Positions 1-64,000 of a stretch of DNA of 64,000 nucleotides are shown in pieces. The translations under genes were made by a program, and so were the position numbers. Under the pieces are notes generated by a model. It saw only the letters and a list, made by a program, of their open reading frames with translations, was not told the DNA's origin and did no database searches. Numbering within the stretch: position 1 is the stretch's first letter; each line of letters opens with the position of its first letter. This DNA is from Thermoplasmata archaeon (GTDB lineage: Archaea; Thermoplasmatota; DTKX01; DATEUP01), in the NCBI GenBank assembly GCA_041499475.1, contig JBGQKI010000008.1:1978-65977 (forward strand), given 5' to 3'.

Positions 1-1498
1 TCGACACGTTCTCGAAGACTTGCCGCGCGCCCGATGGCCATTCGATGGTGAGGCGGTCGACCTGCGCGGCGTCACCAAGGCCGAAATGCTGGATGAGCGA
101 ATCCTGCGACAGGTACGACGAGCCCATGTGGACCACGCGCACCTGCGAGCGGCCCTGCGCCTCAAGCGTGAGCCGGGCGCCCACGGCGTCGCGCTGCGAG
201 ACGACCCCCTGGAGCGAAACCTCCAACCAGTGGTTGCTGTTGCCTCCGTTGCGGTAGAGCGACGAGTTGCCGGCGATGTTGGAAACAAAGAGGTCGAGTT
301 GCCCGTCGCGGTTGAAGTCGGCGGCGGCGGAGCCGTGGTTGATCGAGTAGTCCCGCAGGCCGGCGAGCGCCCCCGACTCGTAAAACGTCCCGTCGCCCCG
401 GTTGATGAAGAGCTTGTCCGGGTTGGGGATCTGCCCGGGAATGACGCGGCCGTCGGCGACGAACACATCGAGGAACCCGTCGTTGTTGAAGTCCATGGTC
501 TCGACGCCCCAGCCGACGTCGTTGTCGGTGAGGTTGATGTCCGCGTGGACATCGGTGTAGTTGCCGGCGGCCGGGTCGAAGACGAGCCAGTAGTCGGGCC
601 CGAAGTTCGTGACGAAGATGTCCATGTAGCCGTCGCCGTTGAGGTCGCCGATGGCGGCGCCCATGCCGTCGCCGCGCGGGTCGTCGACGCCCACCTGGGC
701 GCTCACGTCGGTGAAGGTCCAGTTGCCGTCGTTGCGGTACATCGAGTCGGCGCCGAAGTCGTTCGATTCGAAAATGTCGAGGCGGCCGTCGTTGTTGTAG
801 TCGAAGATGAGGGGCTGGAAGGTGTTGGCGGTGAGGTTCTTGAGGCCCACCTGGGCGGTAACCTCCTCGATGCCACGGCCCTGGAGGTTGCGGAAGAGCC
901 CGCTTGGCCGCTTGTAGTACGAGCCGATGTAGAGGTCGCCCCACCCGTCGCCGTCGAGGTCGCCGAAGGCGAGGCCGGCCGACGGGCCCTGGAAGAAGAA
1001 GTTCCAGCTCCTCGTGACATTTTGGAAGGTCCCGTTGCCGTTGTTGATGAAGAGCTCGCAGCGGTCGTACCAATTGGCAAAGACCACGTCGGGGTAGCCG
1101 TCGTTGTTCCAGTCGGGGGTGATTACGCCCATGCCGTAGAGGGAGCCGGCGATCCCGGATTCATTGGTGACATCGGTGAAGGTCTCGTCGCCGTTGTTGC
1201 GGTAGAGTTCGCGCTTGTGGACGCCGGTGATGATGACGTCCAGGAACCCGTCGCCGTTGTAGTCGAACCAGGCCGCCCCTTTTCCGCCGTTGATGAACGC
1301 GGCGATCTCCTCCTTCTTGAGCTGGTCGGGCGAAAGGGAGGTGTCGGGAGCCCCGACGCCGGCGGTGAGCGTGATGTTCGTGAAGATCGGGACGACGCCG
1401 ATTTCAGCGGGCGCGTGGGAGGCGGCCCCGGGCGGGAGCGCGGCGAGGGGCAGGAGAAGGAGGGCGATTGCCCCCAAAGCGGCTGCTCGGTTGCCCAT
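1..1498 (-). CDS. FG-GAP/VCBS repeat + ASPIC/UnbV domain secreted protein (CRTAC1-like), 3'-partial (runs off window start)
   Basis: Translated by hand from the minus strand starting at ATG 1498. N-terminal signal peptide MGNRAAALGAIALLLLPLAALPPGAA. Repeated DxNxDGxxD FG-GAP/VCBS motifs (DYNGDGFLDVII, DLDGDGWGDLYI, DLNGDGYMDIFV, DFNRDGQLDLFV), then UnbV/ASPIC-like C-terminus. Not in the ORF table because no stop codon falls inside the window. Confidence 0.8.
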   Translation of the reverse strand, partial: MGNRAAALGAIALLLLPLAALPPGAASHAPAEIGVVPIFTNITLTAGVGAPDTSLSPDQLKKEEIAAFINGGKGAAWFDYNGDGFLDVIITGVHKRELYRNNGDETFTDVTNESGIAGSLYGMGVITPDWNNDGYPDVVFANWYDRCELFINNGNGTFQNVTRSWNFFFQGPSAGLAFGDLDGDGWGDLYIGSYYKRPSGLFRNLQGRGIEEVTAQVGLKNLTANTFQPLIFDYNNDGRLDIFESNDFGADSMYRNDGNWTFTDVSAQVGVDDPRGDGMGAAIGDLNGDGYMDIFVTNFGPDYWLVFDPAAGNYTDVHADINLTDNDVGWGVETMDFNNDGFLDVFVADGRVIPGQIPNPDKLFINRGDGTFYESGALAGLRDYSINHGSAAADFNRDGQLDLFVSNIAGNSSLYRNGGNSNHWLEVSLQGVVSQRDAVGARLTLEAQGRSQVRVVHMGSSYLSQDSLIQHFGLGDAAQVDRLTIEWPSGARQVFENVS

Positions 1499-1716
1499 GA
1501 TGTGACCCCCCCAGATTGGGTGTGGTGAGCGCCTCTGGCCCCCCGCGTATTTAGGGGTTTGGAGAGGGTCTGGCTTGGCGTGAAGAGATGGCGGATTCGC
1601 GCGGGGGGGGCGCTTGTAGGCCGGGCGCGTTCAGCGAGCCTGCGCTGATTGTCCTCTTTTCTTCGCCGGGCACAAGACCGGGATCAGACGGGTGGATTGG
1701 TGCGCGGAGGGCACCC

Positions 1717-2472
1717 CTAAGGCAGGGGCGCCAGGGTGCCTACCGTGAGCCCGAAGAAGGAAACCTCGATGCGGCCCCCGGTCTGCTCGTCCGGGGCGGC
1801 GGGGTCCACCGAAACGATGAGTTGGTCGCCTGCGGAGAAGGCACCATCGGCATCCGAGTCCATGTAGGCGATGTGGGGGTCGGGGCCCAGGTACTGGTAA
1901 TGCGTGTTGCGGCGGTTGTAAATGGTGAATTGCAACTCATCGAAGGTCGTTGGCGGGAGGTTTTCGACAGAATTCACCGTGATTGTGGTGTTGTTGCCGG
2001 AGTGTGAGGATAGGGAGAGCCCAACGTGCGGGGGTGCGGGGAATGGGATGTGTGCGAGACCAACAATGTTGTGCATCGAATTGTTGAAGGCGTCAACGCG
2101 GCCGCCACCAAGCAGGGGAGCCCGTTCAGGCGGGTCGATGGAGAGGCTAAAGATGTCGCCGCGGTCCACCAAGCCGGTGGAATTCGCGTCATCAAAGGCG
2201 AAGGTGACGCGGGCCCCGAGCACTTCCGGCCCCGTGCCTGTGGTTCCATTGAGGAACATGGTGAGGTTTGCAGAAAGGACCTTGTAAGTCAGGTTGTCCG
2301 GCGCCATCGCGGACCCGTCGCAGATCGCCCGGACGGTGAAGGTAAGGACGCCGGCCGTCCAGTTGGAGACAATGACCTGGATCGGGACGAGGGGCGCGGG
2401 ACCGTCGGGGCAATCATTGTTAGAGGACGGAAAAGGAACGGGGCCGAAGCAGCCCGCCGAGGCAGTGAACAT
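1717..2472 (-). CDS. secreted hypothetical protein, many N-glycosylation sequons; start uncertain
   Basis: The 3' part of ORF 1717..3639 (-) is protein-like (NWT, NLT, NGT, NST, NNT sequons). The R-rich 5' extension of that ORF is an antisense artifact overlapping the methyltransferase gene. A hydrophobic stretch plus cysteine (YAFTAATILMFTASAGC) suggests a signal/lipobox, but no in-frame ATG/GTG/TTG start precedes it. Confidence 0.5.
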   Translation of the reverse strand: MFTASAGCFGPVPFPSSNNDCPDGPAPLVPIQVIVSNWTAGVLTFTVRAICDGSAMAPDNLTYKVLSANLTMFLNGTTGTGPEVLGARVTFAFDDANSTGLVDRGDIFSLSIDPPERAPLLGGGRVDAFNNSMHNIVGLAHIPFPAPPHVGLSLSSHSGNNTTITVNSVENLPPTTFDELQFTIYNRRNTHYQYLGPDPHIAYMDSDADGAFSAGDQLIVSVDPAAPDEQTGGRIEVSFFGLTVGTLAPLP

Positions 2473-2681
2473 CAGTATGGTTGCGGCGGTGAATGCGTAG
2501 AGCCCGTGGCGATGAAAGCGGCGGCGGCTCCTGTTACATGGGAACAGGTCGATGGGATACGAACGTCGCGTCGTGGCCCTATCGACGAGGCCCGGCGGTA
2601 TTTGTCTGTTACGCCGGCGGGTGAGAAAGAGCGAATCAGCGCCGCGCGGGAGTGTACCAATAGATTTTGGTGCCGCGAGGG

Positions 2682-3452
2682 CTACCGGAGCGGCTTCGTT
2701 CCAACGAAGAGTCCCCGGCCGGTGAGGCCGCGCTTGTAGAATCGGACGCCAAGCCCGGCGCGCCGGAAGGCGCGCTCGTACTCCGCTCGCGAAAAGAGCC
2801 CGAGCTCGTGGCGCTCGTGAACCTTGTGGAGGCGACCCCCCTCGGCAATCAGGTAGTCGAACTCCAAGAGCGAGATGCGACCTTGGCGGCTCGTCTTGAA
2901 GGCGCGGGCGACCTTCACGCCGCCCGATTCGCCGACTTGGACGCCGGAGCGCCCCGCCCTGAATGCGGCCGGAGTGATCCAAGGCTCGACAACCACGACG
3001 CCGCCCGGCTTCGTGTGCGCGGCCAAGCGCTCGAGCGCCTGATTGAGGCCCGTCACGGTTCGCGCGTACCCGATCGCGGAAAAGAGGCAAACGACCGCGT
3101 CGAATTGCCGCCCCAAATCGAACCTCCGCATGTCGCCGAGGTGGAACTTGACGCCGCGCAGGCGCTTGCGCGCCACGAGCAGCATCCCCGCGTCGAGGTC
3201 GACGCCCTCGACCTTGTAGCGCTTGCGCAGGTGCCCGAGGTGGGCGCCGGTCCCACAGGCGACATCGAGGAGGGTCGCGCCCTGCGAACGCTTCGCGCGG
3301 CGCACGATCGCGTCGACGGCCTTGGCCTCGGCAGCGTAGTCCTTCCACGAGTACATCGCGTCGTAGTAGGCTTGCGTGTCGCGGAACAAAGGGAGACCCT
3401 CCCGCGCACCCTCGGTGCCGCAAATGAACCTTGCCGCCAAGGCGAGGGCCAT
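2682..3452 (-). CDS. class I SAM-dependent methyltransferase
   Basis: 256-aa ORF with glycine-rich SAM motif I LLDVACGTGAH and a downstream acidic motif (VEGVDLD); typical small Rossmann-fold MTase length. Confidence 0.8.
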   Translation of the reverse strand: MALALAARFICGTEGAREGLPLFRDTQAYYDAMYSWKDYAAEAKAVDAIVRRAKRSQGATLLDVACGTGAHLGHLRKRYKVEGVDLDAGMLLVARKRLRGVKFHLGDMRRFDLGRQFDAVVCLFSAIGYARTVTGLNQALERLAAHTKPGGVVVVEPWITPAAFRAGRSGVQVGESGGVKVARAFKTSRQGRISLLEFDYLIAEGGRLHKVHERHELGLFSRAEYERAFRRAGLGVRFYKRGLTGRGLFVGTKPLR

Positions 3453-3478
3453 TCTCCCCTCGCAGGACAGGCGGAGAC

Positions 3479-6058
3479 TCAGAAGAAATCCTGCAAGTTC
3501 TTGTCCCTTTTGTCGAGGACGGGCTTGGGTCGGCCCGTGGTTCGCGGGGCCGCCTTCGGCTTTGCGTCCGCGGAGGGCGCGTAAGCCTCCTCGTCGTCCT
3601 TTTCGCCCTCTTCCTTAGGTGCTCTCTCGGCAAAGGCATCGTCGAGCCTCGCGGTGCGCGACTTGACCCCTTTCAAGAGATCGTCAACGCCCCACCCGAA
3701 AACTTCGGTGACGCGGGCGAGGGTCTGCGCGACGCGCCGCGCGTAAAAGTCCCAATGGGGCTCGATCTCGGCTTCCGATTCGGGGCCAAGGTACGGTGCA
3801 AGGTCCTGCTTGCCCTTGGAACCGGTCACGATCCAGGACACCTTCATGCCCGGCTGCACCTTGATGCCGCGTTCTTCGAGCTTCCGCATGACCCGGACGT
3901 TCTGGAGACTTTCGGCGTGTTCTGACTCGTAGTCTTTCACGTCGCGGACCGACCTCGAGATGACGAGCGATGCCTTCGGTACTTCGCCCTTTGCGACCTG
4001 CTCGACCCGTTCCTTTGCGACCCGAAGGACGCCGTCGATGTCCTCGGCAAAAAGGCGCTCGAAGACGGCATTGAGGGCCTCGGATTGCCAATCAAAGGCG
4101 TCGGTCCTGCGCACCTCGTAACCGCGGTAGATCACGTCTTCCCTTGGCCAGAGGATCTTGCCCACGTACCGCTTCTTGGCGCCGTGGCTGAAGAACGGGT
4201 TCATCACCTTCTCGAATTCCAGCGACATGCCGCCTTTCGAGTAACGCTCAGCGACCCGCTTGCCAACGGCGATCGCCCCTTCGAGGTTGGGCTCGGGCGA
4301 CTTGAAGAACACGCTGTCCGTGTCGCTGTAGATTACTTCGAGGCCCTCTTTCTCGAGGTCCTCGATCACGCCGTGGATGTTCTGGCGGGCAAACGCGGTG
4401 ATGCTCTCGCCGATCTTGGGGTCGGTGAACCGGTAGAACGCCGATGCCATCACGCCGTAAAACGAGTTCATCAGAATCTTGACCGCTTCTTGGAGGCCGT
4501 TATAGAATTGGGCCTCCTCTTTGTTCGCGGCCGCGCGCACGCGTCTCTTCAGGTCGTCGCGCTGCGCAAGGAGCCCCTTCAGGATCGCGGGCAGCAGGCC
4601 TGGCCGCTCCTGCGGCGAAAGGTAGGAGGCGCCGTTCGGAGCCTTGATCGCGCCCGACCCGTCGCGCACGAGCGTGGTGAAACAGACATTGTTGGCAATC
4701 ATGATCGAGGGGTACATCGACTTGAAGTCAAGCACGCAGACCCAGTTGTTGAGTCCGGGCTTGAGCGCGTGCACGTACCCGCCTTCGATCGGCTTTTCGC
4801 GTGTCTCGCGCCGGCTCATCGGCACGGCGACCTTCGCACGGTCGGCGGCGCGGATGAGGATGGAGTCGATAAGCGTCGAGGTGCGCCCGTTGATCGTCTC
4901 GTCGACGGGCAGCTTGGCCACGGCGGCCAGGTTCTGGAACTTCTCCATGACGCGCAGGTGCTGGTGGATGCGCAGGCAAAGGACCGAATCCCGGATGCAG
5001 TACCGGACGACCTTGTCGGGGTCGTCTTTCCACTCCTCGTCCATCTTGGAGGAATCCACATCCCCCTTGCCCTCGCCAAAAAGTTCCATCGCCACGGCCT
5101 GGAGGGTTTCCTGTTTGGGGTGCAGCTCGCGCTTGACGTTCCACCAGGTGTCGGTGAGGATGCGCCCCGTCGCCCGCAGGAAGCGGTTCATGAACTCGCG
5201 GAGTTCCGAGCCTTCCCTTGAAAGCGTGAAGCCGCTGAGGCCGACGACCTTCGCGCGCTCGATGAGGTGGGGGATGTCGTAGCCCGCGATGTTGTAGCCG
5301 GTAACGACGTCCGGGTCGAGGTCGCGGACGAGTTGGTTGAACTCCTCCAGGATCTGCCTCTCGCCGCCCTGGAACGCGCCTTCGAGGATCTTGCCGTCGC
5401 CGGGGTCGAATGCGTAGCCGATGCAAAAGACGGTGCCGAAGTCGATGGAGTTCTCGATGTCGAAGCAGAGCGTCGAGACGGCGAGCGTGAAGGGCGCGGC
5501 CGGCAAGAGTTCAACGGCCTCGACCTGGGCGAGCGTGTGGTAGCGCTTGTCCGGCTTGCGCACTTTGCCTTTGATGCGGATGCACGCGCCGAGGTCGTGG
5601 TCGAAGATGAAGCGCTGCGTGAAGATGATGTCCGCCGCAAACGCATGGCCGCCCGCCTGCTGCACCTGCGCGCGCACGTCGGGCGTGTCCCCGGGTTTGT
5701 GGAGCGTGACCTTGAGGGCCGGACGATCTTTCAGGTCGTGGTAAAGGGTGGTCTCCTCGACCTTCACGACGCGCCTGTCCTTCGCGAGGTCCTCCTTCAG
5801 CCCGCTTGGCGGTTCGAGGGCGTAGAAGTAGGGCATGAAGCCCTCGTAGAAGGCGATGAAGGAAAGTCCGTCGCGGCGCTTGCAGTAGAGCTCGATGATC
5901 GGGTGGTCTTGGCGCTCGTCCATTTTGTACGAGGCAGCAAGAAGGAGGGCCTCGGCCTCGAAGTCGGATCCGGGCTTTGGAGCGGGAATGCGGTCGTGCG
6001 CGGGGGCCATCGGGCGGGCAGGTGGCTTGCGCGATATAGGGGTTTGGAGCGCCGCCAT
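3479..6058 (-). CDS. polB: DNA polymerase, family B (archaeal PolB)
   Basis: 859 aa. Exo I motif FDIEN(S). Pol motif A DFKSMYPSIM. Motif B KILMNSFYGVMA. Motif C YSDTDS (variant of YGDTDS). KKRYVG motif. Basic, acidic C-terminal tail ending ...NLQDFF. Confidence 0.95.
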   Translation of the reverse strand: MAALQTPISRKPPARPMAPAHDRIPAPKPGSDFEAEALLLAASYKMDERQDHPIIELYCKRRDGLSFIAFYEGFMPYFYALEPPSGLKEDLAKDRRVVKVEETTLYHDLKDRPALKVTLHKPGDTPDVRAQVQQAGGHAFAADIIFTQRFIFDHDLGACIRIKGKVRKPDKRYHTLAQVEAVELLPAAPFTLAVSTLCFDIENSIDFGTVFCIGYAFDPGDGKILEGAFQGGERQILEEFNQLVRDLDPDVVTGYNIAGYDIPHLIERAKVVGLSGFTLSREGSELREFMNRFLRATGRILTDTWWNVKRELHPKQETLQAVAMELFGEGKGDVDSSKMDEEWKDDPDKVVRYCIRDSVLCLRIHQHLRVMEKFQNLAAVAKLPVDETINGRTSTLIDSILIRAADRAKVAVPMSRRETREKPIEGGYVHALKPGLNNWVCVLDFKSMYPSIMIANNVCFTTLVRDGSGAIKAPNGASYLSPQERPGLLPAILKGLLAQRDDLKRRVRAAANKEEAQFYNGLQEAVKILMNSFYGVMASAFYRFTDPKIGESITAFARQNIHGVIEDLEKEGLEVIYSDTDSVFFKSPEPNLEGAIAVGKRVAERYSKGGMSLEFEKVMNPFFSHGAKKRYVGKILWPREDVIYRGYEVRRTDAFDWQSEALNAVFERLFAEDIDGVLRVAKERVEQVAKGEVPKASLVISRSVRDVKDYESEHAESLQNVRVMRKLEERGIKVQPGMKVSWIVTGSKGKQDLAPYLGPESEAEIEPHWDFYARRVAQTLARVTEVFGWGVDDLLKGVKSRTARLDDAFAERAPKEEGEKDDEEAYAPSADAKPKAAPRTTGRPKPVLDKRDKNLQDFF

Positions 6059-6094
6059 GGAGGAGGGTACGAGGGGCTGGCCGGCGCCGCGGGC

Positions 6095-6481
6095 TCACTT
6101 CGCCCTGAGCCGGCGGATGAACTCTGCAGCCTCGTCCTGCGCCACGCGCATCCCCTGCTCGGTGGGGCACTTTCCCTGATAGAAGCAGTCCCCGTGCAGG
6201 GCTTCCGCGAAATACGCAAGCTGCTTGGCGAGGGCTCGGTCCATCAGCTCCAGGAACTCGCGCCGAAGCGTGTGCGCGTCGCGGCCCACGGCAGGGGCGC
6301 GCCCGTGCCGTACCATCGCGTGGTCGACGGCCTCGTTGACCGCGAGCCACGTTTTCTCCGCCGCGTCCCGGATGAGGGTCTCGTCACGCTTAGCGTAACC
6401 CCGGCGGGCCTCGTCGCGGGCGAACTCGAGGTGGTTCTCCGCAAGTCGCAGAAGGCTTTGGGGGCGGCGCGCCGCGTTCAT
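6095..6481 (-). CDS. small helical protein, PaREP1-like (possibly HEPN-related)
   Basis: Protein-like 3' portion of ORF 6095..6772, starting at internal Met (MNAARRPQSLL...). Motif LAYFAEALHGDCFYQG resembles the PaREP1 family LH..FYEG signature. The upstream part of the ORF is R/G-rich and looks non-coding. Confidence 0.4.
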   Translation of the reverse strand: MNAARRPQSLLRLAENHLEFARDEARRGYAKRDETLIRDAAEKTWLAVNEAVDHAMVRHGRAPAVGRDAHTLRREFLELMDRALAKQLAYFAEALHGDCFYQGKCPTEQGMRVAQDEAAEFIRRLRAK

Positions 6482-6514
6482 CGAGTGCCCGTCGGGAACG
6501 TGGGCAATTAAGGC

Positions 6515-7729
6515 TTGCGTGATGATAATGCGCCTTCCTTCAAGGCGCAAGGTAGTCCGGGGGATCGACGGGCCTGGATGGGAGACGTTGAACCCGCTAA
6601 GCCTTTGTCTCTCCCCGCCACCGCCAGCCTCATCCGCGTTCTGGCCTTTGTCGCGCCCGTGCCCCCCTCCAAGTCCCAAAAGGGCGCGGTCTTCGAGTGG
6701 GGCATCTCGAACCTGACGCTGTTCCTCTCGGGCGGCGACCTGCGCGTTATCCGGCCGCTCCCGGACGACCAAGATGTGGACCGGATTCTGACGCGCCTCA
6801 AAGGCCGGCGCGCATTGTTTCTACAGCTGAAAACGCGAGCCTCGATGCGGCGCCGCGACACCCTCGAGCTCTCCTTCCCGCCCATGGCCGACGCCGCGTC
6901 GCGAAAGGACCTCTACCTACTTTCAGCGGAGCTCATCCCGCGATCGCCTTGGGTTGGCTCCCGCTTCGCGTTCATCCCCGCCGCGGCGCTGCCGCGGCCG
7001 AGTCCGAGGGGCGATACGAAGCTCTTCATCCCGCTTTCGCCGGGCTCGAAGAGCAAGTGGGCGCCCTTTGTCCATGACACGGCAGAATTGGCGACGGTTC
7101 TCTCCAAAGTCCTCGACAAGGGCCCCGAGTATCCCTTCCCGCCGCCGGGCGGGCCCTCGGCGCTCGTCCGCAAGCTCTCGAACCGCGCGCAGGGGCACCT
7201 CATCGAGACGGAAATTGCGGGCCACCTCACTTGGTTCTCCGAGGGCCGCCTCCATGTGTGGTCGCCGCTCGTCGACGACTTCGGGGAGGACTTCGTGGTG
7301 GAGGACAGGGACCGTGAAGCAGTCGTCCGCATTCAGCCGAAGGGGACGGTCGGGCTCGACCGCGGGGGAGTCATCCACCTGCGAGTGCATGAGTCGACCT
7401 TTCGTCCGCGCGACTTTGATTTCCTCGTGTTCGCGAACTTCGATCCGGCGGCGGTGGCGATGACGCCCTGGGCTTTTGTGGTGAGGGCGGACGAGTTCGC
7501 GAAGCACGCTCGCTCGTACGAGGGCTACCTGCACTTCGTTGGGCGGCCGAGCCCGGCCTACAAAGGCGTGTGGAAACCATGGCTGTACCGAATCGAGGAG
7601 GTCGCTGGCGTGATCGAGACCGCGCTTGCCGTGCGCAGGGCGCGTGGGCCGGGGGCCAAGCTGCCGGCGAGCCGCGTAGAGGTCAGTACGGCGCGAGTGG
7701 AGATGACGCGCGCCCGCAGGGGCGGCTGA
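6515..7729 (+). CDS. hypothetical protein (404 aa), possible nuclease-like fold
   Basis: Long ORF with protein-like composition, divergent from the 6095..6481 gene. No recognisable family. Possible PD-(D/E)xK-like stretch VDDFGEDFVVEDRDREAVVRIQPK. Start could be the internal Met at 6578. Confidence 0.5.
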   Translation: MRDDNAPSFKAQGSPGDRRAWMGDVEPAKPLSLPATASLIRVLAFVAPVPPSKSQKGAVFEWGISNLTLFLSGGDLRVIRPLPDDQDVDRILTRLKGRRALFLQLKTRASMRRRDTLELSFPPMADAASRKDLYLLSAELIPRSPWVGSRFAFIPAAALPRPSPRGDTKLFIPLSPGSKSKWAPFVHDTAELATVLSKVLDKGPEYPFPPPGGPSALVRKLSNRAQGHLIETEIAGHLTWFSEGRLHVWSPLVDDFGEDFVVEDRDREAVVRIQPKGTVGLDRGGVIHLRVHESTFRPRDFDFLVFANFDPAAVAMTPWAFVVRADEFAKHARSYEGYLHFVGRPSPAYKGVWKPWLYRIEEVAGVIETALAVRRARGPGAKLPASRVEVSTARVEMTRARRGG

Positions 7730-7863
7730 GCACCTGAAGGTCGGTTGTCGGGTCCTCCCTTTGACGCCGCGCACGAACTCTTATGCTATCGAAGCACGGA
7801 CCCGGTTTCGCGCGCTGCACAGACGCTCGCGCGCATGTTGCGCGGACGAGGCGTGGGATCGCC

Positions 7864-9510
7864 TCATGACCGCCACCGCCGCTCGCGCTTCTCCGGAGGC
7901 GCGCTTTCAAGGGTGAGGTGCGTGGTCTTGGGCCCGGTCCCTTCGGCAAGCAGTTCTCTTACGCGCGCTTCGAGGGCCTGGTCCTCCTTGGTGACGCGAT
8001 CATGCTGCCTTACGTGCTCGGCCCACGTTTCGACGAGGAAAGACTCAACGAACCGCGTGGGGCGCGCCGTGTCGCGCGCAAGCTCCCATCTCGCCGCGCC
8101 GTCGCGCAGCCGCTGCCGGCGGATCGGCTCCATCGCCTCTGTGAACGAATCGGCAAGCTGGGGCGCGACCTCGTATTCGACCATGACAACCGTCGGGGCT
8201 CCCGCGGGCGGTTCCTCGAGCACGATGGGCTCCGCCCAGTGCCTTGCGGGCTCGAGGTCGAGGCCCTCGGCAAGCTGGAGCCGGAAGCGCACGGCCGAGA
8301 GCGTGCCCAGGGCGATCGCGGCGCCCGCGGCCAGCAGCGCTGTGGGGATACCCCAGACGCTTGCGACGGTCCCCCAGATTACGCTACCGAGAGCAAGTGA
8401 ACCCTGGAGGCTCAGCCAAAACACGGAAAGCGAGCGCCCCCGCACCCAAGCGGGCGCGGCCAACTGCGCCGCAACGGCGTGACGCGTGACGACGACGAGC
8501 CACACCGTCCCCATTCCGAAGAGAGCCGCGCAGGCGACGGGGAAGCTCGATGTGAGCCCGAGCACGACAAACCCGAGCGCAAAGAAGAGCGCGGCGCCCA
8601 CGGCGAGGCGGTCGGCCGAGTAATTGCCCTGCAGGCGCGACAGCACCACGGCCCCGGTCACGGCGCCGCCTCCAAGGCTTGCAAGCAGCGCGCCGTAACC
8701 GAGCGCGTCGAGGCCAAGCTCACGTCGGGCAACCAGCGGGATGAGTGCGAAGAGCGCGCTGCCGCCGATCATGAAACAGGCCGTCCGGACGAGCACCGCG
8801 CGCATGGCCGGCGAGTGGCGCGAATAGCGAAGGCCTGTCCGCATCGCGCCCCACACGCGCTCGGCGGAGCGCGTGGCGCGGACGGGGGGCTTGCGCCACC
8901 GGAGGAGCACGACGACGACGGCGAAGAAGGTCGCACAGTTCAGCGCAAAGGCGAATGCGGGCCCGCCGAAGGCAACGAGCAGGCCGCCAATGGCGGGGCC
9001 GACGACCCGGCCGAGGTTGAACGAGATGCTGTTGAGCGCGATCGCCCCCGGGAGGTCGCTGCGGGGCACAAGGTCGGGGAGGAGCGATTGCCACGCGCTC
9101 ACGCCGAGCGAGGTGCCAAGCCCGAGGAGGAAAATGAGGCCGAGCAGGAGCCCGGGGGTCATGAGACCAAAGCCCGCGGTGACCGCGAGCAGGCCCGAGG
9201 CGACGATCATGATCGACTGCGAGACGAGCAGCAGGCGCCTGCGGTCGACGATGTCGGCAAGCGCGCCCCCGGGGAGCGCGAGGGTGAAGAGCGCGAGGGT
9301 CGAGGAAGTCTCCACGAGCGCGATGAGGAGCGGCGAGGCCGTCATCGACGTCATCTGCCAGCCTTCGCCGACGTCCTCGACCCATGTCCCGATGTTGGTG
9401 ACGAGCTGGGCGAGCCACAGCGCGCGGAAGACGGAGTTCTGCAGCGGGGAGAGCGCCGTGGCGGGGCGCGGGGGATCAGACATGGATTGTCCCCCGGCCC
9501 ATGATAGCAC
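7864..9510 (-). CDS. MFS transporter with C-terminal cytoplasmic extension
   Basis: 548 aa, ~12 predicted TM helices. MFS signature-like GRVVGPAIGGLLVAFGGP and DIVDRRRLLLVSQS. Alternative start MSDPPRP. Confidence 0.85.
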   Translation of the reverse strand: MLSWAGGQSMSDPPRPATALSPLQNSVFRALWLAQLVTNIGTWVEDVGEGWQMTSMTASPLLIALVETSSTLALFTLALPGGALADIVDRRRLLLVSQSIMIVASGLLAVTAGFGLMTPGLLLGLIFLLGLGTSLGVSAWQSLLPDLVPRSDLPGAIALNSISFNLGRVVGPAIGGLLVAFGGPAFAFALNCATFFAVVVVLLRWRKPPVRATRSAERVWGAMRTGLRYSRHSPAMRAVLVRTACFMIGGSALFALIPLVARRELGLDALGYGALLASLGGGAVTGAVVLSRLQGNYSADRLAVGAALFFALGFVVLGLTSSFPVACAALFGMGTVWLVVVTRHAVAAQLAAPAWVRGRSLSVFWLSLQGSLALGSVIWGTVASVWGIPTALLAAGAAIALGTLSAVRFRLQLAEGLDLEPARHWAEPIVLEEPPAGAPTVVMVEYEVAPQLADSFTEAMEPIRRQRLRDGAARWELARDTARPTRFVESFLVETWAEHVRQHDRVTKEDQALEARVRELLAEGTGPKTTHLTLESAPPEKRERRWRS

Positions 9511-9856
9511 CGCTCAATTAAACGGAGGTGGCCGGCGATTGGGCTCGGGCCGCGGCGGCCTCCTCGATCTGAACCGATGGCCGCGACCAGCGTTTTCGAT
9601 TGGGGAACCCATTATAGGCCCCTTGGGTGGTGATCTGGCGTTCTTCTGTAGGGAGGTTTTTTGAAATGTATGGTTTCTCGAAGGCCTTCGGAGCAATTGG
9701 AAGCGGCAATGGCGGTCGGTCGAACGGATTGTTCCGGTCAGCCGCGGCGATAGGAATCCTCGGTGCGCTTTTGACCGGTGCGCTTCCGGTTCAGGCCGCG
9801 GTCAAAGCGGCTGGGGCGTCGCCGAGCTCATCGAACACCAGGACCTCGGCAATGCG

Positions 9857-11689
9857 GTGTTCCCACAGGTGACGGTGGACTCCTCGGGAAACGCCCTCGC
9901 CGTGTGGCTCCAGGATGACGGGGTGCACACGAACATTTGGGCGAACCGGTACCTGGTCGGGAACGGATGGGGGACCCCCAACGTGCTCGAAACAACCGCC
10001 TTTGATGCAGGTCTGCCCGATGTCGCCGGCGAGGCAAACGGCAACGCGATGGCCGTTTGGGGCCAGACGGACGGCACGCGCTACAACATCTGGGCAAACC
10101 GTTTCGTCGTCGGGACGGGCTGGGGCACGGCCACCCTCATCGAGACGGTCAACACCGCCGATGCCTTGCAGCCGCGTGTGGCCGTGGAGCCACGCGGAAA
10201 CGCCGTCGCGGTTTGGGACATGTCGGACGGGACGCGGTCGAACATATGGGCGAATTACTACACGGCGGGCACCGGCTGGGGGACGGCCGCCCTGATCGAG
10301 GCGGACAACTCGACCTACGCCCGGTCTCCGCAGGTCGCCGTCAGCCCAAAGGGGGACGCGATTGCCCTTTGGTTCCAAGGCGCTGGCGTTGGCAGCACCA
10401 TCCTCTACAACGAATACGTGGCGGATGTCGGGTGGGGCGCCGGCGGCGTTACGGTGGCCGACAGGCCTCAAAGTGTGGGGGATGTAGCGCTGGCGCAGAA
10501 CAACGGTGCCGACGCGACGTGTGTGTGGAGTGAGTGGGGAGGCGGGCGTTTCGACACATGGTCGAGCCACTTCTCGCGCGGCAGCTGGGAGAGAGCCGAG
10601 CTTATCGAGGCCGACAACGCCGGTTCGGTGAGCAACCCCCATGTCGCGATGGACGCGAGCGGGAATGCGTTCGCAGTCTGGCAACAAGGCGACGGCACCC
10701 GGGACAATATCCTTGCAAACCGGTACGTGGCAGGCGCTGGCTGGGGTCGTGCCGGCCTCATCGAGACGGATGGAGTCTTTGCCGCCAGTCCGCAAGTGGC
10801 GATGAACGCCAAGGGGGACGCAATGGCCGCCTATTTCCAAAATGATGGTTTCCGCGAGAACGTTTGGGCGAACCGTTTCGCCGCGCCGGACACAGTGGCT
10901 CCGAGCCTCTCCTTGTCCTTGCCCCTTGACGGCGCGTCGACCAACGTTTCGTCTACATGGGTCGCAGGGTTGACGGAGCCGGGCGCAGCCGTCTCGGTGG
11001 ACGGGTACGCGGCGGCGGTGGCACCCAGCGGGGCGTTTGGGCTCTTGATCCCGCTGCAACGGGGCGCGAACATCGTTACGGTAACCGCCACGGACGCCTC
11101 GGGCAACAGCATCATGGGGTCAGTCACGATCACCTTCACCGACCCGCTCCCAGGCGTTCAGCAACAGCTTGCCATTGCCCAATCGGCGCTTTCGGCGGCG
11201 CAAACGCAAGCGAGTGCCCTCGCCGCGCAAGTCAACGCATTGGGGTCCGAATTGACCGTCGCGCAGACGAACCTCACGGCGGCGCAGGACCGCCTCGACA
11301 CCCTAGCAGCCAACGCGAGCACCACGCAGGCCGAACTCACGACCGCCCGCGGGGACCTCGGGGCGGCGCAGGCGCGCGTGACCGCCCTCGAGACGAGCAT
11401 GACCGCGACGCGGAGCCAACTCGCAGAGGCACAATCGCAACTCACGGCAGCCCGCGCCGACATCAATGCGACGAAGGCGCAGCCGCCCTCGACGGGTGGC
11501 GCAGGGACGGCGACCGACGCGCAGGTCGCTTCGGCGCAAACCACCGGCCTGCTCGGGGTCCTCCTAGGGGTCATTGGGATTGCGGTCGGCGTGGCGGGAA
11601 TGATGATGGGGAGGCGGTCGATGGCGTCAAAGACGGCGCCCGCCTTGAGCGAGGCGCCGCCACCTCCGGCGAAGGAGCCGCCGAAGTAA
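9857..11689 (+). CDS. cell-surface protein: 7 tandem ~46-aa repeats (putative beta-propeller) + coiled coil + C-terminal TM anchor; N-terminal signal peptide lies in another frame (9627..~9810)
   Basis: ORF begins at GTG. Repeat unit ...V(A/T)VDxxGNAxAVWxQxDGxxxNIWANRYxxGxGWGxAxLIE... occurs 7 times. Then Q/A/T-rich heptad coiled coil, then GLLGVLLGVIGIAVGVAGMMMG TM and a basic tail. Frame-0 ORF 9627..9872 encodes a classic signal peptide (FRSAAAIGILGALLTGALPVQAAVKAAG). Confidence 0.75.
   Translation: MFPQVTVDSSGNALAVWLQDDGVHTNIWANRYLVGNGWGTPNVLETTAFDAGLPDVAGEANGNAMAVWGQTDGTRYNIWANRFVVGTGWGTATLIETVNTADALQPRVAVEPRGNAVAVWDMSDGTRSNIWANYYTAGTGWGTAALIEADNSTYARSPQVAVSPKGDAIALWFQGAGVGSTILYNEYVADVGWGAGGVTVADRPQSVGDVALAQNNGADATCVWSEWGGGRFDTWSSHFSRGSWERAELIEADNAGSVSNPHVAMDASGNAFAVWQQGDGTRDNILANRYVAGAGWGRAGLIETDGVFAASPQVAMNAKGDAMAAYFQNDGFRENVWANRFAAPDTVAPSLSLSLPLDGASTNVSSTWVAGLTEPGAAVSVDGYAAAVAPSGAFGLLIPLQRGANIVTVTATDASGNSIMGSVTITFTDPLPGVQQQLAIAQSALSAAQTQASALAAQVNALGSELTVAQTNLTAAQDRLDTLAANASTTQAELTTARGDLGAAQARVTALETSMTATRSQLAEAQSQLTAARADINATKAQPPSTGGAGTATDAQVASAQTTGLLGVLLGVIGIAVGVAGMMMGRRSMASKTAPALSEAPPPPAKEPPK
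9866..10890 (+). repeat. 7x tandem in-frame ~138-bp (46-aa) coding repeat inside the surface protein gene
   Basis: Repeated peptide signature NIWANR(Y/F)xxGxGWGxAxLIE ... PQVA(V/M) ... GNA(M/V/F)AVW, seen directly in the translation. Confidence 0.7.
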
Positions 11690-11725
11690 GGCCACGGGCG
11701 GACTGGCGCTGACTGGGCGCCGCCC

Positions 11726-11983
11726 TCAATGGCCGTAGACATTCCTTCGATGCCCTATGGCAACCACGAAGATCGTTCGTTCGGAGAGCGTCACATCCGC
11801 AATGATGCGCCAGTCGCCTACCCTGAGCTTGTAGCCTCGCGTTCCCTTCAGCGGTTCGAAGAAACGAAGCGGGTCGCCGCGAGATTTCTGCACCCGCATC
11901 AGGATACGCATTTGCACCGTCGCGTCCAAACCCGCGAGGTCGCGCCGAGCCCGGCGCGACCACTCGACCGAAAACTCGCTCAA
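11726..11983 (-). CDS. type II toxin, RelE/ParE family
   Basis: 85 aa. C-terminal motif YKLRVGDWRIIADV...RTIFVVAIGHRRNVY typical of RelE/ParE. ATGA start/stop overlap with the upstream antitoxin gene. Confidence 0.85.
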   Translation of the reverse strand: MSEFSVEWSRRARRDLAGLDATVQMRILMRVQKSRGDPLRFFEPLKGTRGYKLRVGDWRIIADVTLSERTIFVVAIGHRRNVYGH

Positions 11984-12216
11984 AGCCCGAGTTCCTTGAT
12001 GAGCTCAGCGGTGGTGTACACGCGCCCGGCTTTCACGTCGCGCCGCCCTTCGGCCACCTTGGCGGCGAAGGCTGGCGTGAATTCTAGGTCGTCCTCCTCC
12101 AGGATGTCCAGGGCGCGGTTGATCACGTCCTCGTAGGGTTGCCGGGGGTGGCTCTTGTGGCGCGCGATGCGCTTGCGCGTCGCATCGGAAAGCTGGATGG
12201 TCGTTATCTTATGCAT
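11980..12216 (-). CDS. antitoxin (ribbon-helix-helix/CopG-like N-terminus) partner of RelE
   Basis: 79 aa from internal Met 12216 (MHKITTIQLSDATRKRI..., RHH-like beta strand + helices). Stop overlaps the toxin start. TATA-like TTATCTAT 25-33 nt upstream on the minus strand. Confidence 0.7.
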   Translation of the reverse strand: MHKITTIQLSDATRKRIARHKSHPRQPYEDVINRALDILEEDDLEFTPAFAAKVAEGRRDVKAGRVYTTAELIKELGL

Positions 12217-12306
12217 ATGTGGCAGACTATAGTGTACCATAGATAAGAATTCTACGCTCAAGGCAACTGCCGATGCCGGGCGGTGGGCCATTTTGGCGGG
12301 GCCTCG

Positions 12307-12597
12307 TCACTTGCTCGCGACAATCTTGATCACCTCGCCGGCCACAAGCTTGTGGTCGGCGCTCACGAAGCGGCGGTGCCGCGCGTCGATCGTGCGGATG
12401 AAGCGGTTGCCAAGGTCGGTGTGCACCTTGAACGCGAGGTCGCGCGCGGTCGACCCTTCGGTGACGAGGTGCGCGTGGGGGAGGACGCGCCCGTCCTGGT
12501 CGGTCCAGATCCCTTCGTCCTCGAATGGGCGGGTCACTTTTTCCGGTATCCGCTTTGGCGGCTGTACACTTCGTGACTCCACAGGTAGAGCACCCAA
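12307..12597 (-). pseudogene. displaced 3'-end fragment (TGS domain) of the Ygr210-like GTPase gene, copy 1
   Basis: 12306..12487 is ~93% identical at DNA level to 16543..16722 (the 3' end of the intact GTPase gene 16543..17763). The 96-aa ORF matches the GTPase C-terminus (...LPHAHLVTEGSTARDLAFKVHTDLGN.FIR.IDARHRR.VSADHKLVAG.VIKIVASK). The 5' part is diverged and lacks the G domain. Confidence 0.8.
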
Positions 12598-12914
12598 ACG
12601 CGCACGCCCCCGAGCTCCCCGACGAGGGAGTAGTAGCCCCGCCAGCGATCGGCGAGCTCAAAACGAAAGAGATTGGGGATGTCGGGAGCGTAGTCGCGCT
12701 TCAGGTCGGTTGGCCACCTGTCCCGCGCGACGGGGTCGCCCGCCGTGAGTGGGTTGGACCTTGCACGGAACTCAAATGTCTGTAGGCTTTTCAGCCTGGC
12801 CGCGGCCGTTTGCTTGTCCGTTTGTCGCGTGCTACGCCCATCGCGCAGCCACGAGTCCCGAACGGCCTGCGCCGGGGGCGCATAGCTTAACCCGAGGAGT
12901 CTGGGTTTGGGCAT
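12534..12914 (-). CDS. putative ParE/RelE-superfamily toxin-like protein
   Basis: 126 aa. C-terminal NLFRFELADRWRGYYSLVGELGGVRVWVLYLWSHEVY aligns by eye with the ParE core (NLYRLRVGDYRIIY...LVLRIGHRKDVY). Immediately downstream (9 nt) of a small wH protein gene. Confidence 0.45.
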   Translation of the reverse strand: MPKPRLLGLSYAPPAQAVRDSWLRDGRSTRQTDKQTAAARLKSLQTFEFRARSNPLTAGDPVARDRWPTDLKRDYAPDIPNLFRFELADRWRGYYSLVGELGGVRVWVLYLWSHEVYSRQSGYRKK

Positions 12915-12923
12915 GCCGCGGTC

Positions 12924-13184
12924 CTATGCCGCGCGGAGCTTTCGTACGGTGGCGGCCCCCGCGCGAATCCAAAGCACTTTGCCGCCTGGCCCCTCGTCGT
13001 AAACCATCTCGTGTTCGGCCATGTAGTCGAGAGCCTCGTCAAGGAGGGGCGCCGCGACCCGGTTGCCGAGGTCCTTGCGGATCTGATAGCGGCTGAGCGG
13101 GACCGCCGCCTTCCGAAGCACGTCCTCGACGGCGCGCAGGGTGGCCGTGGTCGGCCCACGCGTTACCAGCTGGCTTGTCGACAT
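12924..13184 (-). CDS. small winged-helix-like protein, candidate antitoxin/regulator
   Basis: 86 aa. Strong archaeal promoter: TATATTAA (plus 13208..13215, minus-strand TATA) ~25-30 nt upstream of ATG 13184 inside a locally AT-rich patch. Gene order is that of a TA pair. Confidence 0.5.
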   Translation of the reverse strand: MSTSQLVTRGPTTATLRAVEDVLRKAAVPLSRYQIRKDLGNRVAAPLLDEALDYMAEHEMVYDEGPGGKVLWIRAGAATVRKLRAA

Positions 13185-13207
13185 CGACCCTTACTCACGG
13201 GGCTAAG

Positions 13208-13215
13208 TATATTAA
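13208..13215 (-). promoter_or_regulatory. archaeal TATA box for the 12924..13184 gene (leaderless mRNA)
   Basis: AT-rich island aagtatattaattcattcattaacgaattcg in a 70% GC background. Spacing to the ATG is consistent with TATA at about -27. Confidence 0.5.
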
Positions 13216-13246
13216 TTCATTCATTAACGAATTCGTGTATGCCACG

Positions 13247-13352
13247 CCTCACTTGCTCGCGACGATCTTGGTGAGATCGCCGGCCACAAGTTTGTGGTCG
13301 GCGTTCACGACGCGCCGGTGCCGCGCGTCGATCGCGCGGATGAAGTGGTTCC
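13247..13352 (-). repeat. second displaced copy (copy 2) of the GTPase gene 3' end (~105 bp, no intact ORF)
   Basis: ctcacttgctcgcgacgatcttgg...gatgaagtggtt is near-identical to 16542..16648; similarity decays after ~13352. Confidence 0.8.
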
Positions 13353-13418
13353 CCAGCTCGGGGTGGACCTCGATTTCGCACGCCGTGGGGCGCCATCGCG
13401 GTCGCCTCACCTCGTTCG

Positions 13419-16217
13419 CTAGGGCCCCAGGGGCCGCCCTAGCCGCGGGCTAAGGGAGGCATCAAGTGCGCTCTGGCGTCGTTGGAGGGCCGCCTCCCCT
13501 TCGAGGCCCTCTGGCCAAGCCCCCCCGGAACCGTGGGCACGGCGGCCGTGGTCAAGTGCGGCCTTCACCATGCGAAGCTCGAAGGGCCGCCAACCGACCT
13601 CTTTCCACCCCTGCGAAGAAGCCCCGTACAACAACGCCGCTGCCGCGGGGTCGGATTTCGCGAGTAGGTGGCCGCGCCCCATCGAGGAAAATGCCTCCAC
13701 GACGGGCCCGTCAAGGAATGTGCAAATGTGTTCCAACGACTCGAACCAACCCACGGCGGCGGCCTGGTTGCCGCGCTTCGCGTCGAGTTCGATGAGGCGC
13801 TCCACGGTCACGGCGTCGCCACCCATATCGCAGGGTCTTGACGTCTTCACCGAGAAGCCGTGGGCGGTCTCGAGGAGGGGCAGGGCTTCCTCTTCGCGCC
13901 CCTGAGCTTCGAGGGCGTTGGCAAGCGCGCGAAGAGGGGCGGTACCTGCCCACGACCAATCGAATTCTTCAGCAAGACGAACCAGGTCGCGGGCAATCCG
14001 TTCCCCGGCAACCGGGTCTCCGCCGTCCGTTTCCGCGAGGGAGATAAAGTACAGCGGGTACAGCTGGTAGGAAACGAGGCGGTCGCCGCTTGCCATCGCA
14101 GTGTATGCCGTTTCGAGGGAGTCCGCATAATCCCCGGCGCGCCACTGCACCTTGGCGACCGAAACCAAGTTCCAATTAACCAGGGCGCGGTTCTGAATCG
14201 ACTTGCCGAGGCTCAAGCCCTCGTTTGCGTGCGCGAGGGCCCGCTTCAGGTCTCCGCTGAAATGCACGTAGTGCCACGCGGCGATCGCGTGGGCAAAGGA
14301 GAGGAGCGCCAGGTCGCCGGCGCGCGATGCGAGTTCGAGGCAATGGGCCATGTGCTCGTGGGCCTCCGGAGGGGGTGTAATATGGGAAAGGACAAGTTCC
14401 ACGCGGGCTTGGAGGTTCACGTCCCCGAGCTCGATGGCAAGGGGCGCAGCTCGCCTTGCCCACTCTCCTGCAACGGATGGCGAACCGAACGCGTCCAGCC
14501 ACTTGGCGCGGGTTAGGAAGAGGCGCGCCAGTTGCGCCGGGGGCAGCGGGGGTTCCTTTGCGGCGAGTTGGTCCGCCTCACGCAGGTAATCCGAGGACGC
14601 CTCTGCGTGGGCCGCTTCGACATGGATATCGGCAAGTTGGATGAGGACAGGGGCCACCGCGCCGCGCCCCGCTCCCGAGCGCCGCGCAATCTGCAAGGCC
14701 TCCCGCCCCCGCGCGATCGCGGCGCCGTACTGCATGAGGTCGAAGTGCGCGTCGGCGAGCCCGACCAGGATCGACCCTCGGCCCGCCTCGTCCGTTGCAA
14801 GGTCGAGGGCGCTTTCGAGGAGGTCAATCCGGTACTCGGCGTCGTGGTCCTTGGCGGCCCGGCCCGCCTCGTCGAGCAGGGCTGCGAGCACCGAGGCGCT
14901 CTGGCGCCGGCCTTCCTCCTGCGGGAGCGTCCGGCGGACGAAGTCACGCACCGCGTCGTGCATCGAGACGCGGCCGCGGTCGTCGCGGCGCAACAGCGAC
15001 CGGTTTTCGAGGTCGATGAGGTCCTTCAGCGTTGCGGGCGGGGAAAGGACCACCCGGGGGTCCACCGGACGCCGGACAAAAACGACGCGGGGGAGGAGCG
15101 CGAGTTCTCCGGGCGAGAGCTTGGAGAAGATTTCGTCGTGGAGGAACCGGTCAATGTGCCGAGGGTCGGTGCGGCCTCCGGCCGCTGCACGCTCGGAGTC
15201 GCGCACGAGTTCGACGAAGAGCGGGTGGCCGGCCGTCATTTCATAGACGGAGTCCGTGCTGCCTTCGCGCTTGGCCACCTGCAGGAGGGCCGTTACACCG
15301 TCCCGGTCGAGGCCGGTGAGGTCGAATTCCGCGACCTGCCGTCGGAGCGCGACTTCGCGCGCGTCGTAGACGGGGGGCCGCACGCGCGAAAGCAGGATCA
15401 GCTTGAAGGCGTCCGGCTGCTCGCAGGCCGCCTCGCGCAGCACCCGGACGGCCATCAGCGCCTCGGGGCCGGCCGCCTGGACGTCGTCGACGAAGGCGGC
15501 CAACCGGAGTCCCTTCACGTCTTGGATGACCACTTCACGCGCCCGGGCAAGGTCCACGGGCCCTTCGCGCTTGAGCAGCAGCTGTAGGCGCGGCCGCCCG
15601 AGGGCTGCAAGCAGGCTCGCGGGGGGCTCAAGGATGGCGGTCGCGTTGTCGTACTCGCGTACCCCGTGCCAAACGACCGAACGTTCCCGCGACACCTCCT
15701 CAAACAGCCGCGCGCCGAACGTCGACTTTCCAATTCCGGCAATACCGACGACTACCACGACGGCGCGATCCTCGAGCGCCTCCCGCGCCGAGGCGAGTTC
15801 CTTCGTGCGTCCGAAAAAATATCGTGGTCGGGGCAGGCCCCGGTCCAGTCGGACGGCGCCCCCTGGTGCGGGCGACGCCGGCGGAGCGCTGCCAACGGCG
15901 GCCTTGGCGGCGTCCGGCCCAAGTTCGGCGGCCAAATGGGTCGCCGCCTGCAGGCCCGAGGGCAAAAGGAAGTACGCCTTCTGGTGGCGCTTTGCCCCTT
16001 CGACGGCCGAATCGCGTTCCTCAACAAGGCCGTCTCCGGAGAGCTTCTGCATTTCGCGCGAAATGTGGCCGGTGCGCACGCCAAGGACGGCGGCGATCCC
16101 CGTCTGGGTGAACTCTTTGGGAACCGCATATCGCTCGTGAGACGGGGGCTGATTCGCCAGGTGGAGCAGGATCCGCTCGCGCAAGGTAACGGAGGGCGGG
16201 GAGGAGGGCGCAGTCAA
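13419..16217 (-). CDS. STAND NTPase: N-terminal wHTH + NB-ARC/AAA ATPase + C-terminal TPR-like helical repeats
   Basis: 932 aa. N-terminal wHTH (FTQTGIAAVLGVRTGHISREMQKLSGDGLVEE). Walker A VVVGIAGIGKSTF. Walker B LAAFVDDVQ. Long Ala/Leu-rich helical repeat C-terminus typical of TPR sensor arms. Confidence 0.85.
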   Translation of the reverse strand: MTAPSSPPSVTLRERILLHLANQPPSHERYAVPKEFTQTGIAAVLGVRTGHISREMQKLSGDGLVEERDSAVEGAKRHQKAYFLLPSGLQAATHLAAELGPDAAKAAVGSAPPASPAPGGAVRLDRGLPRPRYFFGRTKELASAREALEDRAVVVVVGIAGIGKSTFGARLFEEVSRERSVVWHGVREYDNATAILEPPASLLAALGRPRLQLLLKREGPVDLARAREVVIQDVKGLRLAAFVDDVQAAGPEALMAVRVLREAACEQPDAFKLILLSRVRPPVYDAREVALRRQVAEFDLTGLDRDGVTALLQVAKREGSTDSVYEMTAGHPLFVELVRDSERAAAGGRTDPRHIDRFLHDEIFSKLSPGELALLPRVVFVRRPVDPRVVLSPPATLKDLIDLENRSLLRRDDRGRVSMHDAVRDFVRRTLPQEEGRRQSASVLAALLDEAGRAAKDHDAEYRIDLLESALDLATDEAGRGSILVGLADAHFDLMQYGAAIARGREALQIARRSGAGRGAVAPVLIQLADIHVEAAHAEASSDYLREADQLAAKEPPLPPAQLARLFLTRAKWLDAFGSPSVAGEWARRAAPLAIELGDVNLQARVELVLSHITPPPEAHEHMAHCLELASRAGDLALLSFAHAIAAWHYVHFSGDLKRALAHANEGLSLGKSIQNRALVNWNLVSVAKVQWRAGDYADSLETAYTAMASGDRLVSYQLYPLYFISLAETDGGDPVAGERIARDLVRLAEEFDWSWAGTAPLRALANALEAQGREEEALPLLETAHGFSVKTSRPCDMGGDAVTVERLIELDAKRGNQAAAVGWFESLEHICTFLDGPVVEAFSSMGRGHLLAKSDPAAAALLYGASSQGWKEVGWRPFELRMVKAALDHGRRAHGSGGAWPEGLEGEAALQRRQSALDASLSPRLGRPLGP

Positions 16218-16542
16218 CGCCAGGGGAGCCGCGCGCAGGACTCATAAGGCTTGCTCCGCGGGGAGAAAGGAGGGTGGAATCCTGGAATCGTCGCGGATTC
16301 CTCCGCACGAGGATCATACCCTCCCCCGGCTAAGGTGGGGATGCCAAGAGGCGAGAAAAATGGGGGTACGAACAATCAAGCTGTTGAGCGTGTTGACCGC
16401 AGTCGTTCGAACGTTTGGGAGCAACGGCGCGAAGCCGGATGCGCGGACGCGCGGGTACAACGCCCGGCAGACGATGGGGTCGCAGGTGCCCTCGTACGGG
16501 ATTTCGTCCACCCTTCCCCCGATGCGGTGAAAGGGCGGCGGC

Positions 16543-17763
16543 TCACTTGCTCGCGACGATCTTGATCACATCGCCGGCCACAAGCTTGTGGTCGGCGCTC
16601 ACGACGCGCCGGTGCCGCGCGTCGATCGCGCGGATGAAGTGGTTGCCAAGGTCGGTGTGGACCTTGAACGCGAGGTCGCGCGCGGTCGACCCTTCGGTGA
16701 CGAGGTGCGCGTGAGGCAGGACGTTGCCGTCCTTGTCGGTCCACTTGCCTTCGTCTTCGACCGGGTAAACGGGGATCAGCTTCAGCCGTTCGAACACGGC
16801 GTGCTCGAGGATACGCTGGACGCCCGTGGTGCCCCACTTCTGCAGGAACTCGCGGATCTTCTCGAGCGCTTTGGCCTGCGCCGGGTTGAGTTTCTCGGGG
16901 TGGGCGACTTCGAAGGTGGCCGCGCCAAGCGCGTATTTGATGATGCCCGCCTTCTCCGCGCGGCGCAGCGCAAGCTCCATCTCGGAGGCGACCGGGAAGA
17001 CTTCCGGCCCGAACTTTTCGCGCATCCAGTCGAGGGTATCCTTGCCGACGAGGTCGCACTTGTTCGCGGCGATGATGATGGGCTTGCCGATCCGCTGGAG
17101 GCAGGCGGCGAGCTTCATGAAGTCAGGCTCCTTCCACAAGGAGGGCTTTGCGGGGAGCGCCGCCTCGCGCAGTGCTGCGATCGTCTGCGTCTTGGTGATG
17201 CCAAGCCCGCCGACCTTTTCGTGGATCGCCTCTTCGAGCTTCTTGCCCTCGAGTTCGATGAGGCGGTGCGTCCGCTCCCACCCTTTGGAAATGATCGAGG
17301 CGAACCAGTGGTGGATTTCCTCCTCGAGGAACGCGACATCTTCGGAGGGGTCGTGACTGCCAACAGGCGCCATGTTGCCGTCGGCGTCGGTTGCGCCGGC
17401 CGCATCGACAACGTGGATTAGCACGGCGGCCTGGCGCAAGTCGTCGAGGAACTGGTTCCCCTGGCCGCGCCCCGTGTGTGCGCCCTTGACTAGCCCCGCC
17501 ACATCGATGAGTTCCACGGGGATGAGGCGTGTGCCGTTGTCGCAGGCCGAGTTCACGGGGTTGCAGGGTTTGCCGATGGCCGTGTGCGGGCATGGCGCGC
17601 GGACGAAGGCCGACCCGCGGTTGGGCTTGATCGTCGTGAAAGGGTAGTTTGCGATCTGGACATTGAGGAGCGTCGCGGCGGCGAAGAAGGTGGACTTGCC
17701 GACGTTGGGTTTGCCGACAACGCCCGCTTCCATCATGGCCTCCACGGTACGTCGCGAGCTCAA
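16543..17763 (-). CDS. Ygr210-like GTPase (Obg/YchF superfamily) with C-terminal TGS domain
   Basis: G1 motif GKPNVGKSTFF. G3 motif DVAGLV. G4 motif NKCD. C-terminal TGS-like domain. The start may be one of the internal MM/M codons (~17733-17736). Its last ~180 bp are the sequence duplicated at 12306 and 13247. Confidence 0.9.
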   Translation of the reverse strand: MSSRRTVEAMMEAGVVGKPNVGKSTFFAAATLLNVQIANYPFTTIKPNRGSAFVRAPCPHTAIGKPCNPVNSACDNGTRLIPVELIDVAGLVKGAHTGRGQGNQFLDDLRQAAVLIHVVDAAGATDADGNMAPVGSHDPSEDVAFLEEEIHHWFASIISKGWERTHRLIELEGKKLEEAIHEKVGGLGITKTQTIAALREAALPAKPSLWKEPDFMKLAACLQRIGKPIIIAANKCDLVGKDTLDWMREKFGPEVFPVASEMELALRRAEKAGIIKYALGAATFEVAHPEKLNPAQAKALEKIREFLQKWGTTGVQRILEHAVFERLKLIPVYPVEDEGKWTDKDGNVLPHAHLVTEGSTARDLAFKVHTDLGNHFIRAIDARHRRVVSADHKLVAGDVIKIVASK

Positions 17764-17921
17764 GAAATAGGCTTCTGCCTTGAGGCGGGGCGATGGACGC
17801 CCTGGCGTTCGGGATCAATTTGCGCCCGCCATGGCTAGGGGTGGTCGCCTATGGTCGCGTCACCCGAAGTCTTGAGGACAGCGTCGCAACTCTAGGGCGG
17901 ATCCCCCCGCCGACACTCCGC

Positions 17922-19310
17922 CTACTCGGGCAGCGTCCCGCGCACGAACTCCAGGAACCGCTTGCTCTGCGCCGCATCGCGCCGCTCGAAGGCGATGTTG
18001 TACGCCCCGTCCGGCGTAATCACGCTCTCGAAGAGGTCGCCAAGCGCGTTGAGGCGCGAGCCGACGTAGACGGGGTCGGGACTTGCAGGCGTGAAGTTGA
18101 TGGAGATGTTGCCGATGTCGGAGTTGCGCATCATCCCGCCATAGACGTACCAGGTCGAGTTGTCCGTGACCGGCACATCGCGCGTCCCGTAGAACGCGAC
18201 GCCGAGGGTGCCCGTGGAGTCGAGCGTAAACGACTGGTAGAACGAATAGAGGAGGAACGGCGTGATGTCGGAGACATTCCAAGTCGCGCCGTAGTCGGTG
18301 CTGCGCCCGAGGTAGAAGTGGCTCCCGTTGGTCTCCCCGCCCGTGATGTCGTTCCACAAGACGTAGACCTGGCCGTTGTCGCCCGCCGCCACGAGCGGGA
18401 ACCCGCCGCTCTGGCCGGTACGGTGGGCGACGACCACCGGTTTGCTAAAGTCCCAGGTGAGGCCCGAGTCGCTCGAAGCGTAGAACCGCATGTCTTGGTC
18501 GGCGGTCGTGTCGGCCTCGTCGAAGATGTAGACGTGGGTACCCATGCGCTCGGCGTCGATTTCGCCCCACCCGTTGCCGGGTACGGGCGTCCCGACGGTG
18601 AACGTCCTGCCGCCGTTCGCGGAGCGGTAGTACCAGTACCGGCCGCCGTTCACTTGCTGGCCGTTGTTGCCAAGGTAGTGGAGGATCCCGCTGCCCTGGG
18701 CCGTGATCCACGGGCGGTCGTCGAATCCCGTGGTCTTTTGGATGTGCTCCGAGTACTGCCACTGCCCCTGGTTGGCCCACACGTGCAGGTGGTTGTCGAT
18801 GAGGTAGGTGTCCACGAAGTAGACGTAGTCGCGCGAGTCGACCGCGATGTCGCCTTCGTCGCCGGCGTAGCGTTCCCACTTGGCGCCGAACGGGAAGGGC
18901 TGCGTCGGCGAGGCCCATGTGGCGCCGTTGTCGGTGCTCATGAGGAACCACGAAGCGAGGTAGGGGTACGACGCCCGGTCGTTCTGGTCCTTGTGGGCCG
19001 TGTAGTAGAGCGCGCCTGTCGAATCGACGGCAAGGCCGGGCTCGTACCCTTCGCCGCCCACCGCGACGACCTGGCCCCATTGGACGTCGGGGCCGTGTGG
19101 GGTGTTGCCGGGCAAGGTGGGCTTTGCCGTGCCGACGCTGAGGGCAAAGTCGAGCCCGAGGCTCCCGACGAGCAGGATCGCGAGCACGACCGCCCCCATC
19201 ATCTGCTGCTTGGGGGTCCCGGGCAGCTTGACGAGTAGGGTCTTGGGGAGGCGCGCGCCGATCGAGGCGGGCAGCTTGAACTTGGGGAGCTTGACCGTTG
19301 GAAGGCGCAT
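17922..19310 (-). CDS. BNR/Asp-box repeat protein (sialidase-like beta-propeller), membrane-anchored or secreted
   Basis: Four Asp-box motifs SxDxGxTW: STDNGATW, SANGGRTF, SSDSGLTW, STDYGATW. N-terminal hydrophobic anchor MMGAVVLAILLVGSLGL (real start is probably the internal Met). Confidence 0.8.
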   Translation of the reverse strand: MRLPTVKLPKFKLPASIGARLPKTLLVKLPGTPKQQMMGAVVLAILLVGSLGLDFALSVGTAKPTLPGNTPHGPDVQWGQVVAVGGEGYEPGLAVDSTGALYYTAHKDQNDRASYPYLASWFLMSTDNGATWASPTQPFPFGAKWERYAGDEGDIAVDSRDYVYFVDTYLIDNHLHVWANQGQWQYSEHIQKTTGFDDRPWITAQGSGILHYLGNNGQQVNGGRYWYYRSANGGRTFTVGTPVPGNGWGEIDAERMGTHVYIFDEADTTADQDMRFYASSDSGLTWDFSKPVVVAHRTGQSGGFPLVAAGDNGQVYVLWNDITGGETNGSHFYLGRSTDYGATWNVSDITPFLLYSFYQSFTLDSTGTLGVAFYGTRDVPVTDNSTWYVYGGMMRNSDIGNISINFTPASPDPVYVGSRLNALGDLFESVITPDGAYNIAFERRDAAQSKRFLEFVRGTLPE

Positions 19311-19370
19311 CAGAGCCCTACGGTGGGCCCCCCCGAAAAAGGTTGACCTTGCGTCCCGGCTGCCGTCCGC

Positions 19371-22300
19371 CTAAACCCGCGTGAGGTCGCCGGGCCCTTT
19401 GCCCTTGCGCCGCTCGTCGCTTTCTTCTTTCTCCTTCTCGTGGTCGACGGGCGCCACCTCCGCTTCCTTCCGCCTCGCGACCGCCACGAGCAGGAGGAGA
19501 ATGCCGGTGATGGCGACGAGGAAGATCTGGACCCCGCGGTCGGCGAGGAAGCCGCCGGGCTGGGGAGGCGAGACCGTGACGAGGGTCGCGGCCTGGTTGT
19601 TGCTGAAGGACGACTCATAGATGTCGGAAGGCGGCGGCGGGTTGACCTCAACCGAGAGGTTGATCGACCCGGCAAATTGGGGCGTCCAGCTGAACGAGAC
19701 GGTCTCCTCCCGCCCAACCGGCAGGCTGGTGATCAGCTTCCGGCCGTACTCCTGGCCGTCGACCTTGAAGACGACGGGGAGGCTGCCCGAGAAGGGGCGC
19801 AGCCCCACGTTGGCGACCTTGGCGAGCACCTGCACCTCTTTGCCCGCCTGGGCCGGCCCCGAGAGGTGGAAGGGGCTGACTTGGAAATCGTAGACGAAGC
19901 CCACGGTCGCGCTGATCGACACGAGGCGCGGGGCGCTGTGTGTGACGGAGTCCACGCTGAGGTCGATCTGGAAGCTCTCGCGGTCGACTTCGAGGGGCGC
20001 GGCGACCGAGAGGGTCACCGTGGCGCTTTGGCCTGCGGCAATAGTGAGCGTGACGAGGTCGGCGCCGCTGGGGTCGAGGGCGATCGTGAATCCTCCGGCG
20101 CCCGGCGTCGTGGTGACCGTGTAGGTGTCCTCGACGGTGCCGCGGTTGGTGACCGACAGGTTCGTCGACCGGGTCTGGCCGGGCACGAGGCGGATGCCCG
20201 ACGCGCCGGTCACGGAGAAGTCGTAGCTGACCTCAACGGCGTCGAGGGCAAAGGAAACCGTGGCGGAGACCCCGGAGTCGTTGGCGGAGGCCGCAGTGAA
20301 GTTGATCGTGTACGGCCCGCCGGTCGCGGAGGCCGACACCCGCACCGTCGCGCGCACAACCGCAAGGCCGCCGCGGGGCACGGTCGCGTCGGCCGTTTCG
20401 AAGGAGACCCACGAGGAGCACGCGCCGGGGCCGGAGCACACCGCGGAGAGGCTGACGTTCTCGTCGGCGTTCCCGAGGTTCGAGACCGTGAGGTTGACCG
20501 TGCGGTTCGCGCCGGCGAGCAGGCGGCCGCTTGACGCGTCCTCCGTCAGCGAGAGGTTGCGCAGCACGCCTGCGGTGGCGCGCAGCCCAAGCGAGCGCGT
20601 CCGCACGGGCGGGGCGACCGTCGAACCGTTGAGGGAGGTCGTCTGAGATTCGCCGGGGGAAGCTCCGGGGGGGGCCGTCACTTCGAGCCGGATGAGCGCC
20701 GTCGCGTTTGGGCCAAGCAGGACCGCAGCGACCGTCGAGCCGTTCGCATCGAGGATCCGGGTGCTCCACGCGCCCGACGCGGAAAGGACGATCGTATTGT
20801 TGTTCGGCCCGCGGTTGGTCACGTTCACATCCAAAGTCGCAGTGCCGCCGGGGGCGAGGGCAACGTCGGTGGACGAAAGCGCGGTGAGCAGGAAGTCGTA
20901 CGGCGAGGGGAGTTTGAGCACCATGTCGACGGTGGTTTGGATATCTTCCGAGTAGGCGCAAATCTGCGTGCTGTTCTCGTCGAGGCCGTCGGTGCCGTTG
21001 ACGAAAACGGGGTCGCCGTCAAGGAAGGTCGCGGCGGTGAGCAGGATGGAGTATTGGCCGCCGCCGTCCGTGCTCGTGTTGAGGGCGACGCCCCGGGCCG
21101 CGTTGGCAAGCGAGACGCGGGCCCCGACGACGGGCGCGCCGCCTTTGGTCACGGTGCCCGCGACGGTGAGGTCGCCGACGGGCGTCAGGTCCTTGACCGA
21201 CACCTGGGCCGTGAGGTTGTTGTTCGACTCCGACGATTCGGAGATGAGGTTGCCCGGGTCGACCTCGGCGGTCAGCGACTTGAGCCCCGTCGTGGTGTAG
21301 GTGAAATTCATCGACTGGGTGCCCGTGCCGTCGGCTTCGATGCGCGTGGGGATGTCGGTGAAGGTGCCCTCGACCCAGAAGCGTATGCGCACGCTCGAGA
21401 TCGGCGCGTTTTGGGCCGCGTTGGCGATGGTCACCTTGATCCGGGAGGATTCGCCCTGGATCAGCCGCGGCGACCCGAAGAACGCCTCGCCCCCGCACTG
21501 GCGGTAGAATTGGATCGAGGTCACGACGAGGTCGGGGACCACGACGGTGGTGAAGAGGGTGGCCGTGTCGTTGCGCTGGGTGTCGTTCTGCGAGCGGGCG
21601 GTGATGGTGACCGTCGAGTTTTCGCCCTGCGAGGCAAACGACGGGGCGCGCACCGTGACGGCAAAGGTGCCGCGGGCGGTGGCGGGCAGCGCGATCGTCT
21701 TGCGCGTGAGGGTCACGGTCCAGCCCGCGGGCGGCGTGCTGTTGGTGAGGTCGAGGGTGTCCGGCGAGTTGCCCGAGTTGATGACATCGAACGAGTAGAT
21801 TGCCGTGTCGCCCGCGGTGACGTTGGCCGACGCGGAGGCGGGGTAAAGGGAGACGCCGTACTGGCCGCCGATGATGATGGTGAATACGATCCTCGCCGTG
21901 TTGCGCGCCGAGTTCTGCGATACGCCGGTGACGACGATGTCGTACTCGCCTTGGGTCGCAAACGAGTCGGTCGTGATCGAGACGAACGAGGTGTTCGTGT
22001 CGCCGGCCGTGCCGGCGGGCGTTAGCGTAAGGTTCCGGGGGTTCAGGCTGCCGCTCCAGTTGACGGGGAGCGCGCCGACCGAGATGTCGACGAGGTTGTC
22101 CTGCGTCCCTTCGGAGACCGCGTTGAGGATGAACGCGTAGGCGAAGCCGGGCTGGACGGCCGTGCGGTTAACGGGCGATTCGAACCTGAACCCGAAGAGC
22201 GAGGTCACATTCACGATCACCACGGCGGTGTTGTTGCTCTCGTCGATCTCCTCGATCGTATTGTTGGGGTCCGCGACCACGCGCAGCGTCCTCGCTCCCC

Positions 22301-24077
22301 CGCCCGTGAAGTTGACCGTGACCTGGGCCTGGGCGGTCGCCCCGGCAAGGACCACCGGCAGCGCAGTCGAGGCAAGAATCTGCGCGCCGTCGAAGAAGGA
22401 GACGCTGACGTTGGCCGCGAGCGTGTTGCCGCCGTTGTGCACGGTGGCGGTGACCGAGACATTCTCAAACTGCTGCGGTTGGGTGTTGTTGAGCGCAACA
22501 TCGGAGGCGTTGACGTGGAGGTCAGCAAGCGCATACGAGACGGCGGCCGCGTTCGCGGTGATGTCGAGGAAGCCGTCCTTGTCGAGGTCGGCGACCGCGG
22601 GCCCCGAGAACTCGGTGGGCGCGGCTTGGTCGAAGGTGAGGTGGCGCAGGATACGCGAGCCGTTGGTGCCCGACCGGACTTCGCAGGCGCCGTCGGTGAG
22701 GAACGCGACGATGTCCTTCACGCCGTCCCCGTTCAGGTCGGCGATGGCGGGCGGCGCAAGGGTGTTTTCGCGCGATGGCCCCGGAGATTCGTCGATGGTC
22801 GCGTTCCACTTGCGCGTCCCGTTGCCCGAGAACACCTCGATGTAGGCCTGCGAGTTGGGGGCGGTGAACGGCGTGCCGGGCAGGTAAGACAAGGCGACAA
22901 TTTCAGCGACCCCGTCGCCGTCGAGGTCGACCACCGCAGGCGAGGCGCCGGTGAGCCCGGCAAGGCTTACGTTGACGCTGGCGGTGTTCGAGCCGTTGAA
23001 GAAGACGCGAAGGCGCGCGACCGAATTCTCGTACGGGGTGACCAGTGCGACGTCGTTCGCGAGGCCCCCCCCGTCGAGGTCGCCGGCGGAAGGCGCGGGC
23101 AGCTGCAAGTCAAGGGACTTGTACGCGAGCGAGGTGTCGTACCACTGTGGGAAACTTGCGTTCCACAGGAAGTTCAGACTGCCGTCGAAGGCCGTGAGGA
23201 TGAAGTCCGACTCGACGGCGCTGAAGTTCGTCCTCGTCCGGTTGGTGGAGGCGACGAGCACGCGCCAGCCCGAGCCGTAGGCCATCACGGTGGGCGCCGA
23301 GACGATCGTCCCGTCCACGGTTTGGTTGCGGAATTCCGCGCCGGTCGCCCCGTCAAGGAGGTAGAGCCGGTCGCCGGCGGGCGCGAGGATGTCGGGCGCG
23401 GGGCTGCCGAGGAGGTCGGCCGCGATCGGCGTGGAGAGGTTGTTGTTCGTCGAGAAGGAGCCGGAGAGCGAGAGGTTCCAGATCTGCTGCGCCTGGATGT
23501 CAGTCACGTTCGCGGCGGGGAAGAGCCAGTTCGAGCCGTCCCAGGTGATGTTGGGCGTGACCGCTTCGAGGAAGCCCGTGTCGCTGCGGATCACGAGGTC
23601 CATTTTGCCGTCGCGGTTCACGTCCGTGGCGATGGGCGTTGCGAAGATATTCCCCACAACCGGGTAGCTCCACATGAACGACGCGTTGTTGCCGGCGACG
23701 ATCGTGACGAGGGAGGTGCCGAGAACCGGGCTTGCGGAGGCGAAGACCACGCCGAGCGGGTCGGGGGCGCTCGTCGTGTTGTTCAGCTTCACGTCGGAGG
23801 AGAAGTTCGCCACGACCGTCGCGCCGTCGGACACCGAGAACGGGAGTTTCCACTTGATGAGCGAAGCGTTGTAGCCCCTGCCCGACACATTGGGGGCAAA
23901 TGAGTGGCCGGGCGTCACCCCGAACTGGGGGGCGACCTTGTCGGAGGCGTTCACGGTGAGGGGTTCGGGCGCCGCTGCCGCGAGAATCGTGGTGAGCGGC
24001 AAGCCGGACGCGACGACGGTGCCAGCAAGAACCCACGCAAACGCCTTGCGGGCCGCGCGCACTCCCATGGCTCTCAT
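19371..24077 (-). CDS. giant (1568 aa) cell-surface protein: FG-GAP/VCBS repeats + multiple CARDB-like Ig domains + C-terminal TM anchor
   Basis: Signal peptide AWVLAGTVVASGLPLTTILAAAA. FG-GAP motifs DVNRDGKMDLVI, DLDGDGVAEIV, DLNGDGVKDIV, DLDKDGFLDI. Many NxT sequons. CARDB-like units (VTATVHNGGNTLAANVSVSFFDG). C-terminal TM LVAITGILLLLVAVA followed by RRK and a long charged tail. Confidence 0.85.
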   Translation of the reverse strand: MRAMGVRAARKAFAWVLAGTVVASGLPLTTILAAAAPEPLTVNASDKVAPQFGVTPGHSFAPNVSGRGYNASLIKWKLPFSVSDGATVVANFSSDVKLNNTTSAPDPLGVVFASASPVLGTSLVTIVAGNNASFMWSYPVVGNIFATPIATDVNRDGKMDLVIRSDTGFLEAVTPNITWDGSNWLFPAANVTDIQAQQIWNLSLSGSFSTNNNLSTPIAADLLGSPAPDILAPAGDRLYLLDGATGAEFRNQTVDGTIVSAPTVMAYGSGWRVLVASTNRTRTNFSAVESDFILTAFDGSLNFLWNASFPQWYDTSLAYKSLDLQLPAPSAGDLDGGGLANDVALVTPYENSVARLRVFFNGSNTASVNVSLAGLTGASPAVVDLDGDGVAEIVALSYLPGTPFTAPNSQAYIEVFSGNGTRKWNATIDESPGPSRENTLAPPAIADLNGDGVKDIVAFLTDGACEVRSGTNGSRILRHLTFDQAAPTEFSGPAVADLDKDGFLDITANAAAVSYALADLHVNASDVALNNTQPQQFENVSVTATVHNGGNTLAANVSVSFFDGAQILASTALPVVLAGATAQAQVTVNFTGGGARTLRVVADPNNTIEEIDESNNTAVVIVNVTSLFGFRFESPVNRTAVQPGFAYAFILNAVSEGTQDNLVDISVGALPVNWSGSLNPRNLTLTPAGTAGDTNTSFVSITTDSFATQGEYDIVVTGVSQNSARNTARIVFTIIIGGQYGVSLYPASASANVTAGDTAIYSFDVINSGNSPDTLDLTNSTPPAGWTVTLTRKTIALPATARGTFAVTVRAPSFASQGENSTVTITARSQNDTQRNDTATLFTTVVVPDLVVTSIQFYRQCGGEAFFGSPRLIQGESSRIKVTIANAAQNAPISSVRIRFWVEGTFTDIPTRIEADGTGTQSMNFTYTTTGLKSLTAEVDPGNLISESSESNNNLTAQVSVKDLTPVGDLTVAGTVTKGGAPVVGARVSLANAARGVALNTSTDGGGQYSILLTAATFLDGDPVFVNGTDGLDENSTQICAYSEDIQTTVDMVLKLPSPYDFLLTALSSTDVALAPGGTATLDVNVTNRGPNNNTIVLSASGAWSTRILDANGSTVAAVLLGPNATALIRLEVTAPPGASPGESQTTSLNGSTVAPPVRTRSLGLRATAGVLRNLSLTEDASSGRLLAGANRTVNLTVSNLGNADENVSLSAVCSGPGACSSWVSFETADATVPRGGLAVVRATVRVSASATGGPYTINFTAASANDSGVSATVSFALDAVEVSYDFSVTGASGIRLVPGQTRSTNLSVTNRGTVEDTYTVTTTPGAGGFTIALDPSGADLVTLTIAAGQSATVTLSVAAPLEVDRESFQIDLSVDSVTHSAPRLVSISATVGFVYDFQVSPFHLSGPAQAGKEVQVLAKVANVGLRPFSGSLPVVFKVDGQEYGRKLITSLPVGREETVSFSWTPQFAGSINLSVEVNPPPPSDIYESSFSNNQAATLVTVSPPQPGGFLADRGVQIFLVAITGILLLLVAVARRKEAEVAPVDHEKEKEESDERRKGKGPGDLTRV

Positions 24078-24234
24078 CCGGCCGCCTGGCTCTGCCTGGC
24101 TTTTCGCAGGCGGTGGGCGATATTTAACCCTGATCTATCCTCGCGAGTGGATAAAAATGGGTGCGCGCGCGGCGCGCGGATGCGCGCCGCCGGCGTCCGA
24201 CACGCGGGCGCGCGGCGCGCTGTCCAGACGATCC

Positions 24235-24242
24235 TTTTATAT
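24235..24242 (+). promoter_or_regulatory. archaeal TATA box (TTTTATAT) for the small Zn-ribbon gene
   Basis: Sits 16-22 nt upstream of ATG 24258/24264, so the transcript is leaderless. The same 180-bp divergent region also holds TATA-like elements (GATAAAAATGGG at ~24150, TATTTAACC at ~24118) oriented for the giant gene starting at 24077. Confidence 0.45.
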
Positions 24243-24257
24243 CGGCGCGCCAATCCG

Positions 24258-24488
24258 ATGGCGATGCGGATTTCGTACATCCCGACGGTGACTTGCCCGA
24301 CCTGCCAGACGAAGGTCACCTACGCGCCGTCTCCCTTCCCGCCCGAGAACCTCCACCTCAAGAAAGTCAGTTTCGTTTCTCCGTGCCCGAACCCGAAATG
24401 CAAGCGGCTCGTCGTTGCCGACCCCCCGGACATCCGCTGGGAGCAGGTCGACTTGGACGAGGGCCCGAAGGAAAACCTGCCCTTCTAG
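24258..24488 (+). CDS. small Zn-ribbon protein (two CxxC pairs)
   Basis: 76 aa. CPTC...CPNPKC pairs. The extended ORF from 23904 is R/G-rich and is judged non-coding. Confidence 0.55.
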   Translation: MAMRISYIPTVTCPTCQTKVTYAPSPFPPENLHLKKVSFVSPCPNPKCKRLVVADPPDIRWEQVDLDEGPKENLPF

Positions 24489-24566
24489 AGCACGCTTCCC
24501 GGATGGCTCCGGGCAAGCCTCTTATCCTTAGCAACGGGTGCAAAGCGCGCTGTCGGGGGGCCGTGG

Positions 24567-25046
24567 ATGAGCGTCCTTGTCGTCCTTGGCTCGAAGACCG
24601 ACATTGAGGTCGCGGCGAAGGCCTGCGACACCCTCGAGGAGTTCGGTGTCCCGTACGAGTTGCGGGTTTGCTCGGCCCACCGCACCCCGCGCGCGCTGAT
24701 TCGGCTGATTGACGAGAGCAAGGCGGATGTGTTCATCGCCGTGGCCGGGATGTCGGCGGCGCTGCCGGGCGTGATTGCAGCCCACACGACCAAGCCGGTG
24801 ATCGGACTCCCCGTGGGCGGGAAGGTCCCCTTCGATTCGCTCCTTTCGACGGTGCAGATGCCGCCCGGCATCCCGGTGGCTGCGGTGGGCGTCGACCGGG
24901 GCGAGAACGCGGGGCTGCTCGCCGTCGAGATCCTCGCGGTGGGCGATGCGTCGTTGCGCGCGAAGCTCGAAGCCCATAGGAAAAAGCTCGAAAAGGCCAC
25001 GCAGGACGGCGACCGCGAGGTCACGCGCAAGGGACCCAAGCAGTAG
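24567..25046 (+). CDS. purE: N5-carboxyaminoimidazole ribonucleotide mutase (PurE)
   Basis: 159 aa. SKTDIEV, AHRTP and AGMSAALPGV PurE signatures. Confidence 0.9.
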   Translation: MSVLVVLGSKTDIEVAAKACDTLEEFGVPYELRVCSAHRTPRALIRLIDESKADVFIAVAGMSAALPGVIAAHTTKPVIGLPVGGKVPFDSLLSTVQMPPGIPVAAVGVDRGENAGLLAVEILAVGDASLRAKLEAHRKKLEKATQDGDREVTRKGPKQ

Positions 25047-25054
25047 GTGGCACG

Positions 25055-26008
25055 ATGGCGTTTGACCCGCAGAAGTTCGTTGACGAGGCACTCGCGCAGG
25101 TCAAGGCGCAGGTCGGCACGGGCAAGGTCGTGCTCGGCGCCTCGGGAGGCGTCGACTCCACGGTCGTGGCGGCGATCGGCGCGCGCGCGATCGGAAAGCA
25201 GCTCAGCGCCGTGTTTGTCGACACGGGTCTGCTGCGCAAAGGAGAGGCGGAGAGCGTCGTGAAGATGCTCTCGAGGATGGGGCTCACGCTGCGGCCGGTC
25301 GATGCCTCCAAGGAATTCTTCGAGGCGCTAAAGGGGATCACGGACCCGGAGGAAAAGCGGAAGGTCATCGGAGAAAAGTTCGTGCGTGTGTTCGAGCGCG
25401 AGGCCGACAAGTCCGGCGCCAAGTTCCTCATGCAAGGGACGATCGCCCCGGATTGGATCGAATCGGGCGGCGGGCCGCGCGACACGATCAAGACGCACCA
25501 CAATGTCGGCGGCCTGCCAAAGGACCTTAAGCTCACGGTCGTCGAACCGCTACGGGACCTCTACAAGGACGAGGTGCGCAAGGTGGCGCGCCTCCTCAAG
25601 TTGGAGGTGGCCGAGCGACAGCCGTTCCCGGGGCCCGGGCTTGCGGTGCGCTGCCTTGGCGAGTGCACGCCCGGGCGCATCGAAGTTGTCCGGGAGGCCT
25701 GCGCGATCGTCGAGGAAGAGATCGACAAGGCGGTGGCGGGCGGCAAGATGGAGCGGCCGTGGCAATACTTCGCGGCGCTGCTGCCGGTGAAGAGTGTGGG
25801 CGTGCACGGCGACCTGCGGGCGTACGGGCAGACGATCGTCGTGCGCGCCGTGCACTCGCTGGACGGGATGTCGGCGGCTTACTCGAAGATCCCTCACGAG
25901 ACGCTCGACCGGATTTCCATCCGGATCACGAACACGCTGAAGAAGCACGTGAACCGGGTCGTGTACGACATCTCGAACAAGCCGCCAGCGACCATTGAGT
26001 GGGAGTAG
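25055..26008 (+). CDS. guaAB: GMP synthase [glutamine-hydrolyzing] subunit B (ATP pyrophosphatase subunit, archaeal split guaA)
   Basis: PP-loop SGGVDS. C-terminal GMP synthase dimerisation/substrate domain (QPFPGPGLAVR...VRKV). 317 aa as in the archaeal two-subunit GMP synthases. Confidence 0.9.
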   Translation: MAFDPQKFVDEALAQVKAQVGTGKVVLGASGGVDSTVVAAIGARAIGKQLSAVFVDTGLLRKGEAESVVKMLSRMGLTLRPVDASKEFFEALKGITDPEEKRKVIGEKFVRVFEREADKSGAKFLMQGTIAPDWIESGGGPRDTIKTHHNVGGLPKDLKLTVVEPLRDLYKDEVRKVARLLKLEVAERQPFPGPGLAVRCLGECTPGRIEVVREACAIVEEEIDKAVAGGKMERPWQYFAALLPVKSVGVHGDLRAYGQTIVVRAVHSLDGMSAAYSKIPHETLDRISIRITNTLKKHVNRVVYDISNKPPATIEWE

Positions 26009-26024
26009 CGCACGGGGCGCCGGC

Positions 26025-26729
26025 CTATACTTGGGGCGTGTCGCCGCCGAACCGGTAATTGTTGAACTCGATCATGACCACGCCGTCCTGCACAACGGGC
26101 TTGAGCTGCTCCAGCGGCCGGGGCACGGGCCCGAACTTGGTCTTGCAGGAGTCGTACGGGTCGAAAGTGCCCAAATGGCAAGGGCAGACGATCAGGTCGT
26201 GGCCCTCATTGACCGGGACGAGCTTGGCGGCCTCGTCCTCGCTGCGCCACAGGGTGGTGCAGCTTAGGTGCGTGCACATCGCGTTGAAGGCCGCGATCGC
26301 CGGCGGCACGATACCTTTCATGCCTGCGGCGACCTTGGTCGGTTCGAGGTAGAGCGTGACGACCTTGATGTCCACGCCCTTGGTGACGCCAAAGGCGCCA
26401 TACCCGGGGCCGGGGAAGTCGGAGACTTTCATCGGTTCTCCGGCCTTGTCGTTGTGCCACGACGAGGTGGCACCCGAAGAGAGGAAACTCACTTCGGCAA
26501 GGCCGGTGATGGAGGCGGCCTGCGGGGCCGTGGAGGGCGCCGCAACGGGGGCGACCTGGCGGCCCGCGAGGTAGCCGCCCACCGCTGCCCCGGCGGCGAC
26601 GGCGGCGTAGGACGCCGCGGTTTTGATGAACTTGCGGCGCGAAGGCGATTCGATTCCGCCCGCCCCGCCGGCGCTCGCTCCCACGGATTCCGCACCCGTT
26701 CCAGATGTTGCTGGCGGTTCTCCGGACAT
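26025..26729 (-). CDS. Rieske [2Fe-2S] protein with Tat signal peptide
   Basis: Twin-arginine motif SRRKFIKTAAS. Rieske boxes CTHLSC and CPCHLGT. Confidence 0.85.
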   Translation of the reverse strand: MSGEPPATSGTGAESVGASAGGAGGIESPSRRKFIKTAASYAAVAAGAAVGGYLAGRQVAPVAAPSTAPQAASITGLAEVSFLSSGATSSWHNDKAGEPMKVSDFPGPGYGAFGVTKGVDIKVVTLYLEPTKVAAGMKGIVPPAIAAFNAMCTHLSCTTLWRSEDEAAKLVPVNEGHDLIVCPCHLGTFDPYDSCKTKFGPVPRPLEQLKPVVQDGVVMIEFNNYRFGGDTPQV

Positions 26730-26806
26730 GCTGAACGGGGAGCCTTACGTGGCCGCGAGCCGATAATGGCTTCGCCCCACCGGGCGTCCGGTGCGCGACC
26801 GTTGAG

Positions 26807-27391
26807 CTATCGAATCTGGTGCAGCCCCGAAGGCTCGCTCTTCCACTTGATCGAGCAGCCCTGGGCCATCGTGATCGGCTCGGCCACCTTGTTACCCTTA
26901 AGCGCCGCCTCAGTGGCATCCCGCAAGTCGTGCTTCTTAGCCTTGCTAGCTTCCTTGTAACCGTCGTCGATGCGCCCGTGGTAGACCAGCGTGCGGTCCT
27001 TTCCAAACACGAAAAACTCCGGCGTGCACTGCGCCCCGTACGCGCGCGCGACGGACTGCGACTCGTCGCGGAGGTACGTGAAATTGAACCCGCGGGCTTT
27101 CGCGCGCTGCTTCATCCCCTCAAACGAATCCTCGGGGTACACTTGGTCGTCGTTCGGGTTGATCGCGACAAGCTGCACGCCCTTCGCGCCGAAGTCGCGC
27201 TGGAAGGCGATCATGCGGTCCTCGGCGGCCTGCACGTAGGGGCAGTGGTTGCACGAAAACACGACCGCGAGAACCGCCTTGTCCTCGAACGACGAGAGCG
27301 AGTAGGTCTTGCCGTCGATGCCGGGCAGTGAAAAGTTTGGTGCTTTGGAGCCTGTCTTCAGGGCGAGCTTGGCGTCGGAGTAGGTGGGCAT
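26807..27391 (-). CDS. thioredoxin-fold thiol-disulfide oxidoreductase (TlpA/AhpC-TSA-like, CxxC = CNHC)
   Basis: 194 aa. AVVFSCNHCPYV active-site context typical of thioredoxin-like reductases. Confidence 0.8.
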   Translation of the reverse strand: MPTYSDAKLALKTGSKAPNFSLPGIDGKTYSLSSFEDKAVLAVVFSCNHCPYVQAAEDRMIAFQRDFGAKGVQLVAINPNDDQVYPEDSFEGMKQRAKARGFNFTYLRDESQSVARAYGAQCTPEFFVFGKDRTLVYHGRIDDGYKEASKAKKHDLRDATEAALKGNKVAEPITMAQGCSIKWKSEPSGLHQIR

Positions 27392-27412
27392 GTTTTGCCC
27401 AATAGCGGGCCG

Positions 27413-30400
27413 CTATTTACGGATTCGCCGCAACGGTCCGTGGGCGCGCGGCGGGCCTGGCGCGGTCGGGGGCGGCACGCCCGGCGAGGGCGGGGGCGCA
27501 GGCCCTTTAGGCATCGCGCGCTCGGCCGTCGGCGCGACAGGTCCGAATGCGGTATTCTTGGCTTCAAGGCTGCTCGCCTTGCGGCGACGCTCACGAACCA
27601 TGACGACTGCGAACGCAAGCAGGCCGGCCGCGAAGACGAGGGTACCTGCAGCGGTTTCGATGGGCGCCCCCGAAGCGCCGGCCCCGGAACCGCTGCCGCC
27701 GACGTGCACATAGGCGACGAGCGCATTGTTGTCGGTCTTGAGCTCGGTGCCGCTCGAATCCTCAACGGCCTCGAAACGCAATTCGTGCAGGCCTTCGGAA
27801 GCAACCCAATCGACCGTGAACCTCACGGCCTCGCCAGGCCCAAGCGAGCTGAACCCGAGGTCGGCGCTCGGCGCGCCGTCAAAGGAGACGTAGACGACCC
27901 CGCCCCTGCTTCGCGCGTTGCCGACATTGGAAAGGTCGAACGATAGGCGCGTCGCATCGCCTGCCGAAGGACGCGGCGGGTCGCTCACCAATCCGAGGAC
28001 CAACAGATCCGGGCGCTGGACGACCGCGGTGAGCACCAAGGAGGAGTTGAGGCTCGGCGTCGCGTGGACGCGCAGGGTAACTCTGGCGAGGTCCGAGGTC
28101 GTGTCTCGAGGGATGCCGACGCGCACCCGCAGGACCGCTTGCTGTCCGCCGGCCAACACGATCGCGCCCTGCAGGGGCAATTCCGTGACGCCGTCGTCGG
28201 CAAGGACCGCGAGCGAAAGCGGAAACGTCTCCGGACTTGTGGCGGCAAGCACGCTGTAGGCGGTGATCACGTTCCCCGCATTGCGGATGACGACGTCGAA
28301 GGAGACCTCGCCCCCTGGGGGCGCCCCCGCGACGTCGTTGAGGGCCCGCACTTCAATGCCGGGGCGCGAGGGGACGGTCACCTGGAGGGTGGAGGCGACG
28401 GTGCCGCAGTCGCCGCTTGCCAGCTGGATGCCGATGCCGTAAGGGCCTGCGGTCGGTTCGCTTGAGGGCGCCACCTCCAGCGAAAACGAAGCGCGGCCTG
28501 CGACCGCGATTGGCAGCGGCGACGCGCCATCGAAAGTCAACCGCGCGCCCCACCCGGGCGGCGTGTAGGCGACCGTCGGCAGTACGGATTGAGGCGAGTT
28601 GCCCGTGTTCGTCGCGTAGAGCTCAATGGTCGTAACGGGGCCCTGGAGCGCTTGCGCCGAGGATGGCAGGAGAAGGTGAACACCGCAGATGGTGCTCACC
28701 CCGACGGTGACATTGACCGAGGCGTTCGTTCCGTACTGGCGCGAGAGGGCAGTGATGTGGAAGGTGACGCGGGTGCCGGCCGTGGCATTGAATGGAACGG
28801 GCGCCGAGAACACGACGAGACTGCTGCTGGCCGGCCCGAGGGTGAAGACCTCCCGATCAAATGGCGCAAAAAAACTGGGAAGCGGCCCGGCTGACCCCTG
28901 GACGCGCATCTCCAGGGAGGTCGCCACATTGCCCTGCGACGCCACGGTGATGGCGAATCGCGCGACCGCGCCCGGGTCGGCGAGCTGGAGGACCGGGTCG
29001 GCGGAAACCGAAAGGTTCAGGGAGGGGCGGCAAGCGATGGTTAGTTGGAGCGAATCTCCCCCGTTGGGCATGTTCGCCGGATATGCTACGATCCCGAAGG
29101 AAATGTCCCCCAGACATTGGGCATTCGCAGGGATAGCTGCGAACACGGTAAAGTTGGTGGACGCCTTGCTGTCGAGCGCTGCGGTCGACTTGTCGAAGGA
29201 GACATTCCAATCGGGCGATCCCGTCCCGAGGATATGCTCCAGTCGGATGTCGTCCTCGCGGACGTCGCCCATGTTGGTGACGACGAGGCCGAATGCAATG
29301 GTATCGCCGGCCTCGCCAGGTTTGGTCCCCGTGTACCCGGTCAGCTTCAGCGAACGCGTCACCTGCACGAAGGCCGATAACTGAATCTCGTCGAAGCAGG
29401 ACGGATCGGAGCCGGAAGCGTTTACGGTGAGGCTGATGTTGTCGCCCGATCGCGCCGTAGCGGGAGCGTGCAGCGAAAGCCCCACATCGGCGAGCCCGTC
29501 TGGTGCAAGCGCTCGAAGGTCGGTCCGGTTGAGCGAGATCACCCATCCGGCGGCATCGGCGCCGGCGGAATAGCGGAGGCTGACGGTGAAATTGTCGATG
29601 AGCCCGCCTTTGTTCCTCACGGTGAGCGGCGTCAGTTTGGTCTCGTTGGGGTGGAGGAAGGACATCCCCGCCAAAGTCACCGGCTCGCCAAAGAGCTCGA
29701 CGCTGCAGTGGAGCGTGCGCTTGAGGTAGATCTCGCGGTTGCCATCGCGCGAGTCCGACCAAGCCACGACGAGGTCGTCGTAGGGGTCGAAGAAGAGCGT
29801 GGGGTCGACCGCGTCGCCGGTGGAGTTGGTAAGTCGCACCTGAGTGGCAAAAGCCGGGTTGTCGCCCGACTTGAAAATCGAGTACATGAGTTGCGACGAG
29901 CCAGTCCGGTTGTCCTGCCACACGATTGCGACGCGGTTGTCGGAGGCTGCCGCAATGCGGGGGAATGGGCCGACCGTTGCGCCCGACACCACTTGAACGG
30001 CGTCGGCGAGTTTGGAGCCCGACGCGTTCACGAGCGTGTAGTAAAGGTTTCCCCCATCCTCCCACACGAGGTGCATCGAGCCGTCGGGCGTCGCGTCGAC
30101 ATCGGCGACTTTGACGTCGTTGGTCGTCCGGTACTTGATGGAAGGCAGGTCCTTCACGCCGTACTTGTCGGCGCGGCCGAGCCACGAGCCCTTCAGCGAC
30201 CCGAAGGTGAAGAGGACGCTCCCGCTGAACCGTTCCGCCTTGATGAGCGCGAAAGAACTCACCGAGCCGATGTCGGAAGAGACGACCCGGTTGGTCCACA
30301 CCTCGGAGCCGTCGTTCGCGAGTTTGTCGTAGACGATGTCCTCGCATTGGAATCTGCAGTCGCCGTTCGCGATGTGGATGGTGTCATCGGTGCCCACGGC

Positions 30401-30943
30401 CAAGGAGGGCATCTCGGAGAGCCAACCGTCGATGGGCCCGACGCTTTTTGCCGGGACCAAGACGTTTCCGTTGTTGTCGAATTTCTCGTAGCCGATGGTA
30501 TCGGCATTCACGCCGAAGGTCACGTGGATGTTCCCTTGGGAATCAATTCCGCCAGCCGGGCCGAGAGGAAATTCCGCCCCAAACGGCGCCATCACACGGT
30601 CCGTGATGTAGGTCTCGGCCTGCTCGGTGGTGCCCGTGAGCCCCGTCCTGCCGTAGTAATACGACCCGTTTCCTCCCGTCGTCTTCTTCCATAGGAAGTC
30701 CACGGACTGGTCCGCGCGGCCATACGCCTGCGGTTCGATGTTATTGACCGCGCTGTTCGTGATGCGGATGTCGGTCGTCCACGTGCGCCCGCCGAGGAGC
30801 TCGGTGCCCACCGTCATCGGCGCGGGTGACGAGGAGGCCTCGGCGCTTTCGAGCGGGAATGCGGCGGCGAGGACGGCAAGCGCCAATCCGGCGCATGCTA
30901 CCCGCTTCGCGGGGGAACAAACCGAGTTCACCCTTTCCCGCAC
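27413..30943 (-). CDS. giant (1176 aa) cell-surface protein with C-terminal TM anchor and Pro-rich cytoplasmic tail
   Basis: Signal peptide ACAGLALAVLAAAFPLESAEA. beta-rich ectodomain with CARDB/NPCBM-like units. C-terminal TM LVFAAGLLAFAVVMV + RERRRK + P-rich tail. Confidence 0.8.
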   Translation of the reverse strand: MRERVNSVCSPAKRVACAGLALAVLAAAFPLESAEASSSPAPMTVGTELLGGRTWTTDIRITNSAVNNIEPQAYGRADQSVDFLWKKTTGGNGSYYYGRTGLTGTTEQAETYITDRVMAPFGAEFPLGPAGGIDSQGNIHVTFGVNADTIGYEKFDNNGNVLVPAKSVGPIDGWLSEMPSLAVGTDDTIHIANGDCRFQCEDIVYDKLANDGSEVWTNRVVSSDIGSVSSFALIKAERFSGSVLFTFGSLKGSWLGRADKYGVKDLPSIKYRTTNDVKVADVDATPDGSMHLVWEDGGNLYYTLVNASGSKLADAVQVVSGATVGPFPRIAAASDNRVAIVWQDNRTGSSQLMYSIFKSGDNPAFATQVRLTNSTGDAVDPTLFFDPYDDLVVAWSDSRDGNREIYLKRTLHCSVELFGEPVTLAGMSFLHPNETKLTPLTVRNKGGLIDNFTVSLRYSAGADAAGWVISLNRTDLRALAPDGLADVGLSLHAPATARSGDNISLTVNASGSDPSCFDEIQLSAFVQVTRSLKLTGYTGTKPGEAGDTIAFGLVVTNMGDVREDDIRLEHILGTGSPDWNVSFDKSTAALDSKASTNFTVFAAIPANAQCLGDISFGIVAYPANMPNGGDSLQLTIACRPSLNLSVSADPVLQLADPGAVARFAITVASQGNVATSLEMRVQGSAGPLPSFFAPFDREVFTLGPASSSLVVFSAPVPFNATAGTRVTFHITALSRQYGTNASVNVTVGVSTICGVHLLLPSSAQALQGPVTTIELYATNTGNSPQSVLPTVAYTPPGWGARLTFDGASPLPIAVAGRASFSLEVAPSSEPTAGPYGIGIQLASGDCGTVASTLQVTVPSRPGIEVRALNDVAGAPPGGEVSFDVVIRNAGNVITAYSVLAATSPETFPLSLAVLADDGVTELPLQGAIVLAGGQQAVLRVRVGIPRDTTSDLARVTLRVHATPSLNSSLVLTAVVQRPDLLVLGLVSDPPRPSAGDATRLSFDLSNVGNARSRGGVVYVSFDGAPSADLGFSSLGPGEAVRFTVDWVASEGLHELRFEAVEDSSGTELKTDNNALVAYVHVGGSGSGAGASGAPIETAAGTLVFAAGLLAFAVVMVRERRRKASSLEAKNTAFGPVAPTAERAMPKGPAPPPSPGVPPPTAPGPPRAHGPLRRIRK

Positions 30944-31490
30944 GACCCGTTCTGTCGCCGTGGCGCTATTTGCCGTTTTTGGAACGCTTGACGAGGGGGT
31001 GGTCGGCGCGCCTACCCCTCCCTGCGCGGCGGGCGGAGAGCCGGAACATCGATCGCGGTCAGCTTAGGGGGAGGTCCGCCCCCTGCGGTGCGCGCCCACC
31101 CGTCGAACGGGCGCTTCAAGGCGATTCCGGGGCGGTGTCGCCGAGGGTGTCGCGCCCCAACGAGTAGAATCCAAGATCGAAGAGCAACCGCCTCCAGAAG
31201 GTCGTGGGCCGTTCGCGCCCGGCGCTCGGGTGGATAGGAATGAGCGCGTAAGGGACGGGCTCGCCGGGACGACGCTGATAGTAGGGCCTTCGCCCCGGCA
31301 GTTCGTCCGGTCGCTTCCAGAAGGATTTTGAACGCGGAAGATCCGCCCGGGGGTCGCGCCAGAGGTATCCGTAGGGGTCAGGTTCTCAAGGTCTGCGTTG
31401 GTAGTGAGGCGTCCGCTCGGGGAGGTTGTACGCCCACCGCCCCTTTCGCATGGCCATTTTCGCCCTCCCCCGCCCGAGTTGGGCCCGCCC

Positions 31491-31676
31491 TTAAAGAGAG
31501 AACCAGCGCCAGATTTTCTGCTTCAGGCCTTTCGGAGGTGGCCGGTCGAACCGCTCGTCCCAGCTTAGGAAAGCCAGTTCGAGGCCCCCGAGCGGCTCCG
31601 GTCGGGTCCAACGGGAATTGGGGCCGAACTCGGGCAACGTCCGGTCGATGCCCGATTCCTTCTTGGTTTCTGGCAT
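31491..31676 (-). CDS. small ORF (61 aa) translationally coupled (TGATG) to the upstream membrane protein gene
   Basis: Its ATG overlaps the stop of gene 31676..32215 by one base. Composition is moderately protein-like. Weak call. Confidence 0.25.
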   Translation of the reverse strand: MPETKKESGIDRTLPEFGPNSRWTRPEPLGGLELAFLSWDERFDRPPPKGLKQKIWRWFSL

Positions 31677-32215
31677 CAGACCACCTTCGGAGCCGCCGCT
31701 ATTAAAAGTAGCGCGAGGGCGTAGGCGGCGATCGCGCATAAGAGCAACCGCAGGCCACGTCTTCTGCCCAAAACCGCGCGCGCCAAATTTGCCGCGTTTT
31801 CGATATGACAGTCGGCCATCGATCGCAGAAAATCGAGGTAGTGGTCTTCGAGCGTCCAGGTGTTGTCCAGGGACCTCCTTGAAAGTGCCCTGGGAGCAGG
31901 CCCGGGACGAACATCGTGCTGTTCAAGCAGCCCCGGCGATGCTCGGAGAAAAAAGACAAGAGAGGTTAGGTTAAGGCAAGCCGCCCCCGCCACCAAGCCA
32001 AGCGCGATCGCCCCGTATGCCGGCGGTCCATCCGCATTCACGATGGCGCCGATCGCGAGGCCGCCGCCCAGGACCGCCAGGGCGAGGCTCATCAATCGAT
32101 CCGATTTGTCTTCCGCCCGCTCGAAGGCCTTGACCTGCCAGTCTACGACCCTCTCGGACTCGCGAACGAGCTCCGCGAGAAGTGCTGGATCACTTGAGTC
32201 TTCAAGAGTTGCCAC
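31676..32215 (-). CDS. hypothetical membrane protein (179 aa, ~4 TM)
   Basis: Hydrophobic helices (LMSLALAVLGGGLAIGAIV, LLLCAIAAYALALLLIAAAP). No family recognised. Confidence 0.4.
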   Translation of the reverse strand: MATLEDSSDPALLAELVRESERVVDWQVKAFERAEDKSDRLMSLALAVLGGGLAIGAIVNADGPPAYGAIALGLVAGAACLNLTSLVFFLRASPGLLEQHDVRPGPAPRALSRRSLDNTWTLEDHYLDFLRSMADCHIENAANLARAVLGRRRGLRLLLCAIAAYALALLLIAAAPKVV

Positions 32216-32302
32216 GGCTCGTTCGCGTTGGTTCGAGTGGAAGAGGCCTTCGCGATACCTCTCGTGAGCCTTTCAAACAATCACGCCCGGGCTCAATGGG
32301 CC

Positions 32303-35300
32303 TCAGGCGAGGAAGTCATCCAACTTGGCCCGCTTCACCTTGTCATTCTCAAACAGCGCGTGGATCGACTCCTCGGCGAGCACCACGCGCTGCCGGATGT
32401 ATTCGGGCACCTCGTAGCGCTCGGCCATCCGCTTCGTCACCTCGAGGTACTTCTTGACGCTCGACTCGTGCACGAGCAGCGTCAGCGCGCCCCCGCACTC
32501 GAGGCAGACGCCCTTGAGCGGCATCCTCCGGTACTTCTTCCCGCACGAGGCGCTCGAGCAGCGCGCGCCCTGGCGCGAGAACGCCTTGAGGTTGCCGACC
32601 AGGTCGGGCAAAAAGTGGGTCTCGAGCACGCGCGCGGCCACGTCGGCTGCGTCGACCGCGCGGATGCGCGAGGCGAGGGCGAGCTGCGCTTCCATCTTTT
32701 CGACCATCGAGCCCATGGTCGAGTATGCGGTGTGCCCCGGGCCCGCGCTGATGTCGCCGGTGTCGTGGGTGAACGCGAACCCCTCGTACTGGGCCGGCGT
32801 GCCGATCCGCCCGGCCACCATGTCGATGAGTTTGGCCACTTCGTTGGGGTGCTTGCCCGCCGCGGCCGCCTCGAAGAGCGCCAGCGGGTAGCGCGCCCCC
32901 ACGTCGATGGCGTGCGCCTCCTTGTCGATCTCGTTGGGGTCGATGCGTATCGAGAGCACGAGAGGCGCGTCCATCTGCCCGCCGCGCGAGGAGGGCAGGT
33001 ACCGCCGCGAGAAGTTCAGGAACCCGTCGAGCAGCAGCATCACGCAGTCCTCGTCGCCGTCGCAGTTGCGGCGTTTGGCGGCGTGGAAGAACGGGTGCGC
33101 GTAGGCCACGAGCGAGGGGGTGAACCCCACGATCCGGGCGAGCACGCCTCCCGAGGTGTGCGGGGCAAGCCCGATGACGAGCTGGCCGACGAGGTCGCTC
33201 GCGCTCTTGGCGTTGTAGTACGACTCGAGGCCGTAGATGCGCGTGAGTTCGTCGTCGATGAAGTTCGCGACCTTGACGAGGTATTCGCCGCAGGCACGGG
33301 CAAGGACGACGTCTTGGGGCCGCAATTCGACGAGCTGGTCGTCCGAGGAAATCGGCCGCCCCTGCATGTCCACGGCGTATCCAAGCTCACGCGCTCGCTC
33401 GGGCGAGAGCCCGACTTCGCGCAGGCGGACATGGGTCACGGGCACATCCGTGAGGTCGAAGCGGACGGTGCCGTCGCGGAACACGGTCACGCCGTTCTTG
33501 GCGCGCAGCAGCCCTTTGTGCAGAGGCTCCGGGATCCGGTCGTGCGAAATCAGGCCGCGCACGCCCTTCACATCGGGCACCTGCCGCAACTTGAGGTCGC
33601 TCTTGGCGCGCTCGAGCATGGCCTGGATGTTGAGGCGCATCTCCACGGGTTCCTCCCCGACGGCGACGGTGAGCCCGCCGCACTCGCAGCGGGGCAGGGG
33701 CCACTTGCGCTCGCACGACGTGCACCGGCGGTTAGCTACCTCCACGGTGATTTCCGAGCCGCCGGCCGCTTCCTTGACGAGCCGCTGCGGGCCGCCGGCG
33801 CCGCCGACCGGGAAAAGCACGTGGACGGGGGGCTTCATGTGGCGCTCGCGCGCTTTTTCGGGACGGCCCATGCGAGCGCCGATGCGGGTCGGCGCTTTGG
33901 GGTGAACCGTGACGCCGAGCAGGAAGGATACCGCCTCATGGCCGGGCGCGGTTGCCGCCACTTCTTCCTGGAGGACGCGTTCCGCTTCGAGCCGGCCATC
34001 CTTCGATGCCTTCAGCCCAAGCGAGGCGACCACCGCGCGGGCGTCGCGGCCCACGACGATCTCGCCCTGGTCCAACTGAAATGGCATGGTGAGCTTTCGC
34101 AAGATCGCAAAGGTCTGGGGGTCGTCGGGCAGGTGGAGCCGGCCCTCGTCGAGGCGGCCCCCGCGGACGACGGCCGCGGCAAGCTCGGCCACCTCCGCCG
34201 CGTTGAGGTCGTGCCAGAAAAAGGTGAAGTCCGGGTGCAGGCCGACGCCGTGCAATTGCGACAGCGAGAGCGCGTCGCGAAACGGCGGGTGGCGCAGCGC
34301 CTCGGGGTCGGGGCCCCCGGGGGCTTTGCTTTTCAGCTCCTCGGCCCACCATTCGAAGCACCACGCTCCGGGGACGAGCTCCTTGTTGTTTTCGACGAAC
34401 TCGCCGAAGGGGATCAGGATCTCGCCAAGGTCGAGGATCTCGTCGATCTCTTGCTCCACCTTCCGGAACGCATCGACGGTCTCGATTGCGACGACGTCGC
34501 CGTTGCGCAGCGACACGACGGGCCCCTCGATCGTGTCGCAAGGCGTGACCGCTCCGGCCTTGCCGGGGCGTTCGATCTTCATCTGGGTGCCCACGGCGAG
34601 GAACGACCCGACGACGTACATCGTGGCCGGGTGCACGGCCACGGCGGCAAGGCCGGTGGTGCGCGCGCGGCCGTAGCGGAGGCGGAACCCGCCTGGCCGC
34701 GACGGGTGTGAAAACACCGGGCGGCCGGCGATGAGGTCTTTGATGTAGCGCGCGGGGCCGCGCGACGACGGGGCAGCTTCGATCGGTTTCGCGTCGTAGT
34801 CGGCCTTGAATTCCTTGTCCGTGTCGTCGCCCTCGCCCTCCGGCGTTTCCTCCTCGTCGTCCTCGGGGTCCGTTTCGGCGCCGCGCTCTTCTGCCTCTGC
34901 CGCGGCGATCCCCGCGGTCGCAGAGGCGGTCGCCGTGCGGGCCGGGTGGTGGGCCTTCTCCTCGCCGTGCCCGGGGGCCGCCACCTTGTGCAATTCTTCG
35001 ACCTGGGAGAGGAAGTCCCAGCCCTCGAGCCCGAGCCGGCGCACGTGTTTGAGCACTTTCGGCGCCTTGAGGCACAGGCCTTCGGCGATGACGAGGCAAG
35101 GGCCGCCGCGCAGGCGGTTCGTCTCGACGCGGGGCAGGTCGCGCCCGCCGGAGACCTCCACGCGCTCGGTGCCTTCCCCGTTCACGGAGACGGGCATCTG
35201 CGCGACGATGAGGCCGATTTCCTCGGCCGTTGGGGTGTACTGCAGGTGCTGGGCCGCCTTGTATGCGGGGATCTCTTCTTTGAAACGCTCGATCTCTTGG

Positions 35301-35848
35301 GGCGTTGGGATGTAGGCTCCAAGCCCGAGCTCGCGCCTGCCGACGTCGGCGATCAGCACGGAGAGCGCCTGCGCCGTTCCGCCGGCCGCGCGGATCGGCC
35401 CTGAGAAGTAGACGTCGACATACTCGCTCCCGTCGGCGTTGTTCTTGATCTTCACGCCGGTCATCCCTTCGAGGGGCGCGACGAGCACGCCCTCGGTAAG
35501 GATTGCAAGGCCTGTGCGCACGGCTTGTTCGAGCGCTTCCTCGCGCGAGCGCCACTTGCCCTTGCCGATCACCTCGCGCGCGATGGCAAGGGAGACCTCC
35601 TCGCGGTCCATGCTGCGCGAAAATTCGCGGATGCGCGCGGCAATGCCGGCGGGGCCGACAAGGTTCTCGACGCGCTCGGCAAGGTCGTGGGCGACGGGGA
35701 TCTCCACGCGCTGTTCCGGGTCGAACCCCTGCGCGCGCGCCGCGCGGGCGATCGCAAGCGCGCCGTTTGTCTGCTCTTCGAGGTCGCGGAAGTACGCGCG
35801 CATGGTGGGCGAGGCAGCGGGGCCCGAATCGTCGTGCACGGTCACCAC
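32303..35848 (-). CDS. polC: DNA polymerase II (PolD) large subunit DP2
   Basis: 1181 aa, inteinless length. Conserved DP2 N-terminus (YF..L....A..IAR.ARA.G.DP). Central catalytic region. C-terminal Zn-binding cysteine clusters (CTSCERKWPLPRCECGG, CSSASCGKKY...CLECGG). Confidence 0.95.
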   Translation of the reverse strand: MVTVHDDSGPAASPTMRAYFRDLEEQTNGALAIARAARAQGFDPEQRVEIPVAHDLAERVENLVGPAGIAARIREFSRSMDREEVSLAIAREVIGKGKWRSREEALEQAVRTGLAILTEGVLVAPLEGMTGVKIKNNADGSEYVDVYFSGPIRAAGGTAQALSVLIADVGRRELGLGAYIPTPQEIERFKEEIPAYKAAQHLQYTPTAEEIGLIVAQMPVSVNGEGTERVEVSGGRDLPRVETNRLRGGPCLVIAEGLCLKAPKVLKHVRRLGLEGWDFLSQVEELHKVAAPGHGEEKAHHPARTATASATAGIAAAEAEERGAETDPEDDEEETPEGEGDDTDKEFKADYDAKPIEAAPSSRGPARYIKDLIAGRPVFSHPSRPGGFRLRYGRARTTGLAAVAVHPATMYVVGSFLAVGTQMKIERPGKAGAVTPCDTIEGPVVSLRNGDVVAIETVDAFRKVEQEIDEILDLGEILIPFGEFVENNKELVPGAWCFEWWAEELKSKAPGGPDPEALRHPPFRDALSLSQLHGVGLHPDFTFFWHDLNAAEVAELAAAVVRGGRLDEGRLHLPDDPQTFAILRKLTMPFQLDQGEIVVGRDARAVVASLGLKASKDGRLEAERVLQEEVAATAPGHEAVSFLLGVTVHPKAPTRIGARMGRPEKARERHMKPPVHVLFPVGGAGGPQRLVKEAAGGSEITVEVANRRCTSCERKWPLPRCECGGLTVAVGEEPVEMRLNIQAMLERAKSDLKLRQVPDVKGVRGLISHDRIPEPLHKGLLRAKNGVTVFRDGTVRFDLTDVPVTHVRLREVGLSPERARELGYAVDMQGRPISSDDQLVELRPQDVVLARACGEYLVKVANFIDDELTRIYGLESYYNAKSASDLVGQLVIGLAPHTSGGVLARIVGFTPSLVAYAHPFFHAAKRRNCDGDEDCVMLLLDGFLNFSRRYLPSSRGGQMDAPLVLSIRIDPNEIDKEAHAIDVGARYPLALFEAAAAGKHPNEVAKLIDMVAGRIGTPAQYEGFAFTHDTGDISAGPGHTAYSTMGSMVEKMEAQLALASRIRAVDAADVAARVLETHFLPDLVGNLKAFSRQGARCSSASCGKKYRRMPLKGVCLECGGALTLLVHESSVKKYLEVTKRMAERYEVPEYIRQRVVLAEESIHALFENDKVKRAKLDDFLA

Positions 35849-35993
35849 ATCCCACCCCCCGCGCGCCTTGCGGCTTTACGGGAACGGCTCGACGGGCGGT
35901 CGGCCAGAAATACATTGGCGCACCCCTTCTCGTGGAGCGAGCGCAAAGCGCGATGCGCGCTCGACGCGCTGCGAGAAAGTGGACGGGTGCCGT

Positions 35994-36728
35994 TCAACGC
36001 CGCATCTTGCGCGAGGCAGGCGCCTTCGCGCGCGCGCCGGGCCTTCTTGCGGGCTTTTGGCCCGCTTTGCTGTTCAGACCCAAGGGGCATTGGGCTTGGA
36101 GTGGACAAAGGTTGCATACCGGCTTCGACCGGCGGCACAGCGCGCGTCCGTGCTGGCGGAGCATGCGGAAGGCCTCGATCAAGAGATCGAATTCGTGGGG
36201 CGCGCCCTCGAGGTCACGTTGGACGGACGCATACGTCTTCGCGTAACTTGGGTCGCCCCGCCCGTAGCCCAAACGGACGAGCGCGCGCAACCCGTTCGAA
36301 TCGAGCGCGACCACCGGGCCCTTGCGCGCGAAGAGCAGCAGCCGATCGGCGCCCGGCGCGCCAATTCCAGGGAATTTGCGCACCGCCTGCCGGAAATCGG
36401 GCGCCGGCAGGGCCGCGAGCCCGCTGGGGTCGCCGCCGTACTCCTCGGTCACGATGGTCGCGCACTGCCGTAGCTTCTCCACGCTGGCTTCCGGGAGGAT
36501 GCCATGTTTTCCGATGGCAAGCAGGAGCGCACGAGGCGCCTTGAGGATGGCCGCGGGGGAGACCCCGACGGTCTCCTTCAGCTGCTCAAATGCTTCGGCC
36601 CGAGCAGAATCGTCGGCAAGGTAGGCGACGTTTTCCCACAGGATCTGGCCCCACGGGTCTGCGGGCATCGGGTCCGTGGGCGGGCCATAGTGCTTTCGAA
36701 GCGCCTCGACAATTTCTGGGAGGGGCAT
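35994..36728 (-). CDS. endonuclease III-like HhH-GPD base-excision DNA glycosylase with [4Fe-4S] loop
   Basis: HhH-GPD core (LPGIGAP...ADRL..F). C-terminal cluster CRRSKPVCNLCPLQAQC (Cx6Cx2Cx5C). Start taken at the internal Met; the G/R-rich N-terminal extension of the ORF is probably non-coding. Confidence 0.85.
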   Translation of the reverse strand: MPLPEIVEALRKHYGPPTDPMPADPWGQILWENVAYLADDSARAEAFEQLKETVGVSPAAILKAPRALLLAIGKHGILPEASVEKLRQCATIVTEEYGGDPSGLAALPAPDFRQAVRKFPGIGAPGADRLLLFARKGPVVALDSNGLRALVRLGYGRGDPSYAKTYASVQRDLEGAPHEFDLLIEAFRMLRQHGRALCRRSKPVCNLCPLQAQCPLGLNSKAGQKPARRPGARAKAPASRKMRR

Positions 36729-36787
36729 GGGGGGCGGCCCCGGGCCCCGGGCTTCCCCCGCTGGGGAGGGCGAGCCCCTCCCCCTCG

Positions 36788-37852
36788 TCATTCTTCCTCC
36801 GCCGCCCACGTCGGACGGCCGGCGCTTGAAGGCAGGATCTTCGCCAAATGCGCCACGAGTTCGTCCACGCCCTCGCCGGTGAGCGCCGACATCTTCGTGC
36901 GCGGCGACTTGAGCCGCTTCTCGTCGACCTTGTTCTCGACCTCCAGGATCAGGCGGTCCTTGAAGAGCAAGCGCACCTCCTCGAGGAGGTGCTCCTGCTT
37001 TTTCATGTCTTCAACCGCGCCGTCCGTGGGGTCAAACAGGAACACGACCACGTTGCCCAAGTGCCGCACGGCGGCAAGCGCTCGCTGTTCGATCTCGTTG
37101 CGGTCGGCCGCGGGCCGGTCGAGCAAACCGGGTGTGTCGACAAATTGCGTGAGCCGGCCGCCCAGCTGAGCGTGGCCGACGATGATCCCCTGCGTCGTGA
37201 ACGGGTAGGGAGCGATCATCGGCTTGGCGGAGCAGATCCGCGCCACGAAGGCCGATTTGCCCACATTCGGGAAGCCCGCCACCACGACGGTGGGCAGCGA
37301 CGGGTCGAGCGTGGGCAGGTGGGCGAGCGAGCGCCTTGCGCTCTCCAGGCGCCGCAGCGGCCCGGCGATCTCCTGGATGATCGAGCCCACGCGGCCGTAC
37401 ACTTCCCGCCGCTTCATCTCCACGAAGTCCGCGCGCGCCGCCTTCTGAAGCTGCTTCTCATTTTTCTGGCACACGCCGCTGATCAGCTCGGCGCACCGCT
37501 GAAGGCGGCGCAAGTCTTGGCGGACTTTCCCGACATCCACGATCGTTTCGCAGAGCTCCTTGTAGAACGGGTGAATCTCCGTAAAATCCGGGAACGCCTC
37601 GACATAGGCAAGCAGCGTGTCCTTCGCCGTGTCTCCGACGCTCGACACCCGTGCGATCGCCGTCTTCTTGCGCCGGTAGAAGCTGTTGGGGTCATCGATC
37701 GTGATGATCGACGCGCGGTGGAACACCTTGTCCTGGAGCTTCTCGGCCGAGAGCACCGGGCGGATGTCGCCCCAGGCGAACCCCTCGTCGCGGGTCTTGC
37801 CGAAGACGAACTCCTCGTACTCGGGTGCGACCTTGGTGCGGCGTTTCGCCAT
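36788..37852 (-). CDS. Nog1-like GTPase (NOG subfamily, archaeal)
   Basis: NOG1 N-terminal helical domain. G1 GFPNVGKSAF. G3 DTPGLLDR. G4 NKVD. Confidence 0.85.
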   Translation of the reverse strand: MAKRRTKVAPEYEEFVFGKTRDEGFAWGDIRPVLSAEKLQDKVFHRASIITIDDPNSFYRRKKTAIARVSSVGDTAKDTLLAYVEAFPDFTEIHPFYKELCETIVDVGKVRQDLRRLQRCAELISGVCQKNEKQLQKAARADFVEMKRREVYGRVGSIIQEIAGPLRRLESARRSLAHLPTLDPSLPTVVVAGFPNVGKSAFVARICSAKPMIAPYPFTTQGIIVGHAQLGGRLTQFVDTPGLLDRPAADRNEIEQRALAAVRHLGNVVVFLFDPTDGAVEDMKKQEHLLEEVRLLFKDRLILEVENKVDEKRLKSPRTKMSALTGEGVDELVAHLAKILPSSAGRPTWAAEEE

Positions 37853-37917
37853 CGCGGCGCGAAAGCGGCTCCCCCAATTAAAGGGGGCCCTCCTCGCGAC
37901 CCTTTAAATCAGCCTCG

Positions 37918-38604
37918 GTGGCTCAAACCGCCGTGAGCGGCGAAGGCGCAAAACTGCAGCACCTCCACGCGCTGAAGCACCTCGCGCTGCTCGGCGGCAC
38001 CAAGAAGCCGGTGCGCGTCTCCTCGCGGGAGTTCGCCGAGGCGATGGGGGCGTCCCAGCAGGCGGCTTCGGCCGTGCTCCTCGACCTCTACAAGCTCGGC
38101 CTCATCAAGCGCGAGATCACCTCGCGCAAGCAGCACATCACGCTCACCGACGCGGGGGTGGCCGCCCTTGCCCGCGAGCACGCAGACCTTCGCCGGATCT
38201 TCGAGCCGCAGCGGGTCGTGGACATCGAGGGCACGGTCTCCTCGGGCCTTGGCGAGGGCGCCTATTACATGGCGCAGGAAGGATACGCCCGCCAGTTCGA
38301 GGAGCACCTCGGCAGCCGCCCGGTGCCCGGCACCTTAAACCTCAAGCTCGACGGCGACGAGCTCACCAAGCTCCAGATGCTCGATGCCGCAAAGGGGATC
38401 GACATCACGGGCTTCACGGACAGGAACCGCACCTTCGGGGGCGCGAAGCTCTTCCGCTGCGAACTTAGCGGCGTCGAGGGCGGCGTGGTGATCCCGCTCC
38501 GCACGCACCACCGTGACATCATGGAGATTATCGCGCGCAAGCACCTGCGCCGCACGCTCAAGTTGAAGGATGGCGACAAAGCCCTCGTCAAAGTATTCGT
38601 CTAA
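37918..38604 (+). CDS. ribK: CTP-dependent riboflavin kinase with N-terminal wHTH (archaeal RibK)
   Basis: GTVSSGLGEGAYY, PGTLNLKLD, GGAKLF, IPLRTHH, EIIA..HLR and LKDGD motifs match the MJ0056-type kinase. N-terminal wHTH as in fused archaeal forms. Confidence 0.85.
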   Translation: MAQTAVSGEGAKLQHLHALKHLALLGGTKKPVRVSSREFAEAMGASQQAASAVLLDLYKLGLIKREITSRKQHITLTDAGVAALAREHADLRRIFEPQRVVDIEGTVSSGLGEGAYYMAQEGYARQFEEHLGSRPVPGTLNLKLDGDELTKLQMLDAAKGIDITGFTDRNRTFGGAKLFRCELSGVEGGVVIPLRTHHRDIMEIIARKHLRRTLKLKDGDKALVKVFV

Positions 38605-38618
38605 GGGAGAGCCCACCG

Positions 38619-39530
38619 ATGGTCGACGATGTCAAGCCGAAAGCGGGGACGCGTGAGGGCGGCCTCAAGGTCGCACGCCAAAGCGCGCTCCCGCGCGACG
38701 CCGGGCTCGGGCCCAAGACGCCCTCGGGGCCGGGCGCAAGCCTCCAGGCGGAGCGGCGCCTCAAGCTCGCCGCGGGCCTGCTCGCCGTATGCCTCCTGCT
38801 TGGCATCGGCCAGATCGCCGAGTTCTACGTCCTCAACTTCCCGGCCGCGGGCACGCCAGGCGCCTACAGCGGGCAGCTGCGGGACACGGCGAACCAGAGC
38901 CTCATCGAAAACGCCTCCGTGTTCGTGGTCGCGGGCAACTTCACCGTGGTGTCGCGAGAAGACGGAAACTTCACGCTCACCAACGTCTCGGCGGGCGTCA
39001 CGCACCTCGTCGTGACGAAGGCGAATTACACCACAACCACCTTCATCGTATTCGTAACGCCCTCGCCGAACGGCCAGCCGCCGCTTGTCGCCGACGGCCT
39101 GCGGCTCGACCCGGGCCACGGCAACGCGACGGTCGACTTCACCGGGGCGCGCGGCACGTTTGTCGCGGTCTGCCTTACCATCGTGGGGATCGGTGTGGCG
39201 CTGAACGGCCTCGGGCTTACCGCCGCGCTCTCAAGGAGGCGGTACCAGCACGCGCTGCTCGGCGGGGTGGGCGCGTTCCTCGCGATCGGCTTCTTCCTCG
39301 GGGCGCTCCTCGGCCTCATCTCGATTTTCCTCCTGCGCGGCGCGCGCCATGCGTTTGGCGACCAGCGCGCGCTGTTTACGCCGAGCGACGTGCCGTCCCT
39401 CCTCGAGGAGGAGGACGACGACGAGGACGAGGAAGACGAAGGCAGTGACGAGGAGGGCGGCGCGGCGGGCCCGCCGTCGAGCGCCGCGCCGGCCAACGGC
39501 GGCCCTCGAAAGGAGGACGCGCCGCGATGA
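38619..39530 (+). CDS. membrane protein with carboxypeptidase-regulatory-like (CarbopepD_reg/Ig-like) extracytoplasmic domain and acidic C-terminal tail
   Basis: Signal anchor, beta-sandwich motif (VFVVAGNFTVVSREDGNFTLTNV), 3 C-terminal TM helices, then poly-D/E tail. Confidence 0.7.
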   Translation: MVDDVKPKAGTREGGLKVARQSALPRDAGLGPKTPSGPGASLQAERRLKLAAGLLAVCLLLGIGQIAEFYVLNFPAAGTPGAYSGQLRDTANQSLIENASVFVVAGNFTVVSREDGNFTLTNVSAGVTHLVVTKANYTTTTFIVFVTPSPNGQPPLVADGLRLDPGHGNATVDFTGARGTFVAVCLTIVGIGVALNGLGLTAALSRRRYQHALLGGVGAFLAIGFFLGALLGLISIFLLRGARHAFGDQRALFTPSDVPSLLEEEDDDEDEEDEGSDEEGGAAGPPSSAAPANGGPRKEDAPR

Positions 39531-40378
39531 GCCCGCCCGATGGAGTGAAGGACACCGATAAGCCGCCTCCGCCCGAGCCTCTCGAGCCGCTCGACGAGCG
39601 GCGCTCGCCGCGGCTGCGCCGGCCCCGGCACCACGGTGTGGTACGGCCCCACGCGAGCAGGCGGAGGCGGGCGATTACCCTTGCCGGCTTGCTGCTCCTC
39701 GTGGCGGCCGCGCTTGGATTCTACACCGCCGCCGGCGTATTTTCGCAGGTGGGCGCTAACCGCCCGTCGGCCATCCCGCAGAACCCCATGAACATCACCG
39801 GCCCGGTCACCGACGTTACCGACAATAGCCCGCTGCCGGGCGTACTCGTGCGCATTGTGGGGAAGAACATCGAAAACGCGACCAACGGCGAGGGGTGGTA
39901 CTTCCTTGACGCGGTCCCGCCGGGCACGTACACGATCGAGGCCTCCAAGCCCGGCTACACGACCCTGCGAAAGACGGTCAATGTGAGCCCGGGCATCCCG
40001 GTCGTCGAGGGCTTCGCCATGCCGCCCGGCAACGGCACGTTCGACTACGCGGCCGAGCCCGCAGGCCACTTCACCGACCCCACCGTCGGCGTCTTCGGCC
40101 TCGGGCTTGCGATCATGCTCAACTCCGTCCTTGCGACCGTAGGCGCGTGGAGCGCGATTACCCACCGCCACTACCTGCTCGCCATCGCCGGTGCCGCCGC
40201 CGGCACCGCCACCGGAGGGCTCGCGTTCGGGGCCCCCATCGGCTCGATCCTCGCGATCGCGGCGCTCGCGATCCTCGGGTCGCTGAAGACCGGTTTCCTC
40301 GAGGCCCAGAACCACAAGATCCCGTGGGCCGAACGGTCGCCCACGACCTCGCGCCGCGGCGGGCCGCGCAACCGGTAG
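39527..40378 (+). CDS. paralogous CarbopepD_reg-like membrane protein (tandem duplicate, ATGA-coupled)
   Basis: Same architecture as the upstream gene (GVLVRIVGKNIENATNGEGWYFLDAVPPGTYTIEASKPGYTT; C-terminal TM helices). Start overlaps the upstream stop. Confidence 0.7.
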   Translation: MSPPDGVKDTDKPPPPEPLEPLDERRSPRLRRPRHHGVVRPHASRRRRAITLAGLLLLVAAALGFYTAAGVFSQVGANRPSAIPQNPMNITGPVTDVTDNSPLPGVLVRIVGKNIENATNGEGWYFLDAVPPGTYTIEASKPGYTTLRKTVNVSPGIPVVEGFAMPPGNGTFDYAAEPAGHFTDPTVGVFGLGLAIMLNSVLATVGAWSAITHRHYLLAIAGAAAGTATGGLAFGAPIGSILAIAALAILGSLKTGFLEAQNHKIPWAERSPTTSRRGGPRNR

Positions 40379-40390
40379 GGGGCGCCCTCC

Positions 40391-41107
40391 GTGAAGTGGC
40401 CGTTGCCGGTCCAGCGCCTCTTCGACTGGCTCGAGCCGCCCCAGACGCGCGCCAGGTTCGAGGACGCGCCGGGCGTTGGGCGCTTCGACATGTCGGTCGC
40501 CCTCTTTTGCGCGCCGGTGCTGCTGCTCACCGCGCTCGTGTTCGCGGCGCCATTCCTCATCGCCCCCGACTCAACCGGAGACCTTTCGGGCGCGGTCGGC
40601 ACCATCGACAACGCGCGCGTCTGGGGCGCTTTCCCCGAGCCCGCGCAGTGGACCTACCGCCTCGGCGACATCGCGTGCCACACGAAGGCCACGCGCTCAT
40701 TTTTCCTCAATGGCAACCAGATGCCGTTCTGCGCGCGCGACGTGGCGATCTTCGCCGGCGCCGCGGTCGGGCTTGTCGCCTGCGTCAAGGCGCGTTCGCG
40801 CATCTACCGCGCCGTGGTGGTGCTCCCGTGGTGGTCGTACCTGGCGCTCCTCGTCCCCATCGCGGTCGACGGCGGGCTGCAGGACTTCCTCGGGTTCGAG
40901 AGTGACAACCTGCGCCGCGTGGTCACGGGGTTCCCGGCGGGCCTTGCGGTCGCCTTCGCGCTCGTGTTCATCGCGTACGAAGGGCACTTTGCGCTCGCCC
41001 GGCGCAAGAAGCTGCGCGCCAAGCGCGCGGCCGCAAGGGGCGGCGCGCCCGCGGAGCCCGGTCACGACGAAGGCGACTCGCGCCCGTCCCTCGAAACGGG
41101 CTCGTGA
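40391..41107 (+). CDS. DUF2085 family membrane protein
   Basis: GDIACHTKATRSFFLNGNQMPFCARDVAIFAG matches the DUF2085 CH...RSF...MP.CAR signature. Confidence 0.7.
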   Translation: MKWPLPVQRLFDWLEPPQTRARFEDAPGVGRFDMSVALFCAPVLLLTALVFAAPFLIAPDSTGDLSGAVGTIDNARVWGAFPEPAQWTYRLGDIACHTKATRSFFLNGNQMPFCARDVAIFAGAAVGLVACVKARSRIYRAVVVLPWWSYLALLVPIAVDGGLQDFLGFESDNLRRVVTGFPAGLAVAFALVFIAYEGHFALARRKKLRAKRAAARGGAPAEPGHDEGDSRPSLETGS

Positions 41108-41532
41108 GGGTCAAACGCGGTCGAGAGCGCCCCTACCGAGAAGAAGAAAACATTCGTACCGTAGATCACGGCGGTCGCAACAAGCCCGAGCGCGTCGAAG
41201 GACGCGACGCCGGGCGGGATCGAATTAAGCACCGCAAAAGCGATGATGAGTTCGTAGGTGCCCACGGCGACCGCGGCCGGCACCGCGACCCAAATCGCGT
41301 CGGCGCGCGCGATCCGCTTTCCGCCGAAGCGCCCGAACTCGATCGGCAAGAGCACGAAGAGGATACCCCAGCCCACAAACGGGATGAAGACGACGGCCAC
41401 GAGGAGCAGGAACGGCACCGTCATGATTACGAGGGCACGGTAGGGGTGCGAGCGCCGGTACATCGGCGCCTGGTCTTCGCGAGCGCCTTGACCTTGCGGG
41501 CCCTCGGCTTCGCCTTTGTCGTTGCCGGCCAT
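41062..41532 (-). CDS. small hypothetical membrane protein (156 aa)
   Basis: Protein-like 3' portion of ORF 41062..41958 starting at the internal Met. 4 TM helices. Convergent 46-nt overlap with the DUF2085 gene. Confidence 0.5.
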   Translation of the reverse strand: MAGNDKGEAEGPQGQGAREDQAPMYRRSHPYRALVIMTVPFLLLVAVVFIPFVGWGILFVLLPIEFGRFGGKRIARADAIWVAVPAAVAVGTYELIIAFAVLNSIPPGVASFDALGLVATAVIYGTNVFFFSVGALSTAFDPHEPVSRDGRESPSS

Positions 41533-41621
41533 GGCCACCGTCGCCTTAGCGCGCACGCCGACATGAAGCCTCGCGTTTCGCGCGCCTTGCGGTGCCAGCG
41601 CCTCGGGCGCACCCCCCAAAG

Positions 41622-41628
41622 TATTTAT
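41622..41628 (+). promoter_or_regulatory. TATA box (TATTTAT) upstream of rpoL
   Basis: AAAGTATTTATCC 41 nt upstream of ATG 41669, in the divergent intergenic region. Confidence 0.45.
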
Positions 41629-41668
41629 CCGGAACCGGGTTTGCGAGCAATCCCTCGGGGCGTTTCGA

Positions 41669-41947
41669 ATGGAAATTAAGCTTGTTTCCAAGGACAAGGA
41701 CTCGATCGAGGTCGAGATTCCAGGCGAGACGGAGACGCTCTTCGAGCCCCTGCGCTCGGCGCTGCTCAAGAACCCCAAGGTCAAGATCGCGATGTACCAC
41801 GCGGAGCACCCGTGGTTTGACGCCAAGCGGCTGTTTGTGAAAGTGTCCGACGGAAAGCCCGCTGAGGCACTGCGCGCCGCTGCGAAGGAAGTCCTCTCGG
41901 ACCTCGACGAGGCGCTTGCCGACCTCGAGCGCCTGAAAGAGCCGTAA
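41669..41947 (+). CDS. rpoL: DNA-directed RNA polymerase subunit L (Rpo11)
   Basis: 92 aa. MEIKL...SIEVEIPGETETLFEPLRSALLKNPKV...YHAEHPWFD is the canonical RpoL/Rpb11 fold sequence. Confidence 0.85.
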   Translation: MEIKLVSKDKDSIEVEIPGETETLFEPLRSALLKNPKVKIAMYHAEHPWFDAKRLFVKVSDGKPAEALRAAAKEVLSDLDEALADLERLKEP

Positions 41948-41982
41948 TCCCCGCGCATTTCGCGCGGCCCGAAGGTGGGCCG

Positions 41983-43362
41983 ATGGGGTTTGCTCCTGCG
42001 CTGCCGACTCTCCTGCCTTCTCCTTTGGAGGAGGCGGCGGTGGGCGCCCTATTCTACCTCACCGACACGCCGGGCACCTTCGGGCGAATCAAGGAGGAGC
42101 CGGAGGACTTCGTCGTCGTCGAGCGCACGAAGTGGCCGCCGGAGGCCGCGGACGGCAATTACCTCGCGCTCGAAGTGCGCGCCCGCAATTGGGAAGCCAA
42201 CCGGCTCGCGGGGCGCATCGCGCGCGAACTCCAAGTGTCAAGGACCAGGATCGGGTTTGCAGGGACGAAGGACAAGCGCGCGGTCACGACCCGCGGGTTC
42301 ACGGTCCGCCTCGACCAGCCGACGGCGCGGGTCGTGCGCCTACCCGACGTCGAAGTGCTGCGCTCGTTCCGGACGGCCCGGCCCCTCGGGCTTGGCGACC
42401 TCACGGGCAACTCGTTCGACATCCATGTGACGGGGTTCCCCGGCGCGGCCGAGGAGGGGGCGGCAAAGGCCCGCGCTACCTTCGCGGCGGCAGCGGCGCA
42501 GGGCGGATTTGCCAATTTCTTCGGGACGCAGCGCTTCGGGAGCCTCCGGCCCGTCACGCACACCGTGGGCGCGGCGCTGGTCGAGGGTGATTTCGCGGGC
42601 GCGGTTCGCGTATATCTGGGGTCGCCGTCGGCCTACGAGACGGAGGACGTGCGGGCGTTCCGCACGGCCTTCCGGAACGGCACGCCGCCCATCGAACTGT
42701 TGCGGGCGATGCCGCACCACCTTTCGTTTGAGCGCCAACTTCTCGAGGCGCTTGCCGCCGAGCCCGACAAACCGCTCGCCGCCATCGAGCGGCTCCCGCG
42801 CAACCTCGCGCTCATGTTTGTGCACGCGCACCAGTCGGAGCTCTTCAACCGCGTGCTCTCGCAGCGTCTGGTGCGTGGTCTGCCGCTTGCCGCGCCGGTC
42901 GTGGGCGACCTTGTCGTGGTTTTGGAGGAAGGCGGGAGCGCGCTCGAGGACTCCCCAGTCGCGGTCACGGAAGCCAACCAGACCAAGGTCGCCCGGCAGG
43001 TGGAGCTTGGCCGCGCGGCCGTGACCGGGCTCGTGCCCGGCGCCGAAGTGGCTTTCGCGTCGGGTGAGGCTGGCGAGATCGAGCGGAAGGTGCTCGAGGA
43101 CGCGGGGCGGACCGCAGCCCAGTTCGTAATCCCCGACCTCCCGCGGCTCACGACCCGCGGTGTCCGCAGGCCGCTTGCGCTGCGGCCGACCCAAGTCCAG
43201 ATTGACGCTGGCCAGGCGCGCAGTGCGCCCGCCGTGCGCCTCCGGTTCGAGCTCCCCCGGGGTTGCTACGCGACCGTCGTGCTTCGCGAGGTCATCAAGC
43301 GTCCGGAAAGCGCCTGGGCGCGCGAGTCCGCTACTGCGGTCGCCCTCGACGACGCACGGTGA
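41983..43362 (+). CDS. truD: tRNA pseudouridine(13) synthase TruD
   Basis: GTKDKRAVTTRGFTV (TruD motif II with catalytic Asp). FGTQRFG motif. Archaeal TruD length. Confidence 0.85.
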   Translation: MGFAPALPTLLPSPLEEAAVGALFYLTDTPGTFGRIKEEPEDFVVVERTKWPPEAADGNYLALEVRARNWEANRLAGRIARELQVSRTRIGFAGTKDKRAVTTRGFTVRLDQPTARVVRLPDVEVLRSFRTARPLGLGDLTGNSFDIHVTGFPGAAEEGAAKARATFAAAAAQGGFANFFGTQRFGSLRPVTHTVGAALVEGDFAGAVRVYLGSPSAYETEDVRAFRTAFRNGTPPIELLRAMPHHLSFERQLLEALAAEPDKPLAAIERLPRNLALMFVHAHQSELFNRVLSQRLVRGLPLAAPVVGDLVVVLEEGGSALEDSPVAVTEANQTKVARQVELGRAAVTGLVPGAEVAFASGEAGEIERKVLEDAGRTAAQFVIPDLPRLTTRGVRRPLALRPTQVQIDAGQARSAPAVRLRFELPRGCYATVVLREVIKRPESAWARESATAVALDDAR

Positions 43363-46300
43363 AGACCACGCCCGCCGCGGCGGCCGCGACGGCCGCGAGC
43401 ATTGTCGCCTGCACCGCCAGGCCGGTCTCGTACGCCCTGGGCGGCGCGGTGGCGGCTTCGCGCACCACAATCGTCACGTTGCCTTGCGCGGCTTGCAGGC
43501 CGTCGGAAACGGTCACCGGAATCGTCGTGGCGCCGTCGGGAAGCGCCGCGATGTCCGATGCCGCAAGCGAGAGCCGGCCCGCCTCGGAGAGGCTCCCCCG
43601 GTTCGACAAGGTCGAAAACACGACGGGGTCGCCATCGGGGTCGACCGCAAGCAGCGTGAAAGCGGCCGGCGACCCCCTCGTCACGACAAGGTCGCCCATG
43701 TCGACCAAACGGGGGGCGCGGTCGGCGGGCAGCACTGAAATCAAGAAAGGAGCGCTCGCCGTCATCTGCGCGGCGTTTCGCACCGTGATCGCGAATTGCC
43801 ACGAGCCAACGACCGCCTCCCCGGGCACGAAGGTCACGGCGCCGCGCGCGTCGATGGGCAGCGTCGGGAACGGCCCCGCGCCCGAGTTGGAGGAAGCAAA
43901 GGTCAGGTTGCCGCCCCCGGGGTCGCTTGCCACGACCGTGTAGACAAAGGGGACGCCTACGACCGCGACCTGCGGAGGGGGCGCCTCGATGACGGGCGCG
44001 CCGGGGTGGGCAAACACGGTGAAGGCGGTTGTCGTCGAGCTCGTCTCACGGCCGTCGGAGACGGTGAGGCGCACGGAGCCCACGCCCGACCAGTGCGGGC
44101 GCGGGTAGGCCATGAGCCGCACGCCATCGACCCACACCGAAAGCTCGCTGGAGGTCGCGGTCGCGGTGAAGGTCAGCTGGTCGAAGGGCGTGTCGGGGTC
44201 CGAAGCGAAGCCGCGCAAGTCCGCGATGGCGGCGGTGGGCGGTGCGTCTTCATCCACGAACACCGCCGGCAGCGTGAAGAGCGCGGGGCCCTGGCCGGCG
44301 CGCACCGCGAACACGACCCCGTTGTTCGACTCGTTGAACTCGACGATCTCGCGGCCCGCGTCTGCGGTGATCACGAGCGAGAAGTTCCCGGCCTCGGGGG
44401 CAAGCACGTTGAACGAAAACGCGCTTTGCGTGGCGGAGGCCGCGGTGTTGCCTTGGGTCACGGCTGAACCGTCGGCGCGGCGCAGCTCGTAGCCGATGAG
44501 GTACGACCGCGGGACAAGTCCCGACCGACCCACGAGCCCTGTGACCGCGATTGCGCCGCCGGGCGCCACCTGCCCGGGCGGGTTGAGCGAAACGCTGCCC
44601 GCGTCGAGCCACAGGTCGACGCCCGAGGCCTCCACGGGGATCGTGACCTCGTTGTTGAGCTCGTCAAATTCCGCCACGGTGTTGCTGGGGTCAACCACGA
44701 CCCGAAGTTCGTGCAGGCCGTCCTGCGTGGGCGTCCAGGTAAAGGAGCCGGTCCATTCCTCGCCGGGGCTTAGAGCCGGGATGAGCACGGAAGGCGCCAC
44801 GAGTTTGGGCAAACCGCCCGGCGGCGTCACGTAGGCGCGCGCGTCGGTCGCGGCCGCGCTCTGCTCGCCCACGTTGCGCACCGTGAAGTACACCGTGGCG
44901 GGGTCGCCCGTGCGAAGGACGGGGGAGGGCAGCGTCACATTCTGGGGTTCGATCGACAGGTCGGCGGGCGCCGTCTGCACGGGGATCGAAATCTGGTAGG
45001 GGATGAAATTGTGGAGCGTCGTGGTCACGAGCAGCGAGCCTGTCGTTGTCGGCGACACCACGGTGTCGATTCGCCCCTGCGCGTCGGCGGTCCCCACGGC
45101 AAAGACCCCGCCGCCGGTGACCGCGACGGCGGCTCCGGCCGCCGGCCGCCCAAGCGTGTCCCGAATGGTCGCCCGGAAATGCTGCTGGGCGGTGTAGAGC
45201 ACGGGCGGCATCGAGGCGTTGAAGCTCGAAGCGACCTGCGTCCAGATCGGCACCTCAGGGTCGCCAAGCAGGTTGTAGACGGCCTTCTGCAAACGGTAGG
45301 CTCCGTACGACTGGTCACGCCCGACCGCGGTAAGGTGTGCGGCGTAGTCGCGGATCCCCTGGTAGAGGGCGGGCCCCGGCCGGAACGGCTCTGGACCTGT
45401 GAAGAAATTCTTCCAGAAGTCCTCGGACTGCCACCAATTCCCGTCGCGGATCCCGAATTTGACATATTCGGCTTCGCCGCGGAAGGTCCCGTCGGTCGGC
45501 ACGACCTCGGCGATGAAGCCGTGGTTGTCTTGGATCATGAATCGGCCGAGGTTCGGCAGCGCGGGGTTCGAGAAATTGCCCACCAGGCAAGACGAGAAGT
45601 AGCCGAGGCTGAGCTCCCCGAAATTCGTAAGGCCGGCGGCATCCGTGTAGTCGAGGCCGTTACTCCAAGAGTAGGCGACGCCGTCGAAGCCGGTGTACTG
45701 AGGCACTCCGTGGCCTGAGGGGACCCATCCGTGGGTTACCGAGATGACTATGGACTTGCCGGCGTTGATCGAACCCACCATACTCACGTTCGAGAGGCGG
45801 TCTTGAGCCGTCGTGTAGTTGCCACCAGGGAGCTCGTAGTAGTCCGCGAGCAAGTCGAGGCTCATCGTTGGGGGGAGGTAGGCTTGCGTGTTTTGCACGG
45901 AGCGCAGGGCGTTGTCGTTCCAAGAATCATAGAGCGTCGGGTCGTTTGGCGGGTCCATCACGGATGCAAACGCTGCGGCGCTCGCCATCCACGGACCGAC
46001 GAAAGGGGCCTTTTCGTACGACAGGAGGTTGTCCCGTGCAAAGCCTGCCTCGGCGGCGCTGTTGAACGGTAGCCGGCCGACGTACACATCGGCGTCCCAG
46101 TCCTCCTCGCCGTACTCACCGTACATTCCGTTCCCGTTTTGGTCCCAGTCCGACCCAAGCCCGGCATAGTAGACATCCGAGAAAACGAGGTCGTGGGTGT
46201 AGCCGCCTGGAACAGTGGCGCTTGCGTTGGTGAACAGGTAGCGGATGGGGATTACGGCCGCGCCGCCGCCCAAAAGGACATACTTCAGGCCCTTGCCCGT

Positions 46301-46693
46301 TGCGTTCCAGTAGACATCCTGCAGGAAATTGTGGAGCTTCTCGGCGTCGTCGCGCCCGGCGAAGGACTGCTTGATGTCCTCGATGAGGGCCACGCGGGCG
46401 GGCAGGCCCTTTTGCGTCTTCCAGTCGGCGATCGACTGCATCGCTGAAGCGTAGGCGGCGGCGGTGACGATGAGGTACTTCGTGGTGGCGAAGCTCGCGG
46501 CATCAATGACGATCTGCGGGGTGGGTGCGAAGGGTTGTCCGTCCGGGGGCGAGGGCGTGGCGGCAGCCGCTGCGAGGCCGGCAAGTGCAACCGGCAGGAG
46601 GAATAGGAACGCGGCCCCGAATGAGGCCGCCGCGCGAGGGTGATTATGGCCGCGGACAGGGCTCTGTGACATCGTCCTTTGCCACGCTGGCAA
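43331..46693 (-). CDS. giant (1120 aa) surface protein with gingipain-like peptidase C25 domain + CARDB/Ig-like domains + C-terminal TM anchor
   Basis: Signal peptide. C25-like N-terminal domain (KYLIVTAAAYASAMQSIADWK, SDVYYAGLGSDWD, VYVGRLPF, THGWVPSGHG, FSSCLVGNF with candidate His/Cys dyad). CARDB-like units. C-terminal TM + RRRGRPQ. Confidence 0.8.
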   Translation of the reverse strand: MPAWQRTMSQSPVRGHNHPRAAASFGAAFLFLLPVALAGLAAAAATPSPPDGQPFAPTPQIVIDAASFATTKYLIVTAAAYASAMQSIADWKTQKGLPARVALIEDIKQSFAGRDDAEKLHNFLQDVYWNATGKGLKYVLLGGGAAVIPIRYLFTNASATVPGGYTHDLVFSDVYYAGLGSDWDQNGNGMYGEYGEEDWDADVYVGRLPFNSAAEAGFARDNLLSYEKAPFVGPWMASAAAFASVMDPPNDPTLYDSWNDNALRSVQNTQAYLPPTMSLDLLADYYELPGGNYTTAQDRLSNVSMVGSINAGKSIVISVTHGWVPSGHGVPQYTGFDGVAYSWSNGLDYTDAAGLTNFGELSLGYFSSCLVGNFSNPALPNLGRFMIQDNHGFIAEVVPTDGTFRGEAEYVKFGIRDGNWWQSEDFWKNFFTGPEPFRPGPALYQGIRDYAAHLTAVGRDQSYGAYRLQKAVYNLLGDPEVPIWTQVASSFNASMPPVLYTAQQHFRATIRDTLGRPAAGAAVAVTGGGVFAVGTADAQGRIDTVVSPTTTGSLLVTTTLHNFIPYQISIPVQTAPADLSIEPQNVTLPSPVLRTGDPATVYFTVRNVGEQSAAATDARAYVTPPGGLPKLVAPSVLIPALSPGEEWTGSFTWTPTQDGLHELRVVVDPSNTVAEFDELNNEVTIPVEASGVDLWLDAGSVSLNPPGQVAPGGAIAVTGLVGRSGLVPRSYLIGYELRRADGSAVTQGNTAASATQSAFSFNVLAPEAGNFSLVITADAGREIVEFNESNNGVVFAVRAGQGPALFTLPAVFVDEDAPPTAAIADLRGFASDPDTPFDQLTFTATATSSELSVWVDGVRLMAYPRPHWSGVGSVRLTVSDGRETSSTTTAFTVFAHPGAPVIEAPPPQVAVVGVPFVYTVVASDPGGGNLTFASSNSGAGPFPTLPIDARGAVTFVPGEAVVGSWQFAITVRNAAQMTASAPFLISVLPADRAPRLVDMGDLVVTRGSPAAFTLLAVDPDGDPVVFSTLSNRGSLSEAGRLSLAASDIAALPDGATTIPVTVSDGLQAAQGNVTIVVREAATAPPRAYETGLAVQATMLAAVAAAAAGVVFTVRRRGRPQ

Positions 46694-46876
46694 GGCTACT
46701 TAAAGGGTGCCGAACGGGGTTCGAACTTAAGGGGCGGTGAGGGCCGCCTCGACCTTCGGGGAACGGAGCTCGCGAAGAGCGCCGCGGCCCAGACAAGGCT
46801 TACCGAGTTGCCTTCGGGCTGGAGTTGGTGGATGACCACGCCATTGCGTGCGCCCCCGCAGGCGCGCCGTGCCATC

Positions 46877-48214
46877 TCAGATCCCGCGCGGCTTGTCGTC
46901 GTCGTCGGCAACGGTGCCCGGCGGGCCCGGCTTCTTCGTGTCCTTCTTGGCGCCGCGGAACGATTCGTCGGAGGACGCAAACGAGTCGCGGTCGTCGCCG
47001 AACTCGGCGTGCGCGGGCTTCTCGGCCGGGCGGACTCCGACGGTGGGCGTCACATCCGAGAGCCTTGGCGACTTCGGTGGGGCCGGCAGGTCGACCGAGG
47101 CGGCTGTCTTGGTGGGCGGCGGTGAGGGCGGCGGCGGCGAGGGGGCGCTCTTGGACGGTAGGCTCGGCTGCTCCCGGCGGAGGCGGTTGAGCTCCTCTTC
47201 GAGGCGCTTCACGCGCTGGGAATCGGCCTCGGAAGGCCCGGAAGCGGGAGGCGTCGAGCCCGCTGGCGGGGAGGGCGCGGCGGCCACCTTGGCAGTGACG
47301 GAGGCCGGCTGGGATTGCGCCGGACCCGCTGCCACCGCGGCTTGCACCGCCGAACCCGGCATCGGCGGCTGCGCCCCAAACTGGGCACCCGCGCCATACA
47401 CCGAGCCGTGCAGCGAGTCGGTCGGCCCGAGCATCTGTTCCAGGATGAGCCGCTTCACGTATTCGGGGTTGCGCACGCCGAAGAAACATTCGTCGGGCGA
47501 GTCGTAGCCGGGCGTGAGGTCCACGAGTTCCTCCTCGGTCCCCGTATAAGGGCGGACATTCCCGAGCTTGAAAACGCGCTGGAGGAAGCTGCGGTTCACT
47601 TCGACGTCGCGGATCTGCGAGAAGCGCAGGTTGTGCTCCGCCGTCTTGAAGAATTTGTAGCGGAAGATCACGCGGAAGTTCGTCACAAAGTAGGTGAAAG
47701 AGCGCCGGTACATGTCATAGAGGAGAATCATCAGCACGCTCGTGAGGAGCGCGTAAAACTGCACCCAGGGCGACATCTCAACGGCCGCCGTGCGCGCGCG
47801 GAAAACGAAATACAGGATGAAGGGGATCGCGAGGATCACGAAGTAGAGGTAGTGCACGGCCTTGAGGAAGGTCGCCGCCGTCGTGTTTTCGCGGGCGGTG
47901 CGCGGGTCGCGCGGCATGATGAGCCCAATGAGGATGGCGCCGATCGACCAGAGGAGCAAGGGCGCGATGTCGCCGGCTCCGCCGAGCGCGTTGCGCACGT
48001 CTTGGAAGATCCAGAAAAAGAAAGCGTAGAGGATGAGGTAGGTCGCGGTCCAGACGAAGAGCAGGAGGGAGGGCAGGTACCACCGGATGAAGGACGCCGG
48101 GTGGGGGTGGAACTTTGCAAGGATCCGCTCGCCGCTGATGAGCGTCTCCTTTTCGAAGTCGCTCTGGCTTGGAGCGGCCTCTGCCGCAGCCGATTGAAGG
48201 CTTGTTTCCCTCAT
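46877..48214 (-). CDS. bacterial-type PH domain (DUF304/bPH_2, YdbS/YdbT-like) membrane protein with long Pro-rich C-terminal tail
   Basis: FHPHPASFIRWYLPSLLL plus TM helices plus FTYFVTNFRVIFRYKF...IRDVEV motifs typical of bPH_2. C-terminal 200 aa are low-complexity P/S/A-rich. Confidence 0.75.
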   Translation of the reverse strand: MRETSLQSAAAEAAPSQSDFEKETLISGERILAKFHPHPASFIRWYLPSLLLFVWTATYLILYAFFFWIFQDVRNALGGAGDIAPLLLWSIGAILIGLIMPRDPRTARENTTAATFLKAVHYLYFVILAIPFILYFVFRARTAAVEMSPWVQFYALLTSVLMILLYDMYRRSFTYFVTNFRVIFRYKFFKTAEHNLRFSQIRDVEVNRSFLQRVFKLGNVRPYTGTEEELVDLTPGYDSPDECFFGVRNPEYVKRLILEQMLGPTDSLHGSVYGAGAQFGAQPPMPGSAVQAAVAAGPAQSQPASVTAKVAAAPSPPAGSTPPASGPSEADSQRVKRLEEELNRLRREQPSLPSKSAPSPPPPSPPPTKTAASVDLPAPPKSPRLSDVTPTVGVRPAEKPAHAEFGDDRDSFASSDESFRGAKKDTKKPGPPGTVADDDDKPRGI

Positions 48215-48288
48215 TGGGCCTCGATCGCCGCCCCCGGACTATAAAAGGCGCGCCCCAATCAGCGGTGAGGCTCGCTTGCCGGCCGCCG

Positions 48289-51200
48289 CTACTGGAGAAG
48301 ATTGTCGAGGTCTTTGTCTTCGTCGTCGGCTCCTTGGGCGCCCCGCGAGGCTGGTTTGGGCGGAGCGCCGCCGCTTGATGGCTTCGGCGCTCGCGCCGCC
48401 GTCTGCGGGGGCACATGCTCCTTGTCGGCGCCCTTCCTCCGCATGACGATAAAGCCCACCACGCCGGCTCCGACGAGGAGCAGGACGAGCAGCGGGACCG
48501 TGAGGTCGCCGCCGGTGGTGGTCGTGTTCGACGGCGCGGCATTCGTGACGGTGACCGTGAGTTCCGAGGTGCCGACGTTTCCGGCGGCGTCGCGCACCGA
48601 GAGCGTGACCGCGTAGCTCCCGGGCTTTTCAAAGACAAAGCTCGGCGAGAAACCGGAGAGGCTCTTCAGCGTCCCGTCGTAGGTGAAAGTCCAAGTGAAG
48701 CGGCTGGGGTCATTGACGGGGATGCCGCCGTCGGTCGCTGCGCCCACGAAGGTCACAGGTGTCCCCACGACGGCCGTGAGGTGGTCCGCGCTTGCCGTGA
48801 CCGCCGGAGGCGTCGTGTCCGGCGCCACGACGCGCACCACGAAGTTGCGCGCCGCCACGTTGCCCGCCGCGTCGGCGGCGCGCACGGTGACCGTGTAGTT
48901 GCCTTCATCGGCAAACATGAACGCGAACACGGTCCCCGCCCGCTGCACCGGCGACCCGCCATAAGTGAAACTCCAGGTGACGTTCCCCGTCGTTGCAAAA
49001 TTGGGGTCGTTGTCGGTGACCGCCGCCGTCAGGTTGACCCACGCGCCCGCCGCGATCGACTGGTCGGCAATGGCAGGGATCGTGGGCGCCGTGGTGTCTG
49101 GGGGGTTTGCCGTGACGGTGAGCGAGTCGGTGCCGATGTTGCCCCATCCATCGACGACGAAGAGCGTGATGAGGTAGCTACCCGCTGCGTCGAACTGGTA
49201 AGTGAAGTTGAGACCCGACAGGTTGCGCGGCGCGCCCCCGTCGGTGAAGGTCCAGTAGGCGGCCGAACCGGCCGGGAAGGCAGGGTCGTTGTCCGTTGCG
49301 GTGCCGCGGAAGGCGACCGCGGTGCCGGTCGTGGCGACCTGGTCGGCGCCGGCGTCGACCACCGGCGCGATCTTGTCAGGCTTGTCGACCGTGACCGTGA
49401 CGGTGTCCTGGCCGAGGTTCCCCCAGAAGTCGAGGCAGAAGAACATCAGGTCGTAGGTGCCAAGCGACCAAAACGTGAAGTTGAACGAGGTCCCGTTGAA
49501 GCTGTGCGACGACCCGTTGTAGGTGAAGGTCCACCCGCAGGTCGCGCCGAGCGGGAAATTCGGGTCGTTGTCGGTCGCCGAACCGGAGAAGGAGGCGACC
49601 TGTCCTGCAAGCACCGTGCGGTCGGTCCCGGCGTTCACGGAGGGCGGGGTCGTGTCGGGGGAGACGACCGTGACCTTGACAATGTCGGTACCGAGGTGCC
49701 CCGTTGGATCGCGGGCCGAGAGGGTGACATTGTAGGTTCCCGGCGTCCAAAACGTAAAGTTCCCCGTTACGGCCGGTGAGGCAAACGCGCCGGGCACGGT
49801 GACGAGCGAGCCGTTGTAACGGAACGACCAGTCGGTGGTGCCGTTGAGGACAAAAGCGAGGTCGTCGTCGACCGCCCTTCCGGAGAAGTTTGCAATCGTC
49901 CCCGCGGCCACCGTGAAATCAGCGCCCGCGTCGACGGAGGGCGGCGTAATATCGAGGACATGGACGACGAACCAGTGGTTGGCGAAATTGCCGGCGCCGT
50001 CCACAACGACGAGCCGGACGTCATAGTCGCCCGGGAACGCGCTCGTCCACGTCGTGCTCTCGGCGTGGATCACGTCGAGGATGGCGGGGCCGCGGTAAAC
50101 ATTCCAGGTGTACGTCCCGTCGTTGTGGAATCCCAAGGAGTCGTCGTACGCGTGCGTGGTGAAATTGGCAAGCTCGGAGGTGTTGATCGTGATGTCGTCG
50201 GGCCCAAAGACCTGGGGCGGCGTGACGTCGGTCGTCGGGGTGAAATCCGAGAGGGCGTTGCCGGGTGCGATCGTGACCCAATTCAGCGCGCCCATCGTGG
50301 GCCCGTCGGGCGAGGCGAGCAGAGAGAGGGACGGGACGACCGCCAGCACCAGCGTGTAGTTCGTCGTTGGCCAATAGGAGGGCACCTGCACCGGCCCGAA
50401 GAATTCGCGGCCGGGGCCCTTCACGAGCGCGTTGATGTACGGCTGGTCGTGGCCCGTCCAGATGTCGTAGCTCTCCGTGAGGCCGCCGAACAGCTTCTCG
50501 ATCGACCCGGGGATCAGCGCGGCCCCGCCCTCGAAGCCCGACATGTTCTTGTTGCCTGTGTACTTCGTGCCCACGCCGAACGGCGAGCCGATCGCGAGGG
50601 GCTCATTGAGGATCTGAAGGTTCGTGTCGAGCACTTGGCGCGCGTAGCTCGTGTTGTAATCGGGCAGAGCGACCTCCGCGTCTTCGGCCCAGAAGCGGCC
50701 GTCGCTCGCGCTGCTGTCGTTGCCGATGGCCGCCCGGAACGTCACGTTGATTCCGTTGTTGTACAGGTCGTCGGTGGTGGCCGGCAAGGCCGAGAAGTCG
50801 ATTGCCACGGAAATGTTCCCGGTGGCGTCCGTCGTCGTGTTGGTTTCGAAGATTGGGCCGCGCGAGGACGAAACGAGGACGACCACGGGCTTGCTGGCCC
50901 AAAGGGAGGCGTTGTTATACAGCTGGTAGTCGAGCCTCTGCACGCCCGACCACGGGAGCAACGAAAAGTTCTGCAGGGGAATCGCGTCGAACCGGCCGCT
51001 CCCGGGAGAGGGCGGCGTGTAGTCCGCGGGCAGGCTGAGGGACGCGGCCACGAACTGCGACTTGCCGCCCGAGGCGTTTACCCACCCGCGAACATCCATC
51101 TGACTCGTCCCGTCGTTTGCAAGCGAGAACGCGAGGTTTCCTGAGGAATCGGTTTGGCCGGTGATCTGGCCGATGCGGTGTGAGGGGACCCCCGATTCGG

Positions 51201-52044
51201 TAAGGTTCAGCGTCACGTCGAGGCCCGCTAAGGCCGCGACACCATTGCCGATGGTGAGCTGCCCTTGGATGAGGCTCTGGTTGTGGAGGGCGTACGCAAC
51301 GACGGTGTCGAAAAACCACACATCCACCGACGCGTTTACCCGGGCGAAGCTCGACTCGTTGACGGTCGCCTGGAGGATGTACTGCATCGAGGTCGTAAGG
51401 TTGGAGGGGACGGTGAAGTTGGCCTCGTAGATGCCTGTGGCGGCCTTCACCGGCGTGAGCATGACCGGCGTCTCGCTGTAGTCCACGTCCGGCGCGGCGT
51501 ACAACGCGAGCGTGAGGCTCGGCGCGTCGGCGTGTGTGCCGGCGTCGTACGTGTCGACCCGCCACACCATCTTCTCGCCGGGGTCGACGGTGCGGCCGAG
51601 CCGGTAGGTGTTGTTGAGGCCGGCCGTGATTGTCCACGGCCCGCTCGGCCCCGGCAGCGTTGGGGCCGGCGCCGTTGCGACGAACCTGAACGAGTTCGCG
51701 GTGTCGTTGCCGTTCCGCACGGTCACGACGAGGCCGCTTAGCCCAAGGACCGTGTCGAAGAAGCCCATCGTTACGGTCGCGCGGTAGAGGCCGGTCGAGT
51801 TGTTATAGAAGCCCGGGAAGTTCGTGGCCGGGAATACATTGTTGATCGTTCCGAGGCCAAAGCGGAACGTGACGCTCGTCGCGTTTGCAGGGACCAAGCC
51901 GAGGTACACCTGCGCGTGCACCTCGAAAGTCTCCCCCTGGACTTTGCCTTCGGCGCTGTCGTTCCAGAGCACGACGCTTAAGGGGTAGTGGCTGCCCGCC
52001 GACGAAAGTCCCGAGAAGAGGTTGAGGACAACCAGGGCGGTCAA
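48289..52044 (-). CDS. giant (1251 aa) surface protein with ~6 tandem PKD domains and C-terminal TM anchor
   Basis: Signal peptide. Repeated PKD-like units (TPPSV(D/N)AG(A/T)D..V.AG....F.G.A.D.D). C-terminal TM LLVLLLVGAGVVGFIVM + RRK + charged tail. Confidence 0.85.
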   Translation of the reverse strand: MTALVVLNLFSGLSSAGSHYPLSVVLWNDSAEGKVQGETFEVHAQVYLGLVPANATSVTFRFGLGTINNVFPATNFPGFYNNSTGLYRATVTMGFFDTVLGLSGLVVTVRNGNDTANSFRFVATAPAPTLPGPSGPWTITAGLNNTYRLGRTVDPGEKMVWRVDTYDAGTHADAPSLTLALYAAPDVDYSETPVMLTPVKAATGIYEANFTVPSNLTTSMQYILQATVNESSFARVNASVDVWFFDTVVAYALHNQSLIQGQLTIGNGVAALAGLDVTLNLTESGVPSHRIGQITGQTDSSGNLAFSLANDGTSQMDVRGWVNASGGKSQFVAASLSLPADYTPPSPGSGRFDAIPLQNFSLLPWSGVQRLDYQLYNNASLWASKPVVVLVSSSRGPIFETNTTTDATGNISVAIDFSALPATTDDLYNNGINVTFRAAIGNDSSASDGRFWAEDAEVALPDYNTSYARQVLDTNLQILNEPLAIGSPFGVGTKYTGNKNMSGFEGGAALIPGSIEKLFGGLTESYDIWTGHDQPYINALVKGPGREFFGPVQVPSYWPTTNYTLVLAVVPSLSLLASPDGPTMGALNWVTIAPGNALSDFTPTTDVTPPQVFGPDDITINTSELANFTTHAYDDSLGFHNDGTYTWNVYRGPAILDVIHAESTTWTSAFPGDYDVRLVVVDGAGNFANHWFVVHVLDITPPSVDAGADFTVAAGTIANFSGRAVDDDLAFVLNGTTDWSFRYNGSLVTVPGAFASPAVTGNFTFWTPGTYNVTLSARDPTGHLGTDIVKVTVVSPDTTPPSVNAGTDRTVLAGQVASFSGSATDNDPNFPLGATCGWTFTYNGSSHSFNGTSFNFTFWSLGTYDLMFFCLDFWGNLGQDTVTVTVDKPDKIAPVVDAGADQVATTGTAVAFRGTATDNDPAFPAGSAAYWTFTDGGAPRNLSGLNFTYQFDAAGSYLITLFVVDGWGNIGTDSLTVTANPPDTTAPTIPAIADQSIAAGAWVNLTAAVTDNDPNFATTGNVTWSFTYGGSPVQRAGTVFAFMFADEGNYTVTVRAADAAGNVAARNFVVRVVAPDTTPPAVTASADHLTAVVGTPVTFVGAATDGGIPVNDPSRFTWTFTYDGTLKSLSGFSPSFVFEKPGSYAVTLSVRDAAGNVGTSELTVTVTNAAPSNTTTTGGDLTVPLLVLLLVGAGVVGFIVMRRKGADKEHVPPQTAARAPKPSSGGAPPKPASRGAQGADDEDKDLDNLLQ

Positions 52045-52234
52045 AGCGATGACGATTGACCGTTTCTTGCCCGACAGACCCTAAACCCCGCGTTCGCGAC
52101 AGCGCGTCCGTACTTAATCCTGCGCTGGCGCGCATAACTTCTTGGAACTGTGGCCGCCCCATGCGAAAGGCGCCGGCCTTGTCCGCCGGCTTAGCGCGGC
52201 TTTTTAGTCCGGCGAGGGATCGCGCGCGGCACCT

Positions 52235-53041
52235 ATGCGCGTCGGTGTCGTGGGTTGCGGCTCGATCGGGGGCACGCTTGCCCGAAAGCTTGCCCGTTTT
52301 CCCGCGGTCGACCGCATCTCGTTCTTCGACGTGGAGTTCGCGCGCGCCGAGGCGCTGTCGAGCCTGCACCGCCGCTACCGCGCCGTGCGCACGCTCAAAG
52401 CGCTCATCGCAGGGAGCGACCTGGTCGTCGAAGCGGCTTCCCAGAAGGCGGCCCGCGAGGTTGCCCCCGCCGCCCTCGCCGCCGGAAAAAACGTGCTCCT
52501 CATGTCGCTCGGGGCGCTGTGCGACGACCGGTTCACTGCCCGCCTTCGTCGCAACGCCGCGCGCACCGGGGCGCGGATCTACATCCCTTCGGGCGCGCTC
52601 GCTGGTCTCGAGGCACTTGCGAGTGCGAGCGCGGCAGAGGTCACGCAGGTCACGCTGACCACCCGCAAGCCGCCGCGCGCGCTTTCCGGGGTCGCTTACT
52701 TGGAACGACGCGGGATCGACGTGGGATCGGTCCGCGCCCCCACGGTGGTGTTCTCGGGCACGGCACGCGATGCCGTCCGCCACTTCCCGGCGAACGTAAA
52801 CGTCGCCGCGGCGCTTTCGCTTGCCGGCCTCGGCTTCGACCGCACGCGCGTGGTTATCATCGCTGACCCGAAAGCGACCACCAACCGCCACGAGGTCGTC
52901 GCAAAGGGGGCATTCGGCGAGCTTCGCTGCGAAGTGTCGAACCTCCCTTTCCCGGACAACCCCAAGACCTCTTACCTCGCCGCCCTTTCCGCCGTGGCCA
53001 CCGTGCGAAACGCAGCACTCGGCATCCACTTCGGGCCGTGA
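52235..53041 (+). CDS. nadX: L-aspartate dehydrogenase (NadX)
   Basis: MRVGVVGCGSIGG Rossmann N-terminus and TM1643-like C-terminal domain (HFPANVNVAAALSLAG). Confidence 0.85.
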   Translation: MRVGVVGCGSIGGTLARKLARFPAVDRISFFDVEFARAEALSSLHRRYRAVRTLKALIAGSDLVVEAASQKAAREVAPAALAAGKNVLLMSLGALCDDRFTARLRRNAARTGARIYIPSGALAGLEALASASAAEVTQVTLTTRKPPRALSGVAYLERRGIDVGSVRAPTVVFSGTARDAVRHFPANVNVAAALSLAGLGFDRTRVVIIADPKATTNRHEVVAKGAFGELRCEVSNLPFPDNPKTSYLAALSAVATVRNAALGIHFGP

Positions 53042-53080
53042 CGCGCGCTGTTCCAGGAATCAAAGGAGCGCACCAAGTCC

Positions 53081-53088
53081 TTTAAATA
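53081..53088 (+). promoter_or_regulatory. consensus archaeal TATA box TTTAAATA for the membrane-anchored HTH protein gene
   Basis: Centre ~27 nt upstream of GTG 53112, which begins a canonical signal peptide, so the transcript is leaderless. Confidence 0.5.
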
Positions 53089-53111
53089 GCCAGCATCGAC
53101 GCCTCGCGCTC

Positions 53112-56100
53112 GTGGCACGCGCACGCGTCGCCCTCGTGGGGCTTGTTACTCTTTCTTTCGTCCTTACCCTTGTTCCTACCTCGCTTGCGGCCCCGGTAGG
53201 CCTGCAAGCGCTTACGGGCGCCATTGCGGGCGCCGATCGTGTGGACCTCGTCGCGATCCCCGGGGGGGGCCGCATGCTCCTTGCAGCGGTGGGCCCGCAA
53301 CGGGCGGCCTTCTTCGAGGTCGCGGAAGACGGCTCGCTGCCCGCACTCCCGCTCGCCTCCTTCGATCTGATCGCCCAGCGCGACGAGCCGCCGCTTTCCG
53401 GCGCGCGCCTCGCCGTCCTTTCGCAGGAGCGCGCCGCGATTGCCTATGTCCGCGACGGCTCCGTGCGCATCCTTGTCGCCGACCCGTTCTCGGGGATGGC
53501 ACTCTCCGACGCCCGCGTGAGCGGGGCCAGCGAAACGGCGTCGTCGCCCTCGCTTGCTGTGGCGGGCGACGGCTTCGCGCTCGCATACCTCAAAGCCGAC
53601 AGCACAGGCCGCACCGCCGTCGTTGTGCAGCTCACGGCCCAAGGGGCCGAGCTTTCGCGGGCGAGCCTCCCGCTTGCCGGGGGCTACTCCGCGGCCCTTG
53701 TTGATTCTTCCCCAAACCTGCTCCTTGCCGTGCTGCGCGCCTCGGCCATTTCTCTATACAGCGTGGCCGCGGGGTCGCTTGCGGGGGCAGGCTCCATATC
53801 GGTCACGGCGTCGGGCGGCGCCCTCTGGACCCGCGACGGTTCGCTGCTTGGACTCCTTTCGACAAGCTCGGGGCTCGCGCGGATGCTCGCGCCGGTGTCG
53901 GCTCCCGCGAGCGCCACCTTCACGACGCTTGCGCTCGGCGCAAGCGCCCTCCAGGTATTCGCCATCGACAGCGCCGACGGGCGCCTCGTCGCCGTGGTGC
54001 GCGGCGCCTCCTCTTCGGTCGCGGTGCGTGAAGACACCCTCGGCGGCTACGCCATAAGCGCGCTCGGGACCGTTGCGGGCGCTGCCGCGGCGACCGACGC
54101 GTATGGCTTTGCTCGGGCGGCCGTGCTCGTTGGCTCATCGGCAGCGCCCGCCGTCGAGACCTTCACGGCGGGCGACTTCGACGCGGTCGCGGTCGCGATT
54201 TCCGGCCCCTCCTCGGTCGAGCCCGCCTCATCGGCGACCTTCTCGATTGCCGTCCGCGCGGTGCGCTCCGCGGTCACGGTCGTGGGAATCGATGTCGCCG
54301 TCCCGCTCGGCTGGACCTTGCACGCGCCCTCGGTCGCCTTGCCCCTTGCAACCGGGCAGAGCGCCTCCCTCACTTTCACCGTCGGTGCCCCCGCAGGGAC
54401 GCCCGTGGGCGCCTACACCGTATCCGCGCGCCCCGCCGTCCTAGAGGCGAGCTATGTCCAAGCCGCGGTCGCCACGGTCGCGGTGCTTGCAGGCGCGACG
54501 GTCTCGCCCGCGTGCTGCTCCTCGCCGGTCGACCTTGCCCCCGGCGGCTCCACGACCGTCACCGTCGGCCTCCTGAACCGCGGCGCCGCCCCGGTCGTCT
54601 CCGAGGTGAGCGCCCTTGCGCCGGCGGGCTTCATCGTGACCCCGTCGACCTCGAGCGTTTCGATTTCCCCGGGCGCCTCCGCGCAGGTCTCGTTTACGGT
54701 CAGCGCCTCGCAGGGCACGCTCCCGCAAGACGGCGGGAAGTTCACCGTGCACATCCGCCCCACGGACGGGTCGGCCTCGACCGACGTGGTCGTCCCCGCC
54801 CGCATCCGCGGCGTCTTTGCGCCGGTGCTGAGCGGCATGGCCCGCGACCTTAGCGGCGTCCCCGGAGCGACCGTCGACCTGCCATACTCCATCGTCAACG
54901 CCGGCAACATCGGCGGCCTTGTTGTCCTTGGCGCGGCCGTCGACGGCCTGCCCGCGGCCACCCTCGTCGGGCTCCAAGCTACGCTCTTCGTCCCCGCCTT
55001 CACGAAGGTCGACCTGCCCGTGAAGGTCGCCATCCCGCAGGGCACCCCTGCGGGCACACCCTTCGAAGTCACAGTGTCCGCGTTCAACGCGCAGAACGGC
55101 GACCCGGCCGGAGTGCCCTTCTCCATGTACGGCACCGTGCGCGCGGTCCCGGCGTTCGTGGCGAGCTACACGCCGGGGCCCGCCGTGCTTCCCGGGGCGG
55201 AGGCTCGCGGCACGCTCGCGTTTTCCAACTCGGGGAACACGGCACTCACCATCGACCTCGCGCTTTCTGCCGCGGAAGCGGGGTTCAGCCTGCGCGTCGC
55301 CGACGGCGCGACCACGGGGATTTCATTGCCCCCAGGTGCCGCCATCTCGGTCCCTATTTCGTACCGCGCCGGGCCGGCCGCCCTGCCCGGTACTCGCGCT
55401 TTCCAAATCACAGCCACCTCCACCGCGGGCCTTTTCGTTGCCATCGACATCCCCGTCAAAGTCTTGGCCACCCACGGCATCTCGCTGGCGGTCTCCGCCC
55501 CTGCAGCCCTCTCCCGCCCCGACACACCCACGGCCGGGCTTGACTTCGTCCTGTCGAACTCCGGAAACACGGAGGCCGGCGTCGCGCTGACCTTCTCGAC
55601 GGCGCTTGCGTCCCTATCGACGGTCGCTGACGGCCAAGCGCGGCCGGTTGCCGACCCGCTCGCCCTCCAGACGGTACCGCCCTTTTCTTCCCTCTCGTTC
55701 CACGCGAATGTCGCCCCCGCGTTCCTTGCTGGTGAAACGCAAGGGGCCGTCCGCGTGAATGCCGAATCCAACATGGGCGACAGCGCCTCGGCCGTGGCCA
55801 CCTTCGAGCGCCTGCGCAGCGACCCCGCGATCCTCTCCCTTTCCGCTCGCCCCGTCAACGGTCCGGCCGCCGCAGGCACCCTGCACCAGGTCGTGGCCGA
55901 CATCGCAAACGCGGGCCCCGGGACCGCCGTCGGCCTCGAGGCTGTCCTCTCGTCCCACGGAATCGTCCTCGGCCGCGTCTCCATCGACGCGCTGTCGCCG
56001 GGCACCTCGCGCCTCCTCGACAACCTCTTCTTCGTCCCCCGTGAGGCCTCCACCGACCTTGTCCTTACGCTTACTTCGGCCGAGAGCGGCCTCGACCGCG

Positions 56101-56771
56101 ACCTGGGCAACAACCTCGCCTCGGCCACGGTGACCGTGTCGGTGCCGAGCACGGCAGGCGACGCCTCCACCCGCGCCGCGCTGCCCGTCGCCGCAACCTC
56201 CCTCTCGATCGTCGCGCTCGCGGGGCTCGCCCTCACCGAGATCGGAAAGAGCACCTTGATATCCGTGCTGTTTCTCCCTCTCTACGTGAAGCTGCGCCCC
56301 GAGGATGTCCTCGACCAGTACCTGCGTGGCCAGATCCACGGGTTCATCATTGCAAACCCGGGCGAACACTACAACGCCATCAAGGACCAGCTCGGCGTCA
56401 CCAACGGTGCGCTCGCCTACCACCTGCGCGTGCTCGAGCGCGCGCAACTCATCCGCGCCGTGCGCGACGGGATGTACAAGCGGTTCTACCCGATCGGCGT
56501 CAAAGTCACCCGCAAGCGCCGCCTCTCCCCCTTCCAGACGGCGATCGTCAAGGCCGTGCGCGACAACCCCGACGTCTCGCAGAAGCGCATTGCCGAACTG
56601 CTCGGCGTCTCCAACCAGGTGGTTAACTACAACGTGAAGCAGCTCGAGGAGGCACGCATCCTTGCCGTCGACCGCACCGAGCGCGCGTCGAAAGTAACGC
56701 TCGGCCCTGAGGCGCCCGCCCTCGAAGGCGCCCCGCCGGTTCCGCCCTCGGTCCAGCCCGCCTCCCTTTGA
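53112..56771 (+). CDS. membrane-tethered transcription factor: signal peptide + ~1,000-aa ectodomain (CARDB/NEW3-like Ig repeats) + single TM + two C-terminal cytoplasmic winged-helix HTH domains
   Basis: ORF 52821..56771. The start is placed at GTG 53112, after the nadX stop and preceding signal peptide ARARVALVGLVTLSFVLTLVPTSLAAP. TM LSIVALAGLALTEIG...LISVLFLPLYV near aa ~1080. wHTH 1: YNAIKDQLGVTNGALAYHLRVLERAQLIRAV. wHTH 2: VSQKRIAELLGVSNQVVNYNVKQLEEARILAV. Confidence 0.75.
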   Translation: MARARVALVGLVTLSFVLTLVPTSLAAPVGLQALTGAIAGADRVDLVAIPGGGRMLLAAVGPQRAAFFEVAEDGSLPALPLASFDLIAQRDEPPLSGARLAVLSQERAAIAYVRDGSVRILVADPFSGMALSDARVSGASETASSPSLAVAGDGFALAYLKADSTGRTAVVVQLTAQGAELSRASLPLAGGYSAALVDSSPNLLLAVLRASAISLYSVAAGSLAGAGSISVTASGGALWTRDGSLLGLLSTSSGLARMLAPVSAPASATFTTLALGASALQVFAIDSADGRLVAVVRGASSSVAVREDTLGGYAISALGTVAGAAAATDAYGFARAAVLVGSSAAPAVETFTAGDFDAVAVAISGPSSVEPASSATFSIAVRAVRSAVTVVGIDVAVPLGWTLHAPSVALPLATGQSASLTFTVGAPAGTPVGAYTVSARPAVLEASYVQAAVATVAVLAGATVSPACCSSPVDLAPGGSTTVTVGLLNRGAAPVVSEVSALAPAGFIVTPSTSSVSISPGASAQVSFTVSASQGTLPQDGGKFTVHIRPTDGSASTDVVVPARIRGVFAPVLSGMARDLSGVPGATVDLPYSIVNAGNIGGLVVLGAAVDGLPAATLVGLQATLFVPAFTKVDLPVKVAIPQGTPAGTPFEVTVSAFNAQNGDPAGVPFSMYGTVRAVPAFVASYTPGPAVLPGAEARGTLAFSNSGNTALTIDLALSAAEAGFSLRVADGATTGISLPPGAAISVPISYRAGPAALPGTRAFQITATSTAGLFVAIDIPVKVLATHGISLAVSAPAALSRPDTPTAGLDFVLSNSGNTEAGVALTFSTALASLSTVADGQARPVADPLALQTVPPFSSLSFHANVAPAFLAGETQGAVRVNAESNMGDSASAVATFERLRSDPAILSLSARPVNGPAAAGTLHQVVADIANAGPGTAVGLEAVLSSHGIVLGRVSIDALSPGTSRLLDNLFFVPREASTDLVLTLTSAESGLDRDLGNNLASATVTVSVPSTAGDASTRAALPVAATSLSIVALAGLALTEIGKSTLISVLFLPLYVKLRPEDVLDQYLRGQIHGFIIANPGEHYNAIKDQLGVTNGALAYHLRVLERAQLIRAVRDGMYKRFYPIGVKVTRKRRLSPFQTAIVKAVRDNPDVSQKRIAELLGVSNQVVNYNVKQLEEARILAVDRTERASKVTLGPEAPALEGAPPVPPSVQPASL

Positions 56772-56876
56772 GGCACCCAGGGTTCCACGACCCGGCATCC
56801 GTCCACTGGCAAGCCTTCATAGCCCCATCGGTTATTGCTGGTAATTGCGCCCCAACGGGCACCGGATCGTGTTATC

Positions 56877-57605
56877 ATGATGGCCCGCGGACACCCCATC
56901 AAGACGTACATCGACGGCCTCGACGAGCGCCTCCACGGCGGCATCCCGTTTGGTAACGCCGTGCTCATCGCGGGCACCTCTGGCACCATGAAGTCGACGC
57001 TTGCCTACTACATCCTTTACCACAACGCCAAGGCCGAGCGCAAGGACGCGATCTATGTCACCTTCGAGCAGTCCAAAGATTCCATCATCCAGCAGATGAA
57101 CGCGCTCGGGCTGCCTTATGACGGCGTCAAGGACTACCTCAACATCCTCGACATGGCCACCATGCGAGGCGAGATCGACGACTTCGGCGTGAAGACAACC
57201 TGGATCCAGATGGCCCAACAAGCGATCAAGGACACCTACGACCGCCACGGCGCCGACCTCATCGCATTCGACTCCCTCGGGATCTTCCAGCTGGTCGCGG
57301 GGCTCGAGCAGCCGCGCGCGCAGCTCTACCAGTTTGTCAAGCGCATCAAGGGGTTCGGCGCCACTTCGTTCTGGATCTCCGAGATGGACGCCGGCTCGCA
57401 GAAATACGGTCGGTGGGACGAGGACTTCCTCATGGACGGCGTGCTCCACGTCACCCAGCAGCACCGCCGCGAAACCGACTTCGAATTCTGGATGCGCATC
57501 GTCAAGATGCGCGGGGTCGCCCACGAGAAGAACTACCTCTCGCTCAACTTCGGGGCCAACGGGTTTTCGGTGGCGAAGATCATCACCGACGAGAAGCTGA
57601 AGTGA
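56877..57605 (+). CDS. KaiC/RecA-superfamily single-domain ATPase
   Basis: Walker A GTSGTMKST. Walker B LIAFDSLG. KaiC-like length (~243 aa). Confidence 0.85.
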   Translation: MMARGHPIKTYIDGLDERLHGGIPFGNAVLIAGTSGTMKSTLAYYILYHNAKAERKDAIYVTFEQSKDSIIQQMNALGLPYDGVKDYLNILDMATMRGEIDDFGVKTTWIQMAQQAIKDTYDRHGADLIAFDSLGIFQLVAGLEQPRAQLYQFVKRIKGFGATSFWISEMDAGSQKYGRWDEDFLMDGVLHVTQQHRRETDFEFWMRIVKMRGVAHEKNYLSLNFGANGFSVAKIITDEKLK

Positions 57606-57614
57606 ACGTGCCCG

Positions 57615-57914
57615 TCATTTGGGCCCTGTCTCGGCTTCGATGCGCCGCGCGAGCGCCACGAGCAACTCCTCGAGCGGCATGTCAAACTCGGGCAGTGGGC
57701 GGAAGTCGGTCCACTCGTCGCGCTGCGGCGCGACGGGATCGCCTCCCCGGAAGAGGTGCAGCATCACGCCCGCGAACGCAATCATGAAAGAGATGTCGTT
57801 CGCGGCCCAGAGGAACGGGAAGTAGTCAAGCGCCCTTCGCCCGTCGAGCAACAGGATCAGCCCTGCCGCCGACCAGACCACGAGCGGCGCAAGGAGCAGG
57901 TGCTTCGGCTTCAC
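57615..57914 (-). CDS. small hypothetical membrane protein (99 aa, 2 TM)
   Basis: Hydrophobic N-terminal helices. Tandem with the next small membrane ORF. Confidence 0.4.
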   Translation of the reverse strand: MKPKHLLLAPLVVWSAAGLILLLDGRRALDYFPFLWAANDISFMIAFAGVMLHLFRGGDPVAPQRDEWTDFRPLPEFDMPLEELLVALARRIEAETGPK

Positions 57915-57974
57915 GGGCCCTTCCGCTCGCCCTTACGGGCGGGGAGGCAAAAAGTCTCGCGCTCGGGAACGGCG

Positions 57975-58187
57975 TCAGCGCACCGTGCCGGGGGCGTTCG
58001 GTTCTTCCGCAGCGTCCGCCATGACCGAGTAGATGAAGGCAAGGCAAATCACCATCACAATTACGGTCATCCCCCACCAGAATGCCGCGAAATAGGCCTC
58101 CCCCAGCGCCGGGTGCATCATGAGGACCGCAAGGAGCACGAAGGCGGCGATTACAGACCCAACAACAAGCGTTACGGAGAGCTTCAT
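57975..58187 (-). CDS. small hypothetical membrane protein (70 aa, 2 TM)
   Basis: Protein-like 3' part of ORF 57975..58472, starting at internal Met 58187 (MKLSVTLVVGSVIAAFVLLAVLMM...). Confidence 0.35.
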   Translation of the reverse strand: MKLSVTLVVGSVIAAFVLLAVLMMHPALGEAYFAAFWWGMTVIVMVICLAFIYSVMADAAEEPNAPGTVR

Positions 58188-58276
58188 AGGAATCGCGGAA
58201 GGGATTTGCGCACGAGGCCCGATAAGCGTTGGGTCGTTACCGTGGAGGCGCGAGTCGAGAGGGTCCGCTCGGGCGG

Positions 58277-59608
58277 TCAGTACCCGTGCGGGTCGATCGG
58301 TCGCGCGAGGTGCCGTCTTGCCGCGATCGGAACCTCGTACCAGCCGACGCGCGGGCCCGGGGGGGGCTGCGCCCGCGTGGCCGCTGCCTTCTCGACCTTC
58401 GCTCCGCACGAACGGCAGCGCAGGGGGCCGTCTCTGCCGGCCGACTTCAATCGGCGCCCGCACTTCGGGCATGGCGGATTGATGGTGCCGCCCTCGCGCG
58501 GGGCCAGCGTGATGATTTCGAGCTTCTCCAGGTTCAACGTCCGGCGGTCTTCGCGGATCGCGCCCACCGCGCGTACGCGGTCGCCCCGCTCGAGGGCCCC
58601 CACGAGTTCGCGGAACCCCTTCGTCGGCTCATAGGCGGCGCATTCGATCGAGGCGCCTTCGCCGTCGGCGATCTTCACCACAACATGGCCTCCCTTCAGC
58701 CGCTTGGGCCGCCCCGAAACCGCGCCTTCCACGCTCACGGTTTGGAGGGGCTGCGCGCCCGCGATCGTGCTTGGCACGATGTGCGCGTCGGTCCCCTGGT
58801 TCGTCTCGAAGAGCAGCCACCCCCCCCACGCCTCGGAGGTCTCGACGCTTGCGGCCGCTTCCCCCAGCCCATCGGCGTCGAAGGCGCGCACTCCGAAGAG
58901 CAGCGGGCAGGGCGTCGAGGGCGCGATCGCCACGTGGCGGTTCACGCGGTCGATATTGTGGTAGGTCGCGGGGAAGGCGCGGTCCATGCGCTCCACCGAA
59001 TCGAAGTTCACCGCGCGCTTGGTGCCCCAGCGGGCCCGCTCGCGGTAGACGATAATTTCGAAGGTGGGCCGGTCGGCCGGCCAAGCCACGGCGGCCGCGG
59101 CACCCACGATCCCACGCCCCGAACCGAGCGCTCTCCACAGCGGCTTCGGCGTGATGGCGTCCAGCGCGGCCCGCACGGTCTCAGGGTCGACAACCCCTGT
59201 CACCGCCGCCGCGTAGAGATGGGGCGGTAGGGGCAACGCGGACAGGAGGTATGCCGGGTCAGTGCCTTCCGCACCGAGGTCGCACCAGGCATCGATCAGT
59301 TTGTCCATCGTCCTGGCATGCTCGGCCCGCGGCGCCGCAGGCTTCGCCGCACCCTCCACCAGGATCTCCGTCCCATCCGGGGCAACGCCCCCAAGCCTCG
59401 CATCCCGGTCCACCGGCTCCCCTAGGTCTAGCGCCAGCGCCGCGTTGCCCCGGGTCTTCCAGGGCACGTTCGGGTTCAGCCGCACCAGCCTCGGCCTTCG
59501 CCTCAGAACCAGCCCGTGTTCCCGGCGGAACGCGCCGGCCGCCTCCAACGCAAAGTGCGTCGTGCAGCCGCCCTTCGGGGAGTCCGTATCATCGATTCCC
59601 ACGAGCAT
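58277..59608 (-). CDS. tiaS: tRNA(Ile2) 2-agmatinylcytidine synthetase TiaS
   Basis: N-terminal MLVGIDDTDSPKGGCTTHF (TiaS kinase-like domain signature). C-terminal Zn ribbon CPKCGRRL...CRSCGAKV. Start at the internal Met of ORF 58277..59965. Confidence 0.85.
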   Translation of the reverse strand: MLVGIDDTDSPKGGCTTHFALEAAGAFRREHGLVLRRRPRLVRLNPNVPWKTRGNAALALDLGEPVDRDARLGGVAPDGTEILVEGAAKPAAPRAEHARTMDKLIDAWCDLGAEGTDPAYLLSALPLPPHLYAAAVTGVVDPETVRAALDAITPKPLWRALGSGRGIVGAAAAVAWPADRPTFEIIVYRERARWGTKRAVNFDSVERMDRAFPATYHNIDRVNRHVAIAPSTPCPLLFGVRAFDADGLGEAAASVETSEAWGGWLLFETNQGTDAHIVPSTIAGAQPLQTVSVEGAVSGRPKRLKGGHVVVKIADGEGASIECAAYEPTKGFRELVGALERGDRVRAVGAIREDRRTLNLEKLEIITLAPREGGTINPPCPKCGRRLKSAGRDGPLRCRSCGAKVEKAAATRAQPPPGPRVGWYEVPIAARRHLARPIDPHGY

Positions 59609-59742
59609 GTGCCGGATTTCCTCCCGCTTTCCCCGAAATTGTCGCTTCGCGGCAAGAACCGCGCACAATTTCGCGCCTTGAAGGAAGGGTATTTGAGAAT
59701 GAGCCTCGCCATGATGGCACGCCGTGTCTGTGCGCCCTAAGG

Positions 59743-59750
59743 AATTAAAT
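59743..59750 (+). promoter_or_regulatory. TATA box (AATTAAAT) upstream of the 59796 gene
   Basis: Divergent intergenic region 59609..59795. Confidence 0.4.
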
Positions 59751-59795
59751 AGTGAAGTACCGGAGAGGGCGCCTGCCCCTCGGGGGAGTTCTTCT

Positions 59796-60203
59796 ATGGC
59801 CGCTTTTCGAATGTCGAAGGAGCACCGGATCCTCACCGTGGAGGACCTCACCCAGGCGATCCTGAATTCGATCGACCGCGAGGACATGGAGCCAGAGGCC
59901 GCCCGCCACATGGCCAACCACGTGCTGAACTTCTTCGGCTTCAACGACACGATCATCGACAACATCCTCGAGCCCGAGGACCGCGACGCCTTCTACATGC
60001 TCGAAGACCTCGGGCTGCTCCAGACCGAGCGCGAGGAGACCACGCTCTACGACGGCCGCGAGTGGCGCATCCACTACTGGATGTTCAAGAAAGACCGCAT
60101 CTACGAGCTCGTCAAGGACGAGGACGAGGACGCGGAAGCGGTCGGCGATGTCGATGTGTACGCCGATGTCCCCGAGGACATCTGGGCGCGGACGCAGCAC
60201 TAG
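59796..60203 (+). CDS. conserved-looking acidic hypothetical protein (135 aa)
   Basis: Protein-like, highly acidic C-terminus. Start at the internal Met preceded by a TATA box. Confidence 0.6.
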   Translation: MAAFRMSKEHRILTVEDLTQAILNSIDREDMEPEAARHMANHVLNFFGFNDTIIDNILEPEDRDAFYMLEDLGLLQTEREETTLYDGREWRIHYWMFKKDRIYELVKDEDEDAEAVGDVDVYADVPEDIWARTQH

Positions 60204-60385
60204 CGGGCGCGCCTTAGGGCCGTTGCCAGGGAGTTCGCCGAGCAGCACGGACTTTGGCGAGGAGGCCCCCCCGGCCCTCTGATCCGTCGCTTGGCGCAGA
60301 AACGGCCCGTTGGACACCGGCATCTGTACAATTCGACAATGTTCCACTCGAAGCGCCACCCTTTAGTGAACGCTCTCTGCCATCC

Positions 60386-60393
60386 TTTGAAAT
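60386..60393 (+). promoter_or_regulatory. TATA box (TTTGAAAT) for the 60414 gene
   Basis: Low-GC patch. Centre 24 nt upstream of ATG 60414 (leaderless). Confidence 0.45.
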
Positions 60394-60413
60394 GCAACCT
60401 CGTTGCGCCCGCG

Positions 60414-61607
60414 ATGCACCGGGTGGGGTTCACCAATCACCGCAGCCCCGCTTCCGGCGACCACACGACCCAAGGCTTCCCGGAACCTCCCGAACCCTCC
60501 CGCCCCTCGAATGCGCGCCTCTCGGACCGCGAACTCACGATCCTCTGCGTGATGTCCGAAAACCCCGCGGCCTCCGACCGCGAACTCTCCACCCTGCTTT
60601 CGCTGCCGGCCTCCACCATCGCGGCGGCCCGGGCCCGCACACGCCGCCTCGGCCTCTGGCGGCCCCGCTTCGAGCTGCACCCCGCGCTTGCGGGGTCCGT
60701 GCCGCGAGCGGTGGCGTGGGGCATCGCCGCAAAGGGAGCGACCTCGGCCGACCTCAACCAGGTCCCCCACACGCTCGCGCGCCTTTCCGCCTCGGGCGTG
60801 TTCGCCTTCCGCGGCGGGATGTACTTCGCGCTCCTTTTGCCCGGCGACTTCAACCGCCTCGCCTCGCTCCAAGCCGCCCTCATGGAACTGCGCGCCGAGG
60901 GCACCCGCGAGTTCCTCCTCAACACTTACGATTCCGTCGAATTTGCCGCGGGGCCTGACGTCCAGCGCGCTTACCACAGGCCCACCGCGCTGCTTGCCAA
61001 ACTCCTCTTACGCCCCGCGTGCCCTCCCCGCACGCTCATCCCCTCCCCCCGGCCCGACGAGCCAGGCCTTGCCTTCACCGACCTTGGAGTCAAGCAGACC
61101 CACGTGCTCATCGAGCTGCTCGCCCACGCTGAGAAAAGTCACTCGGAGATTGGCGGCGCTTACGGCTACTCGACCAACGCCGTCGCCCACATCAAGTCCA
61201 GGCTCGTCCGCGAGCGCGTTCTTCGCCACAGCTTTCACGCGAACCTGCCGCTCCTTGGCTACCCCTACAGCTTGTTCATCGCGCGCGCGCACCGCCCCCT
61301 CCCCCTCCAGGACAACTGGAGGCTCCTGCGCGACGTCGGCGGCCTCACCTCCGCCCCCGTTACCTTCGCCTACTCGCGCACGGCGTCGGCCGCATACTTC
61401 CCCTTCCGCACGCTGGAAGCCGCCCGCGAGGGCGCCACCGTTTACCGGGCGCAGTGCGAGGGCCTCCAGATGCGCAGCGACCCTCACGGGTACGTGACGG
61501 CGGCCGCCCAGACGCGCCGCGTCGGGTATTGCGCCCCGCGCGACCTTGTCTCACAGTCCTTCAAGCAGTTCTTCACCGAGGACAGCGCCGTCGACGGCGC
61601 CCTGTGA
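60414..61607 (+). CDS. putative transcription regulator with two winged-helix domains (TrmB-like arrangement)
   Basis: wHTH 1: LSDRELTILCVMSENPAASDRELSTLLSLPASTIAAARARTRRLGL. wHTH 2: LGVKQTHVLIELLAHAEKSHSEIGGAYGYSTNAVAHIKSRLVRERVL. Start chosen at the Met behind the TATA box rather than the ORF-table start 60291. Confidence 0.55.
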   Translation: MHRVGFTNHRSPASGDHTTQGFPEPPEPSRPSNARLSDRELTILCVMSENPAASDRELSTLLSLPASTIAAARARTRRLGLWRPRFELHPALAGSVPRAVAWGIAAKGATSADLNQVPHTLARLSASGVFAFRGGMYFALLLPGDFNRLASLQAALMELRAEGTREFLLNTYDSVEFAAGPDVQRAYHRPTALLAKLLLRPACPPRTLIPSPRPDEPGLAFTDLGVKQTHVLIELLAHAEKSHSEIGGAYGYSTNAVAHIKSRLVRERVLRHSFHANLPLLGYPYSLFIARAHRPLPLQDNWRLLRDVGGLTSAPVTFAYSRTASAAYFPFRTLEAAREGATVYRAQCEGLQMRSDPHGYVTAAAQTRRVGYCAPRDLVSQSFKQFFTEDSAVDGAL

Positions 61608-61940
61608 GCGGCCCGCCGACCCCGGGTTTCTGCCACGCGCCCTCTGCGGCCGGCAAGCCTCCCTGCAAGAATCCGAACGCTTAACTTGGGGCCGCGGCCG
61701 GGGGCTTAATCTCGCGCACCTTCCCACGGCCGATTCCCGCACTGCGCCCGGTCAACGCCTTGTCGGCCTTTCATTGCGCGGCGGACCGAACGGGACTCGC
61801 GAAGGGCAACCGGGTGGTCGACCGGCTGGTCGACCGGCCGTTTCGAAAAACCCTCGTCGATTGGGGCACGTACGCCCCCCTGCGCGGCCATTCCAGGATT
61901 GCGACCCCCGGACCGGCCGCGCGGGCCCTTCGCTTGCACG

Positions 61941-62630
61941 CTAGAGGGCTGCCACACGCGCAATCCACGCCCGCAGGTTTTTCATCGTGGCCGGGGGCCC
62001 GCGGCCCACCGTCAGGAGCGGCGAGAGCCCCCCGTAGACGCCAAAGTCTGCAGCGCTGGCTTGGCCGAGAATCCAGTCCTTGCCCACGAGCATGGCCTCG
62101 ACCATCGCAAGGTGCACGCGCATCGCGTCCTCGAACTCCTTCTTTCGCGCCACCAACACGTGCCACGGTCCGCGCGCCCGGGTCTGCATCTCTTCAAACA
62201 CCCAGCGCTCCACCTCTCCGCGCAAAAAGGGTGGCACCTCGGTGACCACGGCCCGCCAAACCTGCTCTTCGAGCACCGCGTGGCCCCAGTGCTCGATCAC
62301 CTTGGCAACTCCCTCCTGCCCTGCCGGGTAAAGCGTGGGGCTGGCAACCTTGGCCTCGAGGAACGCCGCGATGTCGGACCAGGGGACGAACGTGCTGCCC
62401 CACAGGAGGGCGGGCACGTAGTCTTGGCCCGTTTCCCGGATGAGCTGCGTTTTGTCGTTGTACGGCGTGTACACCGTCTTGAACGGGATCCCCTTGTAGG
62501 CCAGCATTCGCTCCGCCGAAACGCACCAGTGCGAAATCGGCATCGTGAAGAGGGTGACGGCCCGGGGCACTGCCTTGGGAATCCCAGCCGCCGGTGATAA
62601 CCGTTGCCGTGGGGCCTCGCTAGCGCTCAT
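61941..62630 (-). CDS. glutathione S-transferase-like (thioredoxin-fold N-domain + helical C-domain) protein
   Basis: TLFTMPISHWCVSAERMLAYKGIPFK resembles the GST N-terminal beta-alpha-beta with a Ser/Cys active-site region. C-terminal helical domain. Confidence 0.65.
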   Translation of the reverse strand: MSASEAPRQRLSPAAGIPKAVPRAVTLFTMPISHWCVSAERMLAYKGIPFKTVYTPYNDKTQLIRETGQDYVPALLWGSTFVPWSDIAAFLEAKVASPTLYPAGQEGVAKVIEHWGHAVLEEQVWRAVVTEVPPFLRGEVERWVFEEMQTRARGPWHVLVARKKEFEDAMRVHLAMVEAMLVGKDWILGQASAADFGVYGGLSPLLTVGRGPPATMKNLRAWIARVAAL

Positions 62631-62685
62631 CGCTCGTGGGAAAATGAGGGGCCAGGCTCCCGGCCTGGCCCCAACCGGGCCGCCC

Positions 62686-64000
62686 TTAAGTCGACTGCTT
62701 CCGGCGCGACCAACCAAGGATCAGCACCGCCACCGAAACGCCGAGCACCGCCAGCGCGGCGCCGGCGAGCAGCTCGCCCGAGACGCCGCCGGTGCCGGCC
62801 GTTGTGCGCGCTTGCTGGGGCAGGGTAACCTTGACGGTGGCCTCGGTCGAGCCCACGTTGCCCGCCGCGTCGACCACCGACACGCGGAAGGTGTAGTCGC
62901 CGTTCGTGACCGGCAGGTTCCACCGCACCGAGAACGCGCGCGCAAGCACCGGGAACTCTTGCCCGTTGATGCGCACCTTCGTGATGCCCTCGGCGGTCGA
63001 GCCGTTGACCCACACGAAGGTGTCCGTTACCGTGGTCGGCATCGGGTCGAGTTCGACGGAGGGCGGGGTCACTTTCGCCGTGTAGCTCACGACCTGGGAG
63101 GCCTCGTTGCCGGCCAGGTCCACGACGCGCACGGTGACCGTGTGCACGTTGCCGTCGGGGACGAGGTCGATGAGGCGCTCGAAGCGGTAGGTGACCGGCG
63201 TGCCCACCGGCACGGCCGGAATCGCGTCGACGATCGTGGCGCCGGCGGCGTTCGTGTAGGTGAGGAACACGGTTGCGCCCTGCGCGTTCGTCGAGCCGCG
63301 GATCTCCAACGTGCGCTCGTTGGTGAGCACCACGAGGGTTTCGGGCCGATCAATCGTGAGCGTCGGCGGAGCGGTGTCGCGCACGATCCGCAAGCTCACG
63401 GTGCGGACATTGCCCACCGTGTCCATCGCCTTGATCTCAACCGTGTTGGAGCCCTCGGCAAGGACCATCACGCGGGAGAAGGATAGCCCGGTGAGCGGGA
63501 CAACCTGGCCGCCGACCGTGACGAGCGCGTCCGAGGAGTCCGTCTTGCCCTTCACATCGACGCTGTTTGCCGACACCGGCAGGCCCGCCGCGATGCGAGA
63601 GGCGACCGACGCGTCGAGCTCGAGGGTGATGTCGGGCGCGCGCGTGTCGACGGTGAGGGTGCGGTTGTCGAACGCCGCGTTTCCGGCAGCGTCCTGGGCG
63701 CGGATGACCAACAGGTTTTCCGTCTGGTCGAAGAGGTCCTCGAGCACGAGGTTCGGCAGGAAGAACGCCCCCGTCTGCGGGTCCACCGCGACCGGCGCGC
63801 CGTTCACCGTCACCGTTGAGCCCGGCTCGGCACGCCCCACGACGCTGATCGTCTTGACATTCGTCTTCAGGCCGTCGATCGGAGCGGTGACCTGAATGAA
63901 GGGGCTGTAGCGGTCGAAGGTGATCGACCGGACGATCGTGACCTGGTTGCCGGCGATGTCAGAAGCCGTGATGAACAGGACGTTAAGGCCGTCCTGCAGC
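62686..64000 (-). CDS. surface protein with tandem Ig-like/Big domains and C-terminal TM anchor, 5'-partial (continues beyond window end)
   Basis: Repeated ~90-aa beta-sandwich units (TAPPTLTIDRPE..., VTPPSVELDPMP...). C-terminal TM LLAGAALAVLGVSVAVLILGW + SRRKQST. The reading frame stays open to position 64000. Confidence 0.75.
   Translation of the reverse strand, partial: LQDGLNVLFITASDIAGNQVTIVRSITFDRYSPFIQVTAPIDGLKTNVKTISVVGRAEPGSTVTVNGAPVAVDPQTGAFFLPNLVLEDLFDQTENLLVIRAQDAAGNAAFDNRTLTVDTRAPDITLELDASVASRIAAGLPVSANSVDVKGKTDSSDALVTVGGQVVPLTGLSFSRVMVLAEGSNTVEIKAMDTVGNVRTVSLRIVRDTAPPTLTIDRPETLVVLTNERTLEIRGSTNAQGATVFLTYTNAAGATIVDAIPAVPVGTPVTYRFERLIDLVPDGNVHTVTVRVVDLAGNEASQVVSYTAKVTPPSVELDPMPTTVTDTFVWVNGSTAEGITKVRINGQEFPVLARAFSVRWNLPVTNGDYTFRVSVVDAAGNVGSTEATVKVTLPQQARTTAGTGGVSGELLAGAALAVLGVSVAVLILGWSRRKQST

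What the first reader, a model, noticed from the sequence alone, without database searches (positions are those of the whole stretch)
12298..16760. Array of same-orientation copies of the 3' end of an essential-type GTPase gene, separated by accessory cargo: an integration or cassette hotspot with no integrase
The last ~180 bp of the Ygr210-like GTPase gene (16543..16722) recur as direct repeats at 12306..12487 (~93% identical; a longer diverged TGS-domain pseudo-ORF runs to 12597) and at 13247..13352. All copies have the same orientation, downstream of the intact gene. The spacers carry a ParE-like toxin plus wH partner (12534..13184) and a 932-aa STAND NTPase (13419..16217). A RelE/RHH pair (11726..12216) sits just beyond the oldest copy. 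This is the footprint expected from successive site-specific insertions into the 3' end of a protein-coding gene: the element restores the gene end and displaces the old end. Yet there is no integrase, transposase or tRNA. So these are either decayed integrated elements or a mobilisable cassette system targeting this gene end. The graded divergence of the copies (copy 3 identical, copy 1 older) suggests sequential events.
Basis: seen in the sequence. Interest (0 to 1): 0.8.

Follow-up and report, generated by a model that had tools for sequence, protein, structure and literature searches.

The report
Displaced GTPase gene ends mark insertion hotspot
In an uncultivated Thermoplasmata archaeon, small accessory gene modules have repeatedly been inserted right at the stop codon of a housekeeping GTPase gene, each time leaving the old gene end behind as a decaying relic, with no recombinase gene in sight; it is a real and tidy example of a known kind of genome hotspot, but how the insertions happen is unresolved.

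Summary
The last 223 nt and 130 nt of a YGR210-type GTPase gene recur downstream in the same orientation (91.5% and 90% identical), and both copies end at the stop codon. Related genomes show polymorphic occupancy. Two lineages have empty sites with the GTPase directly followed by PolB. Three other lineages carry their own displaced gene-end copy behind different cargo, with repeat lengths of about 190, 146 and 70 nt. Two more carry cargo without a copy. The 709-nt spacer between the window's copies is a discrete toxin-antitoxin module found elsewhere in the closest relative. Most gene-versus-copy differences are derived in the copy, so the copies are decaying relics that were near-identical to the resident gene at birth, and they were probably later homogenised by gene conversion. 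The claimed graded divergence is not supported. No integrase, transposase or tRNA was found in the 64-kb window or within 10 kb of the GTPase gene in the six relatives' loci with Pfam-annotated gene calls, and no virus or plasmid carries the gene end. My favoured mechanism is host-recombination-driven displacement, meaning homology anchoring in the GTPase gene plus an illegitimate join, as proposed for Rhs and T6SS orphan arrays. Integrase-in-trans accretion remains a serious rival. It is a new variant of a known kind and moderately interesting.

The parts
16543..17736 (-). Intact YGR210-like (YchF/OLA1-family) GTPase gene, 397 aa. The longest ORF would start at 17763; orthologues start at the MMEAG methionine.
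   Evidence: Pfam PF08438, PF01926, PF02824. Orthologues 95-70% identical in Thermoplasmata MAGs.
16543..16765 (-). Resident gene end (TGS domain), the reference unit of the repeat.
   Evidence: the repeat finder D1/D2; alignments.
16218..16542 (-). Leader or intergenic stretch between the GTPase stop and the STAND gene. It is shared with L001, and part of it is ~95% identical.
   Evidence: No Rfam hit. Fold z-scores are not significant.
13419..16217 (-). Cargo 2: STAND-type NTPase with an N-terminal HTH and C-terminal TPR repeats. It is present at the same place in L001.
   Evidence: Pfam. Colinear with L001 up to window 13452. pS 0.35 versus L001, mosaic from 0.24 to 0.56.
13249..13378 (-). 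Copy 2: displaced GTPase 3' end, 130 nt, 90% identical to the resident end, ending at TGA 13251..13249.
   Evidence: 12 of 13 differences are derived in the copy.
12532..13240 (-). Cargo 1: a self-contained two-gene module with its own AT-rich promoter. It comprises an 86-aa protein (12924..13184) and a 126-aa RelE/ParE-fold toxin (12534..12914).
   Evidence: The whole block recurs at L001 17200-17908 after MFS_3. Fold match to HigB2/YoeB/ParE. pS 0.56-0.67 versus L001, above the core value.
12307..12529 (-). Copy 1: displaced GTPase 3' end, 223 nt, 91.5% identical. It is an open 76-codon frame whose GTG (12537..12535) overlaps the toxin stop.
   Evidence: Called as a 76-aa ORF in three assemblies (P0121, P0335, P0336).
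11726..12291 (-). DUF7557 (RHH-like) antitoxin (11980..12216) plus ParE/RelE toxin (11726..11983), directly after copy 1. The 'copy + this pair' arrangement is colinear with L009.
   Evidence: Pfam. Colinearity with L009 12238-12902 at 75%. Antitoxin 94% and toxin 69% identical.
6048..11725 (.). Rest of the variable region down to the conserved PolB promoter. It holds a 610-aa surface protein (9857..11689 +), an MFS_3 transporter (7864..9510 -), an unassigned 404-aa ORF (6515..7729 +) and a PaREP1-like gene (6095..6772 -).
   Evidence: In L002, L003, L009, L010 and L116 this whole stretch is absent.
6030..6047 (-). Conserved PolB promoter motif (CCAAACCCCTATATCGCG; relatives have CGCAAAGCCCTATATCGCG). 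It is the far edge of the variable region.

Best explanation
The first few nucleotides after the stop codon of the YGR210-type GTPase gene are a lineage-specific insertion hotspot in one clade of Thermoplasmata, defined by at least 70% GTPase identity. Small accessory modules of 0.5-3.2 kb have been inserted there several times independently. They include toxin-antitoxin pairs, a STAND NTPase, and genes in the relatives that I read as SRPBCC-like (from its sequence only, no family hit) and PaREP1-like (tblastn). When the downstream join fell inside the last 70-223 nt of the gene, the old gene end was kept behind the new cargo, together with whatever followed it. That produced a same-orientation relic, and the gene itself stayed intact. 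Two such events stacked in the window give the array. All of this is shown.

The following is inferred. The relics were essentially identical to the resident gene when formed. They then decayed, and gene conversion from the resident gene partly refreshes them, which makes them look younger than they are. The insertions are made by the host's own recombination machinery and not by an element-encoded recombinase. Incoming DNA from a relative is anchored by homologous recombination in the GTPase gene and joined illegitimately at its other end. This is homology-facilitated illegitimate recombination, equivalent to the 'C-terminal displacement' route. Once a repeat pair exists, excision and Campbell-type re-integration by homologous recombination between the repeats could also operate.
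For: Hotspot and polymorphism:
- Empty sites are L010 and L116, with about 60-70 nt between the GTPase stop and the PolB start.
- Occupied sites with a displaced copy are the window (two copies), L002, L009 (same genome as L112) and L115.
- Occupied sites without a copy are L001 and L003.
- Upstream synteny is conserved in all of them.
- None of the loci with 58% or lower GTPase identity, among 110 loci screened in all (83 with at least 1.5 kb downstream), has a copy.

Original position of the copy: the L002 copy is followed by the same PolB promoter sequence that follows the gene in empty L010.

Illegitimate joins: there are five different left ends. In L009 the resident gene's last 8 nt (ANR-TAA) are derived, while its copy keeps the consensus ASK-TGA.

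Identity at birth: copy-derived versus gene-derived differences are 13:6, 12:1, 16:5 and 17:8, about the 1:0.3 ratio expected for a neutral copy against a constrained gene. The copies share lineage-specific substitutions with their own gene. The c1-c2 distance is additive through the gene.

Module mobility independent of the GTPase: the 86/126-aa module sits after MFS_3 in L001 with no repeats, and its pS exceeds the core value.

No recombinase: there is none among the 39 window ORFs scanned with Pfam (PHROGs, run on the five window ORFs left unassigned, also found none), and none in the precomputed Pfam annotations of the six fetched loci that have gene calls out to 10 kb around the GTPase gene: L001-L004, L007, L112 (= L009) (L113, L115 and L116 cover only 4.3-4.5 kb downstream; L010 has no gene calls). 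No viral contig carries the gene end or the two toxin proteins scanned for, and the gene end, the only query searched there, is on no plasmid or phage record.

Precedent: HFIR-type sequential displacement has been proposed for T6SS immunity arrays and Rhs orphans, without an integrase (PMC5361080).
Against: In 5 of 6 insertion events the upstream junction lies within a few nucleotides of the stop codon. That precision looks more like site-specific targeting than random illegitimate joining. The host-recombination model explains it only if donors already carried their cargo right at the stop.

In L009 both junctions look illegitimate, leaving a 138-nt duplication around the insert. One-sided homologous anchoring does not predict this.

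No donor sequence is available, so microhomology at the joins could only be guessed for one junction.

Gene conversion is inferred, not observed.

The window is 64 kb of an 89-kb contig from a MAG, so a recombinase elsewhere in the genome cannot be excluded.
Confidence: 0.5

Rival explanations
1. This is site-specific integration and accretion. Integrative elements (virus, plasmid, or ICE/IME-like) that use the GTPase 3' end as attB and carry a replacement gene end integrated one after another. The integrase-bearing parts were later deleted or excised, leaving cargo-only remnants flanked by att-like repeats. These would be CIME-like or tycheposon-remnant-like, and possibly still mobilisable in trans.
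For: Same-orientation repeats of the gene end flank discrete cargo. Homology stops at the stop codon in 4 of 5 copies, the classical signature of an element-borne gene end. Empty sites exist. Archaeal elements are known to integrate into 3'-distal parts of protein-coding genes and to form tandem arrays (PMC6563490). Integrase-less remnants with partial target repeats are known from tycheposon islands and from CIMEs at the fda 3' end.
Against: No recombinase was found in the 64-kb window, or within 10 kb of the GTPase gene in the six relatives' loci with gene calls to that distance. The repeats are 70-223 nt and differ in every event, whereas archaeal att sites are 8-69 bp. The only segment common to all copies is the last ~70 nt, and no conserved core or inverted binding sites were seen. 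The copies appear identical to the resident gene at birth, not diverged as an imported gene end would be. The cargo units are tiny (0.5-3.2 kb). The toxin module occurs elsewhere without these repeats. No viral, plasmid or phage record carries the gene end.
Confidence: 0.3
2. This is in-situ duplicative insertion. A break at the gene end was repaired by joining ends from two chromosome copies (the host may be polyploid), or by replication template switching. The repair captured a foreign fragment and duplicated 70-223 nt of the target on either side, producing a very long, variable target-site duplication.
For: The copies look identical to the resident gene at birth. L009 has illegitimate junctions on both sides of the insert, flanked by a 138-nt duplication. 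The duplication lengths are variable. No recombinase is present.
Against: It does not explain why the upstream junction is nearly always at the stop codon. No enzyme or break-prone motif was identified. The 14-nt palindrome CCACAAGCTTGTGG inside the repeat is not conserved in the other occupied lineages. In the window, the STAND gene seems older than copy 2, which needs gene conversion to rescue the model.
Confidence: 0.13
3. This is a simple local tandem duplication of 'gene end + toxin-antitoxin' units followed by divergence, or an assembly chimera of co-existing strains.
For: Both spacers after copies 1 and 2 encode an antitoxin and a RelE/ParE-fold toxin. MAG assemblies can be chimeric.
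Against: The two modules are unrelated in sequence. The copies differ from the gene by 9-25%, with amino-acid-changing decay, which is not strain-level variation. The same arrangements recur in independent assemblies: P0121/P0198 on one 8554-nt JGI contig, P0335 and P0336 on two different NCBI contigs, L009 versus L112, and L002 versus P0166.
Confidence: 0.04

Closest known systems
Rhs / CDI 'C-terminal displacement' and T6SS orphan immunity arrays (Jackson 2009; Poole 2011; Kirchberger 2017, PMC5361080)
   Same: Strings of displaced units, each preceded by a same-orientation fragment of the conserved upstream gene. The newest unit lies next to the intact gene. No integrase is present. Junction positions are variable. 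The proposed route is one-sided homologous recombination plus an illegitimate join.
   Different: In those systems the conserved gene is itself the toxin-delivery gene, and the variable part is its own C-terminal toxin domain plus an immunity gene. Here the gene is a housekeeping GTPase whose complete end is restored, and the cargo consists of unrelated stand-alone modules. The host is an archaeon, and nothing suggests selection for keeping the old units.
Genomic islands at tRNA/tmRNA or protein-gene 3' ends made by tyrosine integrases, including tandem arrays and integrase-less remnants (Islander; tycheposons; CIMEs at fda; archaeal elements in 3'-distal gene regions, PMC6563490)
   Same: The target gene is regenerated and a displaced fragment marks the far end of the insert. 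Successive insertions push older ones outward. Empty and occupied sites are found among relatives.
   Different: No integrase was found anywhere in the sequence examined. The repeats are far longer and of a different length in every event. There is no common core beyond the last ~70 nt. The gene end shows no sign of having been imported in a diverged form.
Phage 21 / e14 integration into the icd gene of E. coli (from my own knowledge, not checked here)
   Same: A long duplicate of more than 100 nt of the 3' end of a housekeeping protein gene lies downstream of the insert.
   Different: The icd duplicate is element-borne, carries many synonymous differences, and sits next to an integrase gene.
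Integron cassette arrays
   Same: A one-directional array of small promoter-proximal cassettes, with toxin-antitoxin pairs as common cargo.
   Different: There is no IntI, no attI, and no attC hairpins. The repeats are coding sequence of the neighbouring gene.

Membership tests
Integrase-made genomic island / accretion array at a gene 3' end | A tyrosine or serine recombinase gene in at least one element of the array | tested here: not met
   None among 39 window ORFs. None in the precomputed Pfam annotations of L001-L007 and L112-L116.
Integrase-made genomic island / accretion array at a gene 3' end | Regenerated target gene plus a displaced fragment in direct orientation at the far end of the insert | tested here: met
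Integrase-made genomic island / accretion array at a gene 3' end | One constant att core or crossover position shared by independent insertions | tested here: not met
   The left ends are 223, 130, ~190, ~146 and ~70 nt. The right end is at the stop in four cases and at -8 in L009. No conserved inverted-repeat core was found.
Integrase-made genomic island / accretion array at a gene 3' end | Empty versus occupied sites in related genomes | tested here: met
   L010 and L116 are empty.
Integrase-made genomic island / accretion array at a gene 3' end | Excised circular form with a joined att site | not testable with these tools
   This needs raw reads.
Recombinase-free sequential displacement (HFIR / Rhs-type C-terminal displacement) | Same-orientation fragments of the conserved upstream gene precede each displaced unit, and the old downstream partner is retained | tested here: met
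   Copy 1 plus the DUF7557/ParE pair is colinear with copy plus pair in L009. The L002 copy keeps the PolB promoter.
Recombinase-free sequential displacement (HFIR / Rhs-type C-terminal displacement) | Variable, non-specific distal junctions | tested here: met
   Five different left ends with no shared motif.
Recombinase-free sequential displacement (HFIR / Rhs-type C-terminal displacement) | Microhomology at the illegitimate join, and a donor-derived tract in the anchor gene | tested here: inconclusive
   Only a weak TC(C)GAAG match at the cargo1/copy1 join. There is no step in GTPase divergence along the gene versus L001. No donor is known.
Recombinase-free sequential displacement (HFIR / Rhs-type C-terminal displacement) | The locus encodes a polymorphic toxin with cognate immunity genes | tested here: not met
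   The gene is a YGR210 GTPase, and the cargo is TA pairs, a STAND NTPase and other genes.
Integron | IntI integrase, attI site, and attC hairpins bounding the cassettes | tested here: not met
   No integrase was found, and no inverted repeats lie at cargo ends.
Casposon / DNA transposon | Cas1 or a transposase, terminal inverted repeats, and a short fixed TSD | tested here: not met
   None were found, and the duplications are 70-223 nt and variable.
Type II toxin-antitoxin, RelE/ParE superfamily (cargo) | Toxin with the RelE/ParE fold, preceded by a small partner gene in one operon | tested here: met
   The 85-aa protein matches PF05016. The 126-aa protein model has pLDDT 90 and matches HigB2 at E 6e-4 and YoeB/ParE at TM 0.80. 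The partner genes overlap or abut the toxin genes. Toxic activity was not tested.
STAND NTPase anti-phage sensors (Avs-like) | STAND NTPase plus repeat sensor plus an effector domain; match to a defence-system model | tested here: not met
   NTPase and TPR domains are present. The N-terminus is an HTH, not an effector. PADLOC gives only E 8.6e-4 over 39 residues.

The most novel reading that the evidence does not exclude
An unrecognised targeting mechanism acts at the stop codon of the YGR210 GTPase gene in this Thermoplasmata clade and inserts promoter-to-stop gene modules while duplicating 70-223 nt of the target. It could be a trans-acting enzyme encoded elsewhere in the genome, or a break-prone site processed by host repair. 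This would be a cassette-acquisition route in archaea that needs neither an element-borne integrase nor att sites. A side possibility is that the displaced TGS fragments are expressed: copy 1 is an open 76-codon frame whose GTG overlaps the stop of the toxin gene.
Probability: 0.2. Interest if true: 0.7.

Novelty: new variant of a known kind. Interest (0 to 1): 0.42.

Why it matters
How small accessory modules such as toxin-antitoxin pairs move between archaeal genomes without any visible mobility gene is poorly understood. This locus offers a clean natural series: empty site, single insertion and stacked insertions, with exact junctions. In that series the host gene end serves as a landing pad and as a record of past events. 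If the insertions are made by host recombination alone, the 'displacement' logic known from bacterial polymorphic-toxin loci would extend to ordinary housekeeping genes and to Archaea. If a trans-acting recombinase is responsible, the locus gives its target. It also flags a very conserved, unannotated 126-aa RelE/ParE-fold family that is widespread in Thermoplasmata.

Tried and rejected
1. A similar duplication of the MFS_3 gene end around the toxin module in L001: the 27-nt match (D6) is chance, with no protein or DNA similarity.
2. A structured RNA in the conserved leader upstream of the STAND gene: no Rfam match, fold z-scores -1.2 and -0.6, and conservation no higher than the adjacent STAND 5' half.
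3. Orphan TGS fragments as a widespread archaeal phenomenon: the short proteins are mostly truncations. L117 abuts a 100-N scaffold gap and L118 is cut by the contig end. Only siblings of the window and of L002 are real orphans.
4. The metagenome scan with a clade alignment chose over-general patterns and returned only relatives at 58% identity or less. It was still useful as a negative control.
5. A virus or plasmid vehicle: viral-contig scans with the GTPase end, the 126-aa family and the ParE toxin found nothing, and plasmid and phage collections held only unrelated TGS domains.
6. The palindrome CCACAAGCTTGTGG (I1) as a recombination core: it is not conserved in the other occupied lineages.
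7. The two TA modules as tandem duplicates of one unit: they show no sequence similarity.
8. A recent transfer tract covering the GTPase end plus STAND: pS of the GTPase 3' third is 0.415, as for the rest of the gene.
9. Defence annotation of the cargo: PADLOC, NCBIfam and PHROGs gave nothing meaningful.
Full report
OBSERVATION. The window comes from a 67% G+C archaeal chromosome. It encodes family B and family D DNA polymerases, NOG1, TruD, TiaS and CTP-dependent riboflavin kinase. The closest GTPase homologues are from Thermoplasmata/Thermoplasmatota MAGs. The gene at 16543..17736 (-) is a YGR210-like Obg-family GTPase with a C-terminal TGS domain. Its 3' end recurs twice downstream in the same orientation. 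Copy 1 is 12307..12529 (223 nt, 91.5% identical) and copy 2 is 13249..13378 (130 nt, 90% identical). tblastn E-values within 30 kb are 1e-40 and 1e-18. All three units end at AAG-TGA, and there is no similarity after the stop.

CARGO. Between the gene and copy 2 lies a 932-aa HTH/AAA_16-nSTAND/TPR protein. Between copy 2 and copy 1 lies a two-gene module of 86 aa plus 126 aa. Neither protein matches Pfam, NCBIfam, PADLOC or PHROGs. The 126-aa protein belongs to a strikingly length-conserved family of more than 170 clusters, 60-77% identical, all Thermoplasmata or Euryarchaeota. A confident model (pLDDT 90, pTM 0.83) matches HigB2, YoeB/ParE and RelE toxins. The 'ParE-like toxin' label therefore holds at the fold level. 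After copy 1 comes a DUF7557 (RHH-like) plus ParE_toxin pair. The two toxin-antitoxin modules are unrelated to each other.

NO MOBILITY GENES. ARAGORN finds no tRNA. None of 39 ORFs covering the 64 kb matches an integrase, resolvase, transposase or Cas1. The precomputed Pfam annotations of the relatives' loci show none either: six of them have gene calls out to 10 kb around the GTPase gene, the others are shorter, and L010 has no gene calls. No IMG/VR contig encodes the GTPase end, the 126-aa family or the ParE toxin. Plasmid and phage collections contain only unrelated TGS domains.

COMPARATIVE LOCI. Upstream synteny (AIR carboxylase, GMP synthase, a 1,568-aa CARDB protein, a BNR protein, then the GTPase) is conserved. 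The downstream side is not. The states are:
- L010 (79% GTPase identity) and L116 (81%): empty. The GTPase stop is followed after about 60-70 nt by the PolB start.
- L003 (80%): one WapI-like gene and no repeat.
- L002 (82%): an inverted ParE/DUF7557 pair, then a ~190-nt copy of the gene end, then PolB.
- L009 (same genome as L112, 81%): an inverted 206-aa gene, a ~146-nt copy, a DUF7557/ParE pair, then PolB.
- L115 (72%): a PaREP1-like gene, then a ~70-nt copy.
- L001 (95%, the closest relative): the same STAND gene at the same junction, but no copies. Its 86/126-aa module lies 6 kb away, directly after an MFS_3 gene.
- L004, L007 and L113: other neighbours and no copy.
Among 110 GTPase loci, 83 of them with at least 1.5 kb downstream, extra copies occur only in this close clade. 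Independent assemblies reproduce the window's two copies (P0121 and P0198 on one JGI contig; P0335 and P0336 on NCBI contigs). They also reproduce L002's copy (P0166), and L112 matches L009. Assembly artefact is therefore excluded.

JUNCTIONS. In L002 the displaced copy is followed by the same sequence...CCCCCGCAAAGCCCTATAT, that follows the gene in the empty site. This is the PolB promoter, so the copy sits at the original chromosomal position and the insert lies upstream of it. That motif bounds the variable region in L002, L003, L009, L010 and the window. In the basal L007 lineage a homologue of the window's 610-aa surface protein follows the GTPase instead. The hotspot therefore belongs to the GTPase end and not to the GTPase-PolB pair. 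The upstream junction is within a few nucleotides of the stop in five events. In L009 it is 8 nt before the stop: the resident gene ends ANR-TAA while its copy keeps the consensus ASK-TGA. The distal junction differs in every event (223, 130, ~190, ~146, ~70 nt), and no motif is shared. The spacer between copies 2 and 1 (13240..12532) corresponds end to end, from promoter to toxin stop, to L001 17200..17908. It is a discrete unit that also exists without GTPase repeats. A suspected MFS_3-end duplication around it in L001 was chance.

HISTORY OF THE COPIES.
- Each copy is closest to its own resident gene (91.5, 90, 85 and 82%) and shares lineage-specific substitutions with it.
- Polarising gene-versus-copy differences with orthologues gives copy-derived versus gene-derived counts of 13:6, 12:1, 16:5 and 17:8. 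This is close to the ~1:0.3 expected if the two were identical at birth, with one decaying neutrally while the other evolves under constraint.
- pN/pS is 0.17-0.50 for gene versus copy and 0.08-0.22 for orthologue pairs.
- In the shared 130 nt the c1-c2 distance (15.4%) equals the sum of the two distances to the gene.
- Both window copies have pS 0.17 to the gene, and the proximal copy has more derived changes (12 versus 6). The 'graded divergence' is therefore not there.
- Core genes differ from L001 by pS 0.35-0.44 and STAND by 0.35, although STAND is mosaic from 0.24 to 0.56. The 86/126-aa module differs by 0.56-0.67, so it was not inherited vertically at these positions.
- There is a conflict. 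The copy 1 plus TA adjacency, shared with L009, implies that the TA pair followed the gene when copy 1 was displaced. The STAND junction shared with L001, however, looks older than both copies. The simplest resolution is gene conversion from the resident end onto the copies. This fits their pattern of near-identical central blocks and diverged left edges. This step is inference.

MECHANISM. What is shown:
- Recurrent, independent insertions at one spot.
- Restoration of the gene.
- Retention of the old end, together with whatever followed it.
- Stacking of two events in the window.
- Absence of any recombinase in cis.

What I infer is that the host's recombination machinery does the work. I give this 0.5. 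In this view, DNA from a relative is anchored by homologous recombination in the GTPase gene and joined illegitimately at the other end, inside the recipient's gene end. This is the route proposed for Rhs 'C-terminal displacement' and for T6SS orphan immunity arrays, which have the same architecture and also lack an integrase (PMC5361080). Selection explains why only events that keep the GTPase whole, and the downstream promoter intact, are seen.

Weak points are the near-constant upstream junction at the stop codon and the L009 case with two illegitimate joins.

The main rival, at 0.3, is accretion by integrase-bearing elements that have since been lost or act in trans. Archaeal elements do integrate into 3'-distal parts of protein genes and do form arrays (PMC6563490). 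Integrase-less remnants flanked by partial targets are known from tycheposon islands and from CIMEs. Against this rival are the five different and very long repeats (archaeal att sites are 8-69 bp), the identity at birth, the tiny cargo and the absence of any vehicle. An in-situ duplicative repair event gets 0.13. Tandem duplication or assembly artefact gets 0.04.

VERDICT. The locus is a real, polymorphic insertion hotspot marked by displaced gene ends. The architecture is of a known kind, but several features are unusual: a housekeeping GTPase in an archaeon, long variable repeats, promoter-to-stop TA cargo, and no recombinase. I therefore class it as a new variant of a known kind, with interest 0.42. 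The most novel reading not excluded is an unrecognised stop-codon-targeted cassette insertion mechanism, with probability about 0.2.

Noticed in passing
window 12534..12914 (-): The 126-aa protein belongs to a very conserved family with no Pfam, NCBIfam or PHROG model. Members are almost always exactly 126 aa, there are more than 170 clusters at 60-77% identity, and 30 columns are invariant, including NLFRFE, WRGYY and LYLW.H. The predicted fold is RelE/ParE/HigB. Conservation this tight is unusual for a toxin of a mobile TA pair.
   Followed up: partly
window 12534..12537 and 12307..12537 (-): The copy 1 frame is open for 76 codons, and its GTG start overlaps the toxin stop (GTGA), as in translationally coupled genes. 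Gene callers annotate it as a 76-aa TGS protein in three assemblies (P0121, P0335, P0336), with 0-1 amino-acid differences between them. A displaced TGS mini-protein might therefore be expressed.
   Followed up: partly
window 14350..14700 (-), inside the STAND gene: The TPR part of the STAND NTPase is only 66-73% identical to L001, with pS 0.53-0.56 and pN 0.19 for codons 500-620. The NTPase part is 90-95% identical, with pS 0.24. This indicates a mosaic or a fast-evolving sensor region.
   Followed up: partly
window 16220..16350 (-): The stretch upstream of the STAND start is ~95% identical to L001 and contains nested inverted repeats (GGAATCCGCGACGATTCC within GGAGGGT...ACCCTCC). There is no Rfam hit, and fold energy is not better than shuffles. 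It is probably a promoter, operator or leader.
   Followed up: yes
window 16530..16542 (-) versus L001 11195..11207: The first ~13 nt after the GTPase stop differ at about half the positions between the window and L001, although both flanks are 85-95% identical and the cargo is the same.
   Followed up: no
window 11980..12216 versus L009 12457..12690: The DUF7557 antitoxin is 94% identical between the window and L009. Its partner ParE toxin is only 69% identical and the GTPase 81%. This is an uneven divergence within one operon.
   Followed up: no
window 6515..7729 (+), overlapping 6095..6772 (-): A 404-aa ORF with coding-like GC3 has no match in Pfam, NCBIfam, PADLOC or PHROGs. It overlaps the 5' part of the PaREP1-like ORF on the other strand, so one of the two starts is probably wrong.
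   Followed up: partly
window 16572..16597, 12336..12361, ~13279..13300: A 26-nt near-palindrome (CGCCGACCACAAGCTTGTGGCCGGCG) lies inside the repeated coding segment. It is not conserved as a palindrome in the other lineages.
   Followed up: yes
window 9857..11689 (+): The 610-aa surface protein contains internal ~150-aa repeats (DNA repeats at 10015, 10327 and 10789) and a coiled-coil tail. A homologue lies directly after the GTPase in the L007 lineage.
   Followed up: no
L117 9900..10000: In the 3.2-Mb Methanomassiliicoccales record CP070739.1, a run of 100 N sits inside the YGR210 GTPase gene just upstream of PolB. This is why that gene is annotated as a partial TGS protein.
   Followed up: yes

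Follow-up and report, generated by a model that had tools for sequence, protein, structure and literature searches.

The gene at the centre of this analysis lies on the minus strand of the window (the whole 64,000-nt stretch of DNA that was analysed) and encodes a 932-aa protein with an N-terminal winged helix (wHTH), a STAND NOD, an arm and a long TPR-like sensor (Table 1). The open reading frame holds 932 codons counted from TTG, its most upstream start. With a GC3 of 0.79 and a GC2 typical of coding sequence, it is a real gene and not a chance high-GC ORF; homologs of full length (~930 aa) were also recovered by sequence search. Comparison with an 88% identical ortholog in a second genome (L002) yields an overall dN/dS of 0.16, with values of 0.09 for the wHTH, 0.08 for the NOD and 0.17 for the TPR arm, which is the fastest-evolving part of the protein. 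The gene is thus under purifying selection.

Table 1. Positions in the window of the STAND gene, its parts and its upstream elements, and of the neighbouring features between the GTPase and PolB genes
Feature	Position (nt)	Strand	Residues	Remarks
Obg-like (YGR210/YchF-type) GTPase with TGS domain	16543..17733	minus		Pfam YGR210-like_G4, MMR_HSR1, TGS
Repeat copy A	16543-16767	minus		Intact GTPase 3' end
Candidate operator	16274..16304	minus		GGAGGAATCC-N7-TTCC-N4-TTCC, at -87
TATA-like box	16242..16248	minus		CTTATGA, GCAAGC before it; ~28 nt before start codon
wHTH-NOD-arm-TPR STAND gene	13419..16217	minus		932 aa, TTG start
N-terminal MarR/ArsR-like wHTH	15921..16184	minus	12-99	Three helices, beta wing, further helix
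STAND NOD	14910..15842	minus	126-436	
FFGRxxEL pre-P-loop motif		minus	134-141	NOD
Walker A	15720-15746	minus	158-166	GIAGIGKST; NOD
Walker B	15477-15503	minus	239-247	FVDD (D244, D245) within LAAFVDDVQ; NOD
Sensor-1, GHPL and WHD histidine		minus	R278; 330-333; H420	H420 in MHDAVRDFV of the WHD; NOD
Arm and long TPR-like sensor	13455..14909	minus	437-921	~22 helices
Displaced copy B of GTPase 3' end	13245..13373	minus		129 nt, 91%; ends at TGA, upstream reading frame lost
86-aa + 126-aa two-gene cassette	12534..13184	minus		Between copies B and C; no family match
Displaced copy C of GTPase 3' end	12307..12529	minus		223 nt, 92%; TGS-domain reading frame kept
DUF7557 (antitoxin-like) + ParE toxin pair	11726..12291	minus		
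Family-B DNA polymerase (PolB)	3479..6058	minus		Ancestrally next to the GTPase, on its downstream side

The GTPase-PolB interval

The GTPase upstream of the STAND gene belongs to a cluster named 'ribosome-binding ATPase YchF' in JGI data. It adjoins or overlaps PolB in 10 related loci, in which the GTPase is 54-80% identical to the one described here. In the window the two genes lie 10.5 kb apart, and the GTPase 3' end is present three times. Copies A and B bracket the STAND gene, copy B beginning 46 nt past its stop codon, and the gene is absent at the equivalent site in relatives, as befits island cargo: no STAND gene lies downstream of the GTPase in any of the loci with a 74-82% identical GTPase (L089-L125). 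The STAND gene is accessory by position, since it sits within this insertion-prone 10.5-kb interval, which separates two core genes that elsewhere adjoin. The earlier note had placed the gene between GTPase-end repeats and next to toxin-antitoxin modules, and both statements agree with the features found, the adjoining modules being the DUF7557-ParE pair and the TA-like 86+126-aa pair. A PaREP1-like gene is also located in the variable interval.

Pfam, PHROGs and PDB sequence searches with the 404-, 128-, 86- and 126-aa ORFs revealed no integrase, recombinase or mobility gene within ~10 kb on either side. A 24-nt near-palindrome in the GTPase end was considered as a recombinase core and set aside, as it is coding sequence (ADHKLVAG) and is conserved only partly. 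An Rfam scan of positions 11500-18000 returned a single sub-threshold glycine riboswitch match inside coding sequence, which was taken as chance. In L002 the STAND gene occupies the matching junction without repeats, and a 709-bp block holding the 86+126-aa cassette occurs with identical ends at a different site. The interval might represent a lineage-specific, integrase-less cassette array that targets gene ends, each unit consisting of a GTPase 3'-end copy and self-promoted cargo, with the STAND protein controlling the stress or defence cassettes behind it; we consider this an improbable reading. The cargo of such units would be the STAND regulator, the 86+126-aa pair and DUF7557-ParE.

Domain architecture

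The AF2 model of the whole protein (pLDDT 87) is laid out as a wHTH at residues 12-99, a disordered linker at 110-120, NBD, HD and WHD at 138-430 (HD at 305-340, WHD at 353-430) and helical repeats at 433-921. The wHTH (domain model pLDDT 84) matches Pfam HTH_Crp_2 at residues 15-68 (27.6 bits; cut-off 27). Nearly all of its top 50 Foldseek matches in the PDB are MarR/SlyA/ZitR/DtxR/HxlR-type regulators, several of them DNA-bound. Residues L18, H19, L20, Q38, G40, L59, R68, Y82, L84 and G88 are invariant across the family, and the recognition-helix region is conserved family-wide. According to the models, the N-terminus is a MarR-like domain of the DNA-binding type and not an enzymatic effector. 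It could instead be imagined that the wHTH serves protein-protein contacts, as in a scaffold or chaperone-like ATPase, or that the gene is a decaying passenger. Sequence-level matches of the wHTH to PDB sequences are indeed weak (E=3e-3 or worse), and DNA binding is unproven clade-wide. However, the wHTH has nearly the lowest dN/dS in the protein, its recognition helix is conserved and its structural matches are DNA-bound MarR-type regulators, while the ORF is intact and its catalytic residues are all invariant, so that we hold this alternative to be very unlikely.

The NOD displays the hallmarks of STAND NTPases: a P-loop NBD with Walker A, Walker B (hhhhDD) and a sensor-1 arginine, then an HD with a GxP motif (G330-H331-P332-L333) and a WHD with a conserved histidine (H420). 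All NOD motif residues listed in Table 1 are invariant in an alignment of 18 family members. In Pfam, AAA_22 is matched at 150-275 with 27.8 bits, above the cut-off of 27, and AAA_16 slightly below its cut-off (E=1.2e-6; 29.6 bits against 32.6). NB-ARC (PF00931) reaches only 10.4 bits against a cut-off of 23.5 (E=0.39), over the P-loop residues 149-176, and only two of the 18 family members match it at E<=1e-3. The sensor matches TPR_12 (E=2.3e-12) and, below its cut-off of 45, TPR_MalT (E=8.8e-6; 25.6 bits), and its secondary structure in the AF2 model is an unbroken series of helical repeats. No LuxR/GerE HTH was found in the protein by Pfam scan.

Much of the earlier note's description of the protein is borne out by these results. 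The two nucleotide-binding motifs that it cited are present, the winged helix at the N-terminus has a MarR-like fold, the long TPR-like arm is recognized by both Pfam and AF2, and the structure prediction that it proposed for the N-terminus returned a DNA-binding-type wHTH. Its view of the protein as a signal-transducing STAND switch of the MalT/AfsR functional type is in keeping with the wHTH-STAND-TPR architecture. The NB-ARC label has to be dropped, as the Pfam match is confined to the P-loop and the NOD instead falls in the PH0952 clade.

Assignment to the PH0952 clade

A profile of the whole protein retrieved PH0952 of Pyrococcus horikoshii (PDB 6mfv) with an E-value of 1.4e-48 (profile positions 156-740 against 6mfv residues 9-595), and a NOD-only profile retrieved it with 4.3e-39. 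The next STAND structures found with the latter were Apaf-1 (1.8e-3) and plant NLRs (~4e-3). The NOD-only profile retrieved neither a MalT nor an Avs structure at E<=1, and AfsR structures were absent from the results of the PDB profile searches. Direct comparison revealed low sequence similarity to PH0952: with the single sequence (phmmer), it was matched at E=2e-11; only the NOD aligned (query residues 128-436), with all NOD motifs in register. PH0952 was also the top Foldseek match of the model (1.8e-16 over 708 columns, with 18% identity over the aligned model), the MalT-system entry 8bob_C ranked fourth, and EfAvs5 and Avs4 were distant fold matches at ranks 35 and 48. We assign the protein to the PH0952 clade of STAND NTPases: its NOD is nearest to PH0952, its N-terminal domain is ArsR/MarR-like, and an arm (HD2) and TPR sensor follow the NOD.

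The earlier note had also raised a more distant link to antiviral STAND (Avs-like) proteins. Such a sensor would perceive a viral protein through its TPR arm, and its oligomer would activate the wHTH output, for instance turning the neighbouring toxin-antitoxin cassettes on or blocking viral DNA. The variable interval with ParE/DUF7557, the 86+126-aa pair and the PaREP1-like gene is a type of context in which defence genes occur, the layout of STAND and long TPR resembles that of Avs, as the two fold matches illustrate, and no other part of the protein evolves as fast as the TPR arm. However, the dN/dS of the arm indicates purifying and not diversifying selection, and the NOD-only profile, which retrieved PH0952, matched no Avs structure at E<=1. 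The best PADLOC match is PDC-S73 (E=8.6e-4 over 39 P-loop residues), and no defence-family model fits. The MarR-like N-terminus contains no nuclease, protease, SIR2 or TIR effector, and the closest homologs are found among housekeeping genes in stable synteny. A defence role is unsupported, and we judge the Avs-like reading to be unlikely.

Family distribution and inheritance

The family is large. An exhaustive profile search returned 2,574 clusters of 50% identity at E<=1e-30; the 20 proteins obtained by word-indexed search had suggested a rare family, an impression overturned by the 2,574 representatives and at least 324 genome loci. The best 80 of these at least 324 related loci are all from Thermoplasmatota. 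Several copies per genome are frequent, and sub-groups occupy stable chromosomal positions beside housekeeping genes. The next-closest homologs (41-44% identity) keep a conserved chromosomal position in at least six genomes, and the neighbours of the closest homologs include fumarase, the shikimate pathway, a radical-SAM/SPASM protein and EndoIII. This SPASM/fumarase/FAD-oxidase locus is absent from the window, as is a second paralog. Clustering of the ORFs of 87 loci revealed only sub-group-specific synteny and no family-wide conserved neighbour or operon that would point to a regulon. No plasmid-borne member was found, and viral contigs held no true member but only Walker-A-level matches of 42-78 aa. 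Contigs encoding the exact protein, its 921-aa variant or P0172, which would be strain-level island variants, were also not found. In JGI data, members of the identical cluster are labelled 'DNA-binding MarR family transcriptional regulator / TPR repeat protein', and the 90%-identity cluster is present in several independent assemblies.

The 88% ortholog in L002 is syntenic and lies at the GTPase junction as in the window; the junction, including its intergenic region, is collinear between the two genomes with ~85% nucleotide identity. The STAND copy described here is no recent arrival, since its dS is 0.48 versus 0.66 for the flanking GTPase, and the STAND gene and the GTPase have been co-inherited ever since this genome split from L002. 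The synteny of the 88% ortholog and the conserved position of the 41-44% homologs show the family to behave like an enlarged group of regulators resident on the chromosome.

These observations bear on the proposal that the gene is horizontally acquired hotspot cargo. The location holds, as the 10.5-kb interval is a lineage-specific insertion zone; recent arrival does not, given the dS values and the co-inheritance with the GTPase. As to whether close homologs are always island-borne, the closest ones reside beside housekeeping genes in stable synteny. The opposite outcome, in which close homologs are syntenic core-genome regulators, applies in part, to the 88% ortholog at the same junction and to the 41-44% homologs with their conserved chromosomal position. 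Alternatively, the gene might belong to the core genome, be passed on vertically and regulate the adjacent GTPase/PolB locus, in which case the flanking repeats would be incidental and no cargo would be involved. The collinear junction in L002, the similar dS of the STAND gene and the GTPase, and the occurrence of the 90%-identity cluster in independent assemblies favour such a regulator. Set against this are the 10 loci in which GTPase and PolB adjoin or overlap, the lack of a downstream STAND gene at 74-82% GTPase identity, the displaced GTPase 3'-end copy that brackets the gene, and the unrelated locus of the closest homologs that have the promoter motif in common. The data so far point to a STAND gene at the GTPase junction only in the lineage of the window and L002, and regulation of GTPase/PolB by a core gene seems quite unlikely.

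Upstream region

The TATA-like box before the STAND gene has counterparts (CAAnnTTTATGA or TTTAATG) ~30 nt before the ATG in L003, L007, L008 and L010. The box would act as a promoter, and its distance from the start codon suggests that the mRNA is leaderless. Farther upstream, an exact GGAA-N2-TTCC-N7-TTCC motif was found at -82 to -118 in all six loci of the closest subfamily, where the background rate is 0.007 per 300 nt; none of 53 upstream regions from more distant paralogs contains it. The window's candidate operator is this motif with two palindrome mismatches. It is contained in a ~150-nt block that is ~97% identical to L002 (alignment counted by eye) versus ~85% in coding DNA, and conservation of the promoter footprint extends over two genomic contexts that are unrelated to each other. 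A relaxed form of the operator pattern has one occurrence in the window, a number also attained in 27 of 100 shuffles; as this single occurrence is not significant alone, the evidence for the operator is its conservation across loci. Judged from these comparisons, the GGAA-N2-TTCC-N7-TTCC site travels with the STAND gene. A factor other than the STAND protein might bind it.

Proposed mechanism and significance

We propose that the protein is an inducer-activated, oligomerising, signal-sensing transcription regulator of the PH0952 clade, possibly autoregulated, and consider this reading probable. For no member of the clade, to our knowledge, have a DNA target, an inducer or a role in vivo been demonstrated, and the function is therefore transferred from the architecture and from the mechanics of MalT or Apaf-1. 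If it works like PH0952, MalT and Apaf-1, the protein at rest would be an ADP-bound monomer with a closed NOD, in which His420 of the WHD and the P-loop clamp ADP and the TPR arm is folded back on the NBD. Binding of a small-molecule or protein inducer to the long TPR sensor would release this autoinhibition and allow exchange of ADP for ATP, followed by head-to-tail oligomerisation of the NODs. The oligomer would then cluster the N-terminal MarR-like wHTHs and permit binding of repeated DNA half-sites. Among possible targets, the promoter of the gene itself is the strongest candidate; there the GGAA/TTCC palindrome and the TTCC half-site lie ~40 nt upstream of the BRE/TATA, a position compatible with (auto)activation.

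Taken by itself the protein is ordinary, being part of a large archaeal family that has been described before. Since it adds one more member to this recognised family of predicted STAND transcription factors, the value of its assignment is mostly corrective, in that the protein is neither NB-ARC nor an Avs-type defence protein. The GGAA-N2-TTCC-N7-TTCC motif upstream of the subfamily promoters provides a concrete candidate operator for the PH0952 clade, for which no DNA target is known. The GTPase-end copies stacked in the interval point to a site of repeated insertion in uncultivated Thermoplasmatota that has no visible recombinase.

Comparison with known systems

Avs proteins have in common with the protein described here a STAND NTPase and a long C-terminal TPR-like sensor; their N-terminal effectors are enzymatic, whereas a wHTH occupies this position here. 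AfsR/SARP-type and GutR-type regulators of the AP-ATPase/NB-ARC clade place a DNA-binding domain at the N-terminus, followed by a STAND NOD and by TPRs at the C-terminus, a layout that is common to our protein. AfsR carries an OmpR-type wHTH, a BTAD and a bona fide NB-ARC, whereas here there is no BTAD and the NB-ARC score (E=0.39) stays below the cut-off. MalT of E. coli, of the LAL/MalT clade, follows a like working logic, in which a STAND NOD and a TPR sensor drive a DNA-binding effector and oligomers act on repeated sites. Its DNA-binding domain is a C-terminal LuxR-type HTH, in contrast to the N-terminal MarR-like wHTH here, and the protein has neither this C-terminal domain nor a MalT-type NOD.

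The closest known relative is PH0952, which has been predicted to be a transcription factor (Lisa et al. 2019, PMC6468293) and was crystallised with ADP, the phosphates of which are contacted by H382 of the WHD (PMC6468293). The PH0952 clade is sister to the APAF1 clade, the MalT clade is basal to the PH0952-APAF1 assemblage, and the PH0952 clade has been called a 'missing link' between MalT and Apaf-1 (PMC6468293). PH0952 belongs to Thermococci, whereas the present host is a member of the Thermoplasmatota. The N-domain is missing from the PH0952 crystal structure, and the likeness of the two N-domains is one of domain type and not of superposition. The sensor of PH0952, a protein of ~750 aa, consists of six TPRs and a cap (PMC6468293), whereas the ~22 helices that extend to residue 921 here make a sensor roughly twice as long. 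Both proteins have the same domain order (N-terminal ArsR/MarR-like wHTH, NBD-HD-WHD, arm and TPR sensor) and the same NOD motifs (FxGRxEL, GIAGIGK[ST], hhhhDD, [ST]R, GHPL and HDxVR[DE]FVR), and the GHPL and VHDMVREF of PH0952 align with the GHPL and the H420 region of the protein described here.

Results

Anatomy of the STAND protein

The protein is a new member of an already known kind, the PH0952-clade archaeal STAND proteins, which are predicted transcription factors. Its 932-codon ORF is a real gene, with a GC3 of 0.79 and coding-like GC2 in a window of ~66% G+C, and its translation contains both motifs, GIAGIGKST and LAAFVDDVQ, that the earlier note had read from the sequence. The NB-ARC label given there is unsupported, since the Pfam NB-ARC match (E=0.39) covers the P-loop only; other Pfam domains were assigned (see table), and NCBIfam gave only weak ArsR/MarR-type and TPR matches. 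PADLOC returned a 39-residue P-loop match and otherwise nothing.

In an alignment of 18 family members, the wHTH core is invariant in 18/18 (L18, H19, L20, Q38, G40, L59, R68, Y82, L84, G88), as are the FxGR motif before the P-loop, Walker A (G158, G161-S165), Walker B (D244, D245), sensor-1 R278, the GxP motif G330-H331-P332-L333 and the WHD histidine H420 within MHDAVRDFV. This alignment served as input for an AlphaFold2 model (pLDDT 87, pTM 0.68). The N-terminal 112 residues were also modelled separately (pLDDT 84), and their top 50 Foldseek matches in the PDB were nearly all wHTH transcription regulators of the MarR/SlyA/ZitR/MepR/DtxR/HxlR type, including DNA-bound MepR and MarR. From these matches, the N-terminus is predicted to be a DNA-binding wHTH and no enzymatic effector.

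An insertion zone between the GTPase and PolB genes

In GTPase orientation, the intact GTPase is followed by a 325-nt spacer and STAND, copy B of the GTPase end with the 86-aa and 126-aa genes, copy C (TGS reading frame kept) with DUF7557 and ParE, a 610-aa Glucodextran_B protein, MFS_3, a 404-aa ORF, a PaREP1-like 128-aa ORF, and PolB. All three GTPase ends stop exactly at TGA, with divergence immediately beyond. To infer the ancestral state, metagenomes were scanned for the GTPase, with PolB positions taken from tblastn. GTPase and PolB are immediate neighbours (gap <=40 nt or overlap) in two loci with an 80% identical GTPase (L092, L093) and in eight at 54-58% (L096, L098, L099, L100, L105, L108, L111, L124), which points to direct adjacency as the ancestral arrangement. 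At L089 (GTPase 82%), ~1.1 kb lies between the two genes, occupied by a DUF7557 ORF and a second GTPase-end copy of 171 nt. None of these loci has a STAND gene downstream of the GTPase. Because the genes are adjacent in relatives and STAND is missing there, the 10.5 kb between them in the window is a lineage-specific insertion zone. It is quite unlikely that STAND is a core regulator and no cargo at all, given the deep GTPase-PolB adjacency and the displaced GTPase end.

The repeats form a tandem array whose units each consist of a GTPase 3' end closing at the stop codon and a self-contained cargo; L089 holds one such unit, with the DUF7557 ORF as cargo. A search of the island around STAND turned up no integrase, and no recombinase is near the array. 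Inside each GTPase-end copy lies GCCGACCACAAGCTTGTGGCCGGC, a near-palindrome of 24-26 nt with AAGCTT at its centre. As it is coding (ADHKLVAG) and only partly kept in relatives that lack insertions, it is at most a possible recombination core.

The 86-aa and 126-aa genes, which match no Pfam or PHROGs family, form a 709-bp cassette that begins at a palindromic, AT-rich promoter region (GAATTCGTTAATGAATGAATTAAT) and ends with the second gene's stop codon. Its boundaries are identical in the window and in L002, the locus with the 88%-identical STAND ortholog, but it sits behind a GTPase-end copy in the former and the MFS_3 3' end in the latter; the two copies are 74.6% identical in nucleotides, versus ~85% in the flanks. 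The cassette may be a new TA-like mobile module. Between MFS_3 and PolB, still within the insertion zone, the PaREP1-like ORF adjoins the 404-aa ORF, for which Pfam, PHROGs and PDB sequences gave no match and which has a 63%-identical homolog in L002. Upstream of the GTPase lie a large surface protein and a BNR-repeat protein. L092 and L093 have no BNR gene between their surface-protein gene and GTPase, which makes this flank variable as well.

Features of the STAND locus and its relatives (window coordinates unless stated)
Feature	Location	Strand	Details
STAND ORF	13419..16217	minus	
HTH_Crp_2	residues 15-68		Pfam, 27.6 bits (cut-off 27)
AAA_22	residues 150-275		Pfam, 27.8 bits (cut-off 27)
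AAA_16	STAND protein		Pfam, E=1.2e-6
TPR_12	STAND protein		Pfam, E=2.3e-12
wHTH with beta wing	residues 12-99		AlphaFold2 model
Disordered linker	residues 110-120		AlphaFold2 model
Alpha/beta NBD	residues 138-300		AlphaFold2 model
Helical domain (HD)	residues 305-340		AlphaFold2 model
Winged-helix domain (WHD)	residues 353-430		AlphaFold2 model
Uninterrupted helical repeats	residues 433-921		AlphaFold2 model
BRE/TATA-like element	16242-16248		
Candidate operator, two mismatches	16274-16304		GGAGGAATCC-N7-TTCC-N4-TTCC, at -87
GTPase 3' end, copy A	16543-16767		intact
GTPase 3' end, copy B	13245-13373		129 nt, 91%
GTPase 3' end, copy C	12307-12529		223 nt, 92%
Tandem array	12307-16767		
Single unit	L089:6339-7660		
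Near-palindrome	16572-16597, 13278-13303, 12336-12361		
709-bp cassette	12532-13240; L002:15633-16341		
404-aa ORF	6515-7729	plus	
PaREP1-like 128-aa ORF	6095-6481	minus	E=9e-5, just under Pfam cut-off
CARDB/FG-GAP/Ig-like surface protein	19371-24077	minus	1,568 aa
BNR-repeat protein	17922-19310	minus	462 aa
Side-by-side paralogs	L004:10001-16051, L006, L012, L017, L018, L021, L028, L041, L045, L069, L073		
Ras/Roc-like GTPase neighbours	L013, L017, L026, L031 (1262-2137), L041, L045, L060		mostly directly upstream, same strand

Inheritance and synteny

L002 has the same GTPase junction and is collinear with the window at ~85% nucleotide identity over GTPase, spacer and STAND; it lacks GTPase-end repeats, and its genes distal to STAND differ. 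Since dS between the two is no higher for STAND (0.48) than for the GTPase (0.66), and STAND dN/dS is 0.16 (wHTH 0.09, NOD 0.08, TPR 0.17), STAND has been co-inherited under purifying selection. With the wHTH so strongly constrained and the motifs intact, a decaying gene, or a wHTH that does not bind DNA, is very improbable.

The next-closest homologs, at 41-44% identity (L003, L004, L006-L010), sit elsewhere, at a position conserved among themselves that is preceded by a radical-SAM/SPASM gene or a shikimate operon and followed by fumarase, FAD-linked oxidase and MarR genes. Other sub-groups have their own stable synteny beside EndoIII-like, metallo-beta-lactamase-fold or Ras/Roc-like genes. 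The description of STAND as cargo of a hotspot thus fits its position, and is limited by the co-inheritance with L002, the purifying selection and the stable synteny of homologs. The defence reading in the earlier note did not hold up: an Avs-like sensor would suit the neighbourhood and the general STAND-plus-TPR shape, but is unlikely, because the effector is a wHTH, PADLOC or Avs similarity is absent, homologs lie in housekeeping contexts and the TPR dN/dS is 0.17.

A conserved upstream footprint

The window and L002 share a conserved GTPase-STAND spacer, and the ~150-nt block before the STAND start is ~97% identical (counted on the alignment), versus ~85% for the flanking coding DNA. When the upstream regions of the window and L002 were aligned with those of the 41-44% homologs, whose genomic setting is unrelated, two shared elements emerged. 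One, CAAnnTTTATGA or TTTAATG ~30 nt before the start codon, appears BRE/TATA-like and would imply a leaderless mRNA. The other is a GGAA-N2-TTCC palindrome followed 7 nt on by TTCC. The exact GGAA-N2-TTCC-N7-TTCC site occurs at -82 to -118 in 6/6 closest-subfamily loci (L003, L004, L007, L008, L009, L010) and in 0/53 upstream regions of more distant paralogs, against a background density of 0.007 per 300 nt; taken alone, the window's version is not significant in a relaxed pattern search. Both elements are kept upstream of the STAND subfamily in two unrelated genomic contexts. Archaeal activators usually bind upstream of BRE/TATA. The GGAA/TTCC site, so placed, is read as a candidate operator that is plausibly autoregulatory, or another factor may bind it.

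Size and distribution of the family

An almost identical locus (99.9% in nucleotides) is on contig JBGQIH010000019 of MAG GCA_041498395.1. Its neighbours, PolB (a family-B DNA polymerase) and the GTPase (an Obg GTPase of YGR210/YchF type with a TGS domain), point to an archaeal genome. A word-indexed search found ~20 full-length relatives, and an exhaustive profile search 2,574 at E<=1e-30 among 1.84 billion representatives. The best 150 of these, mostly ~900 aa long, align from the start of the profile and so include the N-terminal domain. The JGI name for members of the 90% cluster is 'DNA-binding MarR family transcriptional regulator / TPR repeat protein'. On GTDB contigs (one genome per species), relatives occur at no fewer than 324 loci; the best 80 come exclusively from Thermoplasmatota (Thermoplasmata, Methanomassiliicoccales, Poseidoniales; G+C 34%-72%), and several genomes have more than one copy. 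No true member was found on IMG/VR viral contigs (P-loop matches only) or PLSDB plasmids. The family behaves like an expanded chromosomal regulator set, one member of which landed in the GTPase-PolB gap.

Paralogs stand side by side, in tandem or divergent, in 11/87 loci, which suggests local duplication, or possibly hetero-oligomeric pairs. Seven loci have a Ras/Roc-like small GTPase of 291 aa (Pfam Ras, E=1e-24) beside a family member; this GTPase may be a functional partner for one sub-group.

Discussion

Every step of the proposed mechanism rests on an analogy to what PMC6468293 describes for PH0952, MalT and Apaf-1. At rest, the protein would be a closed, ADP-bound monomer autoinhibited by TPR-NBD contacts. 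A ligand or protein binding the long TPR arm would open the NOD, and exchange of ADP for ATP could then permit head-to-tail oligomers. Their clustered MarR-like wHTH domains might then occupy the repeated GGAA/TTCC half-sites, changing the transcription of at least their own gene. The analysis adds a testable candidate operator, the clade having had no known DNA target, and an integrase-less stacking of cassettes behind GTPase 3'-end copies.

The whole-family profile matched PDB entry 6mfv, the 'tetratricopeptide repeat sensor PH0952' of Pyrococcus horikoshii, at 1.4e-48 (profile positions 156-740); the single sequence reached 2e-11 with every NOD motif aligned, and a NOD-only profile 4.3e-39. 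For the latter, the next STAND structures were marginal (Apaf-1 1.8e-3, plant NLRs ~4e-3), and no Avs, AfsR or MalT NOD appeared at E<=1. Foldseek with the full model also ranked 6mfv first (1.8e-16 over 708 columns), with the MalT-system entry 8bob_C 4th, EfAvs5 35th and Avs4 48th. PH0952 is a predicted transcription factor (Lisa et al. 2019, PMC6468293); its crystals contained a closed monomer with bound ADP, whose phosphates are contacted by WHD His382. In the phylogeny of that paper, the PH0952 and APAF1 clades are sister groups, and MalT is basal to them (PMC6468293). As PH0952 comes first by both profile and fold, the protein belongs to its clade, and the original reading of a switch-type regulator holds, as a predicted transcription factor. 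It shares the PH0952 architecture, but its sensor is about twice as long and its host phylum is a different one.

Follow-up and report, generated by a model that had tools for sequence, protein, structure and literature searches.

The plus strand of the 64,000-nt stretch of Thermoplasmata DNA analysed here (the window) carries, at 53112..56771, the gene of a large, membrane-tethered putative regulator with twin winged helices, followed by a gene for a single-domain KaiC-like ATPase at 56877..57605 (+; 242 aa from its ATG). The mechanical ORF of the regulator is longer (52821..56771, +) and uninterrupted, and its first 290 nt, which overlap the upstream nadX (52235..53041; Pfam Asp_DH_C, 3.6e-38), have a non-coding look in that frame, with a GC3 of 0.63 versus 0.75-0.91 beyond. 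Neither notable tandem DNA repeats within the regulator gene nor, across the window, Rfam families, tRNAs or a second copy of the winged-helix module or of KaiC were found.

The initial annotation had placed a leaderless GTG start behind a consensus promoter box, and the comparison with orthologs agrees with it. The TATA box TTTAAATA (53081..53088, +) is present in a single copy when both strands of the 64 kb are counted, versus 0.09 expected, and an in-frame GTG lies at 53112, 23 nt 3' of the box. Identical boxes with a GTG 22-24 nt beyond occur in the orthologs L001, L002, L004 and L005, and this conserved spacing supports a probably leaderless GTG start and a predicted product of 1219 aa. 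Database copies of the regulator have a mis-called start. On its 5' side, the TATA box is abutted by a conserved 19-nt element, ATCAAAGGAGCGCACCAAG (53059..53077, +), exact in L001, L004 and L005 and aligned in L002, orthologs whose ectodomains are merely 33-78% identical. With up to 3 mismatches allowed, the element has no further copy in the window, so that no regulon can be proposed; its place beside the regulator's own TATA box makes it a candidate autoregulatory site, putatively an operator or upstream activating site.

The encoded protein has two hydrophobic segments, residues 4-27 and 1024-1042. The first belongs to a signal peptide (residues 1-26, MARARVALVGLVTLSFVLTLVPTSLA followed by AP; 53112..53189, +) with two Arg in its n-region and a hydrophobicity (Kyte-Doolittle) that peaks at residues 4-9, for which cleavage is predicted at SLA/AP; an N-terminal hydrophobic segment is also present in most full-length relatives. 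Between the two segments extends an acidic ectodomain of ~1,000 aa, which the initial annotation had described as Ig/CARDB-like repeats throughout. This holds for a stalk of about six Ig-like beta-sandwich domains (CARDB/NEW3; residues ~359-1010; 54186..56141, +), delineated by AF2 strands, Foldseek and Pfam matches (NPCBM_assoc at 385-440, FixG_C at 484-553, CARDB at 919-988), and the two peptides quoted at that time from the ectodomain are indeed found at residues 703 and 812. It does not hold for the first ~300 residues, where the full-length AF2 model has a separate N-terminal all-beta domain of ~28 strands (residues ~43-320; 53238..54071, +), without a Pfam match, probably propeller-like and common to a narrow orthogroup only. 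The full-length model is of moderate quality (pLDDT 66, pTM 0.35, from a 6-sequence alignment), with block pLDDT values mostly of 64-88 in the all-beta domain, and its Foldseek matches were generic (multi-Ig, alpha-2-macroglobulin, integrin-alpha), assigning no function.

Membrane topology and the twin winged-helix tail

The second hydrophobic segment (residues 1024-1042; 56181..56237, +) is a TM helix, with a 19-aa Kyte-Doolittle value of ~2.0 at residues 1022-1042 and a helix in the AF2 model. Most of the 126 scored family members have it 37-41 aa ahead of an ANPGEHY motif, a spacing nearly fixed in 126/132 members. The conserved juxtamembrane segment that follows (residues 1043-1060, EIGKSTLISVLFLPLYVK; 56238..56291, +), also helical in AF2, carries a family motif, T-E-x-G-K ... 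P-L-Y-x-K/R, which is 80-90% conserved (113 members). A second TM helix at residues 1048-1060 was considered and rejected, the uncharged run of 9-14 residues being too short to cross the membrane. This short run, the density of K+R across 126 members (1.0 per 15 aa on the ectodomain side versus 5.7 per ~39 aa on the winged-helix side) and the asymmetry in pI (4.8 for the ectodomain, 9.8 for the tail) together favour a cytoplasmic tail, as initially annotated, and are consistent with a predicted type-I single-pass protein.

AF2 modelling of the C-terminus (pLDDT 84.8) recovered the TM helix, the juxtamembrane helix and the two winged helices that had been anticipated, both with an H-H-H-E-E succession. 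Winged helix 1 (residues 1063-1136; 56298..56519, +) is ArsR-like, modelled with pLDDT >90, and matches both PF24266 (HTH_HVO_0163_N at 1072-1136, 39 bits for a cutoff of 31) and PDB 5duk_A (E 9.5e-9), an entry of 77 aa described as a 'putative DNA binding protein'. Winged helix 2 (residues 1137-1197; 56520..56702, +) is HTH_24/MarR-like according to Pfam (HTH_24 at 1141-1181, 47.6 bits for a cutoff of 21.9), a profile-to-PDB match and AF2; an HTH_20 match (38.6 bits, cutoff 27) was also obtained in the regulator. The tail is ArsR-like in fold and signature only: it has no Cys, and the ArsR/SmtB metalloregulator profile NF033788 (HTH_metalloreg) reached 26 bits versus a cutoff of 55.

Members of the family were defined by a TM helix 37-41 aa before ANPGEHY, the TExGK...PLYxK/R motif, winged helix 1 (NGxLAYHLxxLE) and winged helix 2 (QVVNYH), and the protein of the window contains all of these elements, as LTEIGK, LPLYVK, ANPGEHY, NGALAYHLRVLE and QVVNYN.

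A Thermoplasmatota family with a constant tail

Searching with the C-terminal module, followed by an exhaustive profile search, revealed at least 1,390 clusters at 50% identity (E<=1e-30). Among the 150 proteins listed (177-1568 aa), the module is at the C-terminus of nearly all those of sufficient length to show its position. In species-representative genomes 120 matches were confirmed, a single genome having up to 4 of the paralogs, and the ectodomain-TM-winged-helix layout, with the module closing a long ORF, is kept in 79/80 loci. Such an architecture had initially been described as rare in archaea, which these numbers contradict, as does a census that identified transmembrane transcription regulators (TTRs) in 367/404 archaeal species (PMC10269533, Demey et al. 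2023). Nearly all of the 80 loci belong to MAGs of Thermoplasmata or Methanomassiliicoccales, in which a genome carries several paralogs, and the regulator family is, in this sample, almost entirely one of Thermoplasmatota. These archaea are abundant in sediments, soils and the sea, and no literature description of a Thermoplasmata twin winged-helix family was found.

On this common tail, the paralogs display very different ectodomains (NosD/beta-helix, seven-fold PKD, WD40 or CARDB/NEW3), reaching ~2,500 aa in the family. Divergence follows the same partition, with 33-50% identity in the ectodomain versus 73-80% in the tail, and this shuffling of ectodomains on a constant tail appears sensor-like. 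Soluble stand-alone copies of the module also exist (P0026, L062).

Known membrane-bound regulators share parts of this design. In the bacterial type-II proteins ToxR, CadC and TcpP, the winged helix is N-terminal and OmpR-type (Trans_reg_C), and the periplasmic domain is small. The regulator resembles them in a one-component logic that joins a sensor outside the cytoplasm, through a single TM helix, to winged-helix DNA-binding domains predicted to be cytoplasmic; however, as noted in the initial annotation, it has the opposite orientation, with its DNA-binding end at the other terminus, and it differs further by its tandem ArsR/MarR-type winged helices and very large ectodomain. No Trans_reg_C match was obtained in it (Pfam, E<=0.01), which sets it apart from the ToxR/CadC group. 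HVO_0163-type proteins (PF24266) and 5duk are both matched by winged helix 1, but neither a TM helix nor an ectodomain is known from either, and they are presumably soluble. The name of PF24266 places the HTH at the N-terminus of HVO_0163, which is called 'ArsR-type' in a proteomics paper, the sole literature mention found. Notch, SREBP and RsgI-type anti-sigma factors likewise combine a large extracellular region with varied modules, one TM helix and a transcription-controlling tail; the likeness is one of analogy only, their sequences and folds being unrelated, and proteolytic release of the regulator's tail is hypothetical.

Among archaeal proteins, TTRs are already catalogued (PMC10269533), 56% of them being single-pass, and the main text of this census mentions neither Thermoplasmata nor ArsR/MarR-type members. 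Like them, the regulator has both a TM region and a DNA-binding domain predicted in the same polypeptide, and like the majority it crosses the membrane once; it differs by a signal peptide of the cleavable type, an ectodomain that reaches ~2,500 aa in the family, a C-terminal DNA-binding end, tandem winged helices and a family-specific juxtamembrane motif. ArnR/ArnR1 of Sulfolobus acidocaldarius, a membrane-bound one-component transcription factor and, up to 2019, the sole archaeal type to have been examined biochemically, has an N-terminal HTH, HAMP-like and cytoplasmic sensor domains and two C-terminal TM helices, without an ectodomain (PMC6396743). The archaeal membrane-bound one-component design is shared, but ArnR/ArnR1 is crenarchaeal and unrelated in sequence, and the regulator, in which Pfam detected no HAMP domain, has the reverse domain order and one TM helix after its signal peptide, placing it outside the ArnR type.

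Proposed signalling and the adaptor alternative

Taken together, we consider the protein to be probably a type-I single-pass transmembrane one-component transcription regulator, for which DNA binding, a ligand and an activation step are predicted. The TM helix, the TExGK...PLYxK motif and the two basic ArsR/MarR-type winged helices would form a constant cytoplasmic module on which extracellular domains are interchangeable. In this scheme, the acidic ectodomain, with its propeller-like head and its stalk of Ig-like domains, would recognise a macromolecule or surface outside the cell, with transcription being under the control of the twin winged helix. ArsR proteins are usually homodimers and, as two ArsR-like winged helices of a single chain can mimic such a homodimer, the tail might bind its operator as a monomer.

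By analogy with other systems, activation might proceed through signal-controlled proteolytic release of the tail, as for Notch or RsgI, a credible scheme to which we give slightly less than an even chance, or take place while the protein is membrane-bound, as for ToxR, CadC or ArnR, which is a more doubtful prospect. Release is slightly favoured because a monomeric pseudo-dimer would need no ligand-induced dimerisation, because conservation is higher in the juxtamembrane motif than in the TM helix and because the module also occurs in a few soluble stand-alone copies. No protease gene emerged as a conserved partner when the ORFs of 81 neighbourhoods were clustered, nor did a kinase or KaiC gene, and nothing was retrieved beyond subfamily synteny.

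Other lines of evidence would fit a protein that is not a gene regulator, i.e. a surface or adhesion protein whose winged-helix tail is a protein-binding adaptor or a sequence-independent tether between membrane and nucleoid. Winged helix 1 is nearly invariant in more than 100 paralogs with unrelated ectodomains, as a common partner predicts, winged helix 2 being more variable, and the paralogs show unusually strong conservation of both putative recognition helices, above all the one in winged helix 1; this is atypical for regulators with differing targets and would fit a common partner or a non-specific role. However, the module profile also matches the MarR/ArsR DNA-binding regulators AdcR, SlyA and ArsR, and an SxHLxxL-type recognition-helix signature is found in both winged helices. 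Foldseek comparison of the whole tail with PDB returned generic tandem winged-helix/MarR matches (TM-score <0.35), including the non-DNA-binding adaptors ScpB and ESCRT-II; both domains are nevertheless basic (net charge +5 and +3, family-wide +4.8 and +4.0). PKD, CARDB, beta-helix and WD40 ectodomains are typical of adhesins and surface-layer proteins, and giant surface proteins are abundant in the 64-kb window, whereas the soluble versions of the module and the specific conserved element flanking the regulator's own promoter argue against a mere surface anchor. On this balance, the adaptor or tether reading appears unlikely.

Returning to transcription regulation, the family could more speculatively represent the main outside-in signalling device of Thermoplasmatota, a rather tentative Notch-/RsgI-like scheme in which the ectodomain, once bound to an extracellular polymer or surface, would provoke cleavage in or close to TExGK...PLY, freeing the pseudo-dimeric twin winged helix to occupy operators, for instance the 19-nt element of its own promoter. 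Thermoplasmata are nearly devoid of two-component systems, the counts across 11 genomes being 3 for histidine kinases and 4 for response regulators (PMC5847659). If the family regulates genes, it would help to explain how polymers and surfaces outside the cell are sensed by Thermoplasmatota, whose histidine kinases are very few, and a type-I, tandem winged-helix design with C-terminal DNA binding would be added to the membrane-bound transcription factors. Its constant tail and swappable ectodomains would also offer a tractable route to what uncultured archaea detect.

The KaiC-like neighbour and the integrity of the gene

The downstream gene, recognised initially as a stand-alone KaiC/RecA-like ATPase on the same strand, is confirmed as such and starts 105 nt after the stop of the regulator. 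Its product belongs to the PF06745 superfamily (9.3e-36; 123.8 bits versus a cutoff of 26.6) and remains far below every NCBIfam equivalog cutoff. It shares with the single-domain archaeal KaiC-like ATPases (ArlH/FlaH, TIGR03880/03881) one RecA-like KaiC domain and a Walker B DS, but differs by its sub-cutoff scores and by a Walker A of GTSGTMKS instead of GxxxxGK[ST], in which K-S is kept, a variant present in 64/65 homologs. An identity as ArlH/FlaH was rejected (NF052589, 44.8 versus a cutoff of 215), and Pfam scans covering most of the larger ORFs of the window gave no archaellum-family match. Circadian KaiC has two tandem KaiC domains and ~500 aa, and this assignment was likewise rejected for a 242-aa protein with one domain only (NF006799, 96 versus 408; TIGR02655, 71 versus 546).

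It had been suggested that the tethered regulator and the KaiC-like ATPase constitute a dedicated two-gene signalling module, the ATPase modulating the regulator or being controlled by it, which we now regard as highly improbable. The short gap on a common strand contains no obvious T-run terminator, but it does contain a weak TATA-like element, CAAGCCTTCATAGCC (56810..56824, +), ~55 nt 5' of the KaiC-like ATG, a possible promoter of its own, which may point to separate transcription. This element, kept as CTCATAGCC or CTAATACCC in L001, L002, L003 and L005, resembles other promoter-like boxes in the window. Direct adjacency is retained in these same four loci, yet only there, among close relatives with C-terminal modules 76-97% identical and a syntenic nadX-regulator-KaiC block, and L004 shares the ectodomain type, nadX and the promoter without any KaiC within 1.07 kb downstream. 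In L037 and L073, a family member is followed at a distance of 1-2 genes by a KaiC homolog of 34% identity, and a signalling-hub role has been proposed for archaeal KaiC-like ATPases (work cited in PMC5847659); however, KaiC-like genes occur within 10 kb in only 11/81 loci. The nearest other KaiC orthologs (42-44% identical) are found between Fe-S oxidoreductase and dUTPase/NAD-kinase genes, a conserved and unrelated context with no family regulator nearby, and in the MAG CSMAG_327 the KaiC ortholog and the relative of the regulator lie on different contigs. The KaiC-like gene is best read as a lineage-specific syntenic neighbour, and the proposed partnership should not be propagated.

Fusion of a separate cytoplasmic winged-helix gene to a surface-protein gene, by frameshift or assembly error at 56000-56300, is so improbable that it can be dismissed, nothing having been found in its favour: GC3 is even through this interval (0.79-0.91 over 55800-56700, with the frame unbroken), five independent assemblies (JGI and NCBI, at least five related genomes) are collinear over the junction between ectodomain and winged helices, with invariant residues spanning it, and the identical fusion exists in 79/80 loci. 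One uninterrupted gene thus encodes, as first reported, the signal peptide, large ectodomain, TM helix and two C-terminal winged helices, and a relative, P0002, is 81% identical to the regulator across 100% of its length. The locus represents a typical member of its family. Elsewhere in the neighbourhoods, a ~1,800-aa helicase-like (Lhr-like) protein recurs in 15 related loci.

Gene boundaries, domain anatomy and predicted topology

The longest mechanical ORF on the forward strand (52821..56771) runs too far upstream, into nadX (aspartate dehydrogenase, 52235..53041; Asp_DH_C 3.6e-38), whose 3′ end overlaps its first 290 nt. Read in the frame of the long ORF, this overlap displays a GC3 of 0.63 and a GC2 of 0.76, departing from the rest of the gene, where GC3 stays at 0.75–0.91 across all 300-nt windows between 53112 and the stop codon, and is therefore non-coding in that frame. 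The TATA box TTTAAATA (53081–53088), found nowhere else in the 64 kb (0.09 occurrences expected), begins where the initial annotation places its start (53081) and is followed by an in-frame GTG at 53112. Four orthologous loci retain this box with a GTG 22–24 nt downstream, and this conserved position and spacing supports a predicted leaderless GTG start at 53112 and a product of 1219 aa (53112..56771, forward strand). The opposite error affects the NCBI copy of the protein (P0001, 1165 aa, 100% identical), which is annotated from the internal Met55 and thus misses the signal peptide (window 53112–53274).

The fusion of winged helices to a large ectodomain in one uninterrupted gene, as first proposed, was confirmed. 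Neither a frameshift nor an assembly join, the two artefacts then considered, was seen in the gene: its reading frame is unbroken, its composition (GC3) is uniform, and it is collinear with both the JGI homolog P0002 (81% identical, 1219 aa) and four orthologous loci from other assemblies (L002, L003, L004 and L005), with invariant residues spanning the junction between ectodomain, transmembrane (TM) helix and winged helices.

The protein begins with a probable Sec-type signal peptide (residues 1–26), marked by a pair of Arg, a hydrophobic core and the putative cleavage site SLA↓AP. Residues ~43–320 have no Pfam match; an AF2 model of moderate quality, with block pLDDT mainly 64–88 over this region, gives about 28 β-strands, suggesting a propeller-like fold. 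About six β-sandwich domains follow (residues ~359–1010), recognized by Pfam (NPCBM_assoc/NEW3, FixG_C, CARDB) and the AF2 model; Foldseek on the full-length model gave no matches beyond generic multi-Ig proteins and integrin alpha. The TM segment (residues 1024–1042), the sole strongly hydrophobic internal stretch, is directly followed by the juxtamembrane sequence EIGKSTLISVLFLPLYVK (window 56238–56291). The last 199 residues (AF2, pLDDT 84.8) comprise two helices, then two H-H-H-E-E winged helices, the first assigned to PF24266 (HTH_HVO_0163_N, 39 bits vs a cutoff of 31) and the second to HTH_24 (47.6 bits vs 21.9). In a profile search with the module, winged helix 1 matched PDB 5duk (labelled "putative DNA binding protein" and uncharacterised), and winged helix 2 matched MarR/ArsR regulators.

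Topology was judged from family statistics rather than from a dedicated predictor. Averaged over 126 members, the 15-residue stretch preceding the TM helix contains 1.0 K+R and 1.8 D+E, and the ~39-residue stretch following it 5.7 K+R and 3.4 D+E. The ectodomain is acidic (pI 4.8, net charge −19) and the tail basic (pI 9.8, net +8), and both winged helices carry a net positive charge across 113 members. A second TM crossing was rejected, as the median uncharged run of the second hydrophobic stretch (12 residues, 9–14) is too short. Together with the N-terminal signal peptide, these features place the winged helices, by prediction, in the cytoplasm.

A large family with a constant tail and exchanged ectodomains

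Searching with the C-terminal module revealed Thermoplasmata proteins sharing the same TM-TExGK-PLYxK-wH1-wH2 layout. A species-level scan (one genome per species) yielded 120 confirmed relatives, from which 80 loci were kept, nearly all from Thermoplasmata, Methanomassiliicoccales or unclassified euryarchaeal MAGs, with several genomes contributing more than one locus (four from CP070751.1). The module terminates a long ORF of up to 2,721 aa in 79 of these 80 loci, where a TM segment precedes it by about 50 aa, and most also display an N-terminal hydrophobic segment. The sole bacterial record among the 80, L010 (CP070825.1, 1489862–1510365), encodes a 289-aa member on a chromosome labelled "Candidatus Aminicenantes bacterium", which may stem from horizontal transfer, from mis-binning or from a chimeric assembly. 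When 1.84 billion cluster representatives were searched exhaustively with the profile, at least 1,390 proteins reached E ≤ 1e-30 and 5,207 reached E ≤ 1e-10; among the matches listed, nearly all that were long enough to tell carried the module at the C-terminus.

Paralogs combine the constant tail with swapped ectodomains (NosD/β-helix, seven PKD domains, a WD40 propeller or CARDB/NEW3), and even in the narrow orthogroup of the window protein identity is 33–50% in the ectodomain vs 73–80% in the tail. Across the family, winged helix 1 is almost invariant, even in its putative recognition helix (NGxLAYHLxxLE), and winged helix 2 varies more. The juxtamembrane motif T-E-x-G-K ... P-L-Y-x-K/R is 80–90% conserved (113 members), exceeding the conservation of the TM helix, and matches no recognised motif.

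The window protein carries both sequence characters that define the transmembrane transcription regulators of Demey et al., a class reported in 367 of 404 archaeal species at about 4 per genome (PMC10269533). This distribution, together with the size of the family itself, contradicts the rarity in archaea initially attributed to the architecture. Members are labelled "winged helix-turn-helix transcriptional regulator" in databases, and our literature search found no description of this Thermoplasmata family. The locus is thus a typical member of a large, annotated and uncharacterised family inside a known class, of which the family is a distinctive variant, set apart by its predicted type-I topology, the pair of winged helices at its C-terminus, the shuffling of its giant ectodomains and its conserved juxtamembrane motif. 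Nothing at the locus overturns expectations; the family nevertheless offers a good, testable way into how Thermoplasmatota sense their environment. As two-component genes are very few in Thermoplasmata (PMC5847659), these tethered regulators could plausibly act as their substitute.

Proposed mode of action

The window protein is most likely a transmembrane one-component regulator. A variable, acidic, binding-type ectodomain would face the outside, and the paired ArsR/MarR-type winged helices, which are basic and constant, the inside; in each chain, the two ArsR-like domains may form a built-in dimer. Activation through signal-dependent proteolytic release of the tail is slightly favoured, because the juxtamembrane motif is better conserved than the TM helix, because soluble stand-alone modules are known (protein P0026, locus L062), and because such a pseudo-dimer would need no ligand-induced dimerisation. 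A tail that acts while still at the membrane, by analogy with ToxR, CadC and ArnR, has nearly the same likelihood. The archaeal cases studied biochemically are ArnR and ArnR1 (PMC6396743), but the window protein differs from ArnR in its domain order and the absence of HAMP, and from ToxR/CadC in its opposite orientation and the absence of Trans_reg_C. It is also ArsR-like, but scores 26 bits vs a cutoff of 55 for ArsR metalloregulators and has no Cys in its tail. The main rival to a regulatory role is a tail serving as a non-regulatory adaptor or tether, which would fit the near-invariance of winged helix 1 and structural neighbours of the tail that include ScpB and ESCRT-II.

A 19-nt element, ATCAAAGGAGCGCACCAAG (53059–53077), adjoins the TATA box on its 5′ side. 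Unique within the window, it is exactly conserved in three orthologous loci (L001, L004 and L005) whose coding sequences differ strongly, and represents a candidate operator, possibly autoregulatory.

In addition, giant secreted or surface proteins are concentrated in the window, all on the reverse strand: a 1568-aa FG-GAP and CARDB protein (19371–24077), a 1176-aa CARDB protein (27413–30943), a peptidase C25 (gingipain-like) and CARDB protein (43331–46693) and a four-PKD protein (48289–52044). They are plausible candidate targets of a surface-sensing regulator.

The KaiC-like neighbour and other genes of the window

The single-domain KaiC-like ATPase gene (56877..57605; PF06745, 9.3e-36) lies on the same strand, 105 nt downstream of the regulator, and the two had been proposed to form a signalling module. 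A KaiC homolog at least 89% identical directly follows the regulator only in L001, L002, L003 and L005, where the surrounding block is syntenic as well. In L004, where ectodomain type, nadX 3′ end and promoter block are all shared, the 1.07 kb down to the contig end holds no KaiC. Any KaiC-like ORF within 10 kb was found in only 11 of 81 loci. The 34%-identical copies one or two genes off in L037 and L073 do not clearly exceed chance. In a reverse test, the nearest KaiC orthologs outside the clade (P0185, P0189 and P0194; 42–44% identical) were all flanked by Hdr-like Fe-S oxidoreductase genes on one side and by dUTPase, ACT and NAD-kinase genes on the other, and none had a tethered regulator in its vicinity; in MAG CSMAG_327, P0189 and the regulator relative L007 occur on separate contigs. 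A weak TATA-like box, CAAGCCTTCATAGCC (56810–56824), is conserved upstream of the KaiC-like gene, which may thus be transcribed separately. Taken together, the neighbourhoods, the reverse test and this possible promoter leave the pairing unsupported as a functional module, although it may hold within the narrow clade. The initial annotation stands in its observation and partly in its interpretation, its claims of rarity and of a KaiC module excepted.

The 242-aa KaiC-like product falls under every NCBIfam equivalog cutoff, KaiC and ArlH included. In its Walker A, GTSGTMKS (residues 33–40), Met replaces the Gly of the canonical GxxxxGK[ST]; G[TS]MKS occurs in 64 of 65 KaiC-like homologs, along with a conserved Walker B "DS" and "FEQ". 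These sequence features set the protein in a KaiC-like subfamily of its own, which may handle nucleotides differently. In loci L082, L083 and L084, "GTMKS" orthologs at 42–44% identity belong to a conserved block with the order Hdr-like CCG/Fe-S oxidoreductase genes, KaiC, dUTPase-like, ACT-domain protein and NAD kinase, the more widely conserved context of this subfamily. A DUF6015 gene (59724–60203, forward strand) lies downstream of the TiaS/KaiC region and is kept at that syntenic position in L001 and L005, from related genomes.

Elsewhere in the window, 37918–38604 (forward strand) encodes a protein whose CTP-dependent riboflavin kinase domain (PF01982) is preceded by an extension of about 100 aa, so that it resembles RbkR, a bifunctional archaeal regulator/kinase. 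A 932-aa protein (13419–16217, reverse strand) combines an N-terminal Crp-like HTH, a STAND/AAA_16 NTPase and TPR repeats, and is predicted to be a signal-transducing ATPase-type regulator.
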